Assembly: GCA_018812715.1 (NCBI GenBank)
Contig: JAHJCT010000024.1
Location: forward strand, 7,015-71,014
DNA from: Candidatus Micrarchaeota archaeon
GTDB lineage: Archaea > Micrarchaeota > Micrarchaeia > Anstonellales > Bilamarchaeaceae
Reading direction: 5' to 3'
Length of the DNA: 64,000 nt
In this document: positions 1 through 64,000 of the stretch, piece after piece
Layout of the letters: every line of letters begins with the position of its first letter
Position numbering within the stretch: position 1 is the stretch's first letter
The notes under the pieces: generated by a model
Databases searched by the model: none
Seen by the model: the letters and a program-made list of their open reading frames with translations, nothing else
What the model was told of the DNA's origin: nothing
Position numbers and translations under genes: made by a program

Positions 1-1612
1 ATAATAACTCTTAATCCAGTTACATTTTTCAATTCAAGAATTGCATCTTTTATTTGTTTTTGATTAAATGAGTTTACTACTCTGACTTCAGCGCCCATTG
101 CTTTTGCCACTTCTTCAATTTTAATTGACTGTACTGCTTCACCTACACCGGTTATACCTGTTCCTGGATTTGGCTGATGGCCCGTCATTGCAGTAAATGA
201 ATTGTCCATTACAATGATTAAAGGAGTTTTATGATCATTAAATTTCAAATTGGCAAGAGCAGACATACCAGAATGGAAAAAAGTTGAATCTCCTATAAAT
301 GCAATTATTTCTTGATCACTAACCATACTAATTCCATGAGATATGCCGAGACTTGCTCCCATACTGACAATAAAATCTTGCATATTGAATGGTTCAAAAA
401 TTCCCAAAACATAGCAGCCAATATCACCGGCAAAAACAGCATTTTCACCAAAAACATCCTTCACTGCATAAAAAGTAGATCTGTGTGGGCAACCTGGACA
501 AAGTACTGGTTTTCGTGGTGGTAAACCTTTTATTGAGACAGTTGTTTGCTTTTTATGTGCTGCAAAGTTTATGCCGCATTTTTTCTTAAAGACTTTTTCA
601 AATGCAGGCATCATTACTTCCAGATTATATTCACCATAATTTGGAAGAAGAGCTTTGCCATGCACAGCAAGTTTTGGATTAACATCTTTTGCCAACATTT
701 TAACTTCATTTTCAACAATTGGCTCAAGTTCTTCTAAGACAAGAACTGCTTTTTTATTTTTAATAAATTGCTTGATGAAATTTCTTGGTGTTGGGTAAGT
801 CAAAGTAAGTTTAGCCATAGGAGGATTGATTCCTAGCATGTGAAACAATTCTTTTGCATACTCAAAACTCACACCAGAAGCAATGACCCCAATGTTTCCT
901 TTTCCTTTGAATACTTTATTGAGTTTAGCATACTTCTTTTCTATTTTGTTCAATTTTCCATCTATTTGCTTATGGAGTTCTTGAAGGTTTGGTCGGATAT
1001 TGTAGTATCTGGATTTATCTTTCACAAATTTGCCTTTTAGTTTTGGTTTTTTTATTTTCCCTAATTTTACAGTGCCAATGGCGTGGCTTACCTTTGTTGT
1101 TGTCCTCAGGAAAAAAGGCAATTCAAATTCTTCTGAAATGTCAAAGGCTAGTTTCGTTAGATCAAGACATTCCTGCGGATTGCTCGGTTCTAGTACTGGC
1201 AGTCTCATCATTCTTGCATAGTACCGGGTATCCTGTTCAGATTGCGCTGAACTCCAGCCATATGGATCATCAGCCACCATCAAAACAAATCCGCCTTTTA
1301 CTCCTGAATAAGCAACAGGTGAAACTGAATCGCTTGCAACATTGAGGCCAAAATGTTTCATTGCAGTTAGTGATCTGACGCCAGACCAGGCTGCTCCTGC
1401 AGCTGTTTCAAATGCAACTTTTTCATTTGACGAATATTCAAATAAGAATCCGCATTCTTTTGCTATCCCAGCAAGGGTGGTTGGAACTTCTGAACTTGGT
1501 GTTCCAGGATAAGCTGCAACAACCCCAACACCTGCTTCAAGTGCTCCTCGTGCAATTGCTTCGTTCCCCAAAAGCACAACATTTTTTCCAGCTTTTTCTA
1601 GAACATTCATGC
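1..1612 (-). CDS. iorA: Indolepyruvate:ferredoxin oxidoreductase alpha subunit (IorA). The start codon is at 1612. The gene runs off the window start, so the C-terminus is missing.
   Basis: The reverse-complement translation starts MNVLEKAGKNVVLLGNEAIARGALEAGVGVVAAYPGTPSSEV. It continues through a TPP-enzyme body and a CPGCPHRSTFYAVK Cys motif. The ORF track missed it because the frame is open at the window edge. Confidence 0.8.
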
Positions 1613-1852
1613 TGATAACTCAGTTTTACTATTTAAAAAATATATCTAGACATGATCGCCACATATAGTAAAAGCTAAAGAAAACAAAAATAGAATCATG
1701 ATTGGTAAGCGCTTCATTCTGCTTGCATAATTCGTGCAAACCAACTACATGCCGGTTTTAATCGGAATCTTTCTTGTGAAGGCACGCAGGTTCAAGGTCA
1801 GCTTATCGAATATTATTATATATTTTAAGGTGTTCGATTCTGATTATCATGT

Positions 1853-2392
1853 ATGTTCAAACTAAAAAGAATTCATACACCAAGGTCAGGACCTAAGATT
1901 GCGAATACTACTAGGTTTGAGCTGCCAGAACCAAAATATGAGATATCATCATCCAAAAATCTGGCACTGGATGCTTCAACCATGCTTCAGCCATACAACA
2001 TGCAAGAGCCAAATCAAAAATCAGAAGCAACAGAAATCTCCAGGTTAAAGATTATTGAGGCTCGGAAAAAACCTGCATGTAAAGGAAAACTCAATGATTT
2101 CCTGGACAAGTATCTGGGTCTAATTATTGGAGTGCCGGTAGTCGCCGCTGGTATTGTTGGTGCGTATCTATCACTAAAATTCAATATTGCCAGTAGCCAC
2201 TTATTCGGTCCAATCCATTCGGAAACAAGGGATGCTATTGGCAATGTTCTCCTCGGGTTTGGGACCGGTGCTCTTGCGATGAATAGTGCAATGCTTACTA
2301 TTCTTTTCGTATCAAGCGGCGTCTCAAAATTGCTCCATAAAAAAGAAACTGGTGTGGAAGGGAAAGAGGGACAATGTAGCGCTTCCGAGTAG
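1853..2392 (+). CDS. Hypothetical small membrane protein with two hydrophobic segments. The start is uncertain.
   Basis: 179-aa ORF with hydrophobic stretches LGLIIGVPVVAAGIVGAYLSL and LLGFGTGALAMNSAMLTILFV. No recognisable motif. Confidence 0.3.
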   Translation: MFKLKRIHTPRSGPKIANTTRFELPEPKYEISSSKNLALDASTMLQPYNMQEPNQKSEATEISRLKIIEARKKPACKGKLNDFLDKYLGLIIGVPVVAAGIVGAYLSLKFNIASSHLFGPIHSETRDAIGNVLLGFGTGALAMNSAMLTILFVSSGVSKLLHKKETGVEGKEGQCSASE

Positions 2393-2595
2393 AATCAATC
2401 ACTTGATCGCAAAAAGGTCGAAAAATTCCACCATTTGAACCGCTCTTGATTTTCAATAATAAGAAATTCATCTCGAAAGATCTTATGGAGTTGTGTAAGA
2501 AAAAAGCCTGGTAAGGGACCTGAACCTCTAGTGCATATCCCTGCTTATTTGGGCAATATGTAGTATTTTTGTATAGCATGTTGACTTTTTTATTT

Positions 2596-3819
2596 CTAGG
2601 CTCTGAGTCTCTTGAATAGATTATCTTTGATTATTTTGACCAAAAATGCGTTTAATTTTGAATCATTTCTCTGTCTGGCCAATTTGGTGAAAGAGAGGTA
2701 TTCCTCTCTCGTATTCGAATAAATATTCATTAATGGAAAACCTTGTTTTAATAGGACATAGTTCCAGATAAGCCTTGTTGTTCTGCTGTTCCCGTCCTCA
2801 AAAGGATGGATATGCTGGAATTCATTATGAACAAAAGTAGCAAATTCGATTATTTCTTTCATTGTATGCTTCTTTGAAATGAAATCGTTTATCTTTTTGC
2901 ATAGTTCATCCAGTTTAGGGAAAATCTCGGAAAAATGTGATACCTTGTAAAACGGATTTCCTTTGATGGAGACACGTGTGGACCTGATGCCTTCTCTAAC
3001 CCCAAGGTTATAGACTATGATCCTGTGGAGGTCCAGGATCAAATCTATAGAAATATCCTGTTCCAGGTGAGAGATGAGATAATTGACTGCATTATAGTAA
3101 TTTTTCACTTCATTGGCTTCTTTCAGTTTTTTGTCCTTTGGAATGATATCGTGGAGGATGAGCTCTCTTGATTCATCCAGAGTAAAGGTGTTGCCCTCCA
3201 ATTGCGTTGATGCAGATGCAAACTCTATCTTCAATTCCTCCTCAACATCTGCGAGGTCGATATCCTTCTTGCGGATTTTTAATTTTTTTAATAATGATTC
3301 TATTTCAAGATAGTCTGATTTTGAAATCGCTACTGTTTGTTTGGATACCTCCGGTTTTTTTAGTCCGGAAAAATCAAGAACATCATCAAAAACCGGATCT
3401 CTCACGAATTTGACTATGAGCGGCTTTTTGGAGATCACGAACAAGAGATTTACTCTATTGAGATAAGTGAGATATTTCCGGACTGTTTTGTAGTTTAGAT
3501 CCTTGAAATCTGAAAGTCTGACTTCCTCTTTGGACAAACCAACAGAGACAATTTTCGCTAATTCCTCGGAGAGAAGTACATTCGGGTTGATACCCTTGTT
3601 TTTGCAGAACTTCATGATTTGAAAGGCTAACCAGGTCCTGGAATTCTCTTTATTTGGCTTATAAGTATTGTCTTCCTGGACTACCAACTCGAGTGCCATT
3701 AACTCCTTCAGCCTTTGTCTGACTGATGATGGCGATGAACCGATAGTTTTTGAGAGTTTGGTAAGCCTGGCCTCTTTGATTTGGAACAGGCCAAAGAGAA
3801 CATCCCACTTTGTTTTCAT
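2596..3819 (-). CDS. Fic/Doc (Fido) family protein with an N-terminal winged-HTH domain. Putative AMPylating toxin or regulator.
   Basis: HPFEDGNSRTTRL matches the Fic core motif HxFx(D/E)GNGRxxR. The N-terminus has an HTH-like segment, SVRQRLKELMALELV. Confidence 0.8.
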   Translation of the reverse strand: MKTKWDVLFGLFQIKEARLTKLSKTIGSSPSSVRQRLKELMALELVVQEDNTYKPNKENSRTWLAFQIMKFCKNKGINPNVLLSEELAKIVSVGLSKEEVRLSDFKDLNYKTVRKYLTYLNRVNLLFVISKKPLIVKFVRDPVFDDVLDFSGLKKPEVSKQTVAISKSDYLEIESLLKKLKIRKKDIDLADVEEELKIEFASASTQLEGNTFTLDESRELILHDIIPKDKKLKEANEVKNYYNAVNYLISHLEQDISIDLILDLHRIIVYNLGVREGIRSTRVSIKGNPFYKVSHFSEIFPKLDELCKKINDFISKKHTMKEIIEFATFVHNEFQHIHPFEDGNSRTTRLIWNYVLLKQGFPLMNIYSNTREEYLSFTKLARQRNDSKLNAFLVKIIKDNLFKRLRA

Positions 3820-3917
3820 GTATAATTAATGGATAAAAAGGTTTATAAAAACTACTATTTTCCATCAAAAGTAAACTTTTATTAACAATCAGTACGTTAT
3901 TGCACTAAAAATAAATA

Positions 3918-3934
3918 AAAGCCGGGTAAGGGCG
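3918..3934 (+). repeat. Copy of the direct-repeat motif aaagccgggtaagggcg. The other copies are at 2503-2518 and 17181-17197.
   Basis: A 15-nt exact match with 17181-17195, and a 14/15 match with aaagcctggtaaggg at 2503-2517. All three are intergenic and in the same orientation. Confidence 0.5.
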
Positions 3935-4064
3935 TCATTCACTTAGCACAAATCCCCGCATTTTCATACAACATCATGCATGTATATGCAATATGTTGCA
4001 TAACTAGTATTTAACTATTTCGTGCCGACAAAAGGGGTATTTACACAAATCAAACAGGGATCAT

Positions 4065-5081
4065 ATGGCTAGAAACTCATTTACCTTTCAGGATTTTCGA
4101 CAAGCTAGATGCTTTGTTAGATTGATATTCAAAGAGTACGGCAAAGCTGGGGGAGAGGTTGGTCATATTGTTTTTGGAGAAGATATGTTAGGAGTAAAAA
4201 CGGAAAACAATGTCCTTTTCATTGAAGGAAACAATTCAGAAGTTGACAAATGGAAAGAAAGATACGAAAATTTCAAACCGACAGAAAGAGAATTCGAGTA
4301 CTATTATCCTTGCTGGTCCATATATGGCCCTTTAAGAGATTCGAAAATTATTGTTGGGGGATATAGTATACTTCCATGTGAAAATCAAGAAGACTATCCA
4401 AGAACTGGAAAATTAATCGTTGCCCTGACTTTCAAAGTGAAAGCATATGATGAGTCTGAGGCGCTTGAGATCGGATACTTTGAGGTTAGAAAAATACTCC
4501 CCATCATCTCCACTTTGCTTGGAGTTTGGATGGGACCAATTGAACGGGCTGTTAGTGGTATGCGGCTTACTAGTATAGGTTCTCTAAATCCAGAAGGCAT
4601 TCATTATAAAATATTGAAAAACACAACAGAATTTTCTGGAGATTCGAAAGGGTGGAGAAAAATTGATGTGGCAAAGGCAAGAAACCTATTTAGTAGGTAT
4701 AGTGAACTTCCAAAACCAAAAAAGGAGAGGTTTGAATCCGCATGTAGAGCGTATAACCTTGCACAACAGTTTTCCGGGATATACCCGGGGTTAGGTGGAG
4801 GTTGCCTTAGGAGTTGTTTAGATACTCTGACATATGGAAAGGCAAGAAATGTCCTAAAAGTAAAGTACAAAGAGGGTAAACTATATTCAGATATTTCGAA
4901 TGTGTTCCATAATGACATTATCCCAGAACATTCCATAAAACACTTTATGGGCCAGACCGAGTTTGAATTGTTCCCTGAAAAGCACATTGAAGATGCAAAT
5001 AGGTTTAAAAAAAGAAAATGGAGGCTGTACGATATTGTTCATCAGGAAATTGAGGAATTTCTAATAGGACATACAGGTTGA
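4065..5081 (+). CDS. Hypothetical protein of 338 aa with no recognisable motif. Cargo gene of the island.
   Basis: Long ORF sitting divergent to fic. No motif recognised by eye. Confidence 0.5.
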   Translation: MARNSFTFQDFRQARCFVRLIFKEYGKAGGEVGHIVFGEDMLGVKTENNVLFIEGNNSEVDKWKERYENFKPTEREFEYYYPCWSIYGPLRDSKIIVGGYSILPCENQEDYPRTGKLIVALTFKVKAYDESEALEIGYFEVRKILPIISTLLGVWMGPIERAVSGMRLTSIGSLNPEGIHYKILKNTTEFSGDSKGWRKIDVAKARNLFSRYSELPKPKKERFESACRAYNLAQQFSGIYPGLGGGCLRSCLDTLTYGKARNVLKVKYKEGKLYSDISNVFHNDIIPEHSIKHFMGQTEFELFPEKHIEDANRFKKRKWRLYDIVHQEIEEFLIGHTG

Positions 5082-5097
5082 AAACATTACAAAAATA

Positions 5098-5814
5098 TCA
5101 GGAGACGATTATACCTCCTTTTTCCCTTATCGCTTGATAAATTTTTATAAGGTCTCCAGCCGTAACAGATTTACAGTTAGTTGCTATCCTTCCATCTTTT
5201 GAGATGCTAATTGAGATATGTTCTCCATCATCTGTTTTCATTTCAATTGCAAGTGCAGTGGTATTTTTTGGATCGTAGGTAGGCGCTTGATGGACATTCA
5301 CACCAAATTCAGCTCGAACTTTAACTTCCCCTTCATTTACATCAGCCCACGATCCCCAGACATTGATGCAATCAATAGCTTGATAAATTTTTTCTAAATC
5401 GAAAGAGATTCTATTCATCTTGACTAGTTTTGTTTCTTCTAGCCTCTTGTTGAATTGTTTAGATATTTCTTTTGTTGCAGCGCAAATCAAAACTTGATCT
5501 TTATCATTTTTTATCGCCCAAAAGCGATAGACCTTTTGGTAGCCCCCCTCATGATATTTTGCAAATTCTTCTCCTTCGGGGCAAAATCTGATAGTTTCCT
5601 TGATAGTATCACTATAGTGAATGATATCAAAGGAGGCACCATCCTGAGTTTTTTTTACAAGCTTAATTTTCGTTACTGGAGTCCCAAGTTTATCTCCCAA
5701 TCCATATTCAGATGCTAGATCTTGTTGAAGAGGAAGAACCACTTCCCCACGTTTTTCTATAATTGATTCTAAATCAAATTTTTCTATAGCGAAAATTGAA
5801 ATTGCAATTCCCAT
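5098..5814 (-). CDS. Hypothetical protein of 238 aa. Second gene of a two-gene cassette.
   Basis: ORF on the minus strand, 4 nt downstream of the 5819-6490 ORF on the same strand. No motif recognised. Confidence 0.5.
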   Translation of the reverse strand: MGIAISIFAIEKFDLESIIEKRGEVVLPLQQDLASEYGLGDKLGTPVTKIKLVKKTQDGASFDIIHYSDTIKETIRFCPEGEEFAKYHEGGYQKVYRFWAIKNDKDQVLICAATKEISKQFNKRLEETKLVKMNRISFDLEKIYQAIDCINVWGSWADVNEGEVKVRAEFGVNVHQAPTYDPKNTTALAIEMKTDDGEHISISISKDGRIATNCKSVTAGDLIKIYQAIREKGGIIVS

Positions 5815-5818
5815 AAGC

Positions 5819-6490
5819 TCACCAAATTTTTAATAACACCCCTAGCTGCTCTCTCATTTCGGAAAAATTAATTGCTGATAGGGCAGTTTCAGTTTTAGAA
5901 AATCGTATTGAAGATGCATTATCCTTAGATTGAACGATTTGGAGTCTGTCTAAGGTATATCCGGAAAATTTCGGATGATATAGTTCGCACCAATACTTCG
6001 GCAAAAAGAGATTGATGTTAATGGAAGTAAGAGACACATTTGCAATTGACATAAGTCTTTCAGACTTAGAAGCTAGTTTGTTGAAGTCCATTATAACTGA
6101 GGATATACCAGTATTAATTTCGGTTGTTTCAAAATGGACATGGTCATCCCCAAGATAATGGAAGAGATAATTTATGGACCCGTCTTGAATTTCAATCTTA
6201 TTTTTTGCTATAATATTTTTTCTAAACTTTGTTCCGAATTCTTTCGAGAAAAATGTGACCATCTTGTTCTGAAAAGAGGGAAAATCCATTGATAGATTAT
6301 AGTCAATGATTACTCGCATTCTTATAGGGGCGTTTGATAATTTTGCAACTGCTTTCCTAAATTTATTGACGATTTTTAAATTGTGTTCAACTATTATAGG
6401 GATAACTATGGAAGCTGTCCATATGAGAACATCAATTCCATTTTTCAGAAGCACATCTTCTGAAGGTAATTCCATAAAATATTGATACAC
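5819..6490 (-). CDS. Hypothetical protein of 223 aa. First gene of the two-gene cassette.
   Basis: ORF. It forms a tight operon with 5098-5814. Confidence 0.5.
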   Translation of the reverse strand: MYQYFMELPSEDVLLKNGIDVLIWTASIVIPIIVEHNLKIVNKFRKAVAKLSNAPIRMRVIIDYNLSMDFPSFQNKMVTFFSKEFGTKFRKNIIAKNKIEIQDGSINYLFHYLGDDHVHFETTEINTGISSVIMDFNKLASKSERLMSIANVSLTSININLFLPKYWCELYHPKFSGYTLDRLQIVQSKDNASSIRFSKTETALSAINFSEMREQLGVLLKIW

Positions 6491-6601
6491 AGAATATTTG
6501 TTATTTCTATCATTTATTGTAACTAGGATACAACATGTTGCACAAATGAATAAATCGTGTTGAAACCATCAACTTATCATGTTAGGATTTGAGGTGATAA
6601 G

Positions 6602-6907
6602 TTGGTATTCAAACGTCTGATTCTGCTTCTCCTGGCGGGAAGCCTGGCCTTTGCTGAGTTCAGCATCCCTGCTGATCAGCCCATATGCAACCTATACGGG
6701 ATGCTCAAGACATTTGGGACTGTCGTAGGCGTCCTTGTAGCTGCCTATGCTGGCTTCATGATAGCGAGCGTTACGGACCTGAAGGAGCGCAATGATGCCA
6801 AGGCCCTTCTGGGAGGTGTGGCAGTCGGTCTGATAGTGATCTGGATAGCTCCTTTGGTTATAACAAACCTCGTAGGAGCAGATAGCGTCTGCGGGTGGAC
6901 TTCCTGA
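6602..6907 (+). CDS. Small secreted or membrane protein with VirB2/TrbC-pilin-like topology (signal peptide plus two TM helices).
   Basis: Signal-peptide-like MVFKRLILLLLAGSLAFA, then two TM segments separated by a charged loop (DLKERNDAKA), with Cys near both ends. GC is much higher than in the flanking DNA. Confidence 0.45.
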   Translation: MVFKRLILLLLAGSLAFAEFSIPADQPICNLYGMLKTFGTVVGVLVAAYAGFMIASVTDLKERNDAKALLGGVAVGLIVIWIAPLVITNLVGADSVCGWTS

Positions 6908-7128
6908 TTGACCTTATTGGCATTTCTTCTGCCATAAAGTCGATAGCTATCTTTTTCTCAGTCATTATCCTAAGCTATGCAGGGATTGTCCTCATAACTA
7001 GCAAAGACCCGGTCTCAAGAAACGAATGGAAAGAAATTGCCAAGGGGGTCTTAATCGGCATTTCCGTCCTATTTCTTGGCCCAGTCATCTCTTCAGCACT
7101 TACAGGAGGTGGATATTGTGGTCCTTAG
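6895..7128 (+). CDS. Small two-TM hairpin membrane protein (VirB2/VirB3-like?). It starts at a GTG that overlaps the previous gene's stop.
   Basis: 77-aa ORF with two hydrophobic helices. It overlaps the upstream ORF by 13 nt, consistent with operon arrangement. Confidence 0.4.
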   Translation: MDFLIDLIGISSAIKSIAIFFSVIILSYAGIVLITSKDPVSRNEWKEIAKGVLIGISVLFLGPVISSALTGGGYCGP

Positions 7129-7942
7129 GCAGTTGGTCCTCTTTTTTGCCCTTGTTTCCATATCCGCAGCCTATCAATACCATGACTATGTGAAGGAAGG
7201 CAACTATCACGGTCCGGCATTGGTAAACGATTCCCTTCTAGACGACTGCCGTTTCCTTGAAGTGCCAGAAGTCATATGCAATACTACTGAAAGCGGAAAC
7301 CTGACGAAAGAGCAGGGGCGGCAGTTGATTCTCGATACATTGAATCCATCGATATCCGGCCTAGAATATAGGTTTTTCGAGCAACTGGATACGAAAGTCA
7401 AGAGCTCCCTGATGTTCAGAGTCATTGAGTTTGAGCCATATTCCAAAGACGAGCTGAAATCCCTTCTTCAGGTGGTCGCAAAAAGGACCCTGCTGGAAGA
7501 TTCCTGCGATAGCGAGGTATTGGGCAAAGTTGCCGAGCTCGGGGCATCCAATGAAGGAAACGCTCGATTCGCCATTTGGCTGCTTTTTTCCGCTGCCAAA
7601 GATGCCGAGGAGAGGAATTCCGAAAAGATAGAACTAGATGATGTTGTTAAGGCATACGAAAGGCTTGTCCCAATAAGAGCGCAAAACCAGAATGAAACCG
7701 GACTTTGCGAGGAGGAGCTGCTAATCCTGGATCTTCTGAAAGAAGGGGAGAAAGAATCATCCGAGATTTACGAGATAGTTCAGAAGAGGATAAATCGGTC
7801 AAAACGCCAGATTCGTAATTATCTCAGTTCTTTGGCCCAGAAGGGCCATATTAAGGGCCAGGAATTCGAGGGTACAAATTCAATGCTTAAACCAAAAGTG
7901 TATCGAGTTTGCCAGAGGAGATTGAATGAGGTTTACGATTAA
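7076..7942 (+). pseudogene. Orc1/Cdc6 C-terminal fragment (sensor, lid and winged-helix region). The Walker A and Walker B motifs are missing. A GTG at 7118 preceded by GGAGGTGG is a plausible start.
   Basis: EQLDTKVKSSLMFRVIEFEPYSKDELKSLL aligns with KLDTRIRSSLRFSEMEFKHYSEEELISIL of the intact Orc1 at 47043-48092. KRQIRNYLSSLAQKGHIKGQEFEG..LKPKVYRV aligns with KRQIRNYLDLLEKKGIIESEKFEADGILRPKVFRL of the same protein. No GxxGxGKT motif is present. Confidence 0.6.
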
Positions 7943-8170
7943 GAGAAATGTACGGACTTTCATTCGAAATTATGGCATGAGGTTGGAGGCCGGACTTATC
8001 GGAGAGCTTGAGAGTATGATTGAAAAAAAGCTATCTCGGGCCATTGAAAGGGCAAAGAGAAATGGCCGGACGACCATAAAAAATCATGATATATAAAAAT
8101 CTCATTATAATAAACCACTTAAATTTATTCTGGTTTTATTTAAAGGACGCTGATCTCAATCGTGATGGTA

Positions 8171-9700
8171 ATGGCTAAAGACAACGGAGCTAATTTAGGG
8201 TTTGAACAGAAACTCTGGCAGGCAGCAGACAAGATGAGAAACAATATGGACGCTGCCGAATACAAGCATGTAGTCCTTGGCTTGATTTTCCTCAAATATA
8301 TTTCTGATGCTTTTGAAGAGAAGCACAAGAAGCTTCTGGCAGAGAAAGCACAAGGAGCAGATCCCGAAGACCCTGATGAGTACAGGGCTGAAAATATCTT
8401 CTGGGTTCCCAAAGAAGCAAGATGGCATTATCTACAAGATAACGCAAAACAACCAACAGTTGGCAAGCTAATTGATGATGCCATGGATGCAATAGAGCGG
8501 GATAATCCCTCTCTAAAGGTTGTTTTGCCCAAGAATTACGCCCGCCCCGCCCTTGATAAACAACGATTAGGAGAACTAATCGATTTGATAGGAACAATCG
8601 GCTTGGGCGATTCGGAAAACCGCTCAAAGGATATTCTGGGCCGGGTATACGAGTATTTCCTCGGCCAGTTCGCCGATGCTGAAGGAAAGAAAGGAGGCCA
8701 ATTCTATACTCCGAGAAGCATTGTCAAGCTTCTTGTAGAAATGCTTGAACCATATAAAGGAAGGATCTATGACCCCTGCTGCGGCTCAGGCGGCATGTTT
8801 GTTCAGAGTGAAAAATTCATAGAAGCCCATGGTGGAAAACTTGGGGACATTTCCATATATGGGCAAGAGTCCAACCAGACCACCTGGAGATTATGCAAAA
8901 TGAATCTGGCGATCAGAGGCATTGACGCAAATATCCAATGGGGAGATAGTTTTCACAATGACCTTCAGAAGGATCTGAAGGCGGATTTCATCATAGCAAA
9001 TCCTCCGTTCAATGTCAGCGACTGGAAAGGAGAGCTTTTGAGGGATGATGTAAGGTGGAAATACGGGGTTCCACCGTCTGGAAACGCCAACTTCGCATGG
9101 GTCCAGCATTTCGTTCATCATCTATCACCAACAGGAATAGCCGGATTCGTATTGGCTAACGGTTCCATGTCCTCTAATACCTCTGGGGAAGGGGAAATTC
9201 GGAAGAGCCTGATTGAAGCAGATGTAGTGGACTGCATGGTCGCTTTGCCAGGTCAGCTTTTCTATAACACGATGATTCCGGCCTGCCTTTGGTTTACGGC
9301 AAGGGACAAGAAAAACCATAAGTTCAGGGACCGGAGGGGCGAAGTGCTATTCATAGATGCACGAAACATGGGCGTCATGGTCGACCGAAGACATAAGGAG
9401 CTCACAGATGAAGACGTCCAGAAGATCGCTTCAACTTATCATGCCTGGAGAGGCGAAGGGGGCAAGTATGAGGATGTCAAAGGCTTCTGCAAGTCGGCCA
9501 AGCTTGATGAAATAAGGAAGCATGGCTATATCTTGACTCCTGGACGCTATGTCGGTGCTGAGGAAGCAGAAGAGGATACGGAACCTTTCGATGAGAAAAT
9601 GAAGCGGCTGACGGGCGAGCTTTCGGAGCAGTTCAGTAAGTCTAAGGAACTTGAAGATGAAATAAGAAAGAATTTAGACGGGTTAGGGTGGAGAGTGTAA
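8171..9700 (+). CDS. hsdM: Type I restriction-modification N6-adenine DNA methyltransferase subunit (HsdM).
   Basis: NPPF motif in [16 protein letters not shown]-terminal HsdM_N-like segment [34 protein letters not shown]. The ORF is drawn from 8162 but the likely start is MAKDNG at 8171. Confidence 0.9.
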
Positions 9701-9703
9701 AGG

Positions 9704-10618
9704 ATGGAATTAGTGCCTAGGGGGTTATTTAATGAGAGAAAAGGTACTGCACAATCAGGAAAGGATTATTTTACCCGAGATATCAGAACTAAAATCTTAA
9801 TGTTGTTTGATGATTTTGATCTAAACCACTTAGACACTTCTTCTGTTGTAGTAGTAGGCGGAAGTTATCGGAATTCCTGTTTAAGGCTAATGAAATCTAA
9901 GTTAAAATATTTGGTAGACCTGGGACATATTGATAAGTTTGAGGAATTTTTCTTAAGTTGTACTCTTAATGAGCTTCTCTCATGTGTCGAGTTGTATACT
10001 AAATGTATGGAGGAAATAATATCGAGGTATGAACAACATGAACGAACCAAACTATATAGTCGAGGTTATGATACTAGTCAACTCCTAGTAACTTTTGTTA
10101 AATCATTCAATAATTTATTGGCTTACCATAAAATCCCATATCACTTTGTTTACAATGATGTATTAGATAAACTGTTTATTGAAAAACAGTTTAATGAAGT
10201 GGAAGAAGAGGTCAAAGAGAAAATTTACGAAATAATCAAAAATGAGCCCAAGATTAATGAATATTTTACGCAATCTTTAGGGGATTATGCCAAAAGGGAA
10301 TATAAAGTTTCTATAGAAAATGCGTACTTAACTCTAGAAAAATATCTTAAAGTTAAAACCAAAAATCACAACTTGGATGCTGTAAGAAATTTTGTAGAAT
10401 TTCAAAAGAAATACTCATTCAATGAAAAAGGAATATTCTCTGTTAGGCCCGATATAATCAAAAACAAGATTTCGCTAATTTACTCTATTAGAAGCGAACT
10501 AAAATCCCATTCCGATAGGGAAACTTTTGATACTAATAAATTTTTGGAAGAGACAGCTAAGTTCCAATTAAACGAAGTTATGAATTGTATACTTATATTA
10601 GAGGACTTGAGTAAATGA
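9704..10618 (+). CDS. Hypothetical 304-aa protein embedded between hsdM and hsdS. Markedly AT-rich.
   Basis: Its ATG lies 3 nt after the hsdM stop. Its stop overlaps the hsdS ATG as ATGA. GC is about 30-33% against about 47% for hsdM and hsdR. No Walker A or other motif seen. Confidence 0.6.
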   Translation: MELVPRGLFNERKGTAQSGKDYFTRDIRTKILMLFDDFDLNHLDTSSVVVVGGSYRNSCLRLMKSKLKYLVDLGHIDKFEEFFLSCTLNELLSCVELYTKCMEEIISRYEQHERTKLYSRGYDTSQLLVTFVKSFNNLLAYHKIPYHFVYNDVLDKLFIEKQFNEVEEEVKEKIYEIIKNEPKINEYFTQSLGDYAKREYKVSIENAYLTLEKYLKVKTKNHNLDAVRNFVEFQKKYSFNEKGIFSVRPDIIKNKISLIYSIRSELKSHSDRETFDTNKFLEETAKFQLNEVMNCILILEDLSK

Positions 10619-11940
10619 AGAACACACATCTAAAAGAAACCGAAATCGGAGAAATCCCTGAAGAGTGGCAATTGAAAAGGGTAGATGAGATTGCAGTCAT
10701 AAACGAAGCTGCTGTAGGTAAAAAATATCAATGTGAAGAAATTGAGTATATAGATATAGATTCTGTAGAAGAAGGCCAAATAAAAACTGTTAAAAAAATG
10801 AAATTGGCAGAAGCACCGAGCAGAGCAAAACGAATTGTTAAGAAAAACGACATTTTGATCTCCACAGTAAGGCCCAATCTGAAGCATTATGCCTTTATCT
10901 CAGCAGCAAAACCAAATACGGTAGCTTCCACTGGATTTGCAGTAATATCCGCAAAAGGCATAGACCCGAGGTTTCTCTATTATTGTTTAACTACGCAGAA
11001 ATATACGAATTACCTTTCTGCGATTGCAGATGCGCATACCTCAACATACCCTTCATTTAACCCAGATATTATAGAGAATTCAAATATTCCTTATCCGCCC
11101 ATTCCAGAACAACATATCATCGCCAAAATCCTTTCCGATTTGGACGCCAAAATCGAACTAAACCGCCAAATGAACCAAACCTTGGAACAAATCGGTGAGG
11201 CCCTTTTCAAGCGCTGGTTCGTTGATTTCGAATTCCCTAATGAGGAAGGCAAGCCGTACAAATCAAGCGGCGGGGAGATGGTGGATTCGGAGCTGGGGGA
11301 GATACCAAAGGGGTGGAATGCGAGTAAATTGGGGGAACACGTATCTATGGTTAGGGGTTGTTCTTATTCTAGTGCAGGATTAAAGGATTCGGAAAATGCT
11401 TTAGTTACGTTGAAATCAATTGAACGTGGAGGCGGATTCAAGACTGAGGGATTCAAGCCCTATATTGGTGAGTTTAAGGATAAGCATATTGTAAAAAACG
11501 GTGAAATAATTGTAGCACACACTGATTTAACACAAAATGCCGAAGTTCTTGGTAAGCCTGCGATAGTTCGGGAAGTACCTTATTTCAATAAATTAATCGC
11601 ATCCATGGATTTAGGGATTATTAGGCCAACTGACGATAGGGCATCTAATCCATTTTTGTACTATCTTTTGAAGTCTGATCAATTCCAAAATCATGCCTAT
11701 GGGTATGCGAGTGGAACAACAGTATTGCATCTAAGCAGTAAAGCCATTCCTGATTTTCAATTTATTTTGGCGAGAAAAGAAGTAATCACCCGTTTTACTC
11801 AAATCGTAGAAAAGTTAACTATGAAAATTCAGTACAACTTTTCAGAAGCAGAAAATCTTGAAAAGATTCGAGATACCCTCCTCCCAAAGCTCATGTCCGG
11901 ACAGATAAGGGTAAAAATCCCCAAAGAGAGTGCTAACTGA
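10615..11940 (+). CDS. hsdS: Type I R-M specificity subunit (HsdS) with two target-recognition domains.
   Basis: Conserved central region [23 protein letters not shown] and C-terminal region [12 protein letters not shown]. Two variable TRD-like halves. Its end overlaps the hsdR start (ATG at 11940). Confidence 0.85.
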
Positions 11941-14900
11941 TGGATCACGCTATAACCGAATCAGAAACCGAAGAACTTGCCCTTCAGACACTCGCAAAGC
12001 TGGGCTACAAGGTGATTTTTGGTCCGAATATAGCTCCAGACGGCCCAAACCCAGAAAGGGGTTCATATTCCGATGTTGTGCTTGTCGAAAGGCTCAAGGC
12101 AGCAGTTCAGAAGATAAACCCGACCATTCCAGCCGAAGTCCGGGAAGAGGCGATAAAGAAGGTCCTCAGGACAGAAAGCCCGAAGCTCATAGTCAATAAC
12201 CACAATTTCCACAAAATGCTTGTTGAGGGCGTAAACGTAGAATACCGTCAAAAAGGCGCCATCAGAGGAGACAAGGTCTGGCTTTTTGATTACAAGAGGC
12301 CGGAAAACAACGAATTTCTTGCAGTCAACCAGTTTACAGTCATAGAAAACAACAACAACCGCAGGCCAGACATCGTTTTATTCGTGAACGGGCTTCCTTT
12401 GGTAGTAATCGAACTGAAAAATCCTGCTGACGAAAACGCAACCATAAGAACTGCCTTTAACCAGTTTCAGACATACAAGGTCCAGATCCCATCATTGTTC
12501 AGTTATAACGCATTTCTGATTATCAGCGATGGCTTTGACGCCCGGGCAGGAACGATTACCTCCGAATGGGAACGCTTCATGCCCTGGAAAACGATTGAGG
12601 GCAAAGCCAAGGCCCCTATCACCTCTCCATTGATGGAGGTTCTTATCCTTGGAATGTTCAACAAACCATTTTTCCTAGATCTTATCCGCCATTTCATCGT
12701 ATTCGAAAAGGAACACCACAAATATTCTAAGAAACTCGCTGCATACCATCAATACCATGCAGTAAATCGGGCCATTGGATCAACCCGAGGCGCTCTCAAA
12801 GGGGATAAACGGTGCGGCATTGTATGGCATACCCAAGGCTCAGGAAAGAGCCTTACTATGGCCTTCTACACTGGGAAGCTCATCCTTGCCCTGGATAACC
12901 CCACAATAGTCGTCCTTACTGACCGTAATGATCTTGACGACCAGCTTTTCCAGACTTACAGCAGATGCCAGGAGTTGCTCAGGCAGAAGCCAGTCCAGGC
13001 CGAATCAAGAAAAAGCCTTAAAACCCTGCTTAAAGTTGCATCTGGCGGCGTTGTCTTTACTACAATCCAGAAATTCTTCCCTGAAGGCAAAGGAGACAAA
13101 TTCCCGCTTCTATCTGAACGGCGCAATATCGTTGTAATCGCAGACGAGGCCCATAGGAGCCAGTATGACTTTATCGATGGTTTTGCCAAGCATATGAGGG
13201 ACGCTCTTCCGAATGCTTCTTTCATAGGATTTACCGGAACCCCGATTGAAAAGGCGGATAGAAGCACTCCGGCGGTTTTTGGGAACTGTATTGACATTTA
13301 CGATATAGAACAGGCAGTTACAGATGGCAACACAGTCAGGATTTTCTACGAAAGCAGGCTCGCAAAGCTTGAACTCAAGGAAACTGAAAGGCCAAAAATA
13401 GATCCTGAGTTTGAGGAAATTACCGAAGGGGAAGAGGTCTCCCATAAGGAACGGTTGAAAAGCAAATGGGCCAGGCTTGAAGCCGTCGTTGGAAGTGAAA
13501 AGAGAATAAAACGCATAGCAAAGGATATTGTTACTCATTTTGAGAAACGGCAGGAAATCCTCGAAGGAAAAGGAATCATAGTGGCTATGAGCCGTAGAAT
13601 TTGTATTGACCTTTATAAGGAAATTAGAAAGCTGAGGCCGGAATGGTGCCACAAAGACGATGAAAATGGCAGTCTAAAGGTAATCATGACTGGCTCGGCA
13701 ACCGATCCGGTGAGTTGGCAAGAGCACATTAGGAATACTACCAGGAGACGTGCTCTGGGCGACCGTTTCAAGAATCCTGAAGATCCAATAAAGCTTGTCA
13801 TTGTAAGGGACATGTGGCTTACTGGCTTTGATGTGCCAAGCCTTCATACGATGTACCTTGACAAACCTATGCGGGGACATGGGCTGATGCAGGCAATAGC
13901 CAGAGTAAACCGTGTATTCAGGGACAAGCCCGGTGGGCTGATTGTTGATTACATAGGAGTTGCTGACGACCTTCGAAAGGCGTTGTCTGAATATACTGAA
14001 AGCGGAGGAAAAGGAAAACCTGTCTTTGATCAGGAAGAAGCAGTTGCGGCGATGCTGGAGAAATACGAAATAGTAACTTCAATGCTCCATGGCTTCGAAT
14101 ACCAGCGCTTTTTCAAGGCAGGAACAAGCCAAAAGATGTCAATTATCCTTGAAGCAGAAGAATTTGTATCAATGCAACCTGAAGGCAAAGAGCGCTTCAT
14201 AAAAAACGTTTCCCTTCTTTCCAAGGCCTTTGCACTGGCCGCTCCTCATGAAGAAGCACTCAAGTTAAGGGATGACCTTGCATTTTTCCAAGCCGTTAAA
14301 GCAAGGCTTTCTAAATTCAGGGAAATGGCTGGTAAGCCAGAGGAAGAACTTGACACCGCAATACGGCAGATTGTATCAAAAGCCATAGTGTCCGATAAAG
14401 TCGTTGATATCTTCCAGGCGGCAGGGCTAAGAAAACCTGATATTTCAATACTTTCAGATGAGTTTTTAGCCGAAGTCAAAGGGATGAGACATAAAAACCT
14501 AGCCTTTGAACTGCTGAAAAAGTTGCTAAATGACGAACTTAACTCCAGAAGCAGGAAAAATCTTATCCAATCCCGTTCATTTGCAGCTTTGCTGGAAAAG
14601 ACCATCAAGAAATATCAAACCAGGGCTATCGATTCAGCAGAAATCATTGAGGAGTTAATAGACCTTGCCAAGGATATACGGGAAGCCGATAAACGGGGGG
14701 AAGAATTAGGGCTTTCTTCTGATGAAATTGCGTTTTATGATGCGCTTGAAGTCAATGATAGCGCAGTAAAGGTTCTTGGCGATGAAACGCTTAGAACGAT
14801 TGCCCGCGAACTTGTGAAAATGGTCAAAGCTAACGCAAGCATAGACTGGACTTTGAGGGAGAATGTCAAGGCCGCTATGCGGGTTGCCGTAAAACGCATA

Positions 14901-15002
14901 CTTAGGAAATATGGTTATCCCCCTGATAAGCAGGAGTCAGCGACTCAGACAGTCATTAAACAGGCTGAACTTCTTGCGGACAGCTGGACCGTTGGAGCAT
15001 AA
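11940..15002 (+). CDS. hsdR: Type I restriction enzyme R subunit (HsdR). SF2 helicase plus nuclease.
   Basis: Walker [17 protein letters not shown] box [10 protein letters not shown] and helicase C-terminal motifs. 1020 aa. Confidence 0.9.
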
Positions 15003-15018
15003 ATTGCCGTATTTGATG

Positions 15019-15053
15019 CCGTAATTTACTGGCGATTTTACCTAAAATTACGG
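15019..15053. terminator. Candidate bidirectional terminator hairpin between the convergent hsdR and VirB4-fragment genes.
   Basis: Inverted repeat CCGTAATTT(N17)AAATTACGG followed by an A/T-rich run. Confidence 0.3.
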
Positions 15054-15132
15054 TCAAAAATTTGGCCGTAAATTTCTCAAGAATTGAGGAATTATGCCCC
15101 AATTCGCTTATTTTTGCATTATTAGCGATTCA

Positions 15133-15957
15133 TTATTTTGTGCTGAGCTGGGAGATGATGCCTGGGAGCTCGTTTCTGGTAATGGTTTTTCCGAATTTTT
15201 CGTAGTTTCGTTTTTCCCTCCAGCCAGTTACTACTATGTAGAAATCTGAGTACTGGGCCCTTACTGCATCAAACTTGGCTATATGGGCCTCATTGGAATA
15301 GCCCCTGAAATTTTCCCCAGTTTCCACTTCAAAAGCGATTTTTTCCTTTTTGATTGAAACAACGATATCTCCCGGCTGGGTGGTCTTCATATCAACTGTT
15401 TTGAAACGCTCCTTCAGCATATAGTAAATCATCCAACAAAAGAAGGCATGTCTCGGGCTCTCCCTATTCCTCCTTTTCACCAAATGCCAGGCAGAACCTC
15501 CAAACTGTCCTAAACGGTCCTTATGGAGAGCATAGCCATTCTCTACCAAGTACGTTATCTCCTCTTCAGTCAGGCCGTCTTTCTGGTAAATCCCCTTCTT
15601 CAAGTCAATCTTTGGCACAGACTTTTTTTCAACCGGATTCTGAGGCCTTGGCGTCTCCTTTGGATGGGTCGTTATTATCTCATGAAGTTTCTCGGAGGAC
15701 TTGACAAAGAACTTGTGGGAATCGTGCTCAGTAATGACCAAGCCAAAGCCACTCGGAGCTGTAAGAAGATAGTTTTTGGCCGGATCATTGAGCTTGAGGG
15801 TATTAGAAATCAGGTCTATATTCGTGGGATTCTGCCTCATCAATATCTTAACCGAGGCAGTATTGAGGATGGAACGTCCCGCCTTGCTTCTTAGCAAATC
15901 CTCAATCTCCTGGGTGATAAAGCCTATCGAGGCATTGAACTTCCTTGAGGTCTTCAC
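15133..15957 (-). pseudogene. 5'-truncated VirB4/TrbE-like conjugative ATPase C-terminal fragment fused to a C-terminal domain of unknown, possibly nuclease-like, function.
   Basis: ASIGFITQEIEDLLRSKAGRSILNTASVKILMRQN...NTLKLND...GFGLVITEHDSHKFF matches the VirB4/TrbE C-terminal pattern (ATQS..D......TKI.L.N...LGLN....GL......F). The frame stays open upstream to about 16093 with no ATG, and it overlaps the integrase 3' end. The track start is a GTG. Confidence 0.5.
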
Positions 15958-16028
15958 AAAATCAAGGATATATCCGGCGGCCTCTCCGTTTACAAGGGCA
16001 TGGTCCCGGCTAACGTCAAAGGAGGGGG

Positions 16029-17069
16029 TCAGGAGATTTCTGAAATCGTCATCCGATATGTCCTCTTCCTCGGGCCATAGACGTCAAGGATGGCATTATC
16101 GACGTCCCTTCCGCTGAGGTGGACATAGACGCTGGCCATATCCGAGCCCTGAACCCAGCCGAAATACTCCTTCATCTGGGCCTCGGTAAGCTTGTTGGCC
16201 AGGGCGGTGGCCCTGGAATGGCGGAAAAGGTGTGGTGTGATCTTCTTCTTGATGCCCGCTTTTACGGCTACGTCGCAGATAATCCGTTTGGTAACCGAAT
16301 AATGGAGCGGAAGCGTGTCCATCGCCTTACGGTCCAGGTATCTTGACCAGAGATAGGCCTCAGGGTCATCCTTGTAGGGGTGGAAATCCATCCAGAGGGC
16401 AAGGGCCGGGGCAGAAGCGACTAGCCTTATCCTCCGGTCCCCAGTCTTGCCAGTAACCCTTATTATGGCCCCAAAATCGTCGAATTCGACGTTTTTTAGC
16501 TGGATTGTGAGCAATTCCATTATCCTGCATCCGCTCTCATAGAGGACCTGAATCATAGCCTTATCCCGGGGCTTGGTGGCAGCATCGGCCATCCGCTTTA
16601 TCTCATCCTCGGAGATAAGCTCTTCGGGAAGCTTGACCAGGCGCTCCTTGACATGGCACTTAATCCAGCGGACTTCATCTGGATAATCCTCGTCGTTGCC
16701 CTTGAACCATTTGAAGAACCTCTTGATGAGAATCTTCCGGTCAGCCTTGGTCCAGGCCTTCAAATCGCTAGTCTCGACCTTTCCCACGAGCTCCAGAAGG
16801 TCCTTCTTCGTAACCTTGGCAAATGGTTTTCCGAAATTACGGGAGAACCAGCTCAGATTACCGAGGTATTTGAGCCTCCTCAGCCTTCCCAGCCCGATAG
16901 AGGCAATATAGGAGTCGAACTCCAGAATCAGCTTCTTATTCGCTGGAATGACGCTTTTATCATTCCGCAATGACTCCAGCCGGGTCTCTAGCCTTCGGGC
17001 CGTATTCTTCAAATCACACTTCACATCCATCACCTTCGTTTCCAGTCTTTTTACCGTTTTATGCAACAT
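16029..17069 (-). CDS. int: Tyrosine recombinase/integrase, XerC/XerA-like. Intact.
   Basis: C-terminal catalytic region HLFRHSRATALANKL...YVHLSGRDV, consistent with an R..H..R..Y catalytic tetrad. 346 aa. It sits next to a tRNA gene. Confidence 0.8.
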   Translation of the reverse strand: MLHKTVKRLETKVMDVKCDLKNTARRLETRLESLRNDKSVIPANKKLILEFDSYIASIGLGRLRRLKYLGNLSWFSRNFGKPFAKVTKKDLLELVGKVETSDLKAWTKADRKILIKRFFKWFKGNDEDYPDEVRWIKCHVKERLVKLPEELISEDEIKRMADAATKPRDKAMIQVLYESGCRIMELLTIQLKNVEFDDFGAIIRVTGKTGDRRIRLVASAPALALWMDFHPYKDDPEAYLWSRYLDRKAMDTLPLHYSVTKRIICDVAVKAGIKKKITPHLFRHSRATALANKLTEAQMKEYFGWVQGSDMASVYVHLSGRDVDNAILDVYGPRKRTYRMTISEIS

Positions 17070-17533
17070 ATTGCACGAAAGGCGAGGATGCGATCCGCCA
17101 AAACGGCGTATCGGCCCAGGAACCCGCAGCCTGTTATAAAAAGCGGCGGCGTGTTGCCTAGGGAGTTGCGTTAAAAGAATAAAGCCGGGTAAGGGAGTTG
17201 TTCAAACTTCTGATCGATGTGCCTTTTGATCAAACTTTTGGCATTTGTTTACACAGGTCAAAAGTTTGTTGAACCCCTCTATGCCGCTTTCTACCCCCAG
17301 TTTTTGGGGCGCCTTTCCCGATTGAAACAAAGTTTCAATGGGCACCTTGAACGCAAAGCGTTCAATTGTGTTCCTAAAAAGGTGCACTGCAGGCGGCCGC
17401 ATAGCCGATCTGCCAACCCGGCTTGTGTGTAATTAAAGAAAGTTGCATTTTTAAATGATATCAGGCAAAGTCTCATAACATTTCTGAACTTGTTTCAGGA
17501 AAATAAACCAACCTTAGAATGACATAAGGAAAT

Positions 17534-17647
17534 GGGCCCGTAGCTCAGCTTGGTAGAGCGTCGGACTTTTAATCCGCAGGTCGAGGGTTCGAATCCAAGC
17601 TTTTGAAAAAGCTTGATCAAAACTTGGCGTTTATCCCTCCGGGCCCG
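17534..17647 (+). tRNA. tRNA-Lys(TTT) interrupted by a 40-nt intron in the T-arm, at about 17595-17634. The exons fold into a perfect cloverleaf.
   Basis: Exon 1 reads GGGCCCG-TA-GCTC-AGCTTGGTA-GAGC-G-TCGGA-CTTTTAA-TCCGC-AGGTC-GAGGG-TTCGAAT. After the 40-nt insert, exon 2 reads CCCTC-CGGGCCC-G. The acceptor stem and T-stem are perfectly complementary only across the insert. Confidence 0.8.
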
Positions 17648-17803
17648 ATCTTCTTTTCTTTTGAAACTTGTTTCAATCTAAGACCCCACCTTATTATGAA
17701 ATATAAACTTTTGTCAGCATATTTGTTGGTAATGAAGTTTTTGGCATTTGGTAGTGGAAACGGAGCCGGCCAAAGAAAAAAGCCATTCAAAAATAAGACA
17801 ATT

Positions 17804-18667
17804 ATGCGACCAGATGGTGTTGAGGTTTCTTATAGATACAGAAGACCAGAAACAAATAATCCGAATATTGCTTTTCAAGGAGGATGGACGACCCACCCAG
17901 CCGTTTATCTTGCACAAATTAGAGATTTAGCATCACAATATGGAGTCCTTACTATGGAAAATAGAGGGCATTGGCATAGTCGTCTTGGAAACAGCACTCC
18001 AAACACTTATATCGATGATCTTGTTGAGGATTTCAAAGCGATTCTAGACGCAGAAAAAATTGAAAAAATAGTAATAACCGGACATTCTATGTGGGGTGCA
18101 GCAGCAATGCACTTTTATCATAAATATCCAGAAAGAGTTTTAGGATTGGTGCTAGTTGCTCCAGCATATACAGACCCACGAAAACTTGGATTTATGAAAA
18201 ACTATGATTTTTTACATCCGATCAGTGAGAAACTTGCTTCTCTTGCAGGCCATGCAACTGGATTTGATTTTGTTAAGAGACATGTGCTTTCTAGAACTCC
18301 ATTGGCTTGGCATGCATTGAGATTTGTTCTTCTAGTTACATTCCTAAAGGAAGCTAAAAATCAAGAAGACGTAGAAAAAATGATCAAAAACGTTTACAGA
18401 GCAGATATAAAGGCAATGAGTATGTCAATGCAAGCACTTTTTCTAATGAATGGTAATCTTCGTGAAAAAGCTAGAGAAATAGAAGTTCCAGTATTAATCA
18501 TAGGGGGAAAACAAGATTCGTTAATACATCCAGAAAGCTTAGAGGAACTAGCGGATTATGTTCCGAACGCCAAACTTGAGATATGGAATGAAGTTGCGCA
18601 TTTCCCTATGCTAACTTATCCTGCGAGATTTACACATCGCGTAGTGCAATTTCTTGAGGACATTTAG
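17804..18667 (+). CDS. Alpha/beta-hydrolase fold protein. The track start at 17603 overlaps the tRNA. Likely starts are 17804 or 17696.
   Basis: Nucleophile-elbow-like ITGHSMWGAAA, then HG-type context LVLVAPAY. Typical abhydrolase length. Confidence 0.6.
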   Translation: MRPDGVEVSYRYRRPETNNPNIAFQGGWTTHPAVYLAQIRDLASQYGVLTMENRGHWHSRLGNSTPNTYIDDLVEDFKAILDAEKIEKIVITGHSMWGAAAMHFYHKYPERVLGLVLVAPAYTDPRKLGFMKNYDFLHPISEKLASLAGHATGFDFVKRHVLSRTPLAWHALRFVLLVTFLKEAKNQEDVEKMIKNVYRADIKAMSMSMQALFLMNGNLREKAREIEVPVLIIGGKQDSLIHPESLEELADYVPNAKLEIWNEVAHFPMLTYPARFTHRVVQFLEDI

Positions 18668-20055
18668 TATTTTTCTAGATAATTTTCAATTTCCCAAGGA
18701 GTTACTTGCAATCTATATGAATCCCATTCTTTTGTTTTGGCTTCGATATATTTGGTATAAGTGTGCTCGCCTAATGCCTCTTGAATTAATCTATCGTCTT
18801 TCAATGCTTTCAATGCCTGCCAAAGCGAATGTGGTAGCGTATCAATATTTTTTTCTTGAAGTTTCTTGTCATCAAAATCATAAAGATTTTCTTCGATTGG
18901 CTCAGGCGGCTCAAAATTATTCTTAATGCCGTCCAAACCTGCTTTCAGCATTACTGCAAATGTTAAATACAAATTACAACTAGGATCAGGACAGCGAAGT
19001 TCGCATCTCGTTGATTGGCTTTTTCCTGCCGAATAACGCGGTATTCGTATCAATGCAGAACGATTAATCCTCGCCCAGCTAAGATAAACGGGTGCTTCAT
19101 AACCAGGAACAAGTCTTTTGTAAGAATTTACTGTTGGGGAAAGGATAGCAGACATTCCTTTTGCATGCTTTAATTGTCCTGCAATGAAACTGTATGCTGT
19201 TTTTGAAAGTTTATATTTATCAGAATCATCAAAAAATGCATTCTTTCCATTTTTGAATAAACTTTGATGCACATGCATACCTGAACCGTTTATGCCAGAG
19301 ATTGGCTTTGGCATAAATGTAGCATGCAATCCGTGTTTTTGTGCAATTGCCTTTAGTACAAATCTCATGGTTGTTCCATTATCAGCAGTGGTCAATGCAT
19401 CTGCATAGCGAAAATCTATTTCATGCTGGCCTAATGCCACCTCATGATGGCTGGCTTCGACATTGATATTAAATTTCTGAAGGGTAGTATTCATATCTCT
19501 CCGTATATCATAAGCTTGGTCTGTTGTTAAATCAAAATAGCTTCCTTTATCATGAGGAAGAGGAAGCAATTTGCCATTGTCTTTTCTAAAAAGAAAAAAT
19601 TCTAATTCAGGACCGACATTGTATTCAAAACCCATTTCTTTAGCATCTGCAAGAGTACGTTTGAGAATCTGGCGCGGATCTCCTTCAAAAGGTGATCCAT
19701 CTGGTCTATGTACATCACAGATAAATCTTGCTGTATTTCCATCATGTGAATTATGCCAAGGAAGAACTGCATATGTATTTACATCTGGTTTAAGGTACAT
19801 ATCGCTTTCATGAATGCGTGCAAAGCCATCTATTGAAGAACCGTCAAACCATGTACCATGTTTAACAGAGTCTTCAAGATGTTTGACTGGTATAGTAATT
19901 GATTTCACCATTCCAAAAAGATCAGTGAATTGTAAATTCACAAACTGCACATTGTCCTGTTCTATTTGTTCGAAAATTTCCATAATCTCGCCTCTCAAAT
20001 GTTTGAAATTTTGATAGAATTCCATTCTTTTTATTGTTTTCTTTGTAATTTCCAA
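18664..20055 (-). CDS. glnA: Glutamine synthetase type I.
   Basis: 463 aa. GS N-terminal beta-grasp and catalytic domain features, including the conserved NGSGMHVHQSLF region. Confidence 0.85.
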   Translation of the reverse strand: MEITKKTIKRMEFYQNFKHLRGEIMEIFEQIEQDNVQFVNLQFTDLFGMVKSITIPVKHLEDSVKHGTWFDGSSIDGFARIHESDMYLKPDVNTYAVLPWHNSHDGNTARFICDVHRPDGSPFEGDPRQILKRTLADAKEMGFEYNVGPELEFFLFRKDNGKLLPLPHDKGSYFDLTTDQAYDIRRDMNTTLQKFNINVEASHHEVALGQHEIDFRYADALTTADNGTTMRFVLKAIAQKHGLHATFMPKPISGINGSGMHVHQSLFKNGKNAFFDDSDKYKLSKTAYSFIAGQLKHAKGMSAILSPTVNSYKRLVPGYEAPVYLSWARINRSALIRIPRYSAGKSQSTRCELRCPDPSCNLYLTFAVMLKAGLDGIKNNFEPPEPIEENLYDFDDKKLQEKNIDTLPHSLWQALKALKDDRLIQEALGEHTYTKYIEAKTKEWDSYRLQVTPWEIENYLEKY

Positions 20056-20112
20056 ACAAATTATAGAAATATTAATAAATATTCCTTACAAATGTTTGGT
20101 TTATGAAGGTGC

Positions 20113-20580
20113 ATGATGATGAAATCCGAACATTTGGAGATAGACAAAACCGACCAGCGTATCCTCCTGGAACTCAGACAAAATTGCAGACGTTCATACA
20201 GGGAACTGGCAGCAAGCACGGGGATGAGCCCGGCAGCATTGATAGAGAGGATGAAGAAACTGGAAAAAGAGGGGATAATTACAGGTTACTCAGCAAATTT
20301 TGATTATCTTGCATTAGGTTTTGAATTTATGGGAATTGTTCAGATCAGCATATCTGGTGATCTGTTAAAAGCCCAGGAAAAAATTAGTAAACTGCAGGGC
20401 GTGGCGGCAGTATATGATATAACTGGCCAGTATGATGCTATTGCAATATTAATGTGCAAAAACAGGAATGAATTATCAGCATTAGTAAAAAAGATTTTAG
20501 TTATACCGGGAGTAGAAAAAACAAATACTAATATTGTATTAAATGTAGTAAAAAAACTTCAGGAATTTGAACAGATTTAG
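20113..20580 (+). CDS. lrp: Lrp/AsnC family transcriptional regulator.
   Basis: HTH DQRILLELRQNCRRSYRELAASTGMSPAALIERMKKLEKEGII followed by a RAM domain. It lies divergent from glnA. Confidence 0.85.
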   Translation: MMMKSEHLEIDKTDQRILLELRQNCRRSYRELAASTGMSPAALIERMKKLEKEGIITGYSANFDYLALGFEFMGIVQISISGDLLKAQEKISKLQGVAAVYDITGQYDAIAILMCKNRNELSALVKKILVIPGVEKTNTNIVLNVVKKLQEFEQI

Positions 20581-21863
20581 TGGTGGTTACCAAGCGCTTG
20601 AACTATTTTGAAGTTAAGGTCTCCCCAGGCATCTGCAAGCACTGCTGAATCACGAAAACCTCTGCCAGCATTGCCGTGATAATACTCTCTATCACTATCA
20701 AGACTTCTTATATGAAGTTCTACTCTTCTTATTCTGTCTGCCCCAAAAAGATTTGCCCTAAAATCTAAATGGCCAACACCACTGTAACCTGAACAACTTC
20801 TAGCCTCAGGATCTCTACATTGTGGGTAGAAAAGATGTTCGGTATCAACGAGTAAATGGCTATGCTTTGTTGTAATTAGATGATATAGTGCCTCAGCATG
20901 ATAACATCGTTTAGCTACAAGAGTACTGGCAACAACGTCATGGATTCCTTCTAAGATGAGGGTTGGATCAAAATCAGTTCCATCAGGAGAAACAAGTCCT
21001 TTAGATACTGCCTTGATAGTAGCAGAACCAGACGTTTTTTCACGTAAAATAAATGGAACCTGTTCACCAGTCTCTCTATTTGTTTTTGTTACTATTGGAA
21101 GGTTTCTGTTTTCAGCACATGCCATTGTATTAGATAAGTATTTTGAGAAGTTAACACGTAGTTTACTAATTTCATCTTCCAGAGATTGAAACAACTGCCT
21201 CATTTTTACAAACACTTTTGGATAAAGATATGTTGCAATTACGTCAGATTGTCTGTCATAACATGAGAAGAGTAGTAATTGTACTGCTGCAGGTCTCCAA
21301 TAATCAAGCATACTATGAGCCATGTTTCTTATTACATCTGGAAATTTACCATGAGACATCATATTGTGTAATGTGTGAGCACTTCTACCTCTGAAAAATT
21401 GAGGTTCAGACATGTCTATTGTTCTTACGAAAACTTCTGGAGGAACAACCACATAACCAGCTTTGGATTGATAAGGTTTTAGGAGAACGTTATAAATACT
21501 GGGTTCTTTTGCATCAGGAGGGGCTTCATCTTGAACTCTGAGCATGTTCAGATTAAGAAAAGAACGTCTGATGGCATTTTGATCAGCTTCAGAAAGATGT
21601 CTTAGAACAGCAGGTGGAAGAACGGTCCTTGCATCAAGTGGATGTAAAATCGCCAGGACAATACACATACCAGCCCAATGTGCATCTTTGCTTCTAGCAG
21701 TATATCTTATCACTTCTTCAGTTACTGCCTTAGCATGCGCAAATGCAAGATGGCCCTCAATTTTGCCATATCGCTTTGTAAAAATAGAACGTGCAGCCCT
21801 ATAAAGAAGTAGTTGTTGTTCAGGATTTTTTGGCAATGTCTCTAAGCGAAATGGTTTTGGCAT
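20577..21863 (-). CDS. Hypothetical 428-aa protein. Third gene of the fni operon.
   Basis: Long ORF 38 nt downstream of the RSH-like gene. No motif recognised. Confidence 0.5.
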   Translation of the reverse strand: MPKPFRLETLPKNPEQQLLLYRAARSIFTKRYGKIEGHLAFAHAKAVTEEVIRYTARSKDAHWAGMCIVLAILHPLDARTVLPPAVLRHLSEADQNAIRRSFLNLNMLRVQDEAPPDAKEPSIYNVLLKPYQSKAGYVVVPPEVFVRTIDMSEPQFFRGRSAHTLHNMMSHGKFPDVIRNMAHSMLDYWRPAAVQLLLFSCYDRQSDVIATYLYPKVFVKMRQLFQSLEDEISKLRVNFSKYLSNTMACAENRNLPIVTKTNRETGEQVPFILREKTSGSATIKAVSKGLVSPDGTDFDPTLILEGIHDVVASTLVAKRCYHAEALYHLITTKHSHLLVDTEHLFYPQCRDPEARSCSGYSGVGHLDFRANLFGADRIRRVELHIRSLDSDREYYHGNAGRGFRDSAVLADAWGDLNFKIVQALGNHH

Positions 21864-21901
21864 AATGGTGTTATGTCATAAACAGTATTTAAAAGTGTTT
21901 G

Positions 21902-23395
21902 TTACGCAAATCCGATCGAGGCAGTAATTTCGAGCTTCCTATCCATGAATCTTTTACGCTCTCCATTGACAAGGGGACATCCTTTATATCCATCATGGCT
22001 TGCCTCGCCTTCATCTGCTTTTTTGTGCATTGAAACAGTTCGAACTATGAATTCTGCAGGTACCATGACGCCATTGGTGGTCATTGTATCTAAATGGACA
22101 CTCTGATATTCTGTAACTGGTTTTGGATTGGTTGCGTAATCTTCCACGTTCTCTATACGCAGGCCAGAAACTCCCATATCTTGGGCAATTGGTAACACGC
22201 CCCTTTCATGAAGAAATGAGACTACACCATACATTTCAGGAGTGTCTGCTGTGATTACAGTAAGGCCGGCCCAATCATGCACCTCTCCAAGTGGAATGCC
22301 TTTTTTAAGAGATTTGTGTAAAAGGCCGCCAACTCCTTTGAAAGGTTTAAGTGCTACTGCAACAGTGCCAGGACCTACAAGATCAAACAGTTTAGAAACT
22401 ACCTGATAATTAGGGGCTACAAGAACCTGAAGATCAAGGCTTCTGGCCATGTGTTGAAGTGTAGCAAGAATAAATTTGTTAGTTGTTTCGAGTGCACCGA
22501 CTTTTCCTTGTACTTTCTCGGCGACTTCCTGGAAACGTTCTGGATAACGATAGAATACGGCATTGTCTCGCATCTGTCGATATGCATGAGTCTGCCCACC
22601 CCAATCAGCTATAGGACAGTAAACTCTAAGCATTGGATCGGCCCAGGCAGTCTGAACTGCGGACCAATCTGAATGTACAGGGAAAATACCTGGCATTCTG
22701 GTTGTTGCTGCCATCAGTGTCTCGGGGTCGTGAATAGTCATCATATCCGCTACTCTAGTGTAAAGTGCAATCAGGAGATTTGTAACATTTATTGAAGGAT
22801 CGTTAAGAAGCTCGACATATGCAGCTGAACGATCGCCCATAGTACTGTCAAGAGCAGCTAATCTTCTCTCAAGTTCGTGAGTTGGAAGAAAACGGGCACT
22901 AAAATCCCCAGTAGTAGGAAGATGGCTGGATGAAGTCAATGAATGGTAAAGAATCTGATCAGTAAGCTCCATTGAAAGCATATCTCTTTCGTCGGCAGAA
23001 GGATCTAAGAGCTTGCCTTCCACTGCTGCCCTTAGAACACATAAACTGTGTTGGAATACTTTTTCTGCACCGAGTTTTTCGTAATGTGCTCGTGCCTCGG
23101 CAACCTTTTTTTGTATAGCTTGTGAGAGATGGCCATTGCCGTTTTTTAGGCCCATAATAGTTTCTATTATACCAGAAGGAGAAATTGACATAAATGGCAC
23201 ACTGGACGAAGGGCGCATTGCAGATGGAGATAAGACTGTGTGAGCCATATGTATATTATGGTTCAACTTCTTTTTATATATATGTTTTTCCATCCTAAAC
23301 CACACTTTCTTTGCCGTAGCAAACAATCTGGTCAATTGCGTCCTACTGGTCGCTATTAGAGTATAGAAATAGGTTTCTTTATAAATGAGTGTCAC
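21902..23395 (-). CDS. RelA/SpoT-homologue-like nucleotidyltransferase. The C-terminal alarmone-synthetase-like domain carries a roughly 300-aa N-terminal region of unknown function. The start may be internal.
   Basis: VEDYATNPKPVTEYQSVHLDTMTTNGVMVPAEFIVRTVSMHKKADEGEASHDGYKG matches the RelA_SpoT signature DY...PK...GYQSlH......p.EiQIRT..MH..AE.G.AAH..YK. It lies 12 nt downstream of fni. Confidence 0.55.
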   Translation of the reverse strand: MTLIYKETYFYTLIATSRTQLTRLFATAKKVWFRMEKHIYKKKLNHNIHMAHTVLSPSAMRPSSSVPFMSISPSGIIETIMGLKNGNGHLSQAIQKKVAEARAHYEKLGAEKVFQHSLCVLRAAVEGKLLDPSADERDMLSMELTDQILYHSLTSSSHLPTTGDFSARFLPTHELERRLAALDSTMGDRSAAYVELLNDPSINVTNLLIALYTRVADMMTIHDPETLMAATTRMPGIFPVHSDWSAVQTAWADPMLRVYCPIADWGGQTHAYRQMRDNAVFYRYPERFQEVAEKVQGKVGALETTNKFILATLQHMARSLDLQVLVAPNYQVVSKLFDLVGPGTVAVALKPFKGVGGLLHKSLKKGIPLGEVHDWAGLTVITADTPEMYGVVSFLHERGVLPIAQDMGVSGLRIENVEDYATNPKPVTEYQSVHLDTMTTNGVMVPAEFIVRTVSMHKKADEGEASHDGYKGCPLVNGERKRFMDRKLEITASIGFA

Positions 23396-23407
23396 AAAAA
23401 AGGCATA

Positions 23408-24388
23408 CTAGTGGAAGAATAATTTGGCCTTTTTTAGTTGTTCATGATTTTTAGAGCCAGTAAGATAGGCACATATTTTCATCTGGTTCTTGAATACGCC
23501 GATAAACTCATCTAAAGCATCATCCTTCCATGCCTTAATGAATGGGTATGCAGCACCACATAGGTCTGCTCCTAATGCTATTGCCTTTACTCCGTCGATA
23601 CCATTTCTTATGCCTCCACTTGCTATTATGGGGAGTACATTCCGGCACATTACAATACAATCTGCAGTTGGAATGCCCCAATTTTCAAAGCCAGGAACAG
23701 GGCCTGAACGGAAATATTCTACCTTGCTCCAGGATGTTCCGCCGGCTCCAGCAACATCAATATAGCTTGCGCCAGCCTCTTTCAGCTTAACTGCAACGCT
23801 TTGATTCATACCTGCACCAGTTTCTTTGACAACAACAGGAACAGAAAGCCTGTCACAGGTCTTTCTAATGGCATCCAAAACCCCGCTAAAATCAGTATCC
23901 CCTTCTGGTTGTACAACTTCTTGGAGTGCATTCAAGTGTATGGCAAGGCCATCTGCTTCAATAGAGCTTACGAGTGACTCTATTTGTTCAAATGGGTATT
24001 TTTTAAGCTGAAAAGCGCCGATATTTGCAAGAAGAGGGATATTTGGTGCAACACTTCTTACCTCGTAAGTCTCCTTAAGTTTAGGTTTTTCAATCATTGC
24101 TCGCTGGGAACCAACACCAAACGCCAAACCATGTTTTTCTGCTGCTTTGGCAAGTTCTTTGTTAATATTCTTAGCAGCCGGATATCCCCCGGTCATGCCA
24201 GTAATTAATATAGGATAACTGATTTTTTTTCCGAGAAATGTAGTTGAAAGATCAACATCTTTTAAGTCAATCTCAGGAAGAGCATTGTGCATGAAATCCA
24301 TACGTTCGAATCTAGTTGTTTTTGCATACTGTGCATCTTTCCTTAATACAAGCTCGACATGATCTTTTTTTCTTGATTCAGTTCCCAT
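23408..24388 (-). CDS. fni: Isopentenyl-diphosphate delta-isomerase type 2 (FMN-dependent IDI-2).
   Basis: N-terminus RKKDHVELV. TIM-barrel FMN oxidoreductase body, including ILITGMTGG and VKETGAGM. Confidence 0.85.
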   Translation of the reverse strand: MGTESRKKDHVELVLRKDAQYAKTTRFERMDFMHNALPEIDLKDVDLSTTFLGKKISYPILITGMTGGYPAAKNINKELAKAAEKHGLAFGVGSQRAMIEKPKLKETYEVRSVAPNIPLLANIGAFQLKKYPFEQIESLVSSIEADGLAIHLNALQEVVQPEGDTDFSGVLDAIRKTCDRLSVPVVVKETGAGMNQSVAVKLKEAGASYIDVAGAGGTSWSKVEYFRSGPVPGFENWGIPTADCIVMCRNVLPIIASGGIRNGIDGVKAIALGADLCGAAYPFIKAWKDDALDEFIGVFKNQMKICAYLTGSKNHEQLKKAKLFFH

Positions 24389-24392
24389 AATA

Positions 24393-25130
24393 TTACCTGG
24401 CCAGTGGGTATTTTTCCATATACATTTGAGTTTGGAGAACAGTAAGGAATGGTAATATGATAAGAGAGTTAATTAAAAGAACGAAATAAGCAGAAAATGG
24501 ATGTGCGAAAAGGAAATCAGCGAATAATTTTAGGACAGAAATGACTAACAATGCCACAAATGACCAAATGAGGAAAAGATGTGGATTGGCAAGGGCCATC
24601 TGCATTGAACGTTTTATAGCAGTAGGAGTATCTGAATTATCTATCACAACAGCTGGCGGTACAAAGAAAAGAAGGAAGGAGATCACTAATGAAAAGATGG
24701 GGAATAACCAACTTCTTAATGGGTTTTCATAGGTAAGTAATTGAACTACAAATAAAAGTAAAAGAGCAAGCGTATAGATGTAAAATATGCGTGTTGCATA
24801 GCTACCCATTGCTGACACAACTTCTTGTTTTATTACATTCAGAGTTCTTTTTGAACGGATTATCAAATTTATGTTAACGATTGTATCTGCGATAAGAAAA
24901 ACTGCTACTGCATATGCAACCACAGTTATGATCAGATCTAACTGTGAAAGTTCAGGGATGCTGCCAGTGCGGATAAATACTGCGCCAAGAGAAAGATAGG
25001 TTGGAGCAGCAACTAAAACAGGAAGAAGAAATGCGAAGATGAATGGGATAGAGAAAATTACTATTAAACCTAAGCGTTTTAGATAAAATTCAAATGCATA
25101 CTTGAATGTACGGGAAATATCATCATCCAT
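24393..25130 (-). CDS. Polytopic membrane protein, hypothetical. The start is trimmed to MDDDIS to avoid overlap with the upstream gene.
   Basis: Multiple TM helices. The track ORF extends to 25355 but overlaps the stop of 25177-26565. Confidence 0.5.
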   Translation of the reverse strand: MDDDISRTFKYAFEFYLKRLGLIVIFSIPFIFAFLLPVLVAAPTYLSLGAVFIRTGSIPELSQLDLIITVVAYAVAVFLIADTIVNINLIIRSKRTLNVIKQEVVSAMGSYATRIFYIYTLALLLLFVVQLLTYENPLRSWLFPIFSLVISFLLFFVPPAVVIDNSDTPTAIKRSMQMALANPHLFLIWSFVALLVISVLKLFADFLFAHPFSAYFVLLINSLIILPFLTVLQTQMYMEKYPLAR

Positions 25131-25176
25131 AGACAAAAATATGAACGTATAATTTATTAGACTTAGCCTAATTTGG

Positions 25177-26565
25177 TTATTTGCCATTATACGCCCTATC
25201 TGCCATTTGCCACACAGCTGCAGATTGATAAAATCCTTTGAAAATATCGCCAGGAATTGTATATGATGAGAAATCTTTCCAGTTTGTTGGTGGCTTATAT
25301 GGTTCGTTATTTGGAAGGTCATTTCTACTGCTATAAAGAGGATTGATTGAAACAAGATAATTTCTGCTTGGATTTATTTGAACCCATGAAACATTTGCTT
25401 TTATTAATCCATCAAAAGCCTGTCTGATATTAAACTTATCATAAGAAGATTGAACATGATCAACCTCACCGGTTAAGATCATAACTTCAAGATCTGGCAT
25501 ATTGGCAATTGCATCATCGTACAAAACAACTGACTCTCTCATATCCCAATACTCATCTGCTTGTTCTGGTGTTGCAAAATGTGAAGGCCATGATCCATTG
25601 AAAATGTTCATGCTTTCCATTGCATATGTTACTGGACGAGAATAGAACAGTATTGAACCATTATCTCCCCCAGGATAATAATCAAGTGGAAAATCCTCAT
25701 CAAGTTCAAGTTTACCATTACCATTAAGATCAGGAATATCCTTACCAGCTATTTGAACAGTCGTATATTGATCATCACCATTGCCATCATGAAATACAGT
25801 ATAATATTGATAATTTGGATTATAAGTAAGATCACTATAATTTGAACCAAGAACAAGTGGACCATAGGCAGAATAACGTGGATTGAAATAATCGCCTTGT
25901 CCAGTTGCAGGTTTAAGCCAAATGCGCCCAAAATCACGGTTTGCTATTTGACTTGAAACTGGAGTTTCCCACTGAATAACATATCTCAAATGACCATTAA
26001 GCTCATTACCATAAAATGCAGGAACGGCGATAATGATATTACCGCCATTTGATACACCAATTAGCCCTATATCGTCGTGAAGAACACTAACATTAGCTAC
26101 ATCATCTATAGTGCGGCCAAGACTATCTGTTTTTTCACCAGCTGCATAAAGTATGACATCTTTGATTGCTAAGATACTGTTTTCTCCACGATAATCATAA
26201 ATTCCATCAGAACTAAGGCCAGACCAGTTATCTTTTGTGCCAGGAAAGAGAAGCGTGATTATTATTGTATCATCCAATTCAGGTGCAAGTTCATGATTAA
26301 TACCGCCGCCATCATAACCTCCAGGTACCCATATCACAACTGGTGCACCACCATCATAACGGGTATTATTCGGAAAATGAATGCGAACTGCAAGTGCCCC
26401 ATCTCCAGTGCTTGAAGATGGGAGTCGTATATCAACAACAGTAGCAGTTACCGTATTATTCTGGGATGTGGATTGATTTGAAGAAGAATCAGGAAAAAGA
26501 AAACACCCCGAAATTAGAAAAGTACTTGCAATCAAAAATAAAATTAAAAAGTTTCTAGACAACAT
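25177..26565 (-). CDS. Secreted lipoprotein with an alpha/beta-hydrolase (esterase/lipase-like) core.
   Basis: Signal peptide plus lipobox LISGC. GxSxG nucleophile elbow in GVSNGG. Confidence 0.55.
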   Translation of the reverse strand: MLSRNFLILFLIASTFLISGCFLFPDSSSNQSTSQNNTVTATVVDIRLPSSSTGDGALAVRIHFPNNTRYDGGAPVVIWVPGGYDGGGINHELAPELDDTIIITLLFPGTKDNWSGLSSDGIYDYRGENSILAIKDVILYAAGEKTDSLGRTIDDVANVSVLHDDIGLIGVSNGGNIIIAVPAFYGNELNGHLRYVIQWETPVSSQIANRDFGRIWLKPATGQGDYFNPRYSAYGPLVLGSNYSDLTYNPNYQYYTVFHDGNGDDQYTTVQIAGKDIPDLNGNGKLELDEDFPLDYYPGGDNGSILFYSRPVTYAMESMNIFNGSWPSHFATPEQADEYWDMRESVVLYDDAIANMPDLEVMILTGEVDHVQSSYDKFNIRQAFDGLIKANVSWVQINPSRNYLVSINPLYSSRNDLPNNEPYKPPTNWKDFSSYTIPGDIFKGFYQSAAVWQMADRAYNGK

Positions 26566-26627
26566 AATAATTCAAGGCAACCTATATTTTTAATTCATAT
26601 CGGAGATTAGATTGCTCAGGTGTATTT

Positions 26628-27323
26628 TTGTCAATCCAGAAATATAAAATAACAAAGATAAAGAAATTGGGATCAAATGTGAAGGTATTTTGCTTTGAGC
26701 CACTAGAAGGAAAACTGCCAGAATACAAACCAGGGCACTTTACATTTCTACATTTGTTTAATGAAAACGGAGAAAGCATTGTTAAGAGAGCTTATTCAAT
26801 AGCCTCATCACCAGATATGCCATATATAGAATTATGCATCAAGATGGTAAATGGAGAATTAACAGGTAGATTAGAAAGGATTGAGGTTGGGGGGGTAGTT
26901 GGTATTGAGCAACCTGGGGGCCACCTCACTTATGATGATCAGCCTAAAATTGCTCTTATAGCTGGTGGAACTGGAATCTCACCAATGATGAGTATATTAC
27001 GATATATAACATACAAGCAAATGAAAGGCGAATTCGTATTATTTTATAGTGCCAGGACCAGGGCAGACATACTTTATAGAGAAGAACTTGAGGAATTGCA
27101 GAAAAAAAATGAAAATATAACAGTAGTGATAACCCTTACACGCGAAGAATGGGAAGGAGAAAAAGGAAGGTTATGTCACGCTGTGATAGGAAAGTATATA
27201 GACGATACAAAGGGATTCAATTGGTGGATTTGCGGACCAATGGAAATGATAAAAACAATGAAACAATGTTTATCTTCATTAGGTGTAGAGGCTAAAAATA
27301 TCAAGATAGAAGGCTGGGGGTAG
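26628..27323 (+). CDS. FNR-like FAD/NAD(P)-binding oxidoreductase (PyrK/HydG-like electron-transfer subunit).
   Basis: RAYSIAS, an RxYS FAD-binding motif. GGTGISP NAD-binding motif. Confidence 0.65.
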   Translation: MSIQKYKITKIKKLGSNVKVFCFEPLEGKLPEYKPGHFTFLHLFNENGESIVKRAYSIASSPDMPYIELCIKMVNGELTGRLERIEVGGVVGIEQPGGHLTYDDQPKIALIAGGTGISPMMSILRYITYKQMKGEFVLFYSARTRADILYREELEELQKKNENITVVITLTREEWEGEKGRLCHAVIGKYIDDTKGFNWWICGPMEMIKTMKQCLSSLGVEAKNIKIEGWG

Positions 27324-27391
27324 AATTAAAAAACCAAACAAATGAATTAATTCATTCGATTCTATATGAAATGATTAGAGAGGGTTTTCAA

Positions 27392-27463
27392 ATGAAATAT
27401 GATAACTATCTAAGATGGGGATACAACCCCCCTCTTAGAAATATAGAGAGGGTTTTGAAATGA
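27392..27463 (+). promoter_or_regulatory. 23-codon leader ORF (MKYDNYLRWGYNPPLRNIERVLK). Its TGA stop overlaps the uL11 ATG as ATGA. The Shine-Dalgarno and start context are duplicated.
   Basis: agagagggttttcaaATG at 27377-27394 is repeated as agagagggttttgaaATG at 27445-27462. The leader's reading frame ends exactly at 27461-27463. Confidence 0.45.
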
Positions 27464-27930
27464 AGACGATTGATGTTATTGTTGAAGGTGGAAAGGCAAC
27501 AGCCGGACCTCCACTTGCACCAGCATTGGCTCCTATGGGAGTTAATATTGGACAAGTGGTTGCGAAAATCAATGAGGTAACAAAAGATTTTGCAGGCATG
27601 AAAGTGCCAGTTAAGGTAACTGTAAATCCAAAAACCAAAGAATTCACTGTTGACGTAGGTAGTCCGCCCACGGGAGAAATAATCAAAAAAGAGGCTGGGA
27701 TAGAGAAGGGAGCAGGTAATAGGGAACAACCTGCAGGAGACATAGCTTTGGAAGTCGTCGTAAAAATTGCTAAGGCTAAGAGCAATTCTCTTGGAAGTGC
27801 ATTAAAAGAAAAGACAAAAGAAGTATTAGGAACATGTCTTAGCATGGGAGTAACAGTGGAAGGCAAAAACGCAAGAGAGATAATCAAGGAAATCAATGAA
27901 GGAAAGCACGACTCTGTTTTTGCAGGATGA
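27460..27930 (+). CDS. rpl11: 50S ribosomal protein uL11.
   Basis: MKTIDVIVEGGKATAGPPLAPALAPMGVNIGQVV...KEFTVDVGSPPTGEI. Confidence 0.9.
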   Translation: MKTIDVIVEGGKATAGPPLAPALAPMGVNIGQVVAKINEVTKDFAGMKVPVKVTVNPKTKEFTVDVGSPPTGEIIKKEAGIEKGAGNREQPAGDIALEVVVKIAKAKSNSLGSALKEKTKEVLGTCLSMGVTVEGKNAREIIKEINEGKHDSVFAG

Positions 27931-27934
27931 CCAT

Positions 27935-29587
27935 ATGAAAAAAATCCTCCTAACTTTTTTCTTGATTTCTTTGGCATCAGCTTCGCATATGTGGCAGTTT
28001 GATACCGATAGTGCAGTTTTTGTTAAGCCCATCACATATCAAGGAAATGTAATTGTAGCTTCTGATGAGGGTAATGTTTATTCACTTGCACCATTAACCG
28101 GACTAAAACAATGGCAAACAAATGTTGGTGGAGCACCGAATGAATTGCTTCTTTTTGATAATGCAGTAGTAGTTTCTTCAACTTCTGGAAAAGTTACAAA
28201 GATTGGAGCTAATGGGAATGTGATATGGAGTGTTAATCTTAATACTACAACATATAATGTTTCATATATTTATGGGGCAAGCACAAATGACAATAAGATA
28301 TATGTAAGTGCAGAGAATGGAATTTATGAGTTGACAAAAACAGGGAATGCAACAAGACTAGTTTCATTTGAAGATTCAGTTGTAACTGCTCCGGCAACTG
28401 GTCCGAATTATGTTATTTATGGCAGAGAAAACCAACTTGTAAGAGTAAGTTTAACTGGTGCCACTCAATGGACAGTAACACTAGATCAAGGATCATTCTG
28501 GCTTTCAAAACCAATTGTTGACGGAGGAGTAGTTTATATTGGAGCTCTTGACAATAAGATGCATGCATATAGTATAGCAAATGGTCAAGAGGTTTGGGAA
28601 GTAAGAACAGATAATTGGGTTTTTGGTACTGCTTTGGTTGACACTGGAGTAGTTTATTTCGGCAGCAATGATGGAAGTATTTATGCTATTGACAAAGGTT
28701 CTGGTGACATAAAATGGGAGGCAGAAACAAGATTGGCCGTGCAGTCACAACCAGAAAGCGGGCAGATGGGTGGACAAAATGTTGTGTTTGTTGGATCAAA
28801 TGACAAAAACATTTATGCTATTGCAAAGACAACTGGTGACATAGTATGGAAAGGATCTGCCGGGGGCGCTGTTGGGAGCCCTTTATATTATCAAAATCTT
28901 ATTATTTATGGTTCACGCGATAAGGAAGTAAATGCCCACATTATAGAAAGAGCATGTTCTATAACAAGTCCGATTGAAGCCCAGTTGATAGGAACAAAAG
29001 AACTTGTTGCTAGTGGCAAATATGTTTCTGAAGCAGGGGGGGCAATGGTCTGGATAAGTATCAATGGAGCTGAATGGATAGAAGCAAATACAACTAATGA
29101 TGGCTGGATATTGTACTTAGATCCAAGCAAAACGCTCGTGGCTGGACTTAATACGATAGTATGTATGGTTGCAGATGTAGGGGGGCAAGAAAGCGGACCT
29201 GATTTTACAAGTGTTGCTATAAACCATAATCCAAATATGGAATTGGCGAATTTTGTTATCACAACATCTCCAAATATCATAGAGGGGGAAGAATTTGTTA
29301 TTTATGTTAATGATGGGGATGATGGCTCTCCAGTAGAGAGGTTTTCATGGACAATGGATGGACAAAGTGGAACATCTGATAAAAATATAACAATCACGAT
29401 AAATGAGCCTAAAACATATCAATTGACAGTAACAAAAATGGGCTTCAATAATGGTAGTGTGAACATAACTGTAAATGCAAGTGGTGTAAATCCATTATTA
29501 GTTGGGGCAGGAGTTTTGGTTATTCTAATTATAGTTTGGCAGGTTTGGACTAGGATTATTAGTAAAAGATTTGCTAAGAAGAAATGA
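27935..29587 (+). CDS. PQQ-like beta-propeller repeat surface protein with a C-terminal TM anchor.
   Basis: Signal peptide MKKILLTFFLISLASA. Repeated G..VYaldA.tG...W motifs. C-terminal LLVGAGVLVILIIVWQVW followed by a basic tail. Confidence 0.6.
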   Translation: MKKILLTFFLISLASASHMWQFDTDSAVFVKPITYQGNVIVASDEGNVYSLAPLTGLKQWQTNVGGAPNELLLFDNAVVVSSTSGKVTKIGANGNVIWSVNLNTTTYNVSYIYGASTNDNKIYVSAENGIYELTKTGNATRLVSFEDSVVTAPATGPNYVIYGRENQLVRVSLTGATQWTVTLDQGSFWLSKPIVDGGVVYIGALDNKMHAYSIANGQEVWEVRTDNWVFGTALVDTGVVYFGSNDGSIYAIDKGSGDIKWEAETRLAVQSQPESGQMGGQNVVFVGSNDKNIYAIAKTTGDIVWKGSAGGAVGSPLYYQNLIIYGSRDKEVNAHIIERACSITSPIEAQLIGTKELVASGKYVSEAGGAMVWISINGAEWIEANTTNDGWILYLDPSKTLVAGLNTIVCMVADVGGQESGPDFTSVAINHNPNMELANFVITTSPNIIEGEEFVIYVNDGDDGSPVERFSWTMDGQSGTSDKNITITINEPKTYQLTVTKMGFNNGSVNITVNASGVNPLLVGAGVLVILIIVWQVWTRIISKRFAKKK

Positions 29588-29589
29588 AT

Positions 29590-31323
29590 CTATTCAACAG
29601 TAACAGATTTAGCAAGGTTACGGGGCCTATCTGGGTTGATTCCTTTTAGAACACTAACATGGTATGCTAAAAGCTGTAAAGGAATAATCAAAGCAAATGG
29701 ATAAAGAATAGGATCAATTTCTGGAAGTTCAATAACAAAATTGCTTTCTTTTTTCACATCTTCATCATTGGTTAGACCAACAATCATTGCTCCTCTTGCT
29801 TTTGCTTCTTTAATATTACCAAAAAGTTTTGGGATAGTGTCATCTTTTGGAGCTAGGGCTATTAATGGCACACCATCTGTGATTAAACTAAGAGTGCCAT
29901 GTTTCAGTTCTCCCCCCGGATAAGCTTCAGAATGAATATATGTTATTTCCTTGAATTTCAAAGATCCTTCATAAGCAATCGGAACATTTTTTCCTCTGGC
30001 AATAAAGAATGCGTGTTCTTTACCCGCAAGTTTTACTGCAATTTTTTTTATCTGGTTTTCTAATTTTAGCATAAGCTCTATTAATTTTGGAAGTTCAGCT
30101 AATTTCTTTTTTCCATAGATTAATTTGTAAATAACTGCAAGTTGGGCAGTGAAAGTTTTTGTTGCTGCTACACCAACTTCAGGACCTGTATTAAGATAAA
30201 TGATACTATCAGAAATTCTTGTTATAGTCGACCCAACGGTATTAGTTATTGCTATTTTCCTTGATTTTTCTGCATAGCGCAATGCCTGAAGAACGTCGGC
30301 AGTTTCACCACTTTGGCTTATAGCAATTATAAGGGTTTTTTCATTCGGTTTGGCTATGAAAGGATAATCACTGGCGATAAATGCTTGTGATATTTTTCCT
30401 TTTTCTGATAGAAGATAAGAGAGTAGTAGGCCAGCATGATAAGAAGTTCCACACGCGATGATATCAATTTTTTCATACTCATCAATAATTGATTTAGCAG
30501 AATCAACATCTGCAGCTAAACTTTCATTGATGAAATGTTTCTGATCAAAAATCTCTTTTAGCATAAAATGTGGGTAGCCGCATTTTTGTGCCATTTCAAT
30601 ATTCCAATCTACAGTAATCTGTTTTCTAGTTGTTTCAGAACCATCAACGGAATAGACCTTGTAACCGTGTTTGGTGAGAACTGCAAGGTCGCCTTCTTGA
30701 AGAGGAACAAAGGTTTTAGTATATTTGAGCATAGCCGGAATATCAGAAGCGCAGAACATTTCTCCTTTTCCTACGCCTATAACAAGAGGGCTGTTTTTTC
30801 TTGCAAGGAAAATTCGTTCTTCTTTATCTTCCGTACTTAATGCAACAATAGCATAAGATCCTTCTAACTGGCGTACGCTTTTCATAAAGGCTTTCAAAAG
30901 AGACTGCGACTTAGCATTCTCCTCTACGAGGTGGGGAATAAGTTCGGAGTCAGTATCGGTTGTAAATTCATGTCCTTTTTCAATTAAGTCATTTTTAAGT
31001 TTTGTAAAATTTTCAATAACGCCATTATGAACTGCAACTATAGTTTTTCTAGTGTTGAAATGTGGGTGGGCATTTTCTTTACACACCACGCCGTGAGTGG
31101 CCCATCTTGAATGCCCTATGCCGATATTTCCTTCAATATTAGTAAACTGAAGTGTTGTGGAAACATCTTCGATCATTCCTACATCTTTCCTTATCTCAAG
31201 TTTTTTATCATTAAGTACAGCTATACCTACTGAATCATATCCACGATATTCGAGTCGTTTCAATCCTTCAGTAAGAACTTCTGATGCTTTTCTAGAGCCT
31301 ATATAACCAATAATGCCGCACAT
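29590..31323 (-). CDS. glmS: Glutamine--fructose-6-phosphate aminotransferase (isomerising).
   Basis: Starts MCGIIGYIG, an Ntn amidotransferase with Cys2. Two SIS domains. Confidence 0.9.
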   Translation of the reverse strand: MCGIIGYIGSRKASEVLTEGLKRLEYRGYDSVGIAVLNDKKLEIRKDVGMIEDVSTTLQFTNIEGNIGIGHSRWATHGVVCKENAHPHFNTRKTIVAVHNGVIENFTKLKNDLIEKGHEFTTDTDSELIPHLVEENAKSQSLLKAFMKSVRQLEGSYAIVALSTEDKEERIFLARKNSPLVIGVGKGEMFCASDIPAMLKYTKTFVPLQEGDLAVLTKHGYKVYSVDGSETTRKQITVDWNIEMAQKCGYPHFMLKEIFDQKHFINESLAADVDSAKSIIDEYEKIDIIACGTSYHAGLLLSYLLSEKGKISQAFIASDYPFIAKPNEKTLIIAISQSGETADVLQALRYAEKSRKIAITNTVGSTITRISDSIIYLNTGPEVGVAATKTFTAQLAVIYKLIYGKKKLAELPKLIELMLKLENQIKKIAVKLAGKEHAFFIARGKNVPIAYEGSLKFKEITYIHSEAYPGGELKHGTLSLITDGVPLIALAPKDDTIPKLFGNIKEAKARGAMIVGLTNDEDVKKESNFVIELPEIDPILYPFALIIPLQLLAYHVSVLKGINPDRPRNLAKSVTVE

Positions 31324-31362
31324 TTGAAGATATAAAAAGAAATAGAGATTTTAAAGAGTTGT

Positions 31363-32484
31363 TTATTTCAGCTGTAAAGGAGTTAGGCAACCAGTAGATA
31401 GATCATATCTGAGATTGGATATTGCAAGTTCTTTTGAGTCAATCATATTAGCAATTTTAGGTTCCCCACCAACAGTCATGCTTCTGAGATCCTGCTCCCA
31501 TTTATCAAATAATTGATTAAGTTTCTGGTCATCAGTTATGTGTCCGGGTGCAATAAAACTTATATGTCTCACTCCGAGGTGTTCCACTGCATATAGGACA
31601 GATGCCTCGTCAAAATCATCAAGACCACCTTCAGAACCAGTGGTGCAGAAAACATCATTTTGTTCTGCGCGAGTAATAGTTGCAACACTGTATGGTAAAT
31701 CATTGCTTCCAACTACTATGGCATGAGGTTTTTGAACTGCCAATTTCTCAGAAAGCCTCCCATCTTCATTTGCTCTTAAATGAGTTAGATTCCATTTAGA
31801 GCAGAGGATTTCAATAATTGCTGAAACTCCATTATGTAATATACGAACAGCCTCAGTGGTTTCATCCCAGTTGTAGAGCATTGTTCCTGTATGTACCTCA
31901 AATTCTTGCTTTGCCTTAACAAGCTGTCCAAGTGCGTTTTCTTGAGGAGTATCACCAGAAATTTCAGTTAAAAGTGCGTTCAGAGGATCACTGCCAGTAT
32001 CCCATCTTCCGACCCCATCCCATTTTACCTTTTCTTTTACAGCACCACAATGAGAATGTGCTTGGATAATGATTACACCATCTTTTTTTACTCTTCCTGC
32101 AGCTTGCTTAATTTCATCAAAAGATGGGCCACTTGTTGGGATAACATTGCCCGCTACACGAATCTGCATACCAACGAGTTCATCACCCTCAGAATCCATT
32201 CTTAAAACACGGGCATCCGAACAAGCAATAAGAAGATAATCTGCTTCCCCGTTCATTATTTTTTGATGACGTTCAATAGGGGTTATGTTTAATGATTTGA
32301 GTATTGCAACATGTTCTTTATTGCCTTCTACAAGCATCATAAGAGATTGAGCAGGCATGATACCCATGGCCCGATGTTTCTGCCTTAGGATTGCACAAAC
32401 AGAGTCGCTATGAGGAGCTGTAAAACGAGGTTTCTCCTCCCGTCTACCTGTTCCAGGCTGGTGTGTTTTATTCTGGTGTGTCAT
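31363..32484 (-). CDS. Tandem beta-carbonic-anhydrase-like protein. The N-terminal domain is canonical and the C-terminal domain is degenerate.
   Basis: N-domain has LLIACSDARV and HSHCGAV. The second domain shows VVGSNDLPY and FIAPGHI at the positions that carry zinc-ligand residues in the first domain. Confidence 0.65.
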   Translation of the reverse strand: MTHQNKTHQPGTGRREEKPRFTAPHSDSVCAILRQKHRAMGIMPAQSLMMLVEGNKEHVAILKSLNITPIERHQKIMNGEADYLLIACSDARVLRMDSEGDELVGMQIRVAGNVIPTSGPSFDEIKQAAGRVKKDGVIIIQAHSHCGAVKEKVKWDGVGRWDTGSDPLNALLTEISGDTPQENALGQLVKAKQEFEVHTGTMLYNWDETTEAVRILHNGVSAIIEILCSKWNLTHLRANEDGRLSEKLAVQKPHAIVVGSNDLPYSVATITRAEQNDVFCTTGSEGGLDDFDEASVLYAVEHLGVRHISFIAPGHITDDQKLNQLFDKWEQDLRSMTVGGEPKIANMIDSKELAISNLRYDLSTGCLTPLQLK

Positions 32485-32560
32485 GTTATATATTAGGAGC
32501 TAAAGTCTTTTTAAATGTTACAGAGTGTTTTTAACATATTAAAATGAGAGTGTGAATTTT

Positions 32561-33133
32561 ATGAATGCAGAAGACGTAATTAGTAAATTAGTAGAGGGCA
32601 ATAAAAGATACATAAGCGGAAAATTAAGTGAAAAGGACATCATAAAAAAGAGAGAAGGTTCCAAAACCGGACAAAAACCAATGGCGACAGTAGTGTGTTG
32701 TTCTGATTCGCGGGTTGTCCCTGAATTCATTTTTGATACCAACCTAGAGGAGATATTTACAATTATCACTGCCGGCAATGTTGTTGGTGGAATAGCGCTC
32801 GGTTCAATAGAATATGCTGTTGGCCATCTTCACACGCCACTTCTTATAGTAATGGGACATGAAAAATGTGGTGCAGTTACGGCTGCATATGATGATCATA
32901 AAGAAGCCAGTATTACGAAGATAGTAGATAAAATAAAACCAGCTGTGGAGAGAACAAAGAAAGGTGGAGAAAAGAATGCTGAGATAGAAGAGGCAATAAA
33001 AGAGAATGTAAAGAATGTGATTGAAGAGATAAAAAAGAGCCCAATTGTAGAAAAAGCATTAAAAGAAGGAAAACTTAAAATTTTAGGAATGAAATATTAT
33101 TTTGAAGATGGGCGTGTAGAAACAATAAACTGA
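32561..33133 (+). CDS. Beta-class carbonic anhydrase.
   Basis: VVCCSDSRVVPE and MGHEKCGAV, i.e. the CxDxR and HxxCG zinc-ligand motifs. Confidence 0.8.
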   Translation: MNAEDVISKLVEGNKRYISGKLSEKDIIKKREGSKTGQKPMATVVCCSDSRVVPEFIFDTNLEEIFTIITAGNVVGGIALGSIEYAVGHLHTPLLIVMGHEKCGAVTAAYDDHKEASITKIVDKIKPAVERTKKGGEKNAEIEEAIKENVKNVIEEIKKSPIVEKALKEGKLKILGMKYYFEDGRVETIN

Positions 33134-33161
33134 GGGATTGTATTTGGCTGATTCTGACAAA

Positions 33162-34343
33162 ATGTATGCATTCAAAAAGCAGTTGCGTAAACTGGCCGAA
33201 TATAAAGGCAGTGGAACAGAGTTGATATCTGTTTACATAGCCGCCGGTTCTGCAGTACACGAGATGAACAACAAACTAAGAGAGGAAATGAGCCAGGCAA
33301 GCAACATCAAGTCTAAATCCACTAAGACAAATGTTTTGGGTGCTTTGGAAAGGATAATGAATTATCTTAAGATATTCAAAAAAACACCTGAGAATGGAAT
33401 TGCGGTCTTTGCAGGAAACATTTCAGACAACCCTGCCAAAACAGTTATTGAATTATTCTCTTTAGAGCCACCAGAACCACTTTCCATAGGAGCATATAGA
33501 TGCGATAGTAAATTTTTTCTCGAACCCTTGGAAAGGCTGCTTGAAGCTACAGATGCTTACGGTATAGTAGTGATGGATGGGAGAGAAGCAACATTGGCCA
33601 TTGTAAAGGGGACGAACATAACAATTGTAAGAAAATTGAACTCCACAGCACATGCGAAAGTTAGCAAAGGTGGACAATCGCAAATGAGATATCAGAGACT
33701 TGTGGAAGAACAAATTGAAAATTATTACAAACGTGTTGGAGAAGCGATGGACAAGGCTTTTCTTGAAAAAGTAAAGGCAGTAATGCTTGGGGGGCCTGGG
33801 CCAACTAAAGAATTTTTCATGAAAATGAAACCATTTAATTATCAGATAGAGGTCCTGGGCGTTGTTGATACGGGTTATACGGATGAGTATGGAGTACGAG
33901 AAGTACTTGCAAAAAGTGAGGGTATACTAGCCAAGCAGGAAGCAATCAAGGAAAAAGTATTAGTTGACCGATTCATCAAAGAGGCTGTTAGTGATGGGCT
34001 TGCCACTTACGGAGAAAAGGAAGTAAGAGAAGCCATAGAAACAGGGCAAGCAGAGAAAGTGCTTTTATCTGAAGGATTGGAACATGTGAGCGCTCATTAT
34101 AGGTGCAATTGTGGAAAAGAAGATAGAAAAACATTCAGGGAAAAGGCAGAAGAAAATATACCATGTAAATGTGGCGGACAGATGAAGCTCCAAAAAGAAG
34201 AAGCACTATTAGATGAGCTAGCCGATCTTGCCAGAGAGAGCAGTATTGAAGTTGAGATAGTTTCAACAGGTAGTACCGAAGGTGCTCAATTCCTTACTGG
34301 TTTTGCTGGAGTGGGTGCTATTTTGAGGTACAAGAACAGATGA
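33162..34343 (+). CDS. prf1: Peptide chain release factor subunit 1 (aRF1).
   Basis: NIKS motif ASNIKSKS. GGQ motif KGGQSQMRY. The N-terminus matches the aRF1 pattern (MYAFKKQLRKL...GTELISVYI). Confidence 0.9.
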   Translation: MYAFKKQLRKLAEYKGSGTELISVYIAAGSAVHEMNNKLREEMSQASNIKSKSTKTNVLGALERIMNYLKIFKKTPENGIAVFAGNISDNPAKTVIELFSLEPPEPLSIGAYRCDSKFFLEPLERLLEATDAYGIVVMDGREATLAIVKGTNITIVRKLNSTAHAKVSKGGQSQMRYQRLVEEQIENYYKRVGEAMDKAFLEKVKAVMLGGPGPTKEFFMKMKPFNYQIEVLGVVDTGYTDEYGVREVLAKSEGILAKQEAIKEKVLVDRFIKEAVSDGLATYGEKEVREAIETGQAEKVLLSEGLEHVSAHYRCNCGKEDRKTFREKAEENIPCKCGGQMKLQKEEALLDELADLARESSIEVEIVSTGSTEGAQFLTGFAGVGAILRYKNR

Positions 34344-34394
34344 AGGATATATTTAAATACTTGTTAGACCATAATTTATAACAGGTGAATAATT

Positions 34395-34691
34395 ATGACA
34401 AGATTTAGAGCTATTGTTAGGCAGGGGCCCGCAGTAGTAAAAAACGCTCTTGTATATGGATTCAATTTAGCCAGATATAAATTGAGACAGGAAAATTTCA
34501 ATTTGACATGTGATACAGTACGAAGCATGTCATCAAATAGGGCCATGGATACTCTTGATAATGCCATGAAAACTCTTGGAGATAGTGTAGGTGATGTTCT
34601 TGTTTCAGGAATACAACTGAAAAGATCTGTTAATGATTTTAGAGTTGAATGGAGAAACAGAGAACCTGCTACAGAGGGTCTTCGTTCTTAG
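34395..34691 (+). CDS. Hypothetical small protein of 98 aa.
   Basis: ORF only. Confidence 0.25.
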   Translation: MTRFRAIVRQGPAVVKNALVYGFNLARYKLRQENFNLTCDTVRSMSSNRAMDTLDNAMKTLGDSVGDVLVSGIQLKRSVNDFRVEWRNREPATEGLRS

Positions 34692-34706
34692 TTACAGGTA
34701 TGAACT

Positions 34707-35672
34707 TCAGAGATACTCTCTTATAGGATTTAACATCCTTTCTTCTATTGCAGAAATATATGTATGTTTTCCTATTATATGACCAAATTTTGTTTTTATT
34801 TCTCTTACGAATTTATGTAGTTCAACTGTATCCTCAACTATTACATCTACTTCTATATCCCAGCTACCAATAGTTTTATTTAGGAAGATAACATTATCAT
34901 GTTCAAGACAATAATCCAAGAATTTCTTTTCTTTTTCTCTTGTCATGCTTCTGAAACCTATCAAAACTTTATAGTATTCAAATCCAAGTTTTCTTGCATC
35001 ATACCATGCAGTATAGCCTAGGATGTAGCCTTTCTCAGTTAGTTTCTTTATCCGGTATTGTACTGTATCAGGAGTAAGGTTAATCATATTAGCAATGTTA
35101 ATTGTCGACTCTCGAGCATTATTATAAAGTGCAGAGAGTATCTTCAGATCAATATTATTTAGTTCTTCAATTTTAGTTATTCTTTCAAGGGGAAATTCAG
35201 GGTGTCTTCCCCCTCCAAGGGCTCGATTCCATGAAAGATAGGTTTGGTAGGTAGTAGTTGCAACAGTTTTTTCAATTATTTTTTTCCCAAATCTTTCTGT
35301 GATTTTATTGACAAGTTCCTCCACCTCAATTTCATCTCTTGCAACAAATCTCAGTAGAACATCATATTCTCCTTGACAGACAACGCCCCAAAGGGTTCTG
35401 GGATAATTTTCAAAGAATCTTAGTATTGCTTTCTCTGTTTTTACATCCATTACATCGAATTTGAAATATAGCCTATATGCCCTAAACCCCAATTTTGCAA
35501 GATTAATATCTGCAAATAAGAGAACTACAATGCCTGCTTCTTCTAATTTTCTCAATCTTCTTTCGACAGTGCTACTGCTTAATTTGAGTTTTTTTCCCAT
35601 TTGTGTAAAACTCATTCTGGAATTTAGATAAAGCAAGGTAAGAAGTTCCTTGTCCTTCTTGTCTATTTCCAT
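34707..35672 (-). CDS. Tandem-duplicated Lrp/AsnC-type regulator with two HTH-RAM units.
   Basis: Two HTH_AsnC-like segments, LLYLNSRMSFTQMGKKLKLSSSTVERRLRKLEEAGIV and LSALYNNARESTINIANMINLTPDTVQYRIKKLTEKGYI. Confidence 0.7.
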   Translation of the reverse strand: MEIDKKDKELLTLLYLNSRMSFTQMGKKLKLSSSTVERRLRKLEEAGIVVLLFADINLAKLGFRAYRLYFKFDVMDVKTEKAILRFFENYPRTLWGVVCQGEYDVLLRFVARDEIEVEELVNKITERFGKKIIEKTVATTTYQTYLSWNRALGGGRHPEFPLERITKIEELNNIDLKILSALYNNARESTINIANMINLTPDTVQYRIKKLTEKGYILGYTAWYDARKLGFEYYKVLIGFRSMTREKEKKFLDYCLEHDNVIFLNKTIGSWDIEVDVIVEDTVELHKFVREIKTKFGHIIGKHTYISAIEERMLNPIREYL

Positions 35673-35750
35673 TAATGTTGATTAGCCTGAAGATTTTAAA
35701 ATATTTTCGGTTTTCTTGCATTTTTTTCTAAAATATATTAAATATCTAAA

Positions 35751-36476
35751 TTGTGCGTTATAGTTGGTGTTAAAATGGTACTAGATGGAAAAGAGAGGAA
35801 AAATGTACAAAAAATGGATGGGTGGGCTGTTGTAGCAGCTGAGCTCGAAGGAGAGGATCTAAAAGAAAAAATATATGACAACACATTATTCTCTCTTTGT
35901 GGGGACCTTGAAGGAAAGGCAGTGCTTGATTATGGTGCTGGTCCTGCAGTTGTTGCAAGTAGAGCAATGGATAATGGAGCTTCTGTCAAAGCATTTGATA
36001 TTTCAAAAGATATGAGAGAGATAGCAGTCGAAAAGCTTGGAAAACAAAATGTATATGAGGCAGTAGAAGAGATCCCAGGAAATTATTTTGACATAGTACT
36101 GTGCAACTTAGTGCTTTGTATAGTTCCGGAAGAAGAAGTAGCGGTAATTGTAAGAAACATTAGGAACATGCTGAAAACTGATGGGATTGCCTATGTCGGT
36201 TTTTGCAACCCACGTATTTTCGATGTGCCAGAATCAGTTATAGATTTCAGGAAGCAAACTGGAGATGCATACGAGAATAATCACGAATATACGAAAGTTA
36301 AGAAGGAGGGGAATTACGAGATAATGGAATTGCACAGACCTATTGAGTGGTATGAAGAAATGTTCAGAGGAGCAGGATTCGAAGTAGATGTCAACTTCAC
36401 TCCAGAATATGACATCGGAAAGAGAAAAATCAGCGATTTCATTATTTTCAAACTTAAGAAGGAGGGATTGAAATGA
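35751..36476 (+). CDS. Class I SAM-dependent methyltransferase.
   Basis: Motif I VLDYGAGPA. Confidence 0.6.
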   Translation: MCVIVGVKMVLDGKERKNVQKMDGWAVVAAELEGEDLKEKIYDNTLFSLCGDLEGKAVLDYGAGPAVVASRAMDNGASVKAFDISKDMREIAVEKLGKQNVYEAVEEIPGNYFDIVLCNLVLCIVPEEEVAVIVRNIRNMLKTDGIAYVGFCNPRIFDVPESVIDFRKQTGDAYENNHEYTKVKKEGNYEIMELHRPIEWYEEMFRGAGFEVDVNFTPEYDIGKRKISDFIIFKLKKEGLK

Positions 36477-37777
36477 TAATTGAAAAAATAAGCGAATACT
36501 TTGAATTTGTAAAACATAAAACAAATGTTAAAACAGAGGTCCTTGCAGGAGTTTCTACATTCCTTGCACTATCATATATCTTCATAGTAAATCCAGCAAT
36601 CCTTGCAGAGGCAGGAATGAGCAAAGGATTTGTTTTATTTGCTACAATTATTGCATCATTCCTTGCAACGTTTGCTATGGGAATATTGGCAAAAAAGCCA
36701 TTTGTCTTAGCTCCGGGATTAGAGATGAACGCCTATGTTGCGTTCTTTGTAGTTGCATCTTTAGGTTTCTCCTGGCAGGCTGGACTTGGAGCAGTTTTTT
36801 GGTCAGGAATACTGTTCATGGTACTCACGGCACTTGATATCAGACAAAAAATCATAACAGCGATACCAGACAGTATGAAGGGTGGGCTGGCTCTAAGTGT
36901 CGGTGTATTCCTTGCATTGATTGCATTCAAGATCTCAGGTATGCTGCTATACGAAGGAGTCAATCTGTCAGCAGTAGGTAGCCTGTTATCCGGAGAGGCC
37001 ATAGTAGTTTACTTTGGTTTGATGACAATCTTAGTGCTTGAAAGGTTGAAGATAAGAGGATCAGTATTAATAAGTATAATCCTATCGACGATCTTTGCAT
37101 ATGGCTTAGGTCTTGGCACAGCAGCTGCAGATGTTTCAACAATGTCAACTGGGTGGTTTGACGGCATTTTGCAATTCGACATCATGGTAATTCTTGATCC
37201 GAGAATTTGGAGTGCTGTATTGGTGCTCTTCCTTGTAGATTTCTACGGAAGCGTTGCAAAATTCATCGGTCTTACCAGGAATACCAGCATAGTAAACAAA
37301 GACGGAACTATGCCACAGATGAAGGAGGCATTATCAATAGATGGCATTGGAACCATCGTCGGTTCTGCTCTAGGAACTACCAGCATAACCACATATGTAG
37401 AAAGTGGAGTTGGGATAGGTGCTGGAGGAAGAACAGGACTAACAGCTGTAGTCTGTTCCTTGCTGATGCTATCCTTCTTGCTCTTAAGTCCAGTAATAGG
37501 AATGGTTCCAGTTATTGCTACTGGAGGTGCATTGTTATTCGTAGGAATAACTTTACTCCCATCAAAAGAAGAGCTCGGAGGATACACCTGGATAGATAAA
37601 ACATCAGTGATTCTGATGGCAATAACTGTATTGCTTACATTTGCACTTGACAAGGCAATGCTTGTTGGGTTTGGAGCATATATAATGTCATCAGTGATTG
37701 CAAAAAGAAAAGTCGATAAATATTTGGTTGCATCAACTATACTCCTGTTAATCGGAGTAGTTTTACAACTAATCTAA
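36473..37777 (+). CDS. AzgA/PbuG-family purine (guanine/hypoxanthine) permease, NCS2 superfamily.
   Basis: TEVLAGVSTFLALSYIFIVNPAIL signature. About 12 TM segments. Confidence 0.75.
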   Translation: MIIEKISEYFEFVKHKTNVKTEVLAGVSTFLALSYIFIVNPAILAEAGMSKGFVLFATIIASFLATFAMGILAKKPFVLAPGLEMNAYVAFFVVASLGFSWQAGLGAVFWSGILFMVLTALDIRQKIITAIPDSMKGGLALSVGVFLALIAFKISGMLLYEGVNLSAVGSLLSGEAIVVYFGLMTILVLERLKIRGSVLISIILSTIFAYGLGLGTAAADVSTMSTGWFDGILQFDIMVILDPRIWSAVLVLFLVDFYGSVAKFIGLTRNTSIVNKDGTMPQMKEALSIDGIGTIVGSALGTTSITTYVESGVGIGAGGRTGLTAVVCSLLMLSFLLLSPVIGMVPVIATGGALLFVGITLLPSKEELGGYTWIDKTSVILMAITVLLTFALDKAMLVGFGAYIMSSVIAKRKVDKYLVASTILLLIGVVLQLI

Positions 37778-37787
37778 TTCTTTCTTT

Positions 37788-38387
37788 TTAGACTCTATGA
37801 ATTCCACACGTACCTATTGTATAATCAGGGCCAACGCCAACACTCATGCCATTATTATGGAGAGTAGTTTCGCTCCCCTCATGAATATATATGGTGACGC
37901 CATTGATAAGCTGAGAGAAACAATAATTTGAGTCGTGGAATCCATCTATAGTTACACAACCCTCATCACTTATTGAAAAATGGTCTGTATTTTTAGGACC
38001 AAAGCCACTGCTTCCAGCAAAATCAATGCCGCATTGAAGAATATTTTGATGAGTTGTAGATGAAGGATCGACGCCCCTAACATCCATTACGATATAAACA
38101 TACTCCGCAGAATTAAAAATTTCTTTGAATGCTTCTTGATCAATTGCTGTTCCTGGAACAAATGTATTTTTTGGAAGATTAATGAAATAATACAAGAGAG
38201 CTATTGCAATAATCGCCAGGAGAATGAGTACAAGTGTTTTTGGAAATTTTCCTTCTTTAGGCACTTCTTGTGGTTCCTCTTCAGGTATTGTTACCTCATA
38301 TTGAATTGGTTCTTCTAAAGATTGAACTGGTTCTTCTGTGGGTTTAACCACTTTCTTTGAACGCTTCTTAGTCTTTTTTCTTGCCAT
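37788..38387 (-). CDS. Membrane-anchored extracellular protein. It is homologous to the C-terminal domain of the adjacent 713-aa protein.
   Basis: Lys-rich N-terminus and one TM segment. EAFKEIFNSAEYVYIVMDVR... resembles EFLAEFESKNSTAIMIDLR... in 38392-40533. Confidence 0.45.
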   Translation of the reverse strand: MARKKTKKRSKKVVKPTEEPVQSLEEPIQYEVTIPEEEPQEVPKEGKFPKTLVLILLAIIAIALLYYFINLPKNTFVPGTAIDQEAFKEIFNSAEYVYIVMDVRGVDPSSTTHQNILQCGIDFAGSSGFGPKNTDHFSISDEGCVTIDGFHDSNYCFSQLINGVTIYIHEGSETTLHNNGMSVGVGPDYTIGTCGIHRV

Positions 38388-38391
38388 AGTA

Positions 38392-40533
38392 TCAACTAAA
38401 TAAAGCCACTAGGGGGCATGAATCATAGTAATCATTGTTTGCCTTTATTTCAGCTTTATTATTATATATGATAGAAAATTGGGGAGGTTCATTGGTAGGC
38501 GAATATTCTAATAAAAATGATGATTCAGCAGCATCCAAATTTTCAAAGCATGTGGTAGTATTTAGTGTAGTATTTGTTGCTCCGATTTGCGTACATCCGC
38601 TATTTGTGAGTTTGTAAATAGTTAGGCTCTTATTCTGATTTTCAAGTGTAGCAGCAAGACTACTTGCACATGTATTCATCACTACACCATCTGAATAAGA
38701 ACTATTTCTAAGGTCAATCATGATGGCAGTTGAATTTTTAGATTCGAATTCTGCAAGAAATTCTGGCAATGTTGCATCCGTGGATGTTTTTCCAAGGAAA
38801 AGATACATGAAAGCACTGAAACCAAGGAGTAATATTAGGATTGATAAGAATGCAGATGCTAAAACATGGCTTGTTTGTGGGATTGAGAATTGTGTTGTAG
38901 CAACAACGTAAAGGAAAAGAAGTAATGTAATGGAAGAAAGAGAAAGGAATACTAATGCAGAGAAAAGGCCAAGAGTGAAAAGACTATTTTGTGGTATTTC
39001 ACTTGGATCAATAACTTCGGTGGTTGCAGCAAAGTTGGCTATCCCAGTGTTGACATTTCTGGCAAATCCTCTGAAAAGCAGCAATACCCTGTTTGTAGGT
39101 GCATGGCTTTCAACAGATAATAACTGTTGTGCTTCCTCACCTAAATTAATATATTCTATTTCTAGATCTTTTAGTTCTTCAGTAGTGAGACCATCCCTAA
39201 ACTCAGCATCTAGATCTGAGCTTTTATTCTCAAGAATATCCAAAGATTCCATAGAAATTGGATCAAGTTCTTTTGTTTCAAGAAGTACAATGAGAGCATC
39301 AGCACTGTTTTTTGCATCACGAGTTCCATTATATATAGTTATAATTGAAATGGCTGCTTCATTAACATTAGCTATCAAAATCTCATATTCATCAAGATCA
39401 TCAGCAGTGGTTTCAAAATCCTTGTTTGTTATTTCATCAGGAATTGCCATGTGCAAAGTTTTCAATCTGCTTAGTTTTTGAGAGAGACTTATGTTAGAAA
39501 CACGGGTGTCTGCTTCTTCACCAAGAGTGATTACTTCTGTAGCTGTTTCATTGAGTGATTCTAATTTTGAAAGATATTCTTGGGCCTGTTTTTCAGTTTC
39601 CATATAGGCCATACGTTCTGTTGATTCGGTATATATATTTGTAGCTACTTCTTCATAGATATCATATGGTCCCATCTTTTCAATAAGATCGGCACTGTGT
39701 TCATCTATATCATCTAGGACTGAATCATTCAAATCAATATCAGGACAAAGACACCAATGGTCGGAATCACATAGTTTGTTTTCTGTCCAGCCAAAAAGAG
39801 AACCTTCAAGATCAGCTAGATTATTTTCTAATGTTGTAATAGAAGTTTGGGTATATTGTAAAGCACCAAGCATTTTGGATTTGTCATTTTCAGCATCATC
39901 AAACTTCTCATCAATTGTATCTAGGACTTCATCAGTACCATAACTTGCAAATCCGAATTCTTGGATTGGATCAAGTAAAAACTCTGGTGAAGAAACAGGG
40001 GGAACGCCTGAAACAGCTGAAAGGAATTGATACATAAGCATTGCCGCAGATTCACACAGTTCTTCATCATCTTCGTTTCTGCAGTATATATCTTTTGTAC
40101 CTGCTTTCACTCTCCCATCAATAAATAGCACTTCACGGCACACATATTCTTCTTTTCCTACGAATTTTTGACCATCATTTCTGCTTGCATTATATGCATC
40201 TAGTAAATCCCTTAATTCTTGAATTTCGTCCTCAGATGGATAGTATGCATTTAGATAATAATTTGAGATTATAGAGGATATTTCAGCTTGGTTTAGTAGT
40301 GGTGTCCCGTTTTCAAGAAGGAATACTTCATTCCCATCTAATGAAATTATGGAATATTGGTTTCCATTAGATGTGAAATTTGTATAAGATACCGTGACAT
40401 TTTCTTCATAAGAATAGAAAGTGTCTTCTACATTAAAGGCTGAGGACAATGCAACCAGTAGTAGGACAAAGGTTGCTGCTTTTTGGGAGGTCATCACAGT
40501 AATTTCGCTCGATCGCTTTAAATACTTTTTCAT
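38392..40533 (-). CDS. Large surface or membrane protein of 713 aa, hypothetical.
   Basis: N-terminal signal or TM segment, a large acidic ectodomain, two C-terminal TM helices and a Cys-containing tail domain. Confidence 0.5.
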   Translation of the reverse strand: MKKYLKRSSEITVMTSQKAATFVLLLVALSSAFNVEDTFYSYEENVTVSYTNFTSNGNQYSIISLDGNEVFLLENGTPLLNQAEISSIISNYYLNAYYPSEDEIQELRDLLDAYNASRNDGQKFVGKEEYVCREVLFIDGRVKAGTKDIYCRNEDDEELCESAAMLMYQFLSAVSGVPPVSSPEFLLDPIQEFGFASYGTDEVLDTIDEKFDDAENDKSKMLGALQYTQTSITTLENNLADLEGSLFGWTENKLCDSDHWCLCPDIDLNDSVLDDIDEHSADLIEKMGPYDIYEEVATNIYTESTERMAYMETEKQAQEYLSKLESLNETATEVITLGEEADTRVSNISLSQKLSRLKTLHMAIPDEITNKDFETTADDLDEYEILIANVNEAAISIITIYNGTRDAKNSADALIVLLETKELDPISMESLDILENKSSDLDAEFRDGLTTEELKDLEIEYINLGEEAQQLLSVESHAPTNRVLLLFRGFARNVNTGIANFAATTEVIDPSEIPQNSLFTLGLFSALVFLSLSSITLLLFLYVVATTQFSIPQTSHVLASAFLSILILLLGFSAFMYLFLGKTSTDATLPEFLAEFESKNSTAIMIDLRNSSYSDGVVMNTCASSLAATLENQNKSLTIYKLTNSGCTQIGATNTTLNTTTCFENLDAAESSFLLEYSPTNEPPQFSIIYNNKAEIKANNDYYDSCPLVALFS

Positions 40534-41516
40534 GACTCGCGATTAACGACATAATCAGCAACTGCAATTAAGGTATCTTTGTCTTTGGAAGGCGACAATA
40601 TTTCTAGGTAAGATTTGGCTTCCTCCACAAGGGTACACGCATGGTGATGCGCATATTCTATAGAACCATGCTTTCCCAGCAATTGAATTGCAAGGTCTAT
40701 GTCTGCTTTTTTTGTTGAGTGGGATGAAAGAATAGAAATGAGTTTGTTCTTATCAGTATTATTTGCTTTACTCAGAAAATGAACAACAATCAATGTTCTT
40801 TTTCCTTCAGAGATGTCTCCTCCTATTTCTTTCTTATATTTTTCAAAATCTCCAGTAAGATTAAGGACATCATCTTGGATTTGGAATGCTGTGCCAATTC
40901 TTTTTCCGTATTCACGTAATGCAATTCTCTCAGGCTCACCAGCACCACCGATGAATGCACCCATTTCACATGCAAGGCCAATTAGGGCAGAGGTTTTGCC
41001 ATTAATCATCTCATAATACTCTTTTTCAGTTATGTGAAATTTACTCTCTTTTGCCCACGAAAGTTCTACGCCCTGGCCATCAACAACACACTTGAAAGAA
41101 TCAGCGCATAATTTCTGTAATTCTACAAGTTCTGAAGACTCTAAATGGAGATTTATGAGTTTTTTCCAAAGAAAAGTGTAAAGTGCATCGCCAGAATTAA
41201 GGGCTATTGGTAATCCATGAGTGATGTGCAAAGCTGGTTCCCCTCTTCTGAATTGAGAATTGTCTTCAATATCATCATGAATAAGAGTAAAATTGTGGAA
41301 CAATTCCAGAACAACTGCGGGTTCTATAACACTGGTGTAATGGCCGCCTACAGCACCACATGATAACAATGCTAATGCTGGCCGTATTCTTTTTCCACCG
41401 CGCTTCAGAAAAGCAGGCAACATACCATAGATGCGTTCATCTTCTCGGCGGAGTTCTAATTGCATAATACTTTCAATATCATTAAGATATGGTTTAATGT
41501 GAGAATATAATGCCAT
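40530..41516 (-). CDS. idsA: Polyprenyl (geranylgeranyl) diphosphate synthase.
   Basis: FARM motif LIHDDIEDNS and SARM motif FQIQDDVLN. Confidence 0.85.
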   Translation of the reverse strand: MALYSHIKPYLNDIESIMQLELRREDERIYGMLPAFLKRGGKRIRPALALLSCGAVGGHYTSVIEPAVVLELFHNFTLIHDDIEDNSQFRRGEPALHITHGLPIALNSGDALYTFLWKKLINLHLESSELVELQKLCADSFKCVVDGQGVELSWAKESKFHITEKEYYEMINGKTSALIGLACEMGAFIGGAGEPERIALREYGKRIGTAFQIQDDVLNLTGDFEKYKKEIGGDISEGKRTLIVVHFLSKANNTDKNKLISILSSHSTKKADIDLAIQLLGKHGSIEYAHHHACTLVEEAKSYLEILSPSKDKDTLIAVADYVVNRES

Positions 41517-41548
41517 TGTTTAACCTCTTTCTATAAAGTATTTAAAAA

Positions 41549-41848
41549 TCAGATCCTTTTAGAGTAGCCGCATTCGCAATTTATCCGTAAATAGTGATTT
41601 CTCTTATCATAAGTGACTTTGATAGTCTTATTTGGAATCCAAATAAGGAAACATTTCCTACAAAAACTATTTTTCAATTCTTTTGGTAGTTTAATCTTGT
41701 GTTTTTTAAGAAGATCAAATGCCATTTTAACATATCTTTTTGATCTGGCGGGTTGTTTCTTTTTGTAAGCGTCTCTAGCGTGATCCACGAGTTTTTTGAT
41801 TGAATCGCGTACACTTGTTTTAATAAGTTTTTTCCGCCTATTGTCCAT
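41549..41848 (-). CDS. rnp4: RNase P protein component 4 (Rpp21/Rpr2).
   Basis: Zinc-ribbon FCRKC...INCECG preceded by KRYVKMAFDLLKKHKIKLPKELK. The start is trimmed to MDNRRKK. Confidence 0.7.
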   Translation of the reverse strand: MDNRRKKLIKTSVRDSIKKLVDHARDAYKKKQPARSKRYVKMAFDLLKKHKIKLPKELKNSFCRKCFLIWIPNKTIKVTYDKRNHYLRINCECGYSKRI

Positions 41849-41860
41849 GCAGTTGGTACG

Positions 41861-42694
41861 ATGGAAAACTTTATATACGATTACTTTATAGCCCCAATTT
41901 GGCAGAAAACAGGGTATAATGCGGTTAATACACTGACGTATGCGGTCATTGCTATCGCAGCCATATATCTCATTCATAGATTACTCAAAGGAAGAGTGCA
42001 AATTAACAGAGGGTTTGTACAAAGTGTGCTCGCATTTGTGTTACTTGGTTCAACAATGCGGGTAGTAACAGATTCTATAGATACTGGGGTGTTTAAACCG
42101 ATAACTCCAATTCATGAATTTGTATTAAACAGTCATTTGTTTGATTATGGATATTTGACTGTAAGCCCAGGGATATACATAGTAACTGCAGCTCTTCTTT
42201 TCATTTCTATGGCAATTTTGTATAAAATAAAAAAAATGGAATTGCTTGGATACATTGGATTAGCTTTATGGCTTCCATATTTCTTGCTTTTAGTGCCTTT
42301 CATGGAATACGCCATATTTGCCATACCAATACTAGTACTTGCTGCCGTGCCCACTTATTTTGCCGTCGTATATTTCAAGCATAAAGTGATAGCTGCCATT
42401 GTTGCTGGGCAGGCACTTGATGGAGCTGCAACATTCTTTGTCATAGATTATTTTTCCAAGATCTCGGGTATAAAATATTTTGAACAGCATGTATTTTCTT
42501 CCTTTATTGGAGATGTTCTTGATACCTACTTTACTTTCTATTTACTTAAGGCCGTGATAGCTTTTGCTGCTGCGTATGTACTTGTAAAGGAAAAAATGGA
42601 TCAAGAGGATAAGTATTACGTTGCTTTAGTATTGATGATAATGGGTTTTGCACCTGGTATTAGAGATATTTTGAGAATGGTGATTGGTGGATGA
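41861..42694 (+). CDS. Polytopic membrane protein, hypothetical.
   Basis: Seven to eight hydrophobic helices. Confidence 0.45.
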   Translation: MENFIYDYFIAPIWQKTGYNAVNTLTYAVIAIAAIYLIHRLLKGRVQINRGFVQSVLAFVLLGSTMRVVTDSIDTGVFKPITPIHEFVLNSHLFDYGYLTVSPGIYIVTAALLFISMAILYKIKKMELLGYIGLALWLPYFLLLVPFMEYAIFAIPILVLAAVPTYFAVVYFKHKVIAAIVAGQALDGAATFFVIDYFSKISGIKYFEQHVFSSFIGDVLDTYFTFYLLKAVIAFAAAYVLVKEKMDQEDKYYVALVLMIMGFAPGIRDILRMVIGG

Positions 42695-43152
42695 AAAAAT
42701 ACATGAAAAACGCAATTGAGATTGCAAAAAAAGGAGTTAGAAAAGGAAACTCACCATTTGGGGCATGCATTGTAAAAGGAAAAACAGTGATTGCAGTAGC
42801 GCATAATACTGTTTTGAAAAGAAAAGATGCAACAGATCATGCAGAGATTAATGCTATTCATAAAGCATGCAAAAAACTCAGAAATCACGAACTTAGAGGA
42901 TGTACCATATATTCTACTACTGAGCCCTGCCCCATGTGTTTTTCTGCGATCCACTGGGCAAAAATTGATAAGATAGTTTTTGGGACTAAAATTGCAGATG
43001 TGAAAAAATTAGGTTTTTCTGAACTTACTATAAGTGCTGGGAAAATGAAGAAACTTGGCCGCTCAAAAGTAAAGGTAAGGGGCGATTATATGAGGAAAAA
43101 AAATCTTGAGCTTCTTAAAATGTGGGAAAAAAAGAAAGGAAAAACTTATTGA
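42691..43152 (+). CDS. Cytidine/deoxycytidylate-deaminase-fold zinc deaminase (TadA/guanine-deaminase-like).
   Basis: HAE motif in DHAEINAIH. PCxxC motif TEPCPMCFSAIHWA. Confidence 0.75.
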   Translation: MKKYMKNAIEIAKKGVRKGNSPFGACIVKGKTVIAVAHNTVLKRKDATDHAEINAIHKACKKLRNHELRGCTIYSTTEPCPMCFSAIHWAKIDKIVFGTKIADVKKLGFSELTISAGKMKKLGRSKVKVRGDYMRKKNLELLKMWEKKKGKTY

Positions 43153-43577
43153 ATTAGTTTTGCAAAGGCTGCTCCGCCTAGTACATATATTACAAGGTTT
43201 TCAAGTGTCCATGCAATAAGCAATCCCAATGGGAATGAAAGAAGTAAGACTGATGTTAGCGTATATGGGAGTGCTATCAAAAGGAAAAGCAACAACCCAA
43301 AGTTAACTCCTTTCATATATTCTTTGCCTGGAATGGCCTTCTTAAGCATGAAATAACCTCCAGCATAAGTCACTCCTATTGCAAAATTAACTATCAATGA
43401 TGCAACAAAAAATTCCATTCCAGGAGGGCCGTTGCTAGGCATCATAAGCTCACTCCAGTAACAGAAATATGCTGGATTAGTATAATAATCCATAGTTAGC
43501 ATAGAACCGATAGTATGCACAATAAATGCCACTATCATGAAAACCAAGCCCGAGAAAATTAATTGTTTCCAGTTCAT
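43146..43577 (-). CDS. Small membrane protein, hypothetical.
   Basis: Four hydrophobic segments. Confidence 0.4.
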   Translation of the reverse strand: MNWKQLIFSGLVFMIVAFIVHTIGSMLTMDYYTNPAYFCYWSELMMPSNGPPGMEFFVASLIVNFAIGVTYAGGYFMLKKAIPGKEYMKGVNFGLLLFLLIALPYTLTSVLLLSFPLGLLIAWTLENLVIYVLGGAAFAKLIQ

Positions 43578-43606
43578 GGCATGCTCTAGAAGATGAGATT
43601 TAAAAA

Positions 43607-45367
43607 TTATAGTTTTGTGGCTACGGCAAATAACAGTAGTAATGCACCCATCAGGATTAGTGGGAGGGTTATTTTTGCAACTGAAACAATGGAATTTACA
43701 GTTGAAACAATCTCTATTGATTGTTTGGCACCAAGAACATTGATATCAAACCATTGTTTATCGGAGAAAAAGGTTGCTTCCTGCATATCAGATGAAGCCT
43801 CTTTGCATCCATCAGTTATGGCAGTCAGTAAAGTCTCTTCTTCTTTAATTGGATTAAGAACACCCCGAATAATATTTGTTTGATGGGTATCTGTCGTGAA
43901 AATTCCTACTGCAAAATCACGGTTTACAGATTCACCAAGTTTCTTTACTTCTTTTTCTATCTTATTTCTGAACTCAGGAGTTATTCCATTCGAATCAATC
44001 AGAACTAAAACATATTCTGGTACTGATGAGAATATGGCAACTTTTACTCCTGCTTTTCCAAGAACATCAGAATCTACTTGGCGTGTTGCTACGCCTAATT
44101 TTAGCGATTTCGATTGGCGTTTTTTTGAAACTGCTTTGCTCAAGGCTTGCATGTAATTAAAGCCAACTTCACTACCTGGCTCAAAGCTAGTGACATCACC
44201 AGTTTCTGCATTGTGTTGATCTATAATCATTGCAGTCTCAAGTCCTTTTTCTGCTTCATGCATCATAGCAAGACCAAGGCCAAAGTTGATATCTTCAGTG
44301 ACCTTCGGCGCCCTACTAAGACCAATCATTGCAGAATTACCAAACATAAGCGCCTCGGCTTTACACTCTTCTGAGTTTGCTAAAGAAAGGGCAACTTTAA
44401 CTTTTTGATATTTGGCATTTTGTATGGATGAATCCACAGTGCCCAGTATTTTGTTTATTTCTGATGAGGAAACCGGATTAAAATCATGAGTGACTGTTCC
44501 ATGAAATACAAATGTTTTGGAATTATATTTGTTATCAATTTTTTTTGCTAAGAGATAGGAAAACTCGCTTCCGCCAAGATTGCCAAAAGGACCAAAATGA
44601 ACATACGGAGTTAGGAAGAAGATTGTGTCTTTTTTTCTTTTGAACCCCATTAGACACATTATTGTTTTTACCGGCTCGCCAACTTTTTCAAATGCCTTTT
44701 CTAAATCTTTATTATGATAGAACCATTGACTAAAGAAAAAAGACATGGCATCCGTACTACTAAGTCCAAAGCTTTTTTTCATTGGAGCATTTATGATGAA
44801 GAAGAAGATTGCCAGTGCACCTAATAAGACGAATGAAGAGAGATAAAATTTTGCTGCAACATCAATGAATGATTCAGAAGTGACATAGAAACTTGGATTG
44901 CTTAAAAGGAATATTAGATAGAAAAGAAGCTGAATAATTGCGAATACTATCGAGCGATATTTGAGAATGAAAATGAAACGTGCAATGAGATACCATATAA
45001 TGAATACTAGAGCTGAACCAACAAGAATAACAAGCTGGGCCCATACTGGGTTAACATCAGTAAGGACAAGGCCAATGCTATAAGCAAGGCAATACACTGC
45101 TTCGCCACCTAAGGCTGTACCTATTATACGCTTGAATGATAACTTTCTCATCAAAAGTTTCACAACTAGTGAGGCTAAAAGTGCGGGAATGGTAAGGAGA
45201 AGTAAACCATCAGCTATTGCATTAGGAAATTCAGCACTGTTACCTGGATTTATAATCAAACCAAAAAGTACGCCAAGTAGTATCATGGCTCCAAGCATAT
45301 GAGAGGTGGGAGGAAGACTGACAAAGTAGGAGGTAAGGTTTACCGCCCGATTTAGATTTTTGGTCAT
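43607..45367 (-). CDS. Large polytopic membrane protein of 586 aa, hypothetical.
   Basis: N-terminal membrane domain of about 10 TM helices plus a C-terminal soluble domain. Confidence 0.45.
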   Translation of the reverse strand: MTKNLNRAVNLTSYFVSLPPTSHMLGAMILLGVLFGLIINPGNSAEFPNAIADGLLLLTIPALLASLVVKLLMRKLSFKRIIGTALGGEAVYCLAYSIGLVLTDVNPVWAQLVILVGSALVFIIWYLIARFIFILKYRSIVFAIIQLLFYLIFLLSNPSFYVTSESFIDVAAKFYLSSFVLLGALAIFFFIINAPMKKSFGLSSTDAMSFFFSQWFYHNKDLEKAFEKVGEPVKTIMCLMGFKRKKDTIFFLTPYVHFGPFGNLGGSEFSYLLAKKIDNKYNSKTFVFHGTVTHDFNPVSSSEINKILGTVDSSIQNAKYQKVKVALSLANSEECKAEALMFGNSAMIGLSRAPKVTEDINFGLGLAMMHEAEKGLETAMIIDQHNAETGDVTSFEPGSEVGFNYMQALSKAVSKKRQSKSLKLGVATRQVDSDVLGKAGVKVAIFSSVPEYVLVLIDSNGITPEFRNKIEKEVKKLGESVNRDFAVGIFTTDTHQTNIIRGVLNPIKEEETLLTAITDGCKEASSDMQEATFFSDKQWFDINVLGAKQSIEIVSTVNSIVSVAKITLPLILMGALLLLFAVATKL

Positions 45368-45400
45368 CGCTTTTTATACATTCTCAACAGTTTAAAAGAT

Positions 45401-46018
45401 ATGTCAGGTCTGATTTGCCCCAAATGCGGCAAAAAAAGTGAGGAAATCGAATTCATAGAAGCATTTTGCATAGAATGTTATCCAGTGAATATCAAATTGC
45501 CAGGTAAATTAGAGATAGAACAGTGTAGGAGATGTGAGAAAATAAAAATGAGAGGAGAATGGACACCATATAATAAGAGAAAAATAAGTGAGTATGTTGT
45601 GAGTAAGTGCAAAGGAGAGTTTGACGCTGCAGAATATGAACCTGAGAATGGTGTGATTAGATTTATTATTGAAGGGAAAAAGGAGATAAAAAGAAGAGTA
45701 GATTTAGAGATAAAAACAGTTTTGTGTACTTATTGTTCACGTGTAAGTGGCGGATATTATAAAGGAATAATTCAGTTAAGAGGAAATAGTAAAAAAATAG
45801 AAAAATATGCAGATTTTTTTCTGGAAAAATTAAGTAAGAAAACATTCATTACCAAAGCAGAGGAAAAACACGGTGGTGTTGATCTCTATGTAGGCGATTC
45901 ACGGGCGGTTGTAGAACTTGTGACAGCACTAAAACTAAAGACTTTGATGACAAAAAAACTCGTAGGCGAAGAGGCAGGAAAAAGAGTTTATAGAACGACA
46001 TTTCTCATCAGATTTTAA
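45401..46018 (+). CDS. NMD3-family zinc-ribbon protein (archaeal Nmd3-like).
   Basis: N-terminal CPKCG...C.EC and a second CxxC (CRRC) cluster. Confidence 0.5.
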   Translation: MSGLICPKCGKKSEEIEFIEAFCIECYPVNIKLPGKLEIEQCRRCEKIKMRGEWTPYNKRKISEYVVSKCKGEFDAAEYEPENGVIRFIIEGKKEIKRRVDLEIKTVLCTYCSRVSGGYYKGIIQLRGNSKKIEKYADFFLEKLSKKTFITKAEEKHGGVDLYVGDSRAVVELVTALKLKTLMTKKLVGEEAGKRVYRTTFLIRF

Positions 46019-46985
46019 ATTTTTCTGGAACTTTTAATGCTTCAGGAATTGCTACGACATGGAGTACGGTACTTTTGAATCTCACCAGTAGAGCAAACAA
46101 AGCAGCTTTGGCTGGAAGGATGCCAAATAAAGAAAATACTAATGTTGCACCACCTTCGCTTAATCCTAATCCTGCAATTGTCGGCGATGGGACAAATTCA
46201 AGCATGGTAATCAAAGGCTGAAGAAAGAAATAGAAGAAAACTTCGGGGAATTGAAGATTAAGAGAAATGCCAACACTCTTGGCAGCAAAATACCAGGAAA
46301 GAGCACGAAATGTCCAGCTTATTAGTATGAGAACAATGATGTGAGGCGTTTTTTTCACCACTACATTAGAATCTTTTTGCATTCTCACTACAACATAATA
46401 GAATTGGGCGAGTATAGGTAGTTTCCCCACAAATGAAAATAGATTAAGAAATCTTTTTGAGAATAAAGTAAGTAACATTAAGATTATGACAAAACTAATG
46501 ATTATTGCGCCTGCGATAAGTACAACACCTTGATCAGGGCCAATGAAAACCATCATAATATACAAAATTGCTAATCCGCCTACAATTACTTTGAAGGCAA
46601 AATCAAAAATCTGAGGACCAAAGATAGAGAGTAAAGCTTTTGCAGAATCTACATTGTAATTATATCTCAAAGCTGCTCCAGTTGCAAAATAACCTGCACG
46701 TGATGGAGTAAAATCAGCCAACAACATACCAACAAAATGAGATTTTAAAATATCAAGAAAACGTACTCTTGCTTTAGCTTCCTCAAGAAGTATTTTGATC
46801 CTGTAAGACATTACAAGATCCATGATAAACAACGCACAAAGACTCAATAAGAGATAAATGAGATCTATTTTCCCTAATTCATCAGCAACATCTTCAATGC
46901 CAACAAAATGAAGAATGATGGCAACAAGAATAATTGAAATTACAGCATTGATAACGAGAAGTGCTTGTTTGCGCATATTGATCAA
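46008..46985 (-). CDS. Flippase-like (UPF0104/TIGR00374) membrane protein.
   Basis: About 8 TM segments. C-terminal LEFVPSPTIAGLGLSEGGATLVFSLFGI typical of this family. Confidence 0.5.
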   Translation of the reverse strand: MINMRKQALLVINAVISIILVAIILHFVGIEDVADELGKIDLIYLLLSLCALFIMDLVMSYRIKILLEEAKARVRFLDILKSHFVGMLLADFTPSRAGYFATGAALRYNYNVDSAKALLSIFGPQIFDFAFKVIVGGLAILYIMMVFIGPDQGVVLIAGAIIISFVIILMLLTLFSKRFLNLFSFVGKLPILAQFYYVVVRMQKDSNVVVKKTPHIIVLILISWTFRALSWYFAAKSVGISLNLQFPEVFFYFFLQPLITMLEFVPSPTIAGLGLSEGGATLVFSLFGILPAKAALFALLVRFKSTVLHVVAIPEALKVPEKFKI

Positions 46986-47042
46986 TTTCTATATTTTTAC
47001 CAGTAAGCTTTTTGTATATGATGTCATTGAATGCACATCCTA

Positions 47043-48092
47043 TTACTTTAGTCTAAATACTTTTGGCCTAAGAATGCCATCAGCCTCAAACTTCTCAGAT
47101 TCTATGATCCCTTTCTTTTCAAGAAGATCTAAATAATTTCTTATTTGTCTTTTTGTCTTTGGAATTTTTTTGATAAATGCATCGTATATGTCAGATGATT
47201 GAAGTTTTCCATTTTTCAAGAGTTCAAGAATCAGCAATTCTTCAGCACTAAGATTGAATTCATCTTTGTAAGATGGCTGTTCAGAAAGTATGTCTTCCAA
47301 ATCCTGAAGCATTATCTTGGCTCTCCCTGCTTTTTCTGCATGTTTGGCTGATTTCCACAAAAGACTTATGGCAATGCGAGCAGAACCATCTTCAGCAGAT
47401 CGTGCAATTTTTGCAAGCAAACGCTCATCAAAACTTGTTTTTGTAAGGGCTTTTTCTGCACGTAATTTGAGTATAGAAATTAATTCTTCTTCTGAATAAT
47501 GCTTGAACTCCATCTCAGAAAATCTTAATGAACTTCTTATTCTAGTATCCAGTTTTGAAAGAAGTTCCTTGTTATTTGAGATGCCGATTATCCCAAACAT
47601 CAGCATTTTTTCGTTTGCACGTGCAACAACGTAGAGGAGTTCCATATGGCGCAAACCATCAAGTTCATCCAAAACAAGGAGAATGGGTTTTTTGTAATTC
47701 TTTGCATATTCACAAATTTTGCTAAAAATTTCATCTGTTGCAAGTCCTCTTCTTGGCAATGGTAAACGCATCTCTTCGATTATTCTATTATAAATTGCCA
47801 TTTGAGTCTGGTTTTCCCAGCAGTTTACATAGACTGGAAGTATTGCAGTAGAATAAGAAGAGAGTTGTTTGAGAATATGTTTTATACAACATGTTTTTCC
47901 GCTGCCTGATGGTCCATGAATAAATAAATTATCTGGGGTTCTTTTTTTGATAATTGGTTTGATAGAATCTGCTATGCTTTGGAGTTCTTTATTTCGATGA
48001 ATAAGATCGTCAGGTAAATAATCAGGTAAAAGGATTTCTTCTGAGATTATTATTGAAGAATAAGTATCATTGTCGTCGAAATAATTGGACAT
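47043..48092 (-). CDS. orc1: Orc1/Cdc6 replication initiator (AAA+ plus winged helix).
   Basis: Walker A HGPSGSGKTC. Walker B LVLDELD. C-terminal wH KRQIRNYLDLLEKKG. The start is trimmed to MSNYFDD at 48092. Confidence 0.9.
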   Translation of the reverse strand: MSNYFDDNDTYSSIIISEEILLPDYLPDDLIHRNKELQSIADSIKPIIKKRTPDNLFIHGPSGSGKTCCIKHILKQLSSYSTAILPVYVNCWENQTQMAIYNRIIEEMRLPLPRRGLATDEIFSKICEYAKNYKKPILLVLDELDGLRHMELLYVVARANEKMLMFGIIGISNNKELLSKLDTRIRSSLRFSEMEFKHYSEEELISILKLRAEKALTKTSFDERLLAKIARSAEDGSARIAISLLWKSAKHAEKAGRAKIMLQDLEDILSEQPSYKDEFNLSAEELLILELLKNGKLQSSDIYDAFIKKIPKTKRQIRNYLDLLEKKGIIESEKFEADGILRPKVFRLK

Positions 48093-48137
48093 GTGATAGT
48101 ATAGCAGGAAAGATTTAAATGTGCGCGGAAATAGCTT

Positions 48138-48151
48138 ATTTCCTAGGAAAT
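48138..48151. promoter_or_regulatory. Perfect 14-bp palindrome ATTTCCTAGGAAAT, 46-59 nt upstream of the orc1 start. Candidate Orc1-binding (ORB-like) or autoregulatory site.
   Basis: TTCC-N2-GGAA dyad, resembling the dyad core of archaeal ORB elements. Confidence 0.3.
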
Positions 48152-48208
48152 CAAATTGGGAATTTTTGAGAAAGAAGAAATAAAATGCTTGTTGTTCTAG
48201 ACTAATCG

Positions 48209-49018
48209 ATGGACATTTGGGTTGTAAAGGAAAATGGAGAAAAGGAAAAGTTCGATGTAAAGAAAGTAAAACGAGCATTGCGAAGAAGCGGCCTTAGTAA
48301 TAAAGAAGCCGAAGAAATTCTAAAAGAGCTAAGCCCAAAATTATACGACGGCATGAGTACGAAGAAGATATATGCTACTGTTTATGGCATTGTAAGAGAT
48401 CTAAGGCCAGAAGTAACACATAAATACAATCTGAAAAGGGCCCTTCAAATGTTAGGTCCAGCTGGATACGAATTTGAAGATTTTATTGCAAAATTACTTT
48501 CTTTGAAAGGTTATAATATAGGATTAAGACAGCAAATTCAGGGAAAGTGCGTAAACCATGAGATTGATGTAACAGCATCAAAAGATCATGAAAATTATCT
48601 AATTGAATGTAAATTTCATAATGAACCTGGAACCAAATGCAGAATACAAACAGCGCTTTATGTATATGCAAGGTATCTTGATATAAATGCGGGAAGAGAA
48701 AGGAAATTCACAAAGCCATGGTTAATTACAAATACAAAATTCTCAGAAGATGTTGTTTCTTATTGTGAATGTATGGATCTACCTTTACTTGGATGGAGAT
48801 ACCCGCTCAAAGAAGGCCTTGAAGCATTGATTGACAAAACGAAATGCTATCCAGTGAGTGTTATAGATATGAACCCGCATACACTCAGAAAATTATTGAC
48901 AAGAAAGATAGTAACTGTTATGGATATACCAACTGACGCACACAAACTTGCCGATATGGTTCAGATATCATTACCAAGCGCCAAAAAAATAATAGAAAAG
49001 GCAGAGTATGCAAAATGA
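48209..49018 (+). CDS. ATP-cone domain fused to a Mrr-cat (PD-(D/E)xK) restriction-endonuclease-like domain.
   Basis: ATP-cone VVKENGEKEKFDVKKVKRALRRSG. Mrr_cat-like FEDFIAKLLSLKGYN...HEIDVTAS...LIECKFH. Confidence 0.65.
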   Translation: MDIWVVKENGEKEKFDVKKVKRALRRSGLSNKEAEEILKELSPKLYDGMSTKKIYATVYGIVRDLRPEVTHKYNLKRALQMLGPAGYEFEDFIAKLLSLKGYNIGLRQQIQGKCVNHEIDVTASKDHENYLIECKFHNEPGTKCRIQTALYVYARYLDINAGRERKFTKPWLITNTKFSEDVVSYCECMDLPLLGWRYPLKEGLEALIDKTKCYPVSVIDMNPHTLRKLLTRKIVTVMDIPTDAHKLADMVQISLPSAKKIIEKAEYAK

Positions 49019-49731
49019 AAAGGCTAGTTGAGGTGGATACCCTAAGAGGTATTGCCATAGTGTTGATGGTTATTTATCATATTTTCTTTGATTTGAGCTA
49101 TTTTAGATTGGTAGATATAAATCTGTATGAACTTGGATGGCAGTTATTTCAGCGCAATATAGGAACGCTGTTTATTCTTATTGTTGGCATTTCCCTTACA
49201 TTGAGTGAGAACCGTAATAAAGAAGGGTATAAAAGACACGCAAAGAGAGGATTGAAACTTGCTGGAATTGCATTGCTGATAACAGTTGCAACCTGGATTT
49301 ATCCTCATGAAGGATTCATCATGTTTGGTATAATTCATTTGATAGCATTGAGCACTTTTATTGCCCCGTTTTTCTTTAAATTTGGAAAGTGGAATTTGGT
49401 ATTGGGTCTGCTGATCATTCTTCTTGGTTTTTATGTAGGTACATTAGTTACAAATTCACATTACTTATTCTGGCTTGGAATAGTTTATCCAGGATATATG
49501 CAATTAGACCATTATTCGTTAATTCCATGGTTTGGTGTTGTTTTGGTAGGCATGTACATAGGAAACAAACTCTTTCCGGGAGGTAAAAGTAAATTGAAAT
49601 TGCCAACAAATGAGAACCTTGCTTTTCTAGGGAGGAATGCATTGTTAATTTATGTTATTCATCAACCAATATTGATTGGTGTTATTATGGCCAGCATACA
49701 CCTTCGTAGTTTTTTCCACGTTTTGCTTTAG
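49015..49731 (+). CDS. DUF1624/HGSNAT-like acyltransferase-type membrane protein.
   Basis: N-terminus RLVEVDTLRGIAIVLMVIYHIFFD typical of this family. Confidence 0.5.
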   Translation: MKRLVEVDTLRGIAIVLMVIYHIFFDLSYFRLVDINLYELGWQLFQRNIGTLFILIVGISLTLSENRNKEGYKRHAKRGLKLAGIALLITVATWIYPHEGFIMFGIIHLIALSTFIAPFFFKFGKWNLVLGLLIILLGFYVGTLVTNSHYLFWLGIVYPGYMQLDHYSLIPWFGVVLVGMYIGNKLFPGGKSKLKLPTNENLAFLGRNALLIYVIHQPILIGVIMASIHLRSFFHVLL

Positions 49732-50959
49732 GTATTACATTACGTCCATCCAAAATTATTTTATCCCTATAATCTAGGTCTGAAAATTCTTCCCAATCAG
49801 CCAGGATTACAACAGCTTCGCTTTTGTCAATAAGTTCTTGTGCAGTTTCACAATATGAGATTTCAGAGAATACAGATTTCATTTTTTCTGTTGCTTTTGG
49901 GTCATATGCAAAAATTGTAGCATTTCTTCTTTTCAGTTCAATAATGATAGGGACAGAACGGGAATTTCTTATATCATCAGTGCCACGTTTAAATGAAAGA
50001 CCTAAAATACCGATTTTACGTCTTTCTAAAGGTCCTAATTTGTTTTCAAGATTATTTACCATGCGAATGGGCAATGAATCATTTACGCTTATAGTAGACT
50101 CAAGGAGAATTGAAGGGCTATTCTCTTTATGGGCTACGGCAAGAAGAGCTCTCATATCTTTTTCTAGACAGCTTCCACCAAAACCACATCCGGCCTTTAG
50201 GGGAAAATTACCTGGACCAACTCTTAGATCCAATGCTTGACTTATTTCATTTATATCTACATCGAATTCTTTTGCAATAAGTCCCATTTCATTGATAAAG
50301 GAAATTTTAGTTGCAGAGAGGCAGTTGTTCACATATTTCGCCATCTCAGCTGTTTTAGTTGAAAGAAGGATAATTGGCCTTTCGAGAGGTTCATAAAGTT
50401 GTTTGAGCGTCTTAGCATCTTCTTCATTCTCAGAACCAATGATGACTTTATTATGATTAAGAAAATCTTGGATGGCATCTCCTTGGCGGAGAAATTCTGG
50501 ATTGGCAATTACTCCGAAATCTTGGGGGTATTTTTTGGAGCTTAATTCTTCAAGTTTTTTAGTAAATGCAATGGTAGTTCCAGGAATCACAGTTGATCTG
50601 ATTACAATAATTTTTCTAGAAGAGGAAGATTTTATTAAAGGAGCTAATTCTTCACATACAGAGTATAGCTGGCTAAGGTCGATGCCATTTTCCTTGCAAG
50701 GAGTTGCAACACAGATGAAGATTATTTCAGCTTTCTCAAATCCTTCAGATAGATTATAGACTGGAGTTAGATTATTTGAGCTAATTGCTTTATCAAGATT
50801 AGAAGCTAGATTTTCTTCAAAGAATGGAGTTTCAGATGCTTTTAATTTGTCAAGTTTTTCTTTAATTTTATCATATACATAGACTCGATTGCCATTATTA
50901 GCAAAACAGATGGCTGTGATCAAACCTGCATAGCCAGCTCCAATTACCAGAAGATTCAT
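49685..50959 (-). CDS. Nucleotide-sugar 6-dehydrogenase (UDP-glucose/UDP-ManNAc dehydrogenase family).
   Basis: Rossmann segment LLVIGAGYAG, a catalytic Cys region, and GLSFKRGTDDIRNS. Confidence 0.85.
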   Translation of the reverse strand: MNLLVIGAGYAGLITAICFANNGNRVYVYDKIKEKLDKLKASETPFFEENLASNLDKAISSNNLTPVYNLSEGFEKAEIIFICVATPCKENGIDLSQLYSVCEELAPLIKSSSSRKIIVIRSTVIPGTTIAFTKKLEELSSKKYPQDFGVIANPEFLRQGDAIQDFLNHNKVIIGSENEEDAKTLKQLYEPLERPIILLSTKTAEMAKYVNNCLSATKISFINEMGLIAKEFDVDINEISQALDLRVGPGNFPLKAGCGFGGSCLEKDMRALLAVAHKENSPSILLESTISVNDSLPIRMVNNLENKLGPLERRKIGILGLSFKRGTDDIRNSRSVPIIIELKRRNATIFAYDPKATEKMKSVFSEISYCETAQELIDKSEAVVILADWEEFSDLDYRDKIILDGRNVIPKAKRGKNYEGVCWP

Positions 50960-51010
50960 AATAAAATCATCTATAAAGTGATTTTAAAGCTTGGTAAGAA
51001 ATAATTCAAT

Positions 51011-51766
51011 ATGAATGAGCTTACAACAAAAAAGTACTGGGAAGAAACCTGGAAAGGATTCAAGCCCAGAAAAATTGAGAAAAATTATATTTTTTTCGAT
51101 CTTCTGAAGAAATACCTCCCCACAAACTCGACAATGAAATGTCTTGAAATAGGTTGTGCACCAGGTAGATTTCTTGTAGCTTTTCATAAAAATTTTGAAT
51201 ACGAATTAAATGGCATTGACATGTGTGGAATAGAAGTAACTAAGAAAAATCTTGAATTCAACGGAATTAAAAATTATAATTTGTATGAAACGGATTTCTT
51301 AAAATGGCAAACAAAAAAGAAATTTGATGTTGTGTCTTCATTTGGATATATAGAACATTTCAAAGATCCAACGAGTCATCTAAAGAAAATGATCGAGTTG
51401 GTAGCAAAGGGGGGCTATCTTGTTGTCGAAATTCCAAGTTTTAGGTATATAAATTCCGTTACACGTTCGTTATTTTCCCATGATAATGGAAATTGGAAAA
51501 AAATACATAACCTTAGGATAATGGATACTGAATTTTGGAAGAATAGGTGTGAAGAGTTCGGTTTAAAGACAGTTTACCTCGGCCATTACAAATTCTTTTC
51601 ATATTGGCATGAGAGCAAAAATAAATTAGCGAGGGGTTTGAACATTCCACTAGTTGGTACAAGTTTGGTACTAAATAAAATTACTGATGCTCTTAATTTG
51701 AATATTGTTTTGGCAAACAAATATAGTTCACCATTCATAGTTCTCATAGCTAAAAAGAATTCATAA
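51011..51766 (+). CDS. Class I SAM-dependent methyltransferase.
   Basis: Motif I LEIGCAPGRF. Confidence 0.65.
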   Translation: MNELTTKKYWEETWKGFKPRKIEKNYIFFDLLKKYLPTNSTMKCLEIGCAPGRFLVAFHKNFEYELNGIDMCGIEVTKKNLEFNGIKNYNLYETDFLKWQTKKKFDVVSSFGYIEHFKDPTSHLKKMIELVAKGGYLVVEIPSFRYINSVTRSLFSHDNGNWKKIHNLRIMDTEFWKNRCEEFGLKTVYLGHYKFFSYWHESKNKLARGLNIPLVGTSLVLNKITDALNLNIVLANKYSSPFIVLIAKKNS

Positions 51767-51800
51767 GACCTGTTCTGCCACATATTACAAAAAACCAGTA

Positions 51801-52940
51801 TCATTTTTCATTAGTTAATTGAATGAAAAGCTTTTCATAGCTATCAATCATTTTTTCTTCTGAAAATTCACTTTCAGCTCTTTGTTGTGCTTTCTTTCCA
51901 TATTCTTTTCTGAGTTTTGGATCATTCATGAGTTTTACAATAGCTTCTGTCAAGCCTTTTTGATCTGTTGGGGATATCAAAATCCCACAGTCACCAAGTA
52001 GCTCTTTTGTTCCTCCAACATCACTAGCTACTATTGATAGGCCCGCACACATTGCTTCAAGAACAGCACCTGGAAGGGCATCAGTAAGAGAAGGATGAAC
52101 AAAAATATCAAAAGCTGCTAATGTGTCTGGAATGTCTTTTCCATAACCTAAGAAGAGGATATTTTCCTCTAGCCCAAGTTCTTTAACGAGTTTTTGGAGT
52201 TTTTTCTTGTAAAAATTTGAAGGAGGGCCACCGACAATAACGAACTTAAGATTTTTTCTTAGTTTGAGAAGCTCAGGAAGTACACGAATAACAGCTTCAT
52301 GATTTTTTATTGGATCCAAACGGCTGATTATCCCAAGAACAAATTCATTTCCGTTAAGACCTAACTTTATTTTAGCTTGTTTTTTGTTGAGATTAGACTT
52401 ATAATTACTAATATTTTTCCCATTGGGGATGTATATTATTTTTTCTGATGGGACATTTGAGGCTTTTAATTCATCATTGCCTTCTTTGAAGATAGTTACA
52501 ATTTTATCACAAAGGAAATAATTTATAGGTGCTATAAAATGAGAAATTATGGGAAGGTATCGTTTCTGATTGTTCTTTCTTAAAACAACTTTTTTCTTAA
52601 GTATTTTTCCGATTAACGTCACTATGAATTTGTCATCGGTATTATGATAAACATATAATATATCCGGATTTTCTCTTAGGGTAGTTAGTAACAAAAATGG
52701 AAATTGGTATACATCTAGCAAAGCTCTGAGGGGGTAACAATCACTTCTCGGTAAATTTAAAGTGATTAATCTTTGGACATTAGTAGAAAGAAGATCAAGC
52801 CTATTTGAAATAATGCATCCAATATGCTCCATTTCTGTTTTTTTCTGTAGTCCTCCTAGAGTAGTTAGGAACATTTTTTCTGATCCCCCAACCATTAAGG
52901 AACCAATTACATGCAGTACCTTAATTTTCTTTTTCATCAA
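51801..52940 (-). CDS. GT4-family glycosyltransferase.
   Basis: C-terminal domain DALPGAVLEAMCAGLSIVASDVGGTKELL. Confidence 0.8.
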   Translation of the reverse strand: MMKKKIKVLHVIGSLMVGGSEKMFLTTLGGLQKKTEMEHIGCIISNRLDLLSTNVQRLITLNLPRSDCYPLRALLDVYQFPFLLLTTLRENPDILYVYHNTDDKFIVTLIGKILKKKVVLRKNNQKRYLPIISHFIAPINYFLCDKIVTIFKEGNDELKASNVPSEKIIYIPNGKNISNYKSNLNKKQAKIKLGLNGNEFVLGIISRLDPIKNHEAVIRVLPELLKLRKNLKFVIVGGPPSNFYKKKLQKLVKELGLEENILFLGYGKDIPDTLAAFDIFVHPSLTDALPGAVLEAMCAGLSIVASDVGGTKELLGDCGILISPTDQKGLTEAIVKLMNDPKLRKEYGKKAQQRAESEFSEEKMIDSYEKLFIQLTNEK

Positions 52941-53570
52941 ATATTACTGAAATTGAAAACTTTTATATTGTATATGTCATTTGTTTAAATGCAAAAAAAG
53001 CTTTTCATAATTATTAATCATTTTTTCTTCTGAAAATTCTATTTCAGCTCTTTGTTGTGCTTTCTTCCCATATTCTTTTCTGAGTTTTGGATCATTCATT
53101 AGTTTTACAATAGCTTCTGTCAAGCCTTTTTGATCTGTTGGGGATATCAAAATGCCAGTATCGCCAAGAAGTTCTTTTGTACCTCCAACATCACTAGCTA
53201 CTATAGGTAGGCCAGCACACATTGCTTCAAGAACAGCACCAGGTTGTCCTTCAGAAAATGATGGATGGGCAAAAATATCGAAAGCTGCCAATATATCTGC
53301 TATTTCCTCCCTATGACCTAAGAATAAAACATTTTTCTCTAAATTAAGTTCTTTAACAAGTTTTTGAAGTTTTTTCTTGTAAAAATCTGATGGGGAACCA
53401 CCAACAATGACAAACTTAAGATTTTTTCTTATTTTGAGAAGCTCAGGAAGTACACGAATGACAGCTTCATGATTTTTTATTGGGTCCAAACGACTTATTA
53501 ATCCGATAACAAATTCATTTCCTTTAAGACCTAACTTTATTTTAGCTTGTTTTTTGCTAATAAGACTTGA
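51805..53570. repeat. Tandem direct repeat of about 600 nt with roughly 90% identity. It covers the 3' halves of the two GT4 genes, about 51805-52395 and 52982-53570.
   Basis: Long stretches of identical nucleotides, for example ttttcttctgaaaattc...tttctgagttttggatcattcat...gcttctgtcaagcctttttgatctgttggggatatcaaaat in both copies. Confidence 0.75.
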
Positions 53571-54248
53571 GTATTTCAACGTGTTCCGGCTATTTGGTAT
53601 ATGGACTATTTTTTCTGGAGAAACGCCAATATTTTTAAGTTCATCAGCACCGCGATAAAAGATGGTTATGATATTATCAGCAAGAAAATAGGCGATACGA
53701 GTACCGACCTTATGAAAAAAAGGAAATGATTTATCTTCTCCATAATAACAAACAACAACTTTTTTTCGCAAAAGTTTTCCGATAATAGATGCAATGGGTA
53801 ATTGCCCCAAACTATGGGATGCGTATACAATATCAGGATTCTCTTCTTTAACAATCTGTAGCAGTGTTAGAAATTCATAAGGTTTTATTAATGTCATAAA
53901 AAGATAAGAGTAACGATATGGCAGATTAGGGGTTACCATTGTTATGTTATTTGAGATGGAGGAATCAGATTGGCTCGATGGATTAGACAACATGCAATTA
54001 AATTTTTGTTGGTTTATCATGGCTAAAGATAAATTATAAGAGCTATAAGGAACTTTGACAATAGCAGTTTTTTTTTTAGGAGAAAAGTACTTTTTAATAT
54101 TTAAACGGTCGAATAGAACACAACCAACATTTTCAGTCATTCCACTATTTTGAAGACCATTAATAGTAGAAAAAAATATATCTTGTACACCACCGCAACC
54201 AAAATACTGTATTATGTGTAATATTTTAGTTTTCTTTTTCATTGACAT
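52977..54248 (-). CDS. GT4-family glycosyltransferase. It is a paralogue of 51801-52940, with a near-identical C-terminal domain.
   Basis: EGQPGAVLEAMCAGLPIVASDVGGTKELL. The C-terminal roughly 190 aa are almost identical to the neighbouring gene. Confidence 0.8.
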   Translation of the reverse strand: MSMKKKTKILHIIQYFGCGGVQDIFFSTINGLQNSGMTENVGCVLFDRLNIKKYFSPKKKTAIVKVPYSSYNLSLAMINQQKFNCMLSNPSSQSDSSISNNITMVTPNLPYRYSYLFMTLIKPYEFLTLLQIVKEENPDIVYASHSLGQLPIASIIGKLLRKKVVVCYYGEDKSFPFFHKVGTRIAYFLADNIITIFYRGADELKNIGVSPEKIVHIPNSRNTLKYSSLISKKQAKIKLGLKGNEFVIGLISRLDPIKNHEAVIRVLPELLKIRKNLKFVIVGGSPSDFYKKKLQKLVKELNLEKNVLFLGHREEIADILAAFDIFAHPSFSEGQPGAVLEAMCAGLPIVASDVGGTKELLGDTGILISPTDQKGLTEAIVKLMNDPKLRKEYGKKAQQRAEIEFSEEKMINNYEKLFLHLNK

Positions 54249-54272
54249 CTCCTATGGATGAAACATTTTAAT

Positions 54273-55391
54273 TTATGATTCTGATTTTTTAGTTATTGTT
54301 TCTTTGGCCTTTTCCTCAAATCTCTTTAGAAAACGTTCCCAGGTGAAATATTTTTTAACTTTCTTTTTGCCTGCTTTGCCCATTTTTTCACAAATATCAG
54401 GGTTTTTAGCAAGCCATTCCATTCTCTGGGCCATTTCCTGGGGACTATTCACAAGAAAACCATCTACACCATCTGAAACTGTCTCTTTTGGTCCGCCTTC
54501 GTTGCGTGCTATAACAGGTTTTGAGGATGCCATTGCCTCAAGAGGCACAATGCCAAAATCCTCTTCTATTGGACTAAAAACTGTAGCATAGCATCTTGAA
54601 TAAAGATCATAAAGACGCTCATCTGAGACATTAGTTTCTATAATGAATGAGTCGTCACATAAAGATTTAACTTTCTCAAAATACGGCTTATGTATATCTG
54701 CTACAAAACCGGCAATAACAAGTTTCCAGCCTTTGTTTTTCGAGGAAAAAAGTTTGAATGCTTTTATAGCATATTCAAAATCTTTTTCAGGAGCTAATCT
54801 AGACGGATAAAGAAAAAACTGTTCATAATCTCTACATGAAAATTTTTGTGAATCTACACCTATATGAATGATTTCAGCGTCTCTGTTCAGATATTTCTTA
54901 ATACGCTTTTGGGCAACATTGCTAATTGTCAGGATTTCTTCTATTTTTGGAACTGTTTGAGATTCAAGATGTTTAAAGAATTTAATCCAGACCAGGAAAG
55001 GTATTTTATACGCAAGGCTTTGCTGTTTTAAATGCCATTCATATAGATCAAAGGCCAGACGGTGAGGAGAATAGCAATACCAAAGGACAGGAGAATTACG
55101 GTGCCTTACAAATTCGGAAAGAGGGCCATGTGGATTGACTAAATCATAATCTTCAAGTTTCATATTGTAAAAATAATTAGTTGTTTCTAGCGTACTGAGA
55201 ACTTTGTGACGTATAGGAATATTGCTTGGTTTGAGAGTTGTTATATGCAAATTTCTATATTCATCAAAAGTATTTTCAGGATCATAATAAGGACAATAGA
55301 TGTGGGCATCAAAATGTTTGGCTATTTCAAGGACAACTCTCTCAATGCCACCACAAACAGTTAAATTAGAATTTACTATTGCTAATTTCAC
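54273..55391 (-). CDS. GT4-family glycosyltransferase.
   Basis: Starts MKLAIVNSNLTVCGGIERVV. Has the GT4 C-terminal motif. Confidence 0.7.
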   Translation of the reverse strand: MKLAIVNSNLTVCGGIERVVLEIAKHFDAHIYCPYYDPENTFDEYRNLHITTLKPSNIPIRHKVLSTLETTNYFYNMKLEDYDLVNPHGPLSEFVRHRNSPVLWYCYSPHRLAFDLYEWHLKQQSLAYKIPFLVWIKFFKHLESQTVPKIEEILTISNVAQKRIKKYLNRDAEIIHIGVDSQKFSCRDYEQFFLYPSRLAPEKDFEYAIKAFKLFSSKNKGWKLVIAGFVADIHKPYFEKVKSLCDDSFIIETNVSDERLYDLYSRCYATVFSPIEEDFGIVPLEAMASSKPVIARNEGGPKETVSDGVDGFLVNSPQEMAQRMEWLAKNPDICEKMGKAGKKKVKKYFTWERFLKRFEEKAKETITKKSES

Positions 55392-55436
55392 TTAATAACA
55401 CCAAAAATAATAAAAGAAGAATAAAATAAAAAGAGA

Positions 55437-56609
55437 TTATTTCTTGCCTTTTTGTCCTCGTCTTAGATATAATACTACTATTATACCAAGTAAAAGCAAT
55501 AATATCAGTATGAGTGCAAGGCCGCCACCTTCATCTTCAGCAACAGTTGGTTTGCCTTCATCAGTTGGAGTGGATTTAGGAATGGCATTAATTACAGTCG
55601 CTGCGAGCTCTTTACCATTTTCTAAAAGCACTATTGTGTAGGGGCCTTCCATTGTAAGAGGAAGAACAAAGCCTCCATTTTCATCTGTTTTGCCAGTCCA
55701 TTTCTGACCAGTTGGATCAGTGACTTCTACATCACAGTTTGCACAAACTTCGTCACCTTTCTTTCCAGTGAATTCGGCATCATCACCAACAAAACCATTG
55801 TCTGGACCTTCCATGCTGCTTTCAACACATTCATAGTTTACGCAAATGAAACCTTCTGGACATTCTTGACAATTTGGATCATCTCCGCATTCATATGGAA
55901 CCAAGACATGATCAACAACTTCACCACAACCAGTTACAGGCATACAAAGGCCGCTAGCTGCCCCAACAGGAATGTCACAATATTCTGTAGGCTCACAATC
56001 ACCATCAGAAGTACAGCCTTGTGGTTCAGTACATTCATGGTTTTGGCAAACTTGACCTTGAGGACAGTCTGAATTTGCACAACATTCATACTCAGCACAT
56101 TGATGGCTGCTTACCACGCCACAATCGCAGGGAACATTTACACATTGACCATCATCACATTGTTGATTGTCAGGACAATCATCATCATTATCACATTCTG
56201 GTTCTTCACATTGACCACAATCAATTAATGTTTCAAAGGTATGGGCTGAATGATAACCAGAATGGCTTGCATAGACATCTACTTGCCTATCACATGCAAA
56301 GCCAAAATGAACTTCTCCTTTAGAGTCAGTATAACCATGGAATAATGTAGGAATGCCAACAGTAACTTCTGCACCGCTGACAGCAGCCCCTTGATCAGTA
56401 GTTACTGTTACAGTAACACCTTCACAATCTGATTCAAGATCTATGTTTAGATCAGGGTCTGCTTGATGACCGCCATCATCATCGCCATCATAACCATCGT
56501 ATCCATCATATCCAGGTAATTGTGGGAATTGTGCATACATCGTAGCAGAAAATGCTAATGGACATGATAATACCATCAAAGCCAATATAACCAATATTCT
56601 TGAGGACAT
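55437..56609 (-). CDS. Secreted Cys-rich repeat surface protein. It has transthyretin/CarboxypepD_reg-like beta-sandwich domains and a C-terminal TM anchor.
   Basis: Signal peptide. YDGYDGYDG linker. Repeated C..D.DCP.(G/N)Q.C....C modules. C-terminal GLALILILLLLLGIIVVLYLRRGQKGKK. Confidence 0.55.
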   Translation of the reverse strand: MSSRILVILALMVLSCPLAFSATMYAQFPQLPGYDGYDGYDGDDDGGHQADPDLNIDLESDCEGVTVTVTTDQGAAVSGAEVTVGIPTLFHGYTDSKGEVHFGFACDRQVDVYASHSGYHSAHTFETLIDCGQCEEPECDNDDDCPDNQQCDDGQCVNVPCDCGVVSSHQCAEYECCANSDCPQGQVCQNHECTEPQGCTSDGDCEPTEYCDIPVGAASGLCMPVTGCGEVVDHVLVPYECGDDPNCQECPEGFICVNYECVESSMEGPDNGFVGDDAEFTGKKGDEVCANCDVEVTDPTGQKWTGKTDENGGFVLPLTMEGPYTIVLLENGKELAATVINAIPKSTPTDEGKPTVAEDEGGGLALILILLLLLGIIVVLYLRRGQKGKK

Positions 56610-56653
56610 AGATATGGCTTAAAGATAAGAAATTTAAAAATCTTTGTATGTTG

Positions 56654-58759
56654 TTAATTGGTGGTTTTTCTTGATAAATAAATGAAAGAGGCAATGATTA
56701 TCGAGACAATTAGAAGAGCGCCAATCATTGGCGGAGTAAGAAAACCATTTGAGGTTAGAAGATAGAGTACAATAAAGTTACAGCTTAATATGGTCGTTCC
56801 CATGTAATTTGGATTAATTAATAAAAATAGTATCAAAGCCCAGGAAAGAAGAAAGAGGGCTAAAACAAAATAAAACATTTTATTTTTTATAATTCCTGGC
56901 TCTGAATAGGTAAAACCATTTGCTATCTGATACCATGGAACTGCTTCATTATCATTAAACTCAATGAAATTATTGTAAGGCCGAGTAAAGACAAGATGCT
57001 GGGAACTAGAATTAAGTATTTGATAAGACGCAGGGGTTATTTTTTCATAGGAAACATAAGTCGAATAAATGTTTTTCCCAGCTAGATCAGTAAAATTAGC
57101 ATTTCCAGTTTCGTTTGAACCTATGAATGGGCCAGTTGCTAGATTATTTCTGAAAAGATAAAGAGTTGGTCCTTCATAAACAAGATCAATGTGTGGCACA
57201 ATATTTTCATCTATAGATCCATTAATTGGAACTGGACTGCACCGATAATAAAGTGGAAGATAGTGCATGTATTCATTATTAGTTTTGTGAATAATGATAT
57301 AGCGCACATTAAGTGGTAAAAGCATTTCAGCAGTGTTGTTTATGTTATCCTGATTTTGGCGCAGGTAAAGAAGATATGAATCAATGGGATTGTTTGAATC
57401 ACTATATATATTTCTTGTCTCAATATTTGATGTAGTAATAACTCGTTTTGAAAAGAATTGACTGGCTGGATTACCTAGTGTTTTCTGAGTAGAATTGACC
57501 CAAGGATAATATGTGTAAAGATGAAGAGGTAAAACAAGTATATTTGATTCTATAGGATCTACTGCGATTATACGATCGGCTTCAGCCCAATCTTCTGGAT
57601 ATGTTGTTGGGCCTATTTGCCCTAGAAAACCGAAAAAACCATAATTGTAGATAATAGGAAGAGAGAGAATGAGGAGAAGAAGCAAAGTTCTTTGATGATC
57701 TCGAAGATTTTGAGTGAGATGATAAAGACCACACGTGCCAAGCATTGAATAAACAAGGGCCAGAAGACCAACAAATTTCTGTGTATCACGAAAAACAAAG
57801 AAAATAAAATCTGCGATAGGACCAATAATTGAAGAGATGAAACCTGCCAAAGTAAAAAGAACTGCAAATATGAAAATAAGTAAAAGAGAAATAGCAAAAG
57901 GCGTGTTCGTCATTTTGATAAAACCAAAGGAAACAAGTGCAAAGATTAGAACAAAGGGGATATACCAAAGGTCAAAAACATCTTTTGTATAAGTAAACCC
58001 GCCTCTCCAAAATCCATGCAGGGTGATTATAGAAAGAATATCTCCTTCTGCTCCAAAATCAGCAAGATATGCCTCCGTAGAGGCCGGAGAATAATTTGTT
58101 TCAAACATTAACACTGTTGGTACAATCCAAAAAAGATTCAAAAGCACTACTAAAAAAGCAAGAATGAGTGTTTGTTTGATCAGTTTTAGAGAAGGTTTTG
58201 AAAGAAGAAATAGAACGAGATAAACAAAAAGAAGCATTAATAGCGCATGGATATTGATAGAGATTAAGAACGTAATTAATGCTACTTGAATTAGATTCTT
58301 TTTATCTGGTCTTTTTAGAAATTTAGAAAAGAATAATATTGCTATTGGCCAGAAAGCATATGAAAAAAGAAGAGTCCAGTGACCAGCTAGGAATCTAATA
58401 AAGACAAATGGATTGAGCATATAGAAAAGACCACCAAAGTATCTTGCATTGCCATATTCTTTCGGAAGTGAAAAATGCATAGCTGCTCCACATGAAAATA
58501 GAATTAGGAAAAGTAATAGTTTCTGAATGATAACAACAGATGAAATATCTGATAGCGTTGCCAGGATAAGATCCAAAGGCATAGTTGCCCCATAAGGACT
58601 TGCTGAATATCCATAAAAACTGCCAAAATGAAAATCAGCAAAACTATTTGGACCAAATTGCATATCAAGTGCAAGATAGTAGCCTGGCGGAAGTAATGGA
58701 ATCATTATAATAAATGCTAAAATTCCGTATACTAGCAGAGGCCAATATTCTTTAGGCAT
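56654..58759 (-). CDS. Large polytopic membrane protein of 701 aa. Possibly a YfhO-like glycosyltransferase-type membrane protein.
   Basis: About 13 or more TM helices in the N-terminal domain plus a soluble C-terminal domain. It sits inside the glycosylation cluster. Confidence 0.4.
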   Translation of the reverse strand: MPKEYWPLLVYGILAFIIMIPLLPPGYYLALDMQFGPNSFADFHFGSFYGYSASPYGATMPLDLILATLSDISSVVIIQKLLLFLILFSCGAAMHFSLPKEYGNARYFGGLFYMLNPFVFIRFLAGHWTLLFSYAFWPIAILFFSKFLKRPDKKNLIQVALITFLISINIHALLMLLFVYLVLFLLSKPSLKLIKQTLILAFLVVLLNLFWIVPTVLMFETNYSPASTEAYLADFGAEGDILSIITLHGFWRGGFTYTKDVFDLWYIPFVLIFALVSFGFIKMTNTPFAISLLLIFIFAVLFTLAGFISSIIGPIADFIFFVFRDTQKFVGLLALVYSMLGTCGLYHLTQNLRDHQRTLLLLLILSLPIIYNYGFFGFLGQIGPTTYPEDWAEADRIIAVDPIESNILVLPLHLYTYYPWVNSTQKTLGNPASQFFSKRVITTSNIETRNIYSDSNNPIDSYLLYLRQNQDNINNTAEMLLPLNVRYIIIHKTNNEYMHYLPLYYRCSPVPINGSIDENIVPHIDLVYEGPTLYLFRNNLATGPFIGSNETGNANFTDLAGKNIYSTYVSYEKITPASYQILNSSSQHLVFTRPYNNFIEFNDNEAVPWYQIANGFTYSEPGIIKNKMFYFVLALFLLSWALILFLLINPNYMGTTILSCNFIVLYLLTSNGFLTPPMIGALLIVSIIIASFIYLSRKTTN

Positions 58760-58838
58760 TGGTATGATTTCTCAATCAACCTTAAAAATTAATTCAAAAG
58801 TAGATAATAATTTTAAAATCATATGGCAATAGGATAAC

Positions 58839-59501
58839 ATGGAAGAATTTTATGGGAGGTTTAGAATTTATAATAAATTTTTAGAAGCTCAAAAGTCAGA
58901 TACGATATTGAGTGTTGGCTGTAGAAGTGCATTTTTTGAAGAAAAAATTGCTGATAAAGTAAAGGCTATTTATGCAATAGATATTGATAGGAGACAGATA
59001 GAGAAAAATAAAAAAGGAAAAACTATTGTTGTATTTGGTTATAGTGATATAACCAAAAGGATTAACTTTTCAGATAATTACTTTGATAAAGTAATTTTTA
59101 CAGAAGTTATGGAGCATCTTCCTAGAGAAACTGAGATTAGAGCATTGAGAGAGATAAATAGAATTCTCAAAAGTGAAGGACAAATACTTTTTTCTACACC
59201 TTATAGCCATCCACTATCCAATATTACTGACCCTACACTATGGTTAATGGATCATCGACATTATAAAGAGAAGGAGATATCAGATTATTTAGAAAAGACA
59301 GGTTTTGTAATTGAGAAGGTATTTATTGGTGGTGGATACCTCCAGGCATTTTTCACACCAATTTTTTATCTCCTCTGTCTGTTCAGAGTGCATGATTTAA
59401 TTGGTCGGGCAGCATTGGAAAGAGTAATTGACAGAGAATATAGAGACGGAAAAGGCTTCGGCACAATTATTATAAAGGCTAGAAAGGTAAGAAGAAAATA
59501 A
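58839..59501 (+). CDS. Class I SAM-dependent methyltransferase.
   Basis: ILSVGCRSA motif I-like. EVMEHLP matches the Methyltransf_11 pattern. Confidence 0.55.
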   Translation: MEEFYGRFRIYNKFLEAQKSDTILSVGCRSAFFEEKIADKVKAIYAIDIDRRQIEKNKKGKTIVVFGYSDITKRINFSDNYFDKVIFTEVMEHLPRETEIRALREINRILKSEGQILFSTPYSHPLSNITDPTLWLMDHRHYKEKEISDYLEKTGFVIEKVFIGGGYLQAFFTPIFYLLCLFRVHDLIGRAALERVIDREYRDGKGFGTIIIKARKVRRK

Positions 59502-59525
59502 ACGTGTGGGGATATTAAAGAAAAA

Positions 59526-62500
59526 ATGCAGCTTAACAAATGTTTTCTATTTTCTACATTCATATTTCTTATCCTCTCAGTTATATTTAATCTTCAAACA
59601 ATACTAACAGATGGATATCATTCGTATATAGATAAGAACGCCATAGTTGATGTGGGTTCTTTCAAAGAAGATTTCACCAGTATTTTTAAGAGCAAATATA
59701 ATGGCGCAAATTTAGATATGGTAAAAAGAATTGTAGTTGATTGGATTTTCTTCTTTATAGATTGGGAACAATACGATAAGATACGGTTTGCATTGCTTAC
59801 ATTTTTTACATTCTTCATAATGTACCTGGTTTCTTTAAGGATTATGGAAGAAGAAAAATACGAATTAACAGAATTCAAAAAGAATGCCATAGCCGTTGTT
59901 GCAGCTTTTTTCTACAGAGTAAATCCTTTAGCCATAGAACACTTTATTGCTTATTATCCTGAAGTTAGTTATGCAATTTTCCCCATCGCTTTTTATCTTA
60001 TTTATATGGCATTCAAAAGAAATAATGATGTATACTCTTTATTATTCGGTTTGGTTTCAGCAGTTCTTTTTCTTGTCGTAATACATAATGCAATTTACCT
60101 TGCAATTTTAGCTTGTTGTCTTAGTTTTGTAGCTCTTTTAACTAAAAAATCAAATGTTGAGAAGGTATTCGCAATCGCATTAAAATCAATAATTGGGTTC
60201 GTAGCATTGGCAATTTTTATAATTTTGCCAGTAACATATATGTCACTAAATAGTGGGCTACCTCATCCAGGATATGGCGATTCAATAAGCTATGTTGAGG
60301 CTGTTGGGGAAAAAGCAGAAATGCTTAACATTGTGTTACTTGATATTAATCTACATAACTGGCCGCTTTATTGGGGGGGTTACGAGTATCCATTTGGAGA
60401 TTTTTACTATATATCTATGGGTATCATTGTAGCTGTAATTTTCTTTGTATCAGTATACTACCGTAGTTTTCTCTCCATAGTAGCAACATTAAACTTTGGA
60501 GTTTTTTCACTATTAACTAATGGGGTCAACTCTCCAATAGGTAAATTTTATGAGTGGTTCATCTTCAATATAGAAATCGGATGGCTTATACGTGCCTCAC
60601 CAAAATTCTCTTTTCTTCTCCCTATGTTTTTTTCATTAGTCCTGATTCATTTTCTTGCCAAAATAGCATCTAAAAAATTAATATTTAGTTTGTGTCTTTT
60701 CATTATAATAATTCATCAAAGTATTTTTACTTGGCCAGTGTGGACTGGGAATATGGATGGAAGAACAAATAAATGGCCTGCAAATCCAGAGATAATAGAA
60801 ATCATAGATATACTAAAAAATGATACCGCAGAATTAGGAAAAGTTGCATGGTTTGGAGATTATGCAGCCAGTTCACCAAGAGAAAACATAATTCCAGCTG
60901 GAAATAGAAATCTTGCTTTGAGAAAAATTATAGATAATGAAAATGCTCAAAATCGGATCTCAGAATTAAGTCCAGCACTAGAAATAAAATATCTACTCAT
61001 AGATAAAAATGCAAGAGAACCATTTTCATATTTCGGATATGCTAAAAATGCTATCCCAAATCTTAAACAAAAATTCTCAACAGTATATGATGGGGATAGA
61101 TTTATACTTTTTGAAGTTAATGATAATTTGGAAAGATTTTACTTACCTAAAGCAGTATTTATGATATTTACTGGTTATGATGATCTTGAGATAGTTTCAT
61201 CTGAGGTTTCGATTAAGAAAGACATTGCATTGATAATTGGAGATAGTAATATTGGTATGGGAAAGAAAACAGATGACTACGTAGATATCGTTATATTCAA
61301 TTCAATGAACACACCCTTTACAAACATGAATAAATCTAATATAATAGAAGTTAGGGATTGGGTAGATCAAACAGAGATTGATACAGAATGGTATAACGGA
61401 ATGGCTCTTGATGATACTTGGAAAGGAACATGGCTTAGAATTATTGAAGCGAAACAGCTAGAATCAGATCAAGAAGATTTTGGTTATGGATTGGTATTTA
61501 CATCAGAATCAAAAATATATGCTCAAGTGCAGGAAAATGGAATGTTTTTTTCTTTGCAAGAATTAGAGTTTGATGAATCAAACAATTCTATGTTTACAGA
61601 AAGAATATTATTAAATCAAAGTAAAGCAATTCAGGTTTCGGCAGAAATGGAACTTGAGAATATTGATAGCTGTTGGGTAACTGTTTTGTTCTACAATATT
61701 AACGATAGTTATGTGGGGCAGCAGATAATAGCTGAAGGTGAAGAAGAAAGTTTCAATATCACGAAATCAGTAGAACTTGTTGAAGAAGCAGAGTATTTCA
61801 AATTATTTGTATTGGCACATGGATTCAAGGAACAGAGCAACGTGATCATAAACAACTTTGAGGTCCGCGAACTCGAAATATTGTATAATACAATAGATAC
61901 TGGTTTTGATGTTAATAAAACTGATAATTATGAAATATTTTTAAGAATCTTTAAAAGCCCTCGAGGAGGAGAACTAGAAATTGCAACAAATGACGATTAT
62001 GCCTCCTTAATTAAAACTGAATCAAATGTCACTGGTTTTGAATGGGAAAAGATTTACAGCGGGGTACTTTATTCTGGTGAGAATATAATCAAGATAAAAA
62101 ACAAAGAGGGATTTAATGCGATTAACATTGGATATTATATAAGAAAGAATTATAGTGAAACTTATCTTGACAATAAAGGTATTATGTATGTATTCGAAGC
62201 AGAAAAAGAATTTGGCCAAAACAAAGTAGAATATTTTGAAGATATAAATTGTAGTAATGGGATTGGCGTTAAGTTCAATAACGAATCAAGTCTAAAAAGC
62301 AAGATCCACATTTATGAGGATCGTTTTTATTATGTGGATTATAAGGGCAAGAATATTTCTATAACTATAGATGACAACGAGGTAAATAACGAAGGAATGT
62401 TCCTCAAGAGGGGGGAATATACTTTAGACGTAGTATCTTATACGGACAACGCTATTCTTGATTACATCGTAATTTATGACGATATGGCTAGAAACATCTT

Positions 62501-62840
62501 GGAAGAACTCAAAAATGGAACCAGAAAGGAAAAAGGCATTGTTAATTATGAGAAAACTGGAAGAACAAGCTATGTTGTCTATGCGAATATAACAGAACCA
62601 ACTTTACTCATTTTTACTGCAGGCTATTACGAGGGTTTTGTTGCACAGATAAATGACAGATCTATAAAACCAATACCAATCTATTCAACAATAAATGCTT
62701 TTGCAATAAATGAAACAGGAAATTTTAGAATAGAGATCAAAGATACGCCTCAAGAGTGGTTAGATGTTGGGTTATTGCTATCCGCAACCAGTCTTATTCT
62801 AATAGGGGCATATATTTCAAAAAAGTGGTGTGATGATTAG
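59526..62840 (+). CDS. Very large membrane protein of 1104 aa with an N-terminal polytopic domain and a roughly 650-aa ectodomain. Possibly YfhO-like.
   Basis: Multiple N-terminal TM helices. Long hydrophilic Asn/Ile-rich C-terminal region ending in a TM anchor. Confidence 0.4.
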   Translation: MQLNKCFLFSTFIFLILSVIFNLQTILTDGYHSYIDKNAIVDVGSFKEDFTSIFKSKYNGANLDMVKRIVVDWIFFFIDWEQYDKIRFALLTFFTFFIMYLVSLRIMEEEKYELTEFKKNAIAVVAAFFYRVNPLAIEHFIAYYPEVSYAIFPIAFYLIYMAFKRNNDVYSLLFGLVSAVLFLVVIHNAIYLAILACCLSFVALLTKKSNVEKVFAIALKSIIGFVALAIFIILPVTYMSLNSGLPHPGYGDSISYVEAVGEKAEMLNIVLLDINLHNWPLYWGGYEYPFGDFYYISMGIIVAVIFFVSVYYRSFLSIVATLNFGVFSLLTNGVNSPIGKFYEWFIFNIEIGWLIRASPKFSFLLPMFFSLVLIHFLAKIASKKLIFSLCLFIIIIHQSIFTWPVWTGNMDGRTNKWPANPEIIEIIDILKNDTAELGKVAWFGDYAASSPRENIIPAGNRNLALRKIIDNENAQNRISELSPALEIKYLLIDKNAREPFSYFGYAKNAIPNLKQKFSTVYDGDRFILFEVNDNLERFYLPKAVFMIFTGYDDLEIVSSEVSIKKDIALIIGDSNIGMGKKTDDYVDIVIFNSMNTPFTNMNKSNIIEVRDWVDQTEIDTEWYNGMALDDTWKGTWLRIIEAKQLESDQEDFGYGLVFTSESKIYAQVQENGMFFSLQELEFDESNNSMFTERILLNQSKAIQVSAEMELENIDSCWVTVLFYNINDSYVGQQIIAEGEEESFNITKSVELVEEAEYFKLFVLAHGFKEQSNVIINNFEVRELEILYNTIDTGFDVNKTDNYEIFLRIFKSPRGGELEIATNDDYASLIKTESNVTGFEWEKIYSGVLYSGENIIKIKNKEGFNAINIGYYIRKNYSETYLDNKGIMYVFEAEKEFGQNKVEYFEDINCSNGIGVKFNNESSLKSKIHIYEDRFYYVDYKGKNISITIDDNEVNNEGMFLKRGEYTLDVVSYTDNAILDYIVIYDDMARNILEELKNGTRKEKGIVNYEKTGRTSYVVYANITEPTLLIFTAGYYEGFVAQINDRSIKPIPIYSTINAFAINETGNFRIEIKDTPQEWLDVGLLLSATSLILIGAYISKKWCDD

Positions 62841-62973
62841 AACCAAATCTTTATTAGTTGCTTTTTCAGTTAGTTTAATTATAGCAAGTATATTATTTGT
62901 GATTGAAACGGGGATAAAAGCTCAGGGTATGGCAACATTATCCTGGTTGTTTTTGTTTCTTGCAACTCTTTTT

Positions 62974-63798
62974 TCAATGTTTGAATGTAATGAGAAAACC
63001 ATATAATTTAGCAACAATAAAGCCGATAAAACCGGCACCATACTCAATAAATTTGAGAATAAAAAGACCACACACAGTTGCTGGTTTGTTCTTCAGATGT
63101 TTAGAAAGCCTGATAAGGAAAGCTTTCCTAGAAGCAAAAAAATTTTTTGAAGTTTTGCGATCCTTGGCCAAATAATTTGGCAGTGTTTTACCATATTTGT
63201 AGGACTTGATAAAGATGGAAGATATTGATAGATGATTTGTATTGTGGAGCACTTTTGAATTTATTTGTCCTATACTAAATTTTCGTTCTATTCTAGAATG
63301 AAAATCTTTATCTTCTCCCATCAGAAGAGTCCCATCATAACCGTGAAGAGAAAAAAAGACATCACGTAAGAAAACCCTAGCAGATTCGATATCTCTGTTT
63401 CCTAAATAACAGTTTTTTTCAAGATTTTTACACTTAGAAATGAAATTATTACCATGGCCAGTCTCAGGAATTATAAGTGCGCCGTGATCGGCTATCATCA
63501 ATATTATTTCTTCAAGAATTGTTTTTTCTAAAATCATATCTGAATCTATTGAAAGAAAAAAGGCACCATCAGCTTTGGAGAAACCGAAATTTCTAGAACT
63601 AGGTACTGATACTGAAGATGTAAACACTTTATCTGCATATTGTTCTGCTATTTTTCGTGTTCCATCATTGCTAAACCCATCAACAATTATTATTTCATAA
63701 TTCTGATAACTTTGATTTTTTATGGATTTTAAACAATCTTCAAGAGTTTTTTCTGAATTTTTTGTTGGAATAACAATACTTATCAATGGGTTTTTCAT
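62974..63798 (-). CDS. GT2-family glycosyltransferase.
   Basis: ISIVIPTKNSEKTLEDCLKSIKNQSYQNYEIIIVDGFSNDGT followed by a DxD region. Confidence 0.8.
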   Translation of the reverse strand: MKNPLISIVIPTKNSEKTLEDCLKSIKNQSYQNYEIIIVDGFSNDGTRKIAEQYADKVFTSSVSVPSSRNFGFSKADGAFFLSIDSDMILEKTILEEIILMIADHGALIIPETGHGNNFISKCKNLEKNCYLGNRDIESARVFLRDVFFSLHGYDGTLLMGEDKDFHSRIERKFSIGQINSKVLHNTNHLSISSIFIKSYKYGKTLPNYLAKDRKTSKNFFASRKAFLIRLSKHLKNKPATVCGLFILKFIEYGAGFIGFIVAKLYGFLITFKH

Positions 63799-64000
63799 TC
63801 AATAACACCCTTGAGAAAGGACAGAAAATTTTTTGAAGTCTTGCTCCATGTAAATTTCTTTGAGAGTTTAATAGCAGCAATAGAAAGTTGATTTAAATTC
63901 TTAGTGTTTTGAAGTAAATTTAGGGTCGAGTTAGTTAAAGTAGCAATATCCCCATTCTCAACAAGATGTCCATTGACACCATCTTCTATACTATCACGTA
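63795..64000 (-). CDS. Glycosyltransferase, GT4-like C-terminus. Partial, with the start outside the window.
   Basis: Reverse translation ends ...GHLVENGDIATLTNSTLNLLQN...FTWSKTSKNF...GVIE*. Its stop overlaps the downstream GT2 ATG. Confidence 0.5.
   Translation of the reverse strand, partial: RDSIEDGVNGHLVENGDIATLTNSTLNLLQNTKNLNQLSIAAIKLSKKFTWSKTSKNFLSFLKGVIE

Follow-up and report, generated by a model that had tools for sequence, protein, structure and literature searches.

Three adjacent open reading frames, MBU0532637-39, lie beside a fic gene in a Candidatus Micrarchaeota MAG, within the 64,000 nucleotides of contig JAHJCT010000024.1 that were analysed here (the window). Their layout is as follows:

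2596..3819, minus strand: wHTH-Fic gene (fic), divergent from ORF338 and bracketed by two 83-nt units
4065..5081, plus strand: ORF338, ATG start (MBU0532637.1, KKB44_04035)
5098..5814, minus strand: ORF238, ATG start (MBU0532638.1, KKB44_04040)
5815..5823, minus strand: operon junction, comprising the ORF223 stop codon TGA, 4 nt, and the ORF238 ATG
5819..6490, minus strand: ORF223, GTG start (MBU0532639.1, KKB44_04045)

The coordinates, strands and 4-nt spacing given in a preliminary description of this DNA were confirmed, as were the divergence of ORF338 from fic and its convergence with the ORF223-ORF238 operon, the stop codons of ORF338 and ORF238 being 16 nt apart. NCBI places the start of ORF223 at an internal ATG at 6475, giving a protein of 218 aa, and this is the probable true start. 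Within the operon ORF223 comes first and ORF238 second, and a Shine-Dalgarno-like GGTGA just upstream of the ORF238 ATG overlaps the ORF223 stop codon, which suggests translational coupling from ORF223 to ORF238. ORF338 would form a transcription unit of its own, and ORF223-ORF238 a separate, translationally coupled operon. The ORF338 product is soluble, with a pI of 8.7, and that of ORF238 is also soluble (pI 5.9) and encoded with host-like codon usage. ORF223 is basic (pI 9.0), with a single marginal hydrophobic segment near its N-terminus (residues 18-36) followed by a K/R-rich stretch. As judged from sequence, the operon probably produces a pair comprising a basic, putatively membrane-anchored ORF223 and an acidic, soluble ORF238.

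Of the six frames of each ORF, only the annotated one has a codon log-likelihood above zero, namely 0.169, 0.300 and 0.129 bits/codon for ORF338, ORF238 and ORF223, respectively; host genes average 0.309 (sd 0.054), and the other frames of these ORFs lie at -0.2 to -0.9. All three therefore look coding. Searches of Pfam, PADLOC, NCBIfam and PHROGs returned nothing at E<=1 near a cutoff, and phmmer found no match in the PDB, bearing out the initial impression that none of the three carries a recognisable motif. No PADLOC-DB 2.0 family was matched at E<=1 by any of the three, or by the two ORF338 relatives described below (P0004 and P0005), and tblastn against plasmids and phages retrieved no relatives. 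Among 5.8 billion proteins each ORF retrieved only itself, and a word-indexed search of this set found no relative of ORF238 or ORF223, for which more distant homologues may exist. Comparisons of ORF338 with ORF304, an orphan in the neighbouring R-M locus, and of ORF238 with ORF223, gave no sign of paralogy, and single-sequence AlphaFold2 models were unusable (pLDDT 31 for ORF338 and 36 for ORF238). The three ORFs are genuine protein genes, probably confined to this lineage.

Several apparent leads for ORF238 were discarded. Two IMG/VR ‘relatives’ (L001 and L002) proved to be chance matches, as a 692-aa terminase-like ORF had only the seed octapeptide in common; a Streptococcus phage match at E = 0.03 was treated as noise; and an apparent internal duplication amounted to just a 9-residue motif, DLxKIYQAI, occurring twice (z = 2.0).

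An exhaustive HMMER scan of 1.84 billion representative proteins identified two relatives of ORF338 only: P0004 (33% identity, E = 1e-42) and P0005 (37% identity, E = 8e-39). The family thus stands at three archaeal proteins without a known domain, and its profile retrieved nothing further from the PDB, metagenome contigs or viral contigs. Many residues are invariant in the alignment of the three members, among them E74, E76, D129, E132, R142, K143, R228, R249, H282 and D284 of ORF338, which points to purifying selection. The P0004 gene has a GC content of 0.413 in a genome of 0.58, and is bracketed by a 25-nt exact repeat, AAAATAGCCCCGAGCGGATTCGAAC, corresponding to the 3' end of the adjacent tRNA-Gln. 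By this repeat and by its composition (GC 0.41 vs 0.58) it sits in a typical tRNA-associated genomic islet, bounded by a direct repeat of the tRNA 3' end, although this one is only ~1.1 kb long, with one gene and no integrase. P0005 is convergent with, and 6 nt apart from, a gene for a zinc-ribbon and DUF4145 protein that matches PADLOC PD-T7-4 at 2.4e-10, a RAZR-like abortive-infection gene; both have a GC content of 0.355 between flanks of 0.46-0.51.

Neither P0004 nor P0005 has ORF238 or ORF223 partners beside it, so ORF338 is independent of the ORF223-ORF238 operon, and the three genes are not one unit. In the comparison of homologue neighbourhoods proposed in the preliminary description, P0005 lies next to a RAZR-like gene and P0004 alone in its islet, and the operon has no relatives to compare. 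Neither a consistent housekeeping context nor annotation as a metabolic enzyme emerged for any of the genes: the one homologue flanked by housekeeping genes, P0004, is a foreign, low-GC insertion at a tRNA.

The DNA to the right of the three genes contains the remains of a conjugative-type element:

6602..7128, plus strand: two VirB2/TrbC-like pilin genes, where the high-GC backbone fragment begins
7076..7942, plus strand: chimeric ORF, a deletion scar
8162..15002, plus strand: type I R-M locus (hsdM, orphan ORF304, hsdS and hsdR)
15133..15957, minus strand: TraG/VirD4-like fragment, with ~180 N-terminal residues missing
16029..17069, minus strand: tyrosine integrase (Phage_integrase, 1.3e-18)

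The chimeric ORF joins residues that resemble the N-terminus of a large post-pilin protein (18-89) to others that resemble Cdc6/Orc1 in its C-terminal half (99-278). The Fic and R-M neighbours previously pointed out are real, the fic product matching Pfam Fic at 1.6e-14 and PADLOC PDC-S04/SoFic at 1e-29, and hsdM, hsdS and hsdR being accompanied by the tyrosine integrase. Together with the RAZR-like gene beside P0005, these are defence-gene neighbours, which speak of context alone, not of function. The integrase belongs to a family abundant in Micrarchaeota (79 loci were fetched), whose members often have genes for pilins, Cdc6, TraG and Fic linked to them, with Fic genes directly upstream of related integrases in two loci (L016 and L020), and never the three ORFs. 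No relative of the three was found in 1.18 Mb of sister loci. A recombinase lies at one end of the region, and the three ORFs form a variable part of it, missing from the backbone of the sister elements. In intact sister elements the pilin-adjacent position is held by a conserved orphan DNA methyltransferase, and the idea that ORF223 and ORF238 are diverged backbone genes was dropped on account of this positional equivalent.

The high-GC edge reported in the preliminary description is also real: GC content steps at ~6500-6600 from 0.33-0.38 on the left to 0.45-0.52 on the right, and the backbone breaks exactly at this step, upstream of the first pilin gene. The GC-rich part comprises backbone only, while the three ORFs, at 0.33-0.38, are close to the host value of 0.36-0.375. 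By composition the three would not be singled out as mobile cargo; the ORF338 relatives are strongly atypical in their own hosts. As an observation that runs against the reading favoured below, the host-like GC content and the fully host-like codon usage of ORF238 also fit host DNA trapped between elements.

The position of the genes relative to the element depends on a set of repeats:

2502..2583, plus strand: second 83-nt att-like unit, downstream of fic, with core AAAAGCCTGGTAAGGG
3917..3998, plus strand: att-like unit of ~83 nt, upstream of ORF338, composed of core AAAAGCCGGGTAAGGG, arm and palindrome
3987-4000: palindrome TGCAATATGTTGCA, within the ORF338-upstream unit
6528..6541, minus strand: palindrome-like 14-mer GCAACATGTTGTAT, ~40-50 nt upstream of ORF223
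17058..17074, minus strand: TGCAATATGTTGCATAA, identical to 3987-4003
17158..17205, plus strand: integrase-proximal att-like copy, with its core at 17180-17195
17386..17422, plus strand: 37-nt block with an identical counterpart in sister contig L084

The att-like core occurs three times against 0.01 expected. The 2502 unit is significantly similar both to the 3917 unit (z = 6.7) and to 17158-17196 (z = 10.3), and its left flank resembles the integrase-proximal copy. At the att-like core, 27 nt are identical in the sister element L084, next to an integrase only 67% identical. The 14-mer GCAAYATGTTGYAT is found at four sites against 0.12 expected, every one in the island, and the 14-mer class of the 6528..6541 copy has only three more sites in the window (2553, 3988 and 17061); flank similarity of the 6528 copy is weak (z = 3-4). 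The integrase probably starts at VMDVKCD, and the 17058..17074 copy lies ~35 nt upstream of this point. The att-like repeats and the common palindrome connect the ORF338 and ORF223 promoter regions with the integrase end of the element, and the palindrome may serve to co-regulate the three genes with the integrase.

Att-like repeats (2502, 3917 and 17180) stand on either side of fic and of the stretch reaching from ORF338 to the integrase; with the palindrome also present upstream of the integrase, they suggest that the genes lie inside a tandem, decayed integrated conjugative-type element. The three genes are probably within an integrase-associated tandem element array, and not merely beside it, which revises the earlier placement of the genes ‘between’ fic and the element. 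The repeated att-like motif could instead be an arm or regulatory site and not the crossover core. As homology to L084 reaches 17422, and not 17195, the right junction may be elsewhere, and, as this homology ends at 17422/17423, the element has an alternative right end there; the 17386-17422 block occurs only once in the window. Neither an empty site nor a syntenic genome was found, the host-flank genes being absent from all 79 integrase loci. Two readings that involve tRNAs were rejected: integration of the element into the adjacent tRNA-Lys, of which no partial copy occurs elsewhere in the window, and the 37-nt block as the 5' half of a tRNA-Cys, for which Rfam gives no support.

Our favoured explanation, to which we assign a probability of about 0.6, is that these are three real, lineage-restricted genes in two transcription units, carried as cargo by an array of integrated conjugative-type elements that is both mosaic and decayed. 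Their status as mobile-element cargo is well supported. They would be accessory genes at the integrase-distal end of the array in the Micrarchaeota chromosome, neither host housekeeping genes nor element backbone, and site-specific integration events may have carried them in or left them behind. Their most likely role would lie in genetic conflict, whether defence, exclusion or counter-defence, with ORF338 acting as a stand-alone effector and ORF223/ORF238 as a membrane-associated two-protein module.

A more specific function was proposed in the preliminary description, with ORF223-ORF238 as a toxin-antitoxin or two-component anti-phage system and all three genes as the cargo of an antiviral defence island. 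We regard this, and the protection of host or element from viruses that it would entail, as improbable, even though Fic (with its PDC-S04/SoFic matches) and type I R-M genes lie nearby, the operon is tight with coupled translation, a putative membrane anchor with a soluble partner recalls sensor/effector pairs, and a RAZR-like gene adjoins one ORF338 relative. What stands of the defence-island setting is that the genes are uncharacterised, cargo-like and surrounded by Fic, R-M and mobile genes; what does not is any match to a defence model, as the three ORFs have no counterpart in PADLOC, Pfam or NCBIfam. Toxin-antitoxin is a poor fit. At 218-223 and 238 aa the two proteins do not have the sizes of a type II system, whose toxin and antitoxin are roughly under 150 aa, Pfam and NCBIfam reveal no HTH, RHH or toxin family in either, and the lack of an HTH, RHH or AbrB domain in proteins of 218 and 238 aa is atypical for the class; neither matches a TA model. 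No conserved ORF223/ORF238 pair exists elsewhere on which co-occurrence could be judged, as neither protein has relatives in the searches made, and the ORF338 relatives occur without the pair. Defence or toxin-antitoxin function, argued from contexts numbering three for ORF338 and one for the operon, is unproven.

Comparison with characterised defence systems leads to a similar view. Two-gene defence systems that join a membrane protein to a soluble one include Kiwa-like pairs. ORF223 and ORF238 resemble these and type II TA systems in being a coupled gene pair on a mobile element, with one putative anchor, but match no model of either; both exceed 215 aa and lack a DNA-binding antitoxin domain, unlike type II TA proteins, and ORF223 has one marginal TM segment and is not a multi-pass membrane protein. 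RAZR (PD-T7-4) is an abortive-infection RNase combining a zinc finger with DUF4145/HEPN (PMC13017515). P0005 has the RAZR-like gene as its immediate convergent neighbour, and ORF338 is likewise convergent with a gene for a ~230-aa protein; however, ORF238 does not resemble the RAZR-like protein, and the ORF338 family profile is likewise dissimilar (hhalign probability 0.2% against the DUF4145 neighbour of P0005). As RAZR is a single-gene system, the adjacency to P0005 may merely reflect a common islet. HEPN-domain Abi proteins are Rx4-6H RNases (PMC3710099), and ORF338 has a helical C-terminal region with one such string, RLYDIVH (Rx5H), at residues 320-326. This aligns to HSFGVAY and DSAKIVK in the two homologues, neither of which keeps the R or the H, and ORF338 has no match in the Pfam HEPN clan; the HEPN RNase reading was rejected, and the unconserved motif also counts against a defence role.

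On a rather different reading, the low-GC block 3820-6600 is ordinary chromosomal DNA of this Micrarchaeota lineage with mobile-element debris on its flanks, and its genes are host orphans with a symbiont-lifestyle or cell-surface function. The contrast in GC between block and backbone, the sharp step where the backbone starts, the codon score of ORF238 at the host mean, and the ambiguous right-end boundary of the element are all in its favour. It nevertheless seems unlikely to us, as the integrase end is the only other place where the att-like units of 2502 and 3917 and the 6528 palindrome occur, the relatives of ORF338 have proved to be low-GC insertions of foreign origin in two further genomes, and other Micrarchaeota genomes lack any relatives, though many MAGs exist.

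Less probable by a clear step is the suggestion that ORF223, as a membrane-anchored protein, acts with ORF238 in mating-pair formation or surface/entry exclusion. The putative anchor and the location of ORF223, immediately next to the VirB2-like pilin genes and pointing away from them, would agree with this, and exclusion proteins of bacterial conjugative plasmids are typically poorly conserved. Intact sister elements, however, hold the methyltransferase at that position and have no ORF223/ORF238 relatives, the GC content is unlike that of the backbone, and the backbone here is truncated and non-functional. That the ORFs are spurious or non-functional remnants decaying with an element whose Cdc6 ORF is chimeric and TraG truncated is very improbable, for although ORF238 and ORF223 lack relatives and AlphaFold gave no confident fold, all three have a strong one-frame coding signal, ORFs of 218-338 aa are intact despite the frequent stop codons of a genome with 37% GC, ORF338 is kept at 33-37% identity with invariant motifs in three genomes, and the operon junction is SD-coupled.

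The favoured explanation, cargo on a decayed conjugative-type array, also sets the three genes beside the accessory ORFans carried by archaeal plasmids and integrated conjugative elements. Such integrated elements have been reported in Sulfolobales and Nitrososphaeria. The present array shares with these a tyrosine integrase at one end, repeats at what may be its ends, VirB2/TrbC-like pilins, a TraG-like ATPase, Cdc6/Orc1, and variable cargo including R-M and Fic. It differs in that the backbone is truncated and rearranged, and the att site is no recognisable tRNA; nor are the repeats in the window tRNA-derived, as they are in tRNA-associated islets. From its own sister elements it differs in three cargo genes that have no relatives there. 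VirB2-like pilins have been described for archaea (PMC9905601), and the host here belongs to DPANN (Micrarchaeota), a group unmentioned for such elements in that paper.

At present, the three genes are well-documented orphan cargo on a decaying integrated element, and by their look ordinary mobile-element passengers. As a by-product, the analysis has brought into view the integrase-associated, conjugation-type elements of Micrarchaeota, which form an abundant family. More speculatively, ORF338 may represent a new, archaea-only (Micrarchaeota) family of stand-alone conflict effectors, spreading in the form of single-gene tRNA islets, and/or ORF223/ORF238 a new two-protein, membrane-associated immunity or exclusion module of DPANN, either being controlled by the palindromic operator of the integrase; we hold this to be a doubtful extension of the evidence. 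The occurrence of one ORF338 relative as a single-gene tRNA islet makes the family a simple natural experiment on function. The genomes of DPANN archaea are tiny, the organisms rely on hosts, and their dealings with viruses and plasmids are little understood; should any of the three genes turn out to act in defence or exclusion, it would represent a new archaea-specific family.

Four genes make up the left part of the region, as follows:

2596-3819, minus strand: fic, a wHTH-Fic gene divergent from ORF338
4065-5081, plus strand: ORF338
5098-5814, minus strand: ORF238
5819-6490, minus strand: ORF223, with a GTG start (the NCBI start is an internal ATG at 6475, giving 218 aa)

An ORF listing of the window agreed with the coordinates in the preliminary description, and the sequence confirmed the arrangement it had proposed, with ORF338 divergent to fic and convergent with a minus-strand pair at 4-nt spacing. 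The stop codons of ORF338 and ORF238 are 16 nt apart. The ORF223 TGA is followed after 4 nt by the ORF238 ATG, with GGTGA directly 5′ of that ATG, an arrangement typical of an operon with translational coupling. Using a codon log-likelihood trained on 24 long host genes, all from the window, the annotated frames of ORF338, ORF238 and ORF223 scored 0.169, 0.300 and 0.129 bits/codon, respectively (host genes: mean 0.309, sd 0.054). In each of the three the annotated frame was the sole positive one, the remaining frames giving -0.2 to -0.9, so all are real coding sequences. In codon usage and GC by codon position ORF238 is indistinguishable from host genes.

ORF338 (MBU0532637.1, KKB44_04035), ORF238 (MBU0532638.1, KKB44_04040) and ORF223 (MBU0532639.1, KKB44_04045) are annotated on one 81-kb contig of a Candidatus Micrarchaeota MAG. 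The preliminary description had seen no recognisable motif in them and had proposed profile searches; run with the Pfam, PADLOC, NCBIfam and PHROGs models, these gave no match for any of the three, and nor did a PDB sequence search. No credible match was found by tblastn against plasmids and phages, and in a word-indexed search of 5.8 billion proteins each retrieved itself alone. Single-sequence AlphaFold2 models were unusable (mean pLDDT 31 for ORF338 and 36 for ORF238). From intrinsic sequence features, ORF338 (pI 8.7) and ORF238 (pI 5.9) are soluble, while ORF223 is basic (pI 9.0) and has a single marginal hydrophobic segment at residues 18-36. Acidic residues lie before this segment and a K/R-rich stretch after it, as would suit a putative N-out single-pass anchor. 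In ORF238, two copies of the 9-residue motif DLxKIYQAI are separated by 82 residues (residues 139-147 and 221-229), corresponding to an 18-nt DNA repeat at 5129/5375; a domain duplication was considered, but the repeat is not significant (z = 2.0).

An exhaustive HMMER scan of 1.84 billion representative proteins retrieved two relatives of ORF338, which is thus no strict orphan: P0004 (339 aa, 33% identity, E = 1e-42) and P0005 (375 aa, 37% identity, E = 8e-39). The three proteins are alignable end to end, and the many invariant positions, including the blocks FKPxExE..YYPC (residues 70-83) and FK..AYD..EA...GY...RK.LP.IST (residues 123-150) and residues E224, C227, R228, R249, S278, H282, D284 and E288, indicate purifying selection on a real protein. 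ORF338 contains an Rx5H string, RLYDIVH; as this is not conserved in the family, the idea of a HEPN protein was rejected. P0004, P0005 and the family profile had no match in Pfam, PADLOC or PDB.

The neighbourhood analysis of homologues that had also been proposed was carried out for ORF338, and revealed foreign, low-GC surroundings and, beside P0005, a RAZR-like gene:

L082 (contig encoding P0004) 1646-2833: P0004 islet, ~1.1 kb, single gene
L083 (contig encoding P0005) 1532-2221, minus strand: zinc-ribbon + DUF4145 gene

P0004 (MEW6721993.1), from a different Micrarchaeota MAG, has GPI and a small ORF as neighbours to one side and TrkA/TrkH to the other. It has a GC of 0.413 (genome 0.58) and lies between exact copies of a 25-nt direct repeat, AAAATAGCCCCGAGCGGATTCGAAC. 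This sequence forms the 3′ end of a tRNA-Gln(CTG) gene 22 nt downstream; low GC and repeat together identify P0004 as the sole gene of an integrated islet, in which no integrase is present. The islet is also flanked by a second, hairpin-like repeat of 26 nt at L082 1554-1579 and 2776-2801. P0005 converges at 6 nt on the 229-aa zinc-ribbon + DUF4145 protein, which matches the PADLOC PD-T7-4 model (2.4e-10) and has the architecture of the abortive-infection RNase RAZR (PMC13017515); DUF4145 is assigned to the HEPN superfamily (PMC3710099). Both genes have a GC of 0.355, with flanks at 0.46-0.51. The gene adjoining the RAZR-like gene, read from its sequence, is presumably RFC-like (replication factor C), and the contig therefore looks archaeal; to our knowledge, studies of RAZR have so far concerned bacteria. 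ORF238 shows no relationship to the RAZR-like protein, and neither P0004 nor P0005 is accompanied by relatives of ORF238 or ORF223, so ORF338 is a stand-alone, horizontally moving gene.

Right of ~6600 the GC climbs to 0.45-0.52, over the following features:

right of ~6600: two VirB2/TrbC-like pilins
7076-7942, plus strand: chimeric ORF, the N-terminus of the large post-pilin protein fused to a Cdc6/Orc1 C-terminal half
right of ~6600: type I R-M, with an orphan gene (ORF304) between hsdM and hsdS
15133-15957, minus strand: TraG fragment lacking ~180 N-terminal residues
16029-17069, minus strand: tyrosine integrase (int), after the TraG fragment

The chimeric ORF and shortened TraG are deletion scars of a conjugative backbone that has ceased to be functional. 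ORF304 (9704-10618, plus strand) has a low GC of 0.31, a putative Rx5H string (RSELKSH), no family match and no relative among sister loci. A further orphan, ORF179 (1853-2392, plus strand), likewise lacks any family match; its one strong hydrophobic segment spans residues 83-110. Its neighbours are a host IorA-like gene (1-1613, minus strand, cut by the start of the window) on one side and the first att-like unit on the other.

Micrarchaeota have many integrases of this family, often several per genome. Beside the integrases of 79 fetched loci (L003-L081), pilins, Cdc6, TraG and Fic recur (in L016 and L020 the Fic gene is directly upstream), and relatives of ORF338, ORF238, ORF223, ORF304 or ORF179 never occur. 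Three intact relatives (L013 9881-20886; L023 9971-17362; L025 9989-20945) read, on one strand, int, a ~280-aa gene, pilin 1, pilin 2, a large protein and a multi-TM protein, the ~280-aa gene being a highly conserved orphan DNA methyltransferase. The Micrarchaeota module comprises this methyltransferase, two VirB2-like pilins, large ATPase-like and multi-TM proteins, plus Cdc6/Orc1 and TraG. In the window, the backbone ends exactly at the GC step 5′ of pilin 1 and, unlike in the intact relatives, the pilins and int have opposite orientations, so the three ORFs are not diverged backbone genes.

The 16-mer WAAAGCCKGGTAAGGG occurs three times in the window, at 2502, 3917 and 17180, always on the plus strand (expected 0.01). 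An 83-nt unit is common to 2502-2583 and 3917-3998 (z = 6.7); the left flank of the 2502 copy resembles 17158-17196 (z = 10.3), and the 3917 copy 17165-17205 (z = 7.8). The two direct units bracket the wHTH-Fic gene (2502-3998) like a cassette. A 17-nt palindrome-containing sequence, TGCAATATGTTGCATAA, stands at 3987-4003 and recurs without a mismatch on the opposite strand at 17058-17074, the latter copy preceding the probable integrase start by ~35 nt. Members of the 14-mer class GCAAYATGTTGYAT are found at no more than four sites in the 64-kb window (2553, 3988, 6528 and 17061; expected 0.12), that at 6528 being ~40-50 nt upstream of ORF223. The simplest reading of these repeats would be a tandem array, att / fic / att / ORF338 ... 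pilins ... R-M ... int / att, in which att-proximal promoter regions and int would have a common candidate operator. The preliminary description had placed the three genes between fic and an R-M element; the Fic and type I R-M neighbours stand, and the between-position would probably give way to a place within this putative att-bounded array.

L084, a contig from a metagenome, encodes a sister integrase of 67% nucleotide identity; after it come 27 nt that match the window core 17178-17204 without a mismatch. Homology continues in further perfectly conserved blocks to 17422, where it ends abruptly; the 26-37-nt blocks that are 100% identical between window 17128-17422 and L084 1840-2140 are 17178-17204, 17265-17290 and 17386-17422. 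The actual right junction may therefore lie at 17422, and WAAAGCCKGGTAAGGG may serve as an arm or a regulatory site, not as the crossover core. The last block has no second copy in the window. Neither an empty site nor a syntenic genome turned up, the 79 integrase loci containing none of the host-flank genes. Rfam found no RNA family in the conserved blocks, and our own reading of the last as a tRNA-Cys 5′ half, which Rfam did not support, was dropped. Near 17310 there is also a perfect hairpin of 8 bp, ATTGAAAC/GTTTCAAT. Beyond, a tRNA-Lys(UUU) at 17534-17648 (plus strand; Rfam 34.3 bits) has a 40-nt non-canonical intron in its T-arm (~17597-17636) and is missed by ARAGORN, including its intron option; once the 40 nt are removed, the gene is called as a canonical 76-nt tRNA-Lys. 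Whichever right junction holds, the ORF338-ORF223 block is flanked by sequences otherwise confined to the integrase end.

The three genes are best described as cargo in two units, at a probability of roughly 0.6. The independence of ORF338 from the ORF223/ORF238 operon is established by these data, as is the cargo status of the ORF338 family; that of the operon is probable. An actual defence or exclusion function for the three seems unlikely. Genes for conjugation or entry exclusion are one improbable alternative. Trapped host DNA would account for the host-like GC and codon usage, but the repeats and foreign ORF338 relatives speak against it. Non-functional remnants are a further, improbable alternative: they would sit beside a decayed backbone, but ORF338 belongs to a conserved family. 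The toxin-antitoxin (TA) or two-component anti-phage system suggested for the pair is unlikely, and the pair matched no TA module or known defence family.

Conflict-related roles may be envisaged. ORF338 would act by itself as an effector that combines a conserved charged core with a variable N-terminal region and a variable central insert, ORF223/ORF238 would form a membrane-anchored protein and cytosolic partner, and the block might be co-regulated with int through the common palindrome; that these are new DPANN-specific conflict systems is doubtful. No known family, whether of defence, TA, HEPN, metabolic or structural proteins, matches any of the three, and they show some of the features of mobile-element cargo, which makes them orphan passengers of a known kind. 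Their nearest counterpart is the variable cargo carried by integrated conjugative-type elements of archaea, described from Sulfolobales and Nitrososphaeria with no mention of DPANN (PMC9905601).

Follow-up and report, generated by a model that had tools for sequence, protein, structure and literature searches.

The presence of a GC-rich segment holding an integrase, fragments of a T4SS and a Type I restriction-modification (R-M) operon in a Micrarchaeota genome raises the question as to whether these genes are the remains of a single mobile element, where its ends lie and what it may still do. We addressed this in a 64,000-nucleotide stretch of DNA (the window) and in related integrase loci, and our analysis makes it very likely that a decayed integrative element lies here, one that carried a T4SS and was of the conjugative type, from a family found in Micrarchaeota and other DPANN archaea. 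As a genomic island it is of an ordinary kind; what is unusual is the host, a tiny symbiotic archaeon.

Composition of the island

The sequence-only reading of this DNA had claimed a GC anomaly from about 6590 to 17200, and both GC content and tetranucleotide z-scores bear this out. In 1-kb windows the host has a mean GC of 0.360 (sd 0.028, max 0.447) as against 0.44-0.52 in the island, and 46% of the island windows (6590-17183) lie above the host maximum. GC steps up from 0.32-0.37 to 0.45-0.48 across 6250-6750 and down to about 0.39-0.35 across 17250-18250, and instead of a uniform signature over 6-18 kb we see these steps together with a tetranucleotide distance from the host of z = 5-11.5. 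The plateau is uneven, with a dip to 0.29-0.31 at 9750-10750 that corresponds to ORF X and the start of hsdS of the R-M operon, and the high GC of 17183-17422 comes from a host tRNA gene and is no part of the element. On the left, 6590 marks a border in composition only.

Integration site and extent of the integrated DNA

That host gene is a previously unannotated tRNA-Cys(GCA) with two introns (17422-17183, minus strand), which appears to be the integration target. Its exons (17422-17387, 17288-17267 and 17195-17183) are separated by a 98 nt intron at position 37/38 (17386-17289) and a 71 nt intron in the T-arm at 60/61 (17266-17196). Unspliced, the gene is missed by ARAGORN and by Rfam at the gathering threshold; spliced in silico it is called as tRNA-Cys by ARAGORN in the window and in L002, L003, L004 and L043, and removal of the T-arm intron alone gives a tRNA-Cys call with a canonical intron. 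The five copies have near-identical exons and introns that differ in length and sequence; the discriminator is U73 and the fold z-score is -4.4. The gene lies between the integrase and a tRNA-Lys gene, on the strand opposite to the latter and 113 nt upstream of the integrase.

The proximal att core (17181-17195, plus strand) consists of the tRNA-Cys 3' exon, the discriminator and the start of the T-run and forms the right-hand junction of the island. Because the tRNA has two introns the att core is its 13-nt 3' exon, and the core common to all three copies in the window is short (13-15 nt). The best non-self match of the tRNA-Cys region within the window is AAAGCCGGGTAAGGG at 3918-3932 (plus strand), an intergenic copy identical to 17181-17195 at 15/15 positions, which probably marks where the unit with the integrase ends on the far side. 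Next in rank among the non-self hits of the whole window, GCCTGGTAAGGGA at 2503-2518 (plus strand) reproduces the tRNA-Cys 3' end in reverse complement and has 0 mismatches to the att pattern; it matches 17175-17196 at 20/22 positions, is adjoined on the element side by an intron-less tRNA-like T-arm remnant and has an orthologous counterpart in L002. The three motifs found, all on one strand, compare with 0.12 expected by chance in the window. Between the start of the integrase and the att core, the arm of the element (17070-17180) aligns with its equivalent in L043, which comes from an independent metagenome and has an identical tRNA-Cys junction. A similar geometry runs through the family, with a same-strand tRNA 50-190 nt upstream of the integrase in at least 10 of 60 related loci, and in L101 the 3' end of a tRNA-Leu recurs as an exact 18-nt repeat that bounds the locus.

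The sequence-only reading had placed a single element within the GC shift, integrated beside tRNA-Lys. The GC borders are genuine and a tRNA-Lys(UUU) gene does lie some 330 nt to the right, starting at 17534, where a 38-nt intron in its T-arm causes ARAGORN to miss it and Rfam to score it at only 34 bits. However, no part of tRNA-Lys is repeated at the left border, it faces away from the element with the complete tRNA-Cys gene in between, the repeated 3' end is that of tRNA-Cys, and in the family the tRNA sits just upstream of the integrase on the same strand. As the repeat analysis already contradicts it we consider an element bounded by the GC shift and integrated beside tRNA-Lys highly improbable: this tRNA is a neighbour only, and the repeats place the att sites at tRNA-Cys, 3918-3932 and 2503-2518 and not at 6590 and 17200.

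Since the tRNA-Cys 3' exon is repeated at these two distal positions the integrated DNA most likely spans about 2519-17180 and would consist of two units, one of 13.2 kb with the integrase and one of 1.4 kb with Fic. The same repeats place a Fic gene and three ORFs of host-like GC (0.356) inside the integrated DNA, the ORFs falling within the integrase unit. These ORFs (4065-5081 on the plus strand, 5098-5814 and 5819-6490 on the minus strand) lie beyond the GC anomaly with a tetranucleotide z of only 1.8-2.3, had no match in Pfam, PADLOC, NCBIfam or PHROGs that would assign a function and have no homologue among 80 related integrase loci. They may have arrived together with the element, or they could predate it, with a nearer att copy by ~6500 that has since decayed. 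No empty site was recovered among the closest syntenic genomes, which are Micrarchaeota MAGs (GS 77-84% aa identity) and likewise have short inserts, bounded by repeats, at this tRNA-Cys (0.74 kb in L002 and 2.6 kb in L003). The assignment of the host to this phylum agrees with an identical protein annotated as Candidatus Micrarchaeota. Synteny with these genomes extends rightward from the GS gene and is lost on its left side, and as the left host flank is not conserved the outer limit is not provable.

Remnants of transfer and replication genes

Every backbone fragment of the window maps gene by gene, at 36-65% aa identity, onto the near-intact relative L040, which contains HFX_2341_N, an MTase and then, in full order, two pilins, TrbL_3 (847 aa), a TraC-like gene, VirB4 (306 + 471 aa), an Rce1-like gene, a 56-aa gene, Cdc6, a Type II R-M system and an integrase. 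L040 thereby shows the island genes to be what is left of an integrative element of Micrarchaeota that had a T4SS operon, an Orc1/Cdc6 of its own and R-M cargo. A second relative, L041, is itself decayed and retains an integrase fragment, the VirB4 C-half, the small gene and Cdc6.

The two small membrane proteins at the left of the island are VirB2/TrbC-like as had been proposed. Pilin 1 (6602-6907, plus strand) matches Pfam TrbC/VirB2 with an E of 1.5e-5, under the gathering score, and shares 65% identity with the first pilin in the T4SS operon of L040, while pilin 2 (6895-7128, plus strand) scores 31.8 bits for Pfam T4SS_pilin against a gathering score of 26.6, is 56% identical to L040 pilin 2 and also matches a mycoplasma ICE pilin model. 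The next ORF (7076-7942, plus strand) is an in-frame chimera of a TrbL/VirB6-like N-terminus (~80 residues) and the C-half of Orc1/Cdc6. In tblastn, in the frame of the ORF, 7172-7342 aligns with residues 23-79 of L040 TrbL_3 (49% identity) and 7370-7909 with residues 179-369 of L040 Cdc6 (38% identity), the two segments being 28 nt apart in a single reading frame. The Cdc6 part is a C-terminal fragment with Cdc6_lid (Pfam, E 1e-12) and wHTH only, the AAA+ core being absent, and is 43% identical to the resident Cdc6 at 47043-48278. A small conserved gene of 56 aa (7926-8096, plus strand) comes next, as it follows Cdc6 in related elements; it is 36-41% identical to the Cdc6-adjacent 56/59-aa genes of L040 and L041, and this Cdc6-linked gene also lies beside the integrase or Cdc6 in L051, L053 and L064.

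The VirB4 gene abutting the integrase is truncated at its 5' end (15133-15996, minus strand), leaving the post-Walker B segment and a family-specific PD-(D/E)xK-like C-terminal domain of ~190 aa. The ORF (15133-15957) matches four VirB4 models (NCBIfam) over their final ~80-100 positions only, its residues 1-85 corresponding to model positions 653-734/752, 670-720/800, 787-889/894 and 661-723/792. It is 41-44% identical to the C-halves of L040 and L041 VirB4, in alignments that begin right after Walker B, and the homology reaches upstream beyond the GTG at 15957, beginning at 15996. Profile searches for VirB4, VirB2/TrbC and the integrase uphold these earlier calls, and the remaining gene calls hold as well. 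No relaxase or VirD4-type coupling protein was seen in the window or in the Pfam assignments of L040, so that the term conjugative is applied by analogy. The ancestral gene order is uncertain since pilin and TrbL are inverted relative to VirB4, whether through inversion or as two copies, and related elements show several orders (L040 versus L059 and L073).

Integrase

The integrase (16029-17069, minus strand; Pfam Phage_integrase, E 1.3e-18) had been called an intact tyrosine integrase. This holds for the catalytic domain, which is complete with the residues R, K, HxxR, W and Y all kept, but not for the 3' end. The protein is 70% identical to its closest relative, that of L043, over residues 1-323 of 397, and its alignment with relatives ends at residue ~323-335 and gives way to 11 unrelated residues, while 68 of 80 relatives, L043 (397 aa) included, continue for ~60-70 aa more, which include a Zn ribbon. 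We therefore regard the gene as 3'-truncated; no remnant of the Zn-ribbon tail occurs in any frame. One deletion would have taken the tail and truncated VirB4, the junction between the two remnants lying at about 16064-15996. Some family integrases, e.g. that of L087, may naturally be without the long tail, and its loss therefore need not abolish activity. The best plasmid matches are haloarchaeal integrases (35-42% identity). At least 213 related integrases occur in metagenomes, and Cdc6, the small gene, T4SS genes (L059, L073) and Type I R-M systems (L120, L058) recur close to them.

Defence cargo

The complete hsdM-X-hsdS-hsdR operon reported earlier is confirmed, with full domain sets in hsdM (8162-9700; Pfam N6_Mtase, E 8.5e-115, and HsdM_N), hsdS (10615-11940; Pfam Methylase_S, E 2e-22) and hsdR (11940-15002; Pfam HSDR_N, SWI2_SNF2/ResIII, T1R_D3-like and T1RH-like_C), which encode the methyltransferase, specificity and restriction subunits. 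All four genes are on the plus strand. The operon sits between two backbone genes, the small Cdc6-adjacent gene and VirB4, and thus occupies a cargo position, yet it is itself mosaic. Homologues of hsdM at 79-86% identity occur in many archaeal and bacterial phyla (Methanoperedens, Nanoarchaeota, Woesearchaeota, Thermoplasmata, Brocadiia and Syntrophorhabdaceae), which suggests a promiscuous cross-domain family. ORF X (9704-10618; 304 aa, GC 0.31) had no family or PDB match, including in Pfam, PADLOC, NCBIfam and PHROGs. It has about 23 homologues, and the 3/3 contexts examined are all within Type I R-M operons, adjoining hsdS or one gene upstream. It shares 74% aa and 76% nt identity with its copy in L123 whereas the flanking hsd genes share merely 24-33%, and it appears to be an uncharacterised accessory gene that moves between such operons as a separate cassette, independently of the hsd genes beside it.

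The sole gene of the 1.4-kb unit between the two distal att copies (2596-3819, minus strand) encodes a 407 aa Fic/DOC protein with an N-terminal wHTH (Pfam Fic, E 1.6e-14; PADLOC SoFic / PDC-S04, E down to 1e-29). L040 likewise has a Fic gene adjoining its integrase, with 24-39-nt direct repeats on both sides.

Alternative origins of the locus

That the element explains the arrival of the R-M system, as had been proposed, is plausible but unproven: with hsdM so widespread and X moving independently, the cassette could have entered the element before or after integration. It is quite possible, if not our preferred view, that the operon inserted by itself into a resident or already decayed element, as the identity of hsdM across distant archaea and bacteria marks a very mobile cassette, X has itself travelled between operons, and no integrase or T4SS gene lies within 8 kb of the related hsdM-X-hsdS-hsdR operon of L123. 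The operon nevertheless lies exactly at the convergent junction of the small gene and the VirB4 end, a typical cargo slot that holds a different accessory gene in L040 and nothing in L041; Type I R-M systems also occur at the related integrase loci L120 and L058, and hsdM and hsdR have a GC of 0.46, like the backbone and unlike the host.

A less likely alternative is that the locus is a patchwork of several independent insertions at a tRNA-Cys hotspot, in which the pilin and TrbL N-terminal block and the block from the Cdc6 C-half through VirB4 to the integrase would derive from two element copies, and the host-like-GC ORFs and Fic from other events. The three att copies, the small repeat-bounded inserts at the same tRNA in L002 and L003, the heterogeneous composition and the orientation of the pilin block, opposite to VirB4 where intact operons are co-oriented, would all fit this, but the pilin and Cdc6 blocks are fused in one frame with no att copy between them, the integrase is present once only, and all backbone fragments match L040 at comparable identity. 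Much less probable is that the VirB2/VirB6/VirB4-like genes were a DNA-import (Ced/Ted-like) or cell-cell contact apparatus on an integrative element. The module is minimal (two pilins, VirB6-like, TraC-like and VirB4), relaxase and VirD4 are not recognisable in L040, and Ced and Ted are made from the same parts (PMC12102498); against this, an integrase, a dedicated Orc1/Cdc6 and att repeats accompany the module, an association shared with archaeal ICEs and conjugative plasmids (PMC6563490), and the best plasmid matches of VirB4 are overwhelmingly on conjugative plasmids of monoderm bacteria.

Proposed history and comparison with known elements

For a single decayed element we propose that the tyrosine integrase inserted it into the 3' exon of the two-intron tRNA-Cys(GCA) gene, which would have rebuilt the tRNA beside the integrase and left displaced 3'-end copies at 3918-3932 and 2503-2518. 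The site would have been used at least twice, because the second distal copy bounds the small Fic unit. On the simplest path relative to L040, an inversion that broke the TrbL/VirB6 gene and orc1/cdc6 would have created the TrbL-N::Cdc6-C chimera, and a deletion from within virB4 to the int 3' end, presumably in that order, would have cost the element the ATPase core of VirB4 and the AAA+ half of Cdc6, along with the TraC-like gene, the greater part of TrbL and the tail of the integrase. The VirB4, TrbL and Cdc6 fragments set against L040, beside the complete R-M operon, agree with the earlier proposal that the element lost most of its transfer genes and kept its Type I R-M system. A mating pore and self-started replication would no longer be possible, mobility is presumably lost and excision is doubtful. 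The cargo, namely a complete and presumably active R-M operon with its inserted X and the neighbouring Fic gene, still looks functional, and the locus today would be a fixed defence island that mainly gives the host a restriction-modification system.

Archaeal ICEs decayed into cryptic integrated elements (CIEs) are an already known kind, to which this island belongs. In Thaumarchaeota CIEs were proposed to be derived from ICEs that lost their conjugation apparatus, Type I R-M subunits rank with the commonest cargo and some elements use Orc1/Cdc6 as replication protein (Krupovic et al. 2019, PMC6563490). In described features the island resembles these in its tyrosine (XerC/D-like) integrase, direct repeats, VirB4 and VirB6-like genes and pilins; it differs in its Micrarchaeota/DPANN host, in the extra PD-(D/E)xK-like domain of VirB4 and the intron-bearing tRNA-Cys target, and no VirD4/TraG partner, TFIIB or ParB was seen here. 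Sequence matches of the VirB4 fragment to the models CD1110 (Clostridioides) and Mbov_0397 (mycoplasma ICE) suggest a likeness to the MPF-FATA class of T4SS, its best plasmid matches being in Actinobacteria and Firmicutes at a low 25-30% identity, but unlike such systems and archaeal conjugative plasmids (e.g. Sulfolobus pNOB8-type) the window holds fragments only. As in classical tRNA-targeting islands with a P4-like integrase, the tRNA, about 110 nt and int follow on the same strand, the repeat is the tRNA 3' end, accretion at one tRNA is in tandem and the cargo is defensive, although here the tRNA has two introns and the integrase is of an archaeal family with a C-terminal Zn ribbon. By layout, the gene being contiguous after integration with att outside it, the integrase resembles the pNOB8-type (type II) and not the SSV-type (type I) integrases.

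Genomic setting and composition

The window derives from a DPANN archaeon with a GC content of about 36%, and SRR2540949 contains an identical contig of 3 kb. For the glutamine synthetase (GS) gene at 18664-20055 the nearest genomic relatives are in Micrarchaeota metagenome-assembled genomes (77-84% amino acid identity), and from 18664 to ~31300 gene order is kept in three of these (L002, L003 and L004); to the left of 18664 no conservation with the three was found. Between 6250 and 6750 the GC content goes up from 0.32-0.37 to 0.45-0.48, and by ~18000 it is back at 0.35-0.39. Host 1-kb windows have a mean GC of 0.360 (sd 0.028, maximum 0.447), and 46% of the windows in 6590-17183 lie above the host maximum. 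As the tetranucleotide distance to the host also reaches z = 5-11.5, the compositional anomaly first read from the sequence alone held up on both measures. The plateau is interrupted by a dip to 0.29-0.31 at 9750-10750, which covers a 304-aa ORF between hsdM and hsdS (X, 9704-10618, plus strand) and the first part of hsdS.

A two-intron tRNA-Cys gene as the attachment site

Between the integrase gene (16029-17069, minus strand) and a nearby tRNA-Lys gene lie 360 nt that align well with intergenic DNA of the three syntenic genomes and of L043, the locus carrying the closest integrase. The conserved block opens on the plus strand with AAAGCCGGGTAAGGGAG, of which the window has three copies, all on the plus strand (2506, 3921 and 17184), against 0.12 expected; L002 and L003 have two copies each. 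An Rfam search of the block (17183-17422) gave no match at E up to 10. An unknown plus-strand non-coding RNA, with RNase P and SRP RNA considered, was rejected given the empty Rfam result and because the minus strand reads as a tRNA-Cys with two introns (17422-17183). This strand contains a 7-bp acceptor stem (GCCGGGU/ACCCGGC), a D-arm, an anticodon arm with CUGCAG that is split at 37/38, a T-arm that is split after the T-loop, and a U discriminator (U73) followed by a T-run. When both inserts were removed ARAGORN called tRNA-Cys(GCA) in five out of five genomes, and when the T-arm insert alone was removed it called tRNA-Cys with a canonical intron. Across the five genomes the exons are invariant or nearly so, and the introns (40-98 nt and 34-93 nt) are divergent in sequence. 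MFE folds of the precursors showed no clear bulge-helix-bulge (BHB) motifs at the intron boundaries, and a repeated CC allows the T-arm junction to be placed only to within 1-2 nt. As such a target is missed by both ARAGORN and Rfam, island borders and tRNA complements in genomes of this kind will be systematically mis-called.

Reverse-complemented, the repeated motif corresponds to the 13-nt 3' exon of tRNA-Cys together with the beginning of the terminator. When the tRNA-Cys region was searched against the complete window with short words, its top two matches apart from itself were 3918-3932 (15/15) and 2497-2518 (20/22), so that target-derived direct repeats are present as an exact 15-nt pair (3918-3932 and 17181-17195) and one further, imperfect copy. 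The tRNA-Cys 3' end is followed after 113 nt by the integrase gene on the same strand, which is the classical arrangement; the same junction and a homologous arm are found in L043, which comes from a different metagenome, and in at least 10 of 60 related loci the integrase is preceded, at a distance of 50-190 nt and in the same orientation, by a tRNA gene (Asp, Thr, Leu or Val) that ARAGORN detects. The integrase gene is contiguous, with the att core 113 nt upstream of its start, and the integrase is thus not of the SSV type (type I). With the tRNA-Cys 3' end repeated and the geometry typical of this integrase family, the tRNA-Lys gene, beside which the sequence-only reading had placed the element, is merely a divergent neighbour. 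The att repeats came to light only through comparison with relatives, a generic repeat scan of 5500-18800 having given no convincing att pair. One candidate pair, 6535-6551 and 17062-17078 (14/17), was rejected since it is at chance level (an estimated ~0.1 expected) and overlaps the integrase start codon. A clean att reference for the integrase family would be provided by a compact 5.2-kb element at the related locus L101 (1455-6717), which comprises a tRNA-Leu, an integrase and a gene for a protein with a VirB4-C-terminal-like domain, and which is bordered on both sides by an exact 18-nt repeat of the tRNA-Leu 3' end.

The neighbouring tRNA-Lys(UUU) gene (17534-17648, plus strand) is itself interrupted behind the T-loop by an intron of 38 nt (about 17597-17634) and was missed by ARAGORN, with Rfam giving just 34 bits. 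Its counterparts in L003 and L004 (~16263-16395, minus strand) instead have a D-loop insert of ~56 nt containing a common TTTTGAAAAAGCTT, and that of L002 (17506-17579, minus strand) is uninterrupted, so that intron position varies among close species. In the divergent tRNA-Cys and tRNA-Lys genes the T-arm is interrupted at one and the same position, 60/61, and the two introns have in common a 16-nt RNA motif, AAAAG(U/C)UUGAUCAAAA (17224-17239 and 17607-17622; 15/16 identity). Motif and position together suggest that one intron family may have spread between tRNA genes.

Extent of the element

The right junction of the element lies at 17180/17181. Its left border had been drawn at 6590, and this most likely has to be moved outwards, as the nearest distal core at 3918-3932 gives an integrase unit of 13.2 kb. 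Three ORFs at 4065-6490 within this unit have a host-like GC of 0.356 and weak tetranucleotide deviation; they matched no family in any library searched and had no homologues in related elements, and they may have come in with the element or may predate it. A scan of genome contigs gave no empty site, the relatives there being at most 84% identical in GS with non-syntenic left flanks.

A further 1.4 kb (2519-3917), with the second core as its outer bound, contains only a Fic/DOC gene (2596-3819, minus strand), whose wHTH-Fic product has a PADLOC SoFic/PDC-S04 match. In L040, a related locus with a near-intact element, a Fic gene also lies beside the integrase, bracketed by direct repeats of 24-39 nt for which no match to a recognisable tRNA was found. 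In both, Fic is a repeat-bracketed mini-unit at the same attachment site as the integrase element. Fic/DOC genes recur beside integrases of the family, in the window, in L040 (18724-19665) and in the related locus L056 (~11331-12101). Short repeat-bounded inserts at the same tRNA-Cys in related genomes mark this gene as a hotspot.

Remnants of a probable conjugation apparatus

Pfam and NCBIfam bore out all of the earlier gene calls, that is the pilins, the Cdc6 fragment, the hsd genes, the VirB4 fragment and the tyrosine recombinase. The small membrane proteins are one TrbC/VirB2-like protein and one T4SS_pilin, and the Cdc6 ORF retains the lid and winged helix only. A 274-aa ORF (15133-15957) is identical to the NCBI-annotated 'hypothetical protein KKB44_04090 [Candidatus Micrarchaeota archaeon]'; with its first ~85 residues it matches four VirB4 models, and these only at their far C-terminal end. 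Homologues of this VirB4 fragment led to L040. There an HFX_2341_N regulator and an MTase are followed by a pair of pilins and by TrbL_3/VirB6-like (847 aa), TraC-like and VirB4 (306 + 471 aa) proteins; an Rce1-like gene, a 56-aa gene and Orc1/Cdc6 come next on the other strand, and after them a Type II R-M pair, hypothetical genes and an integrase. Its T4SS and integrase genes are likewise GC-rich against their surroundings.

Of these L040 genes the window has counterparts of pilin 1 (6659-6898, 65% identity), pilin 2 (6907-7122, 56%), TrbL residues 23-79 only (7172-7342, 49%), Cdc6 residues 179-369 only (7370-7909, 38%), the 56-aa gene (7926-8093, 36%), residues 154-464 of the VirB4 C-half (15996-15145, 41%) and the integrase (16991-16074, 53%). 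The TrbL and Cdc6 pieces are both in frame with the ORF at 7076-7942, which is therefore a chimera, and the VirB4 piece aligns with its relatives only from a point directly behind Walker B, so no ATPase is possible. The mating-pair-formation system is thus incomplete, being reduced to the post-Walker-B end of VirB4, ~80 TrbL/VirB6 residues and two pilins. No relaxase, oriT or VirD4-type coupling protein was found among the Pfam and NCBIfam matches of the window ORFs, nor a relaxase or VirD4-type protein among the precomputed Pfam matches of the L040 genes; archaeal conjugative elements are generally without recognisable relaxases. With a full T4SS set in L040 and fragments only in the window, the window copy is a remnant, i.e. 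a cryptic integrated element. Another relative, L041, has decayed independently and retains an integrase fragment, the VirB4 C-half, a small gene and Cdc6.

If the original order resembled that of L040, two events would reproduce the gene order and orientations of the window as well as the in-frame chimera and a clipped integrase: an inversion that broke TrbL at codon ~79 and Cdc6 at codon ~179, and then a deletion from mid-virB4 to the integrase tail. In two other related loci (L059 and L073) the integrase lies upstream of the T4SS operon and is co-oriented with it, an order different from that of L040 which leaves the ancestral order uncertain, and the window arrangement may alternatively represent a fusion of two element copies. 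The VirB4 remnant begins ~30-70 nt beyond the integrase end, which points to one deletion having clipped both genes.

The VirB4 proteins of this element family have an extra C-terminal domain of ~150-190 aa, in the window at 15133-15700 (minus strand), with the motifs ES.EHAFFC ... PD(V/I) ... F(E/D)VETG ... K. It is PD-(D/E)xK-like in appearance and is without a Pfam family. It is found, too, outside VirB4, in separate proteins of ~280 aa with unrelated N-termini that directly adjoin related integrases (L082 11167-11997, L072 5080-5937 and L101 ~3757-4200), and this VirB4- and integrase-linked nuclease-like domain is a lead for conjugation biology.

The integrase

The integrase has a Phage_integrase domain (Pfam), and in alignment with its relatives the catalytic R, K, HxxR, W and Y are all kept. 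The alignment extends only to residue ~323-335 and is followed by 11 unrelated residues to the end, whereas 68 of 80 relatives reach at least position 385 of the 403-aa L040 integrase, and the closest, that of L043 (70% identical, 397 aa), has a CxxC...CxxC ribbon and a terminal helix. No trace of the family-typical C-terminal tail of ~60-70 aa was found in any frame of the window. The gene had been described as intact; it does encode a site-specific recombinase with every catalytic residue, but these C-terminal ~60-70 aa are gone. Metagenomes contain at least 213 related integrases, repeatedly accompanied by Cdc6, pilin/VirB6/VirB4 modules and R-M cargo.

A mosaic Type I R-M operon

The predicted Type I R-M system comprises hsdM, hsdS and hsdR in one operon with full domain sets and with gene lengths comparable to those of homologues (507/443/970 aa in L123, which has a related operon). 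Its neighbours are the small Cdc6-linked gene on one side and the virB4 3' end on the other, a position with the appearance of a cargo slot since L040 has an unrelated accessory gene there and L041 nothing. Type I R-M genes are also found near related integrases in L120 and L058. The operon itself is a mosaic. HsdM has thousands of homologues, the best 79-86% identical, with named sources including Methanoperedens, Nano- and Woesearchaeota, Thermoplasmata, Brocadiia and Syntrophorhabdaceae. X (GC 0.31) is 74% identical to its L123 copy at the amino acid and 76% at the nucleotide level, whereas hsdM, hsdS and hsdR of L123 are only 33, 24 and 28% identical to those of the window; X has thus moved by itself, as a cassette of one gene. 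It was within a Type I operon in each of the three other contexts examined, adjoining or one gene upstream of hsdS. The sequence-only reading held that the element explains how the R-M system arrived; the cargo-type position agrees with this, but with a mosaic operon and mobile hsdM and X the claim was overstated, and delivery by the element is reasonable but unproven.

The X family consists of ~23 proteins without annotation, and X had no match in sequence searches of Pfam, PADLOC, NCBIfam, PHROGs and PDB. An AlphaFold2 model had a mean pLDDT of 66 with a poor C-terminal half, and Foldseek against PDB returned noise only (best E 0.08). Its invariant RSx4HS motif resembles the HEPN motif (Rx4-6H), which we treat as a lead only. 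As a one-gene cassette that moves between Type I R-M operons, X is a small lead for defence biology.

Relation to known elements

Of the features of an ICE, a recombinase at one end and flanking target-derived repeats are present, and a complete mating-pair system and relaxase/VirD4 are absent. An integrase, att repeats and leftover conjugation genes with no functional transfer apparatus identify a cryptic integrated element derived from an ICE. The earlier interpretation as a decayed ICE was therefore right in kind, while wrong on the target tRNA and left border and too generous on integrase integrity and R-M origin. Cryptic elements have been proposed to arise from ICEs by loss of the transfer apparatus in Thaumarchaeota (PMC6563490), whose ICEs and cryptic integrated elements are the closest described, with XerC/D-like integrases, VirB4, VirB6, pilins, sometimes Orc1/Cdc6 and frequent Type I R-M cargo (PMC6563490). 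Both pilin 2 and the VirB4 fragment have matches among models derived from ICEs of monoderm bacteria, and the best plasmid matches of VirB4 are actinobacterial and firmicute conjugative plasmids (25-30% identity); by sequence the fragment would fit into the MPF-FATA class.

It is routine for a tRNA gene to harbour an island with defence cargo and decayed transfer genes; the main points of note here are the host lineage, the hidden tRNA target and the leads offered by X and the VirB4-linked nuclease-like domain. We found no description in the literature of T4SS-type integrative elements in Micrarchaeota or DPANN, and the window shows that genome-reduced DPANN archaea also carry them. A much broader reading, which we regard as improbable, would be that a large undescribed family of integrative elements inserting at tRNA genes lives in Micrarchaeota and other DPANN archaea, with a minimal T4SS (two VirB2-like pilins, VirB6-like, TraC-like and VirB4) and a VirB4-PD-(D/E)xK-like fusion, the domain also standing alone beside the integrase, that this domain supplies the missing DNA-processing ('relaxase-like') function of archaeal conjugation, and that the machinery moves DNA between episymbionts and hosts; on this reading the copy in the window would be the fossil of one such system.

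Other observations in the window

A full-length Orc1/Cdc6 gene lies 30 kb off at 47043-48278 (minus strand); its product is 52% identical to the Cdc6 of the L040 element and 43% to the Cdc6 fragment of the window element, the latter being 38% identical to L040. Contigs assigned by binning to Cloacimonadota, Patescibacteria, Saccharibacteria and Acidobacteria (L006-L009 and L011) contain GS homologues 69-72% identical to that of the window, a sign of either wrong binning of DPANN contigs or horizontal transfer. The gene at 21902-23395 (minus strand) encodes a protein of 497 aa in which Pfam recognises a RelA/SpoT domain of the alarmone synthetase type (E 1e-10); it is conserved in L003 and L004 (56-58% identity) and is unexpected for a genome-reduced archaeon.

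Follow-up and report, generated by a model that had tools for sequence, protein, structure and literature searches.

What is the 304-residue reading frame that lies between hsdM and hsdS in a Type I restriction-modification (R-M) operon of a Micrarchaeota genome, and is it bound to the function of that operon? A sequence-only reading of the window (the whole stretch of DNA analysed here, 64,000 nucleotides) had singled it out as an AT-rich gene of separate origin, and had proposed an uncharacterised R-M-coupled defence or accessory factor, perhaps of the PrrC/RloC or DUF4145 type.

The gene and its operon

The open reading frame (ORF) is co-transcribed with a complete Type I R-M system in the order hsdM-ORF-hsdS-hsdR, in which hsdR is apparently intact (Table 1). 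Pfam recognises all three neighbours as Type I R-M genes, as the sequence-only reading had taken them to be, and both junctions that it described were confirmed: the ORF starts 3 nt past the hsdM stop codon and shares an ATGA overlap with hsdS. A purine-rich stretch, GGTGGAG, can be read 12–18 nt 5′ of the ORF start codon, and the ORF is probably translationally coupled with the R-M genes of the same operon. Full-length homologues at 38–75% identity, together with 41 invariant alignment columns, identify it as a real gene rather than a chance frame.

Table 1. Positions of the features discussed, in the window and in the loci of homologues, with the gene order around the close homologues (identity is that of the ORF product; x, unnamed gene).
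Feature	Sequence	Positions	Strand	Basis or description
T4SS pilin ORF, TrbC/VirB2-like	Window	6602–6907		Pfam
T4SS pilin ORF, T4SS_pilin	Window	6895–7128		Pfam
Orc1/Cdc6 C-terminal fragment	Window	7076–7942		Cdc6_lid and wHTH
hsdM (Type I methyltransferase subunit)	Window	8162–9700	+	Pfam HsdM_N and N6_Mtase, 8.5e-115; PADLOC MTase_I
hsdM-ORF junction	Window	9698–9706	+	hsdM TAA 9698–9700, 3-nt spacer, ORF ATG at 9704
304-aa ORF	Window	9704–10618	+	ATG start; ORF list and sequence
N-terminal α+β domain, AbiJ_NTD4-like	Window	9704–10213 (about residues 1–170)	+	hhalign, conservation, predicted secondary structure
C-terminal HEPN domain, all-helical	Window	10235–10615 (about residues 178–304)	+	H1 182–196, H2 200–219, insert 226–247, H3 250–267, H4 278–303
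E212-K-Y-L-K216, E-x3-[KR] of HEPN helix 2, auxiliary active-site acid	Window	10337–10351	+	Conservation, motif definition
HEPN motif R263-S264-E-L-K-S-H269 (Rx5H)	Window	10490–10510	+	Conservation and published HEPN definition
ORF-hsdS junction	Window	10615–10618	+	ATGA overlap: ORF TGA 10616–10618, hsdS ATG 10615–10617
hsdS (specificity subunit, two target-recognition domains)	Window	10615–11940	+	Pfam Methylase_S, two stretches; PADLOC Specificity_I
hsdR (restriction/translocase subunit)	Window	11940–15002	+	Pfam HSDR_N, SWI2_SNF2, T1R_D3-like, T1RH-like_C; PADLOC REase_I, 1171 bits
TraG P-loop fragment	Window	15133–15957	−	
Tyrosine integrase	Window	16029–17069	−	51.6% GC
Homologue, 74% identical	L006-9			hsdM-ORF-hsdS-hsdR-YgjP
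Homologue, 56%	L004/5/14 (Woesearchaeota)			hsdR-x-ORF6N-hsdM-ORF-226aa-hsdS-491aa
Homologue, 47%	L013			hsdM-ORF-223aa-hsdS
Homologue, 47%	L015 (4-kb contig binned as Caldisericum)			hsdM-Schlafen/AlbA_2-ORF-contig end
Homologue, 39%	L001-3			hsdR(EcoEI_R_C type)-DUF3800-x-x-ORF-166aa-hsdS-x-x-hsdM
Homologue, 40%	L010			hsdR-...-ORF-hsdS-x-x-hsdM
Homologue, 38%	L017 (Woesearchaeota)			hsdR-BroN-ORF-211aa-OLD nuclease-168aa-hsdS-298aa-hsdM
Homologue, 40%	L016 (Nanoarchaeota)			Stand-alone, between FEN1 and PolB
Gene between ORF and hsdS	L004	7056–7736		
Gene between ORF and hsdS	L013	1577–2248		
Gene between ORF and hsdS	L001	8879–9379		
Gene between ORF and hsdS	L017	8914–9549		
Distant AbiJ_NTD4-HEPN gene (287 aa)	L034	1591–2454		RNKMGGHGQG motif; unrelated metagenomic contig
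Distant AbiJ_NTD4-HEPN gene (296 aa)	L037	3520–4410		RNKMGGHGQG motif; unrelated metagenomic contig

The ORF has a GC content of 30.8% (GC3 28.9%), against 46.8% for hsdM (GC3 49.7%) and 45.7% for hsdR (GC3 47.0%), in good agreement with the contrast first estimated at about 30–33% against about 47%; hsdS stands at 39.6% and the window mean at 37.5%. The separate acquisition drawn from this contrast is supported for this window, though not by raw GC alone. The outlier is not the gene itself: the host background is 32–38% GC, a GC-rich stretch (43–52%) extends from about 6.6 to 17.2 kb, and it is the hsdM/hsdR backbone with its island that departs from the host, while the ORF and the target-recognition domains (TRDs) of HsdS are AT-rich inserts within it. 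A separate history of the ORF and the hsd backbone is instead indicated by the GC3 contrast (29% against 47–50%) and by discordant identities. At L006 an ORF product with 74% identity sits beside HsdM, HsdS and HsdR proteins with only 33, 24 and 31%, and at L013 and L015 HsdM is 73–74% identical and the ORF product 47%. In the other genomes the GC3 of the ORF about equals that of its neighbours, so its low total GC there comes mostly from a composition rich in K, N, I, F and E.

Two side observations concern these comparisons. The hsdS gene is a mosaic, with both TRD parts at about 37% GC and a central conserved region at 47%, like hsdM and hsdR, a composition consistent with TRD swapping from an AT-rich source. 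L015 (JAIMJY010000093.1, 4 kb), binned as the bacterium Caldisericum, encodes an HsdM 73% identical to the Micrarchaeota protein beside an AbiJ-like ORF at 47%, and represents either an inter-domain cassette transfer or a mis-binned short contig.

The island that holds the hsd operon (6600–17200) also carries the two T4SS pilin ORFs, the Orc1/Cdc6 and TraG fragments and the tyrosine integrase of Table 1. It resembles the decayed remains of an integrative or conjugative element of the Micrarchaeota genome. No tRNA genes were found in window positions 1–24000, and no convincing att repeats in 5800–18000. Just outside the island lie two adjacent minus-strand ORFs (5098–6490; 238 and 223 aa) with no Pfam match at E ≤ 0.01.

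Family assignment and predicted active site

No Pfam, NCBIfam, PADLOC or PHROGs model matches the 304-aa protein, nor does any PDB sequence, and the Abi_C, DUF7014, HEPN and PADLOC AbiJ models give no match to it at E ≤ 1. A word-indexed search of 5.8 billion proteins returned 24 clusters, all unannotated and 286–312 aa long bar P0024, a fragment of 193 aa. Among the matches are the identical protein, entered as ‘hypothetical protein’ in a metagenome-assembled genome (MAG) of Candidatus Micrarchaeota, and one from a Woesearchaeota MAG. P0024, a metagenomic sequence with 70% identity over 29% of the query and a precomputed Pfam PF01177 match, probably reflects gene calling at the end of a contig, which gave a truncated or chimeric product. 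The close clade was aligned as 23 sequences (alignment A1). When the A1 profile was run exhaustively with HMMER against 1.84 billion representatives, only 35 proteins came up at E ≤ 1e-3, showing that the family is rare. Plasmid, phage and viral collections contained no relatives that we could find.

The more distant of the 35 proteins, about 300 aa long and collinear with the query, provide the link to a known family. At their N-termini Pfam AbiJ_NTD4 exceeds its gathering score (best 5e-18), their C-termini match DUF7014 (1.5e-19), Abi_C (2e-9) and HEPN (4e-5), and PADLOC labels them AbiJ and the candidate system PDC-S32. Proteins P0046–P0056, found by the A1 profile at E values of 5e-8 to 9e-4 (1.84e9 proteins), pass the DUF7014 and Abi_C models, and an intermediate member (P0033, A1 profile E of 6.6e-32) matches PADLOC AbiJ over positions 37–279 of 281. 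Aligning the close-clade profile with seven Pfam-positive proteins in hhalign gave a probability of 98.7% (E of 1.8e-16, 275 collinear columns), with R263 and H269 of the clade falling on the RN..HG motif of these relatives. This alignment spans A1 positions 9–297, N-domain included, and the N-domains of the partners pass the Pfam AbiJ_NTD4 cutoff. The AbiJ_NTD4 model (PF18863) has no direct match to the ORF product, finds two clade members at an E of 3e-4, below the gathering score, and matches 13 of the 40 extended-family members (best 5e-18); the HEPN model reaches one close-clade member, at an E of 0.19. Because no library model matches the protein itself, AbiJ membership rests on transitive profile evidence and on predicted structure. 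Profile–profile and fold evidence place it in the AbiJ family with NTD4, and we consider it very probably a highly divergent AbiJ-type NTD4-HEPN protein.

The predicted structure (pLDDT 88.4) shows a mainly helical N-domain with one β-hairpin at residues 146–161, and the size and α+β content of this domain agree with AbiJ_NTD4. Its conserved residues are R6-x-L-F-x-E11-R12, E96 and N136. A Foldseek search of the PDB returned the HEPN domain of sacsin, the other matches being noise.

Conservation is concentrated on the HEPN active site. The 41 invariant columns of A1 include R263-S264-x4-H269-S270, as well as E283-T-x2-F-Q-x-N-E near the C-terminus and R6-x-L-F-x-E-R at the N-terminus. Across the 40-sequence extended alignment only E212 and H269 are invariant, with R263, E96, N136 and F188 at least 90% conserved; K216 reaches 90% conservation or more within the 23-sequence clade, and E212-x3-K216 sits in the predicted helix 200–219. 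The residue after R263 is a serine, which is polar, but not the N, D or H typical of this position in the Rx4-6H motif of HEPN families. Judged by its sequence, the HEPN active-site constellation (R263-S-x4-H269 with E212-x3-K216) is intact, and the protein is predicted to be a metal-independent RNase. The statement in the sequence-only reading that no catalytic motif could be recognised was thus mistaken, as the invariant R263-x5-H269 motif and E212-x3-K216 are both recognisable.

That reading came closer with its comparison to PrrC, RloC and DUF4145, in that the protein is Abi-like and has a HEPN domain, and profile tests for HEPN and Abi families were positive through the link to AbiJ-type Abi_C/DUF7014 proteins; the family, though, is AbiJ. 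Identity with PrrC or RloC is ruled out by the lack of an ATPase domain, the length of 304 aa and the NTD4-like N-domain, and no P-loop or ABC/AAA Pfam match occurs in any of the 40 family members. Identity with DUF4145 is likewise ruled out, as PF13643 matches neither the ORF product nor clade members at E ≤ 1. ‘Uncharacterised’ holds insofar as no database model detects the protein, but its family can be assigned, and no match to a housekeeping family was found.

Linkage to hsd operons and rival explanations

We inspected ten distinct close-clade contexts, of which nine were informative (the L011 contig stops just past the gene). Eight of the nine, the window locus included, lie within Type I operons, with two HsdR C-terminal types and several gene orders among them and with the ORF always on the hsd strand. 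In seven of these eight the ORF has an ATGA overlap with whichever gene is downstream, which is absent in the stand-alone L016 copy, and that copy shows that the hsd linkage is not obligatory. The genes found between the ORF and hsdS (226, 223, 166 and 211 aa) have neither Pfam matches nor BLAST similarity to each other, so the loci share no conserved partner gene.

The broader AbiJ_NTD4-HEPN family served as a comparison, with 66 of its metagenomic loci scanned with HsdM/S/R HMMs. Nearby hsd genes were found in 3 of the 31 informative loci, a count that covers hsd genes only and was made with HMMs that were built from the clade's own operons and could miss divergent R-M systems. The enrichment in the clade over the broader family (8/9 against 3/31) gives a Fisher p of 1.8e-5. 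Two of the three loci, L034 and L037, hold full-length NTD4 proteins in the hsdM-X-hsdS slot, into which distant family members appear to have moved independently. The arrangement thus recurs in the family and is strongly enriched in the clade, and the homologues, lying overwhelmingly in hsd operons, support with the AbiJ-type HEPN assignment the proposal of an R-M-coupled defence or accessory factor.

Other contents of these operons were noted in passing. Several small ORFs in DPANN hsd operons (91 aa in L001; 95 and 97 aa in L010), and the 491-aa ORF of L004, look hydrophobic or membrane-like when their first 60 residues are read by eye. The hsdR-hsdM interval of L017 (6947–13833) carries a Bro-N protein, the AbiJ-like gene, a 211-aa protein, an OLD-family nuclease (AAA_15 and TOPRIM) and proteins of 168 and 298 aa.

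Linkage of this kind could also arise if the gene acted autonomously, as an AbiJ-like Abi or toxin gene that hitch-hikes in hsd operons. These would offer defence-island hotspots and handy expression slots, and the gene product would be coupled neither functionally nor physically to the Type I enzyme. Lactococcal AbiJ acts as a single gene, one clade member stands alone, 28 of the 31 broader relatives have no hsd genes nearby, and the hsd operons of these archaea hold unrelated cargo (OLD-family nuclease, Bro-N, DUF3800, Schlafen/AlbA_2 and ORF6N). Several findings speak against mere hitch-hiking: in eight of the nine clade contexts the gene runs in the hsd direction within operons that between them have two types of HsdR, next to hsdS and mostly with 4-nt overlaps; the enrichment over the wider family is significant; and L034 and L037 use the same slot independently. 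We regard uncoupled cargo as possible, if somewhat doubtful.

The tightly coupled position between hsdM and hsdS would also give stoichiometric co-production, as might suit a non-catalytic HEPN-fold subunit that tunes the R-M enzyme through assembly, specificity or restriction alleviation. Some HEPN families are published as non-catalytic binding domains, and the serine after R263 is atypical. HEPN families that lost catalysis, however, typically lose Rx4-6H, whereas here R263, H269 and E212 vary little or not at all in a family of 30% mean column identity, as would be expected of an active site, and the motif lies exactly where it does in active HEPN RNases; a purely accessory role is accordingly improbable. 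Less probable by far is a degenerate extra HsdS TRD, or a spurious or decaying ORF. The gene is directly upstream of hsdS and as AT-rich as the HsdS TRDs, but neither Methylase_S nor Specificity_I matches it at E ≤ 1, its confident model combines a mainly helical α+β N-domain with an all-helical HEPN domain, unlike a TRD, and more than 20 homologues are conserved over their full length at 38–75% identity and free of frameshifts, arguing for purifying selection. Model searches, conservation and predicted structure together refute both the extra TRD (PF01420) and the spurious ORF, and the sequence-only reading, which had named TRD similarity as evidence against its own proposal, is not contradicted on this point.

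Proposed role and comparison with known systems

The preferred reading, a divergent AbiJ NTD4-HEPN protein that serves as a latent RNase backing up the R-M system, seems to us likely as a whole. In an uninfected cell the HEPN RNase would be kept silent through its own N-domain (about 170 aa), which is presumed to act as a sensor or as an autoinhibitor, and/or through contact with the R-M complex. If a virus or mobile element evaded or disabled restriction, the N-domain would detect a component of the invader or the perturbed R-M complex, upon which HEPN domains would pair to form the active site and cut cellular or viral RNA (tRNA, rRNA or mRNA). Cleavage would arrest growth and abort the infection. 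Restriction would thus be backed up in a way that is analogous to the pairing of PrrC and EcoprrI, minus the ATPase domain. The RNase activity, trigger, substrate and physical or functional coupling to R-M in this scheme are modelled on what is known of HEPN RNases and Abi systems. The chances that the ORF product works in this way, as an R-M-coupled abortive RNase, appear evenly balanced. Mechanistic clues from lactococcal AbiJ consist solely of the HEPN domain and of escape mutations in phage ssDNA-annealing proteins.

A more specific proposal, which we put forward tentatively and think unlikely as it stands, is that the DPANN clade is an R-M-dedicated offshoot of AbiJ, whose NTD4-type domain would guard the HsdM/HsdS complex by docking on it and would free the HEPN RNase once a viral anti-restriction factor knocks out the enzyme. 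Were this true, PrrC-EcoprrI would have an archaeal counterpart that works with no ATPase, and there would be a first mechanistic way into the question of what the N-terminal domains of AbiJ proteins detect.

For annotation, a ‘hypothetical protein’ that escapes Pfam, NCBIfam, PADLOC and PHROGs gains a specific description as an AbiJ-type NTD4-HEPN protein and predicted RNase, and the AbiJ family gains members in DPANN archaea, a group with little-known antiviral repertoires. HEPN Abi genes in R-M operons are already well established as a principle, so specialists are unlikely to be surprised by the arrangement itself; what is new is the extreme divergence, the DPANN-archaeal distribution and the near-obligate hsd embedding of an NTD-bearing AbiJ. 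A clade found almost exclusively beside hsdS in otherwise unrelated Type I operons is a reasonable system for asking if AbiJ-type effectors are wired to R-M, and the A1 and extended alignments could seed an HMM for defence-system finders.

Among known systems, the PADLOC single-gene candidate PDC-S32 resembles the family in that its models cover the greater part of intermediate and distant members (to 1.9e-12), so that the wider family already counts as a candidate for defence; the ORF product and its clade differ in having no match to PDC-S32 models, and a literature search for PDC-S32 found no description. DUF4145 (PF13643), Abi2/AbiD/AbiF, AbiU2 and Ymh likewise have a HEPN fold carrying Rx4-6H and often sit inside R-M operons, but none matches the ORF at E ≤ 1, and the best profile link is to AbiJ-type Abi_C/DUF7014 proteins with NTD4.

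The anticodon nucleases PrrC and RloC are encoded in Type I (Ic) hsd operons, and their C-terminal HEPN domain is regulated by an N-terminal ABC/Rad50-type NTPase. Their further features are tRNA-Lys specificity and regulation of the Stp or dTTP type. The resemblance lies in a HEPN RNase gene inside an hsdM/S/R operon and, as proposed here, in a latent RNase as back-up to restriction; the ORF product differs in its AbiJ_NTD4-like N-domain, in lacking an ABC/Rad50-like ATPase or P-loop, and in having no sequence similarity to them.

The closest comparison is with the AbiJ family with AbiJ-NTD4 (Pfam PF18863 with PF14355 Abi_C or PF22809 DUF7014), of which the Lactococcus AbiJ has 281 aa (Anantharaman et al. 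2013, PMC3710099). The likeness extends to length (about 280–315 aa), to an α+β N-domain of about 160–170 aa followed by HEPN, to the position of the catalytic motif and to occasional placement in R-M operons, including the hsdM-X-hsdS slot of L034 and L037. The ORF product and its clade differ in being so divergent that the Pfam and PADLOC family models do not detect them, in the motif RS-x4-HS, where Pfam-positive relatives have RN-x(4-5)-HG, and in being nearly confined to DPANN archaea, the family having been listed as bacterial in 2013 (PMC3710099). In that survey the AbiJ proteins without NTDs were those more frequent in R-M operons (PMC3710099); the clade described here bears an NTD and is almost always found in hsd operons.

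Follow-up and report, generated by a model that had tools for sequence, protein, structure and literature searches.

Paired, highly diverged RelA/SpoT homologues next to fni in Candidatus Micrarchaeota: a candidate archaeal alarmone synthetase system

Genes at the locus

The window, a 64,000-nucleotide stretch of contig JAHJCT010000024.1 from a Candidatus Micrarchaeota archaeon, carries three co-oriented open reading frames on the minus strand (24388..23408, 23395..21902 and 21863..20577), as an earlier sequence-only reading had listed them; the features described here lie on this strand unless stated otherwise. The first, fni (23408..24388), encodes a type-2 isopentenyl-diphosphate isomerase (IDI-2) of 326 aa, and this earlier identification stands: its TIGR02151 score of 389 bits exceeds the cutoff of 281, and PF01070 (FMN_dh) matches as well. 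It is the conserved upstream neighbour of RSH-A (21902..23248), a 448-aa protein in which a helical linker (C3HB) joins a pseudo-HD domain to a SYNTH domain. RSH-B (20577..21863) follows and encodes a cryptic, 428-aa paralogue that has diverged strongly from RSH-A and shares its two-domain fold. The final 4 nt of RSH-B overlap a convergent Lrp/AsnC gene (20113-20580, plus strand).

The middle frame had been taken for a 497-aa protein separated from fni by 12 nt, which over-extends it. The start is ATG 23248, giving 448 aa as in the NCBI protein, which lengthens the fni-to-RSH-A spacer (23249..23407), measured from the fni stop to this ATG, from the supposed 12 nt to 159 nt. This spacer had been translated as the N-terminus of the longer protein. 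The start codon used there, GTG 23395, falls within a conserved intergenic DNA motif, GTGACA. In several related loci (L003, L013 and L014 among them) a stop closes the frame upstream of a conserved MA(H/N/T)T start, and the open stretch before that start has no in-frame ATG. The conservation of 'MEKHIYKK' is only apparent, being that of a BRE/TATA box read as protein. The distance from the fni stop to the RSH-A ATG is 71-222 nt in related loci, and the spacer is conserved at the nucleotide level in a fixed register to the ATG (19 loci); a search of it against Rfam gave no match.

Promoter-like and terminator-like elements

The spacer opens with a T6 run (23396..23401), 7 nt past the fni stop codon, that resembles an archaeal oligo-T terminator. 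T5-T6 runs occupy the equivalent position in many loci, and transcription of fni may well terminate here. Next comes a second TATA-like element, the distal box GTGACA-N5-TTTATAAA (23378..23395), which includes GTG 23395 and was found by alignment in 13 loci. The conserved AGCGACCAG (23346..23354) lies 23 nt downstream of it; no consensus RNA fold was found in this region. Closest to the gene, the proximal BRE/TATA box of RSH-A, GGAAAAACATATATATAAAAA (23271..23291), ends 22 nt before ATG 23248. It is present in all loci at constant spacing and occurs once in the window, against a chance expectation of 0 matches. TATA-like hexamers across the window genes reach their maximum at -30..-26 from the ATG, and the 22-nt spacing of RSH-A is that of most window genes. 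This position implies a leaderless transcript.

A similar arrangement precedes RSH-B. The 38-nt gap reported before the 428-aa gene is correct, yet the TATA box TTTTAAATA (21886..21894) sits inside it, 22 nt before ATG 21863, and most related loci have an equivalent box at this distance upstream of the partner gene. Judged from sequence, RSH-A and RSH-B would each have a promoter of their own and would be transcribed without leaders. A single transcript joining fni to the RSH genes is a candidate only, and read-through from fni may occur.

RSH-A is a RelA/SpoT homologue with a degenerate HD domain

The RelA_SpoT profile PF04607 matches the middle frame with an E-value of 1.2e-10 (42.1 bits, gathering score 27) across residues 353-471 in the numbering of the 497-aa frame. 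The (p)ppGpp-synthetase motif that had been picked out from the sequence is indeed there, at least 90% conserved across 35 homologues, and the RSH-A family of 35 proteins comes entirely from Micrarchaeota. The expectation that the roughly 300-aa N-terminal region holds a degenerate HD-like domain was likewise borne out: hhalign and Foldseek show an HD-like domain followed by a linker, and the middle gene does belong to the RSH family. Global alignment by hhalign to one canonical long RSH gives a probability of 98.5% over 375 columns. The AlphaFold2 model of RSH-A (pLDDT 86.9) aligns by Foldseek over about 400 columns with the N-terminal halves of Rel, RelA and SpoT (6yxa, 6s2u, 1vj7, 5iqr), and its sequence profile matches Rel/RelA PDB chains in both linker and SYNTH.

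The pseudo-HD domain (22679..23131; about aa 40-190) is all-helical, with invariant H55, H67, H102, R165 and D168. It has no His-Asp dyad, Ser/Pro/Thr coming after H102, and the Pfam HD profile finds no match in RSH-A. In the linker (22439..22666; about aa 195-270), MLxIYCPIADWGGQTxAYRxMRDNA aligns with a 24-residue stretch of Rel. The SYNTH domain (21974..22438; about aa 271-425), mapped from residue frequencies and alignment to canonical Rel, has as key residues [KR]301-P-F-K304-G-x-G-G308-L-L-x-K312, D325, K376, Y381 and H385 and, in its C-terminal part, E399-x-I-V-R403-T404 and MHxxADEGxAxHDxYK. K304, G307, G308, K312 and D325 are found in 35/35 sequences, Y381, H385, E399 and T404 in 34/35 and R403 in 33/35. 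These positions, and their counterparts in RSH-B, would have the roles described for FaRel2 and RelP: contacts to the donor triphosphate, the Mg2+ Asp, the acceptor-stacking Tyr and the beta5 Glu (PMC11782079). No TGS or ACT domain matches either RSH-A or RSH-B, and both chains stop about 25-45 residues past SYNTH. The two proteins look like a long RSH reduced to its N-terminal half, devoid of C-terminal regulatory domains.

Several positions of RSH-A are non-canonical. The motif Ser is replaced by Gly308, R-x-x-K has one extra residue, Thr330 stands in for the Arg of DxxGxR (RSH-B has Thr here too), the G-loop is extended by one residue (PKPVTxY vs PKPNGY), and ExQxRT has Val or Ile in place of its Gln; the enzyme may thus use a donor or an acceptor other than ATP and GDP/GTP. 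Could the acceptor be something other than a guanine nucleotide? If adenine nucleotides (yielding (p)ppApp), the 3' end of an RNA or tRNA, or some other metabolite took the pyrophosphate, the product would be a lineage-specific signal or modification instead of (p)ppGpp. The G-loop insertion and the Val/Ile and Thr substitutions fall at positions associated with donor and acceptor binding, and both adenine nucleotides and tRNA CCA ends are known acceptors of RSH enzymes (PMC11782079). However, the stacking G-loop Tyr381, K376 and H385 are kept as in nucleotide-using synthetases, an N-terminal tRNA-binding extension of the FaRel2 or CapRel type is not evident, and CapRel and Tas1 match the structure more weakly than Rel does. 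A non-guanine acceptor is a real possibility, albeit an unlikely one.

RSH-B is a cryptic paralogue

The 428-aa protein had been listed as of unknown function; it is a full-length RSH-A paralogue, and its fold-level likeness to the N-terminal halves of Rel, RelA and SpoT holds as it does for RSH-A. Pfam gives no match for RSH-B. Its SYNTH-like domain (20676..21071; about aa 265-396) emerges from invariant columns and from alignment to P0055, a related Micrarchaeia RSH on whose canonical SYNTH (GRIKTTGSTVLK, EDLVAF, IEVQIRT) the catalytic positions were mapped. R274, K276, S280 and K284 match RxKxxxSxxxK perfectly and, together with D309, Y360, H365 and E382, are invariant among 9 sequences. 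The C-terminal motif AExGxAAHxxYK is lost, and the structure model is poor at residues 397-415.

With these two features, RSH-B could be a pseudoenzyme. In a broader form of this idea one or both proteins would be non-catalytic RSH-fold scaffolds or ligand sensors, for example nucleotide-binding regulators, consistent with an HD motif that is unrecognisable in both, neither having an intact dyad, with the lack of a Pfam match and C-terminal SYNTH motif in RSH-B, and with the non-canonical donor-site residues of RSH-A. Loss of catalysis is usually accompanied by loss of the catalytic residues. Against the non-catalytic idea, the Mg2+ Asp is present in 35/35 and the catalytic Glu in 34/35 RSH-A sequences, both are invariant in RSH-B, and phosphate-binding Lys and Arg are also retained in both proteins, which makes the non-catalytic reading distinctly improbable.

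Pairing and synteny across Micrarchaeota

A second RSH gene lies downstream of RSH-A in all 18 loci that have sequence there, and in the window besides. These partners are of two types, B1 being PF04607-positive and B2 the window's type, and they alternate even where the RSH-A proteins share 80% identity (L004 and L015, a clade recovered in 200/200 bootstraps), which suggests that B1 and B2 are interchangeable. On the question raised earlier, whether homologues of the 428-aa protein co-occur with RSH-A, a partner of type B1 or B2 accompanies it in each of these loci.

Upstream, fni lies immediately next to RSH-A in the same orientation in 21/21 Micrarchaeota loci, despite RSH-A identities of only 40-61% to that of the window. 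This constancy speaks for a functional module in which the RSH proteins, co-transcribed or co-regulated with fni, would control or take part in the metabolism of isoprenoid precursors or even, in an extreme version, be diphosphokinases of isoprenoid alcohols. But the conserved block runs from glmS, a PQQ-propeller protein, L11, an FNR-like protein and a membrane protein through fni, RSH-A and RSH-B to Lrp/AsnC and glnA, with L11, glnA, glmS and Lrp just as syntenic; fni adjacency within this larger block of unrelated housekeeping genes therefore shows no functional link by itself. The tight neighbour of fni is the membrane-protein gene upstream of it (4-nt gap), P0055 lies in another gene context without fni, and the Tyr, Lys and His conserved at the acceptor site are of the nucleotide-binding type. 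Together with the gap of 71-222 nt, the conserved TATA boxes of RSH-A and RSH-B and the oligo-T run after fni, this block-wide synteny speaks against the proposed operon coupling, and a functional fni-RSH module is improbable.

The sequence-only reading had also raised a toxSAS-like pair, with the RSH as toxin and the 428-aa protein as antitoxin. An RSH gene followed at a short gap by a conserved partner of formerly unknown function does reproduce the general layout of toxSAS modules (10.1101/575399). The partner, however, is a full-length paralogue of the same fold that retains catalytic residues, both proteins carry an HD-like domain where toxSAS have a single domain, and in all genomes found the pair keeps its place within a conserved housekeeping block, with no mobile context. 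PADLOC returned no significant match for the pair, and neither a small antitoxin-like ORF nor a small alarmone hydrolase lies beside it. A toxin-antitoxin or defence role is accordingly very improbable.

Relation to known RSH systems and proposed function

Long RSHs (B. subtilis Rel 6yxa/8acu, T. thermophilus Rel 6s2t/6s2u, RelSeq 1vj7, E. coli RelA 5iqr) share with the Micrarchaeota pair the order HD-fold domain, helical linker, SYNTH, and their linker and SYNTH motifs (K..K, D, PKP..Y.S.H, E...RT, MH..AxEGxA.H..YK) are recognisable in RSH-A. Identity is only 12-20%, and the Micrarchaeota proteins, present as two tandem copies in an archaeon, lack the TGS, helical, ZFD/RIS and ACT domains as well as the His-Asp dyad; they also differ in having Gly for the motif Ser, Thr for the DxxGxR Arg, Val/Ile for Gln and one more G-loop residue. 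RelA-type [hS] long RSHs, in which the hydrolase is inactive and the synthetase active, likewise combine a degenerate HD domain, a structural or regulatory module, with a SYNTH whose catalytic residues are intact, and RelA/SpoT of Beta- and Gammaproteobacteria likewise arose by lineage-specific duplication into two specialised paralogues. There, however, one paralogue keeps the hydrolase and C-terminal domains mediate the activation of RelA on the ribosome, whereas the Micrarchaeota paralogues have the HD dyad in neither copy, have no such domains, and are adjacent, the second gene coming in two interchangeable types. RelQ and RelP (5dec, 6ewz, 6fgk) are single-domain homotetramers of ~200 aa, to which the Micrarchaeota proteins add an HD-like domain and linker of roughly 250 aa. 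The toxSAS (FaRel, FaRel2, PhRel, CapRel, Tas1/Tis1) also pair an RSH-fold enzyme with a conserved neighbour gene and set a precedent for SYNTH domains with adenine nucleotide or tRNA acceptors; they differ from the present pair in its paralogous partner, core synteny, two-domain proteins and lack of a defence-database match.

On balance, RSH-A and RSH-B are probably paired paralogous 3'-pyrophosphokinases of the alarmone type, neither partners of fni nor a toxin and its antitoxin. Both would go back to a long RelA/SpoT homologue, of which they would retain the catalytic N-terminal half (an HD-like fold with no recognisable hydrolase motif, the helical linker and SYNTH), having lost the ribosome-sensing C-terminal domains. 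RSH-A is predicted to be Mg2+-dependent, as RSH-B probably is, and would transfer the beta-gamma pyrophosphate of ATP to the 3'-OH of a purine nucleotide, yielding an alarmone akin to (p)ppGpp or (p)ppApp. The constant presence of a single partner paralogue beside RSH-A makes joint action of the two most likely, perhaps in a heteromer with one subunit regulating the other; fni beside them would be inherited synteny. With no HD dyad and no product hydrolase identified, the pair is unusual for an alarmone system, and a novel second-messenger enzyme is a possible reading. The locus would then be a lineage-specific candidate for archaeal nucleotide signalling, not an isoprenoid operon or toxin-antitoxin pair, in which one of two very divergent copies of the Rel catalytic half escapes ordinary annotation.

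The archaeal setting noted from the outset holds, the host lineage being one (DPANN) in which such enzymes are little studied. Archaea were reported to be without long RSHs by Atkinson et al. 2011 (PMC3153485), and a later DPANN survey of RelA/SpoT listed Diapherotrites, Woesearchaeota, Pacearchaeota and Nanoarchaeota, not Micrarchaeota (Li et al. 2021, mSystems, PMC8407392). The surveyed proteins share with the present pair their occurrence in DPANN and a presumed bacterial origin. They have recognisable HD_4 and TGS domains, as in the canonical Pacearchaeota example P0118 (PF13328, PF04607, TGS), whereas the Micrarchaeota pair has diverged much further and consists of tandem paralogues.

A divergent RSH with a degenerate HD-like region

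The middle gene of the fni (type-2 IPP isomerase) trio on this Candidatus Micrarchaeota (DPANN) contig, RSH-A (21902..23248, minus strand; 448 aa), had been proposed from a sequence-only reading to encode a RelA/SpoT-like enzyme, and profile searches bear this out with a significant RelA_SpoT match (PF04607, 42.1 bits where the gathering score is 27, E 1.2e-10). TIGR00691 is matched in part at E 1.9e-12, far under its full-length cutoff. The family comprises 35 members of ~446 aa, all from Micrarchaeota-type MAGs and metagenomes, beyond which the next matches are bacterial long RSHs at E 1e-4. The same reading had guessed at a degenerate HD-like region in the N-terminal part, and this guess was right, as three lines of evidence indicate. 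The family profile matches Rel/RelA PDB chains twice, at the synthetase domain (SYNTH) and at the helical linker that joins HD to SYNTH, where the RSH-A segment MLxIYCPIADWGG..YRxMRDNA is aligned to the Rel segment ending ..WELEDxA. Global hhalign against canonical Rel reaches 98.5% over 375 columns, and the AlphaFold2 model (pLDDT 86.9) aligns over ~400 columns with the N-terminal halves of Rel, RelA and SpoT.

The SYNTH residues examined were the donor-phosphate Lys/Arg (RxKxxxSxxxK), the Mg2+ Asp (DxxGxR), the G-loop Tyr and the beta5 Glu (ExQxRT), with position roles taken from descriptions of FaRel2 and RelP (PMC11782079). Aligned to canonical Rel, RSH-A keeps K304, K312 and D325 in 35/35 members and Y381 and E399 in 34/35. 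The first motif is conserved as [KR]301-P-F-K304-G-x-G-G308-L-L-x-K312, and conservation extends from D325 to K376, H385, R403, T404 and a MHxxADEGxAxHDxYK stretch. Several positions depart from the canonical form: the motif Ser is Gly308 and the R..K spacing has one extra residue, the Arg of DxxGxR is Thr330, the Gln of ExQxRT is Val/Ile, and the G-loop is one residue longer. In the HD region H55, H67, H102, R165 and D168 are invariant, and neither the His-Asp dyad nor the ED pair is present in the family alignment. From this alignment the region is most likely a pseudo-hydrolase, as in RelA.

The gene is broken in one related locus, a nanopore-derived MAG (L011:7040-8476), into five overlapping ORF fragments, with fni and the B2 partner downstream intact; either frameshift assembly errors or a pseudogene would account for this.

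A cryptic paralogue and two partner types

The downstream neighbour, RSH-B (21863..20577, minus strand; 428 aa), was originally set down as an unknown protein, and it has no Pfam (PF04607 included) or NCBIfam match. It is nonetheless a second, cryptic RSH, by profile-profile comparison, by transitive PF04607 relatives and by fold. hhalign of the RSH-A family against the RSH-B family gives 82% probability and E 1e-5 over 326 collinear columns, nearly the whole length. Searching 1.8 billion representative proteins exhaustively with a profile recovers only 12, and of the six distant full-length ones (P0053-P0058) five match PF04607, four scoring above the gathering cutoff and reaching up to 73 bits. 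The AlphaFold2 model (pLDDT 81.4) retrieves RelA, Rel and RelSeq with Foldseek, and the helical linker aligns at the sequence level (P0039 residues 136-226). It took profile-profile comparison and fold search to reveal the paralogy. BLASTP run directly between the 497-aa ORF first read for RSH-A and the 428-aa protein returns nothing significant (E 0.05, in the wrong register), and a PDB sequence-profile search with the 428-aa family gives no meaningful matches. For annotation the lesson is that the "hypothetical" neighbour of a divergent enzyme can be its own paralogue.

Is RSH-B a dead copy? It has lost the C-terminal AExGxAAHxxYK motif. It carries a perfect RxKxxxSxxxK motif (R274, K276, S280, K284), and these four residues together with D309, Y360, H365 and E382 are invariant (n=9 sequences), the catalytic residues aligning to the R, K, S, K, D, Y and E of P0055, a PF04607-positive Micrarchaeia relative. 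With these residues kept, RSH-B cannot be written off as dead on its sequence. That the RSH proteins of the locus are pseudoenzymes is likewise unlikely, given the catalytic residues that they retain.

Twenty related loci were recovered, from 11 GTDB species genomes and 9 metagenome contigs, and an RSH paralogue lies 3' of RSH-A wherever downstream sequence exists. The partner is of the window's type, B2, in some loci and of type B1 (479-552 aa; PF04607 32-45 bits) in others. On the RSH-A tree, loci with B1 and loci with B2 intermingle. The L004 and L015 RSH-A proteins share 80% identity and a clade with bootstrap 200/200, and the former is partnered by B1, the latter by B2; the partners have therefore been lost differentially or swapped recently, which in turn suggests that B1 and B2 fill the same role.

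Other arrangements occur in the class. On one contig (L023:223-3451; L022) a B1-type RSH (512 aa) is followed by a divergent RSH type, P0057 (533 aa, no Pfam match), and then by a convergent Lrp/AsnC gene; some Micrarchaeia thus have other or extra RSH paralogues in tandem, which fits an ancestral array of at least three copies. By visual comparison, a TGS-like C-terminal tail of ~100 aa is seen only in three B1 partners (L002:8372-9958, L009:8345-10003, L010:8372-9961), perhaps a relic of the C-terminal part of long RSHs.

Relation to known systems and proposed function

Both proteins have the architecture of the long-RSH N-terminal half, with conserved catalytic Asp, Glu and phosphate-binding residues, and their nearest known relatives are the catalytic halves of long RSHs, notably of the RelA type (inactive hydrolase, active synthetase). 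The helical linker between HD and SYNTH is present in both by sequence alignment. Long RSHs, however, have an N-terminal HD hydrolase with an H...HD...D metal site (PF13328/PF01966), a motif not recognisable in RSH-A or RSH-B. When the B1-type and P0055-type families are aligned locally to canonical Rel with hhalign, the match begins no earlier than the linker, leaving the HD metal ligands unmappable by sequence, and the global hhalign mapping of the HD region is of low confidence and conflicts with mapping by helix position. Long RSHs also carry a C-terminal TGS, helical, ZFD/RIS and ACT region; this is absent from the pair, in which both proteins end shortly after SYNTH with no TGS or ACT matches. 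Because the HD motif and the C-terminal domains are missing and RSH-B is Pfam-negative, the pair is best described as a highly derived form of RSH. A survey by Atkinson et al. (2011) did not find long RSHs in archaea (PMC3153485), and a 2021 survey of DPANN reported RelA/SpoT in four other phyla, with Micrarchaeota not listed (PMC8407392). A literature search found no paper that mentions the pair.

The suggestion of a toxSAS-like module, a pyrophosphokinase toxin with its partner, does not survive the comparison. In toxSAS a single-domain SYNTH toxin is joined by an unrelated small antitoxin or small alarmone hydrolase, in patchy, mobile or defence-island contexts. RSH-A and RSH-B are instead two-domain proteins and mutual paralogues, they occupy one fixed place within a conserved housekeeping block across 21 loci, and PADLOC gives no significant match; a toxin-antitoxin module is very unlikely.

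The preferred reading is that of a paired signalling enzyme. The two genes are always paired, with promoter-like signals before each. RSH-A and RSH-B would be Mg2+-dependent pyrophosphokinases transferring pyrophosphate from ATP to a purine nucleotide, and they would act together, for example as a heteromer or by mutual regulation. Lacking C-terminal domains and a hydrolase motif, the pair must be under another kind of regulation than bacterial Rel, RelA and SpoT; control would pass through the HD-like domains rather than ribosome binding. With donor and acceptor positions altered, more than one product is conceivable, and a non-guanine acceptor is a plausible, if less likely, alternative. A bolder version has the odds against it: a Micrarchaeota-specific nucleotide signalling system in which RSH-A is an obligate heteromer with interchangeable B1 or B2, controlled by HD-like domains and not by ribosomes, with a product or acceptor unlike those of classical (p)ppGpp synthesis, such as (p)ppApp, the 3' end of an RNA or some novel pyrophosphorylated metabolite.

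The locus bears on the question of an endogenous alarmone or stringent-type system in archaea. It offers a concrete, expressible gene pair, a lineage-wide RSH with intact catalytic residues and a second RSH missed entirely by ordinary annotation. Though part of a well-known enzyme superfamily, the pair has an unusual architecture and can be tested as a candidate for alarmone-type signalling in archaea.

Start codon, promoters and the supposed operon with fni

As first read, RSH-A was a 497-aa ORF from a GTG (23395..21902, minus strand), separated by 12 nt from fni (24388..23408, minus strand; 326 aa; TIGR02151 389 bits against a cutoff of 281). Both the length and the gap are artefacts. The homologues share an MA(H/N/T)T start, equivalent to M50 of that ORF and to the ATG at 23248, and the identical NCBI proteins, KKB44_04125 (448 aa) and KKB44_04120 (428 aa) for the pair, agree in length. 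Upstream of this ATG, 19 related loci share a nucleotide motif in fixed register, GTGTGkT..TGGAAAAACATATrTTTAAAAG-N22-ATG, which occurs once in the window. The conserved peptide "MEKHIYKK" is, to judge from its sequence, a translated purine-rich BRE followed by a TATA box. A real "MEKHIYKK..HNI" extension is ruled out, as the conservation is at the nucleotide level, the sequence is that of BRE/TATA, and the frame is closed in several of the 19 loci, the open stretch having no in-frame ATG. The upstream-most start had thus turned a promoter into 49 spurious residues and a false operon junction.

The RSH-A TATA-type box (23291-23271, minus strand) ends 22 nt before its ATG, and RSH-B has a TATA box of its own (TTTTAAATA, 21894-21886, minus strand) within the 38-nt gap, again ending 22 nt before its ATG at 21863. 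A tally of TATA-like hexamers over 46 long window ORFs shows a pronounced cluster at -30..-26 relative to the first ATG (32 matches, against 0-7 per other bin), so leaderless genes with a TATA box ~27 nt upstream look like the norm in this genome. With transcripts apparently mostly leaderless, calling ORFs from the upstream-most start will often swallow promoters.

The corrected spacer between fni and RSH-A is 159 nt in the window and 71-222 nt in other loci. It opens with a T6 run (23401-23396, minus strand), and in 13 loci it holds a second element, GTGACA-N5-TTTATAAA with a conserved GCGACCAG. In the window (23346-23395, minus strand) this reads as oligo-T, GTGACA-N5-TTTATAAA, (A)GCGACCAG 23 nt downstream and a CAGA box; the oligo-T/GTGACA element stands in the same place in L001, L004-L009, L012 and L015-L018. 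The element could serve as a second promoter with a ~105-nt leader, encode a small transcript or bind regulators. Nothing in Rfam matches 19.5-26 kb (E up to 1), so the spacers contain no known riboswitch or ncRNA. RNAalifold over the GCGACCAG...GTGTG segment of 13 loci gave no consensus structure, the single-sequence hairpins not being conserved, so that a structured leader or sRNA is not supported.

Short gaps without internal transcription signals would mark an operon; here a T6 run and two conserved TATA-type boxes lie in the 159-nt spacer, a TATA box precedes RSH-B, and the tight junction of fni (4 nt) lies upstream, with a membrane-protein gene. Co-transcription of fni with the RSH genes, as first proposed, is on these signals not supported. 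The likely real co-transcribed partner of fni is that upstream gene (24393-25355, minus strand; 17 loci), a multi-pass membrane protein without a significant Pfam family, one homologue of which matches DUF7847 below threshold. In the window it stops 4 nt short of the fni ATG, and in most loci it does the same or overlaps; in 7 loci the gene for a HEAT-repeat protein (PF13646) separates it from fni.

Conserved neighbourhood

Could fni and RSH-A nonetheless be functionally linked? The two are directly adjacent, fni upstream, in all 20 related loci. The wider neighbourhood is as conserved, in the order glmS, PQQ-propeller protein, L11, FNR-like, membrane protein, optional HEAT-repeat protein, fni, RSH-A, RSH-B, convergent Lrp/AsnC and glnA, so the adjacency can be explained as inherited synteny of the whole block. 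Nor is the linkage universal in the class, since P0055 (L021:6001-7509, Candidatus Micrarchaeia; 502 aa, PF04607 73 bits, TGS-like tail) stands alone, without fni, beside a divergent metallophosphoesterase (PF00149). A genuine functional link is possible but unsupported, and we consider it improbable.

On the other side of the pair, the Lrp/AsnC gene (20113-20580, plus strand) is convergent with RSH-B, with a 4-nt overlap, and divergent from the glutamine synthetase gene (18664-20055, minus strand); the trio of RSH-B, Lrp and glnA is kept in at least 15 loci. Further along, window 15800-17603 is GC-rich (0.50-0.55 against a background of ~0.36) and contains a tyrosine recombinase/integrase-like ORF (16029-17069, minus strand), which is adjoined by a tRNA-like match (17534-17603, plus strand; Rfam 34 bits, not called by ARAGORN). 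This stretch may be an integrated element or a XerA region.
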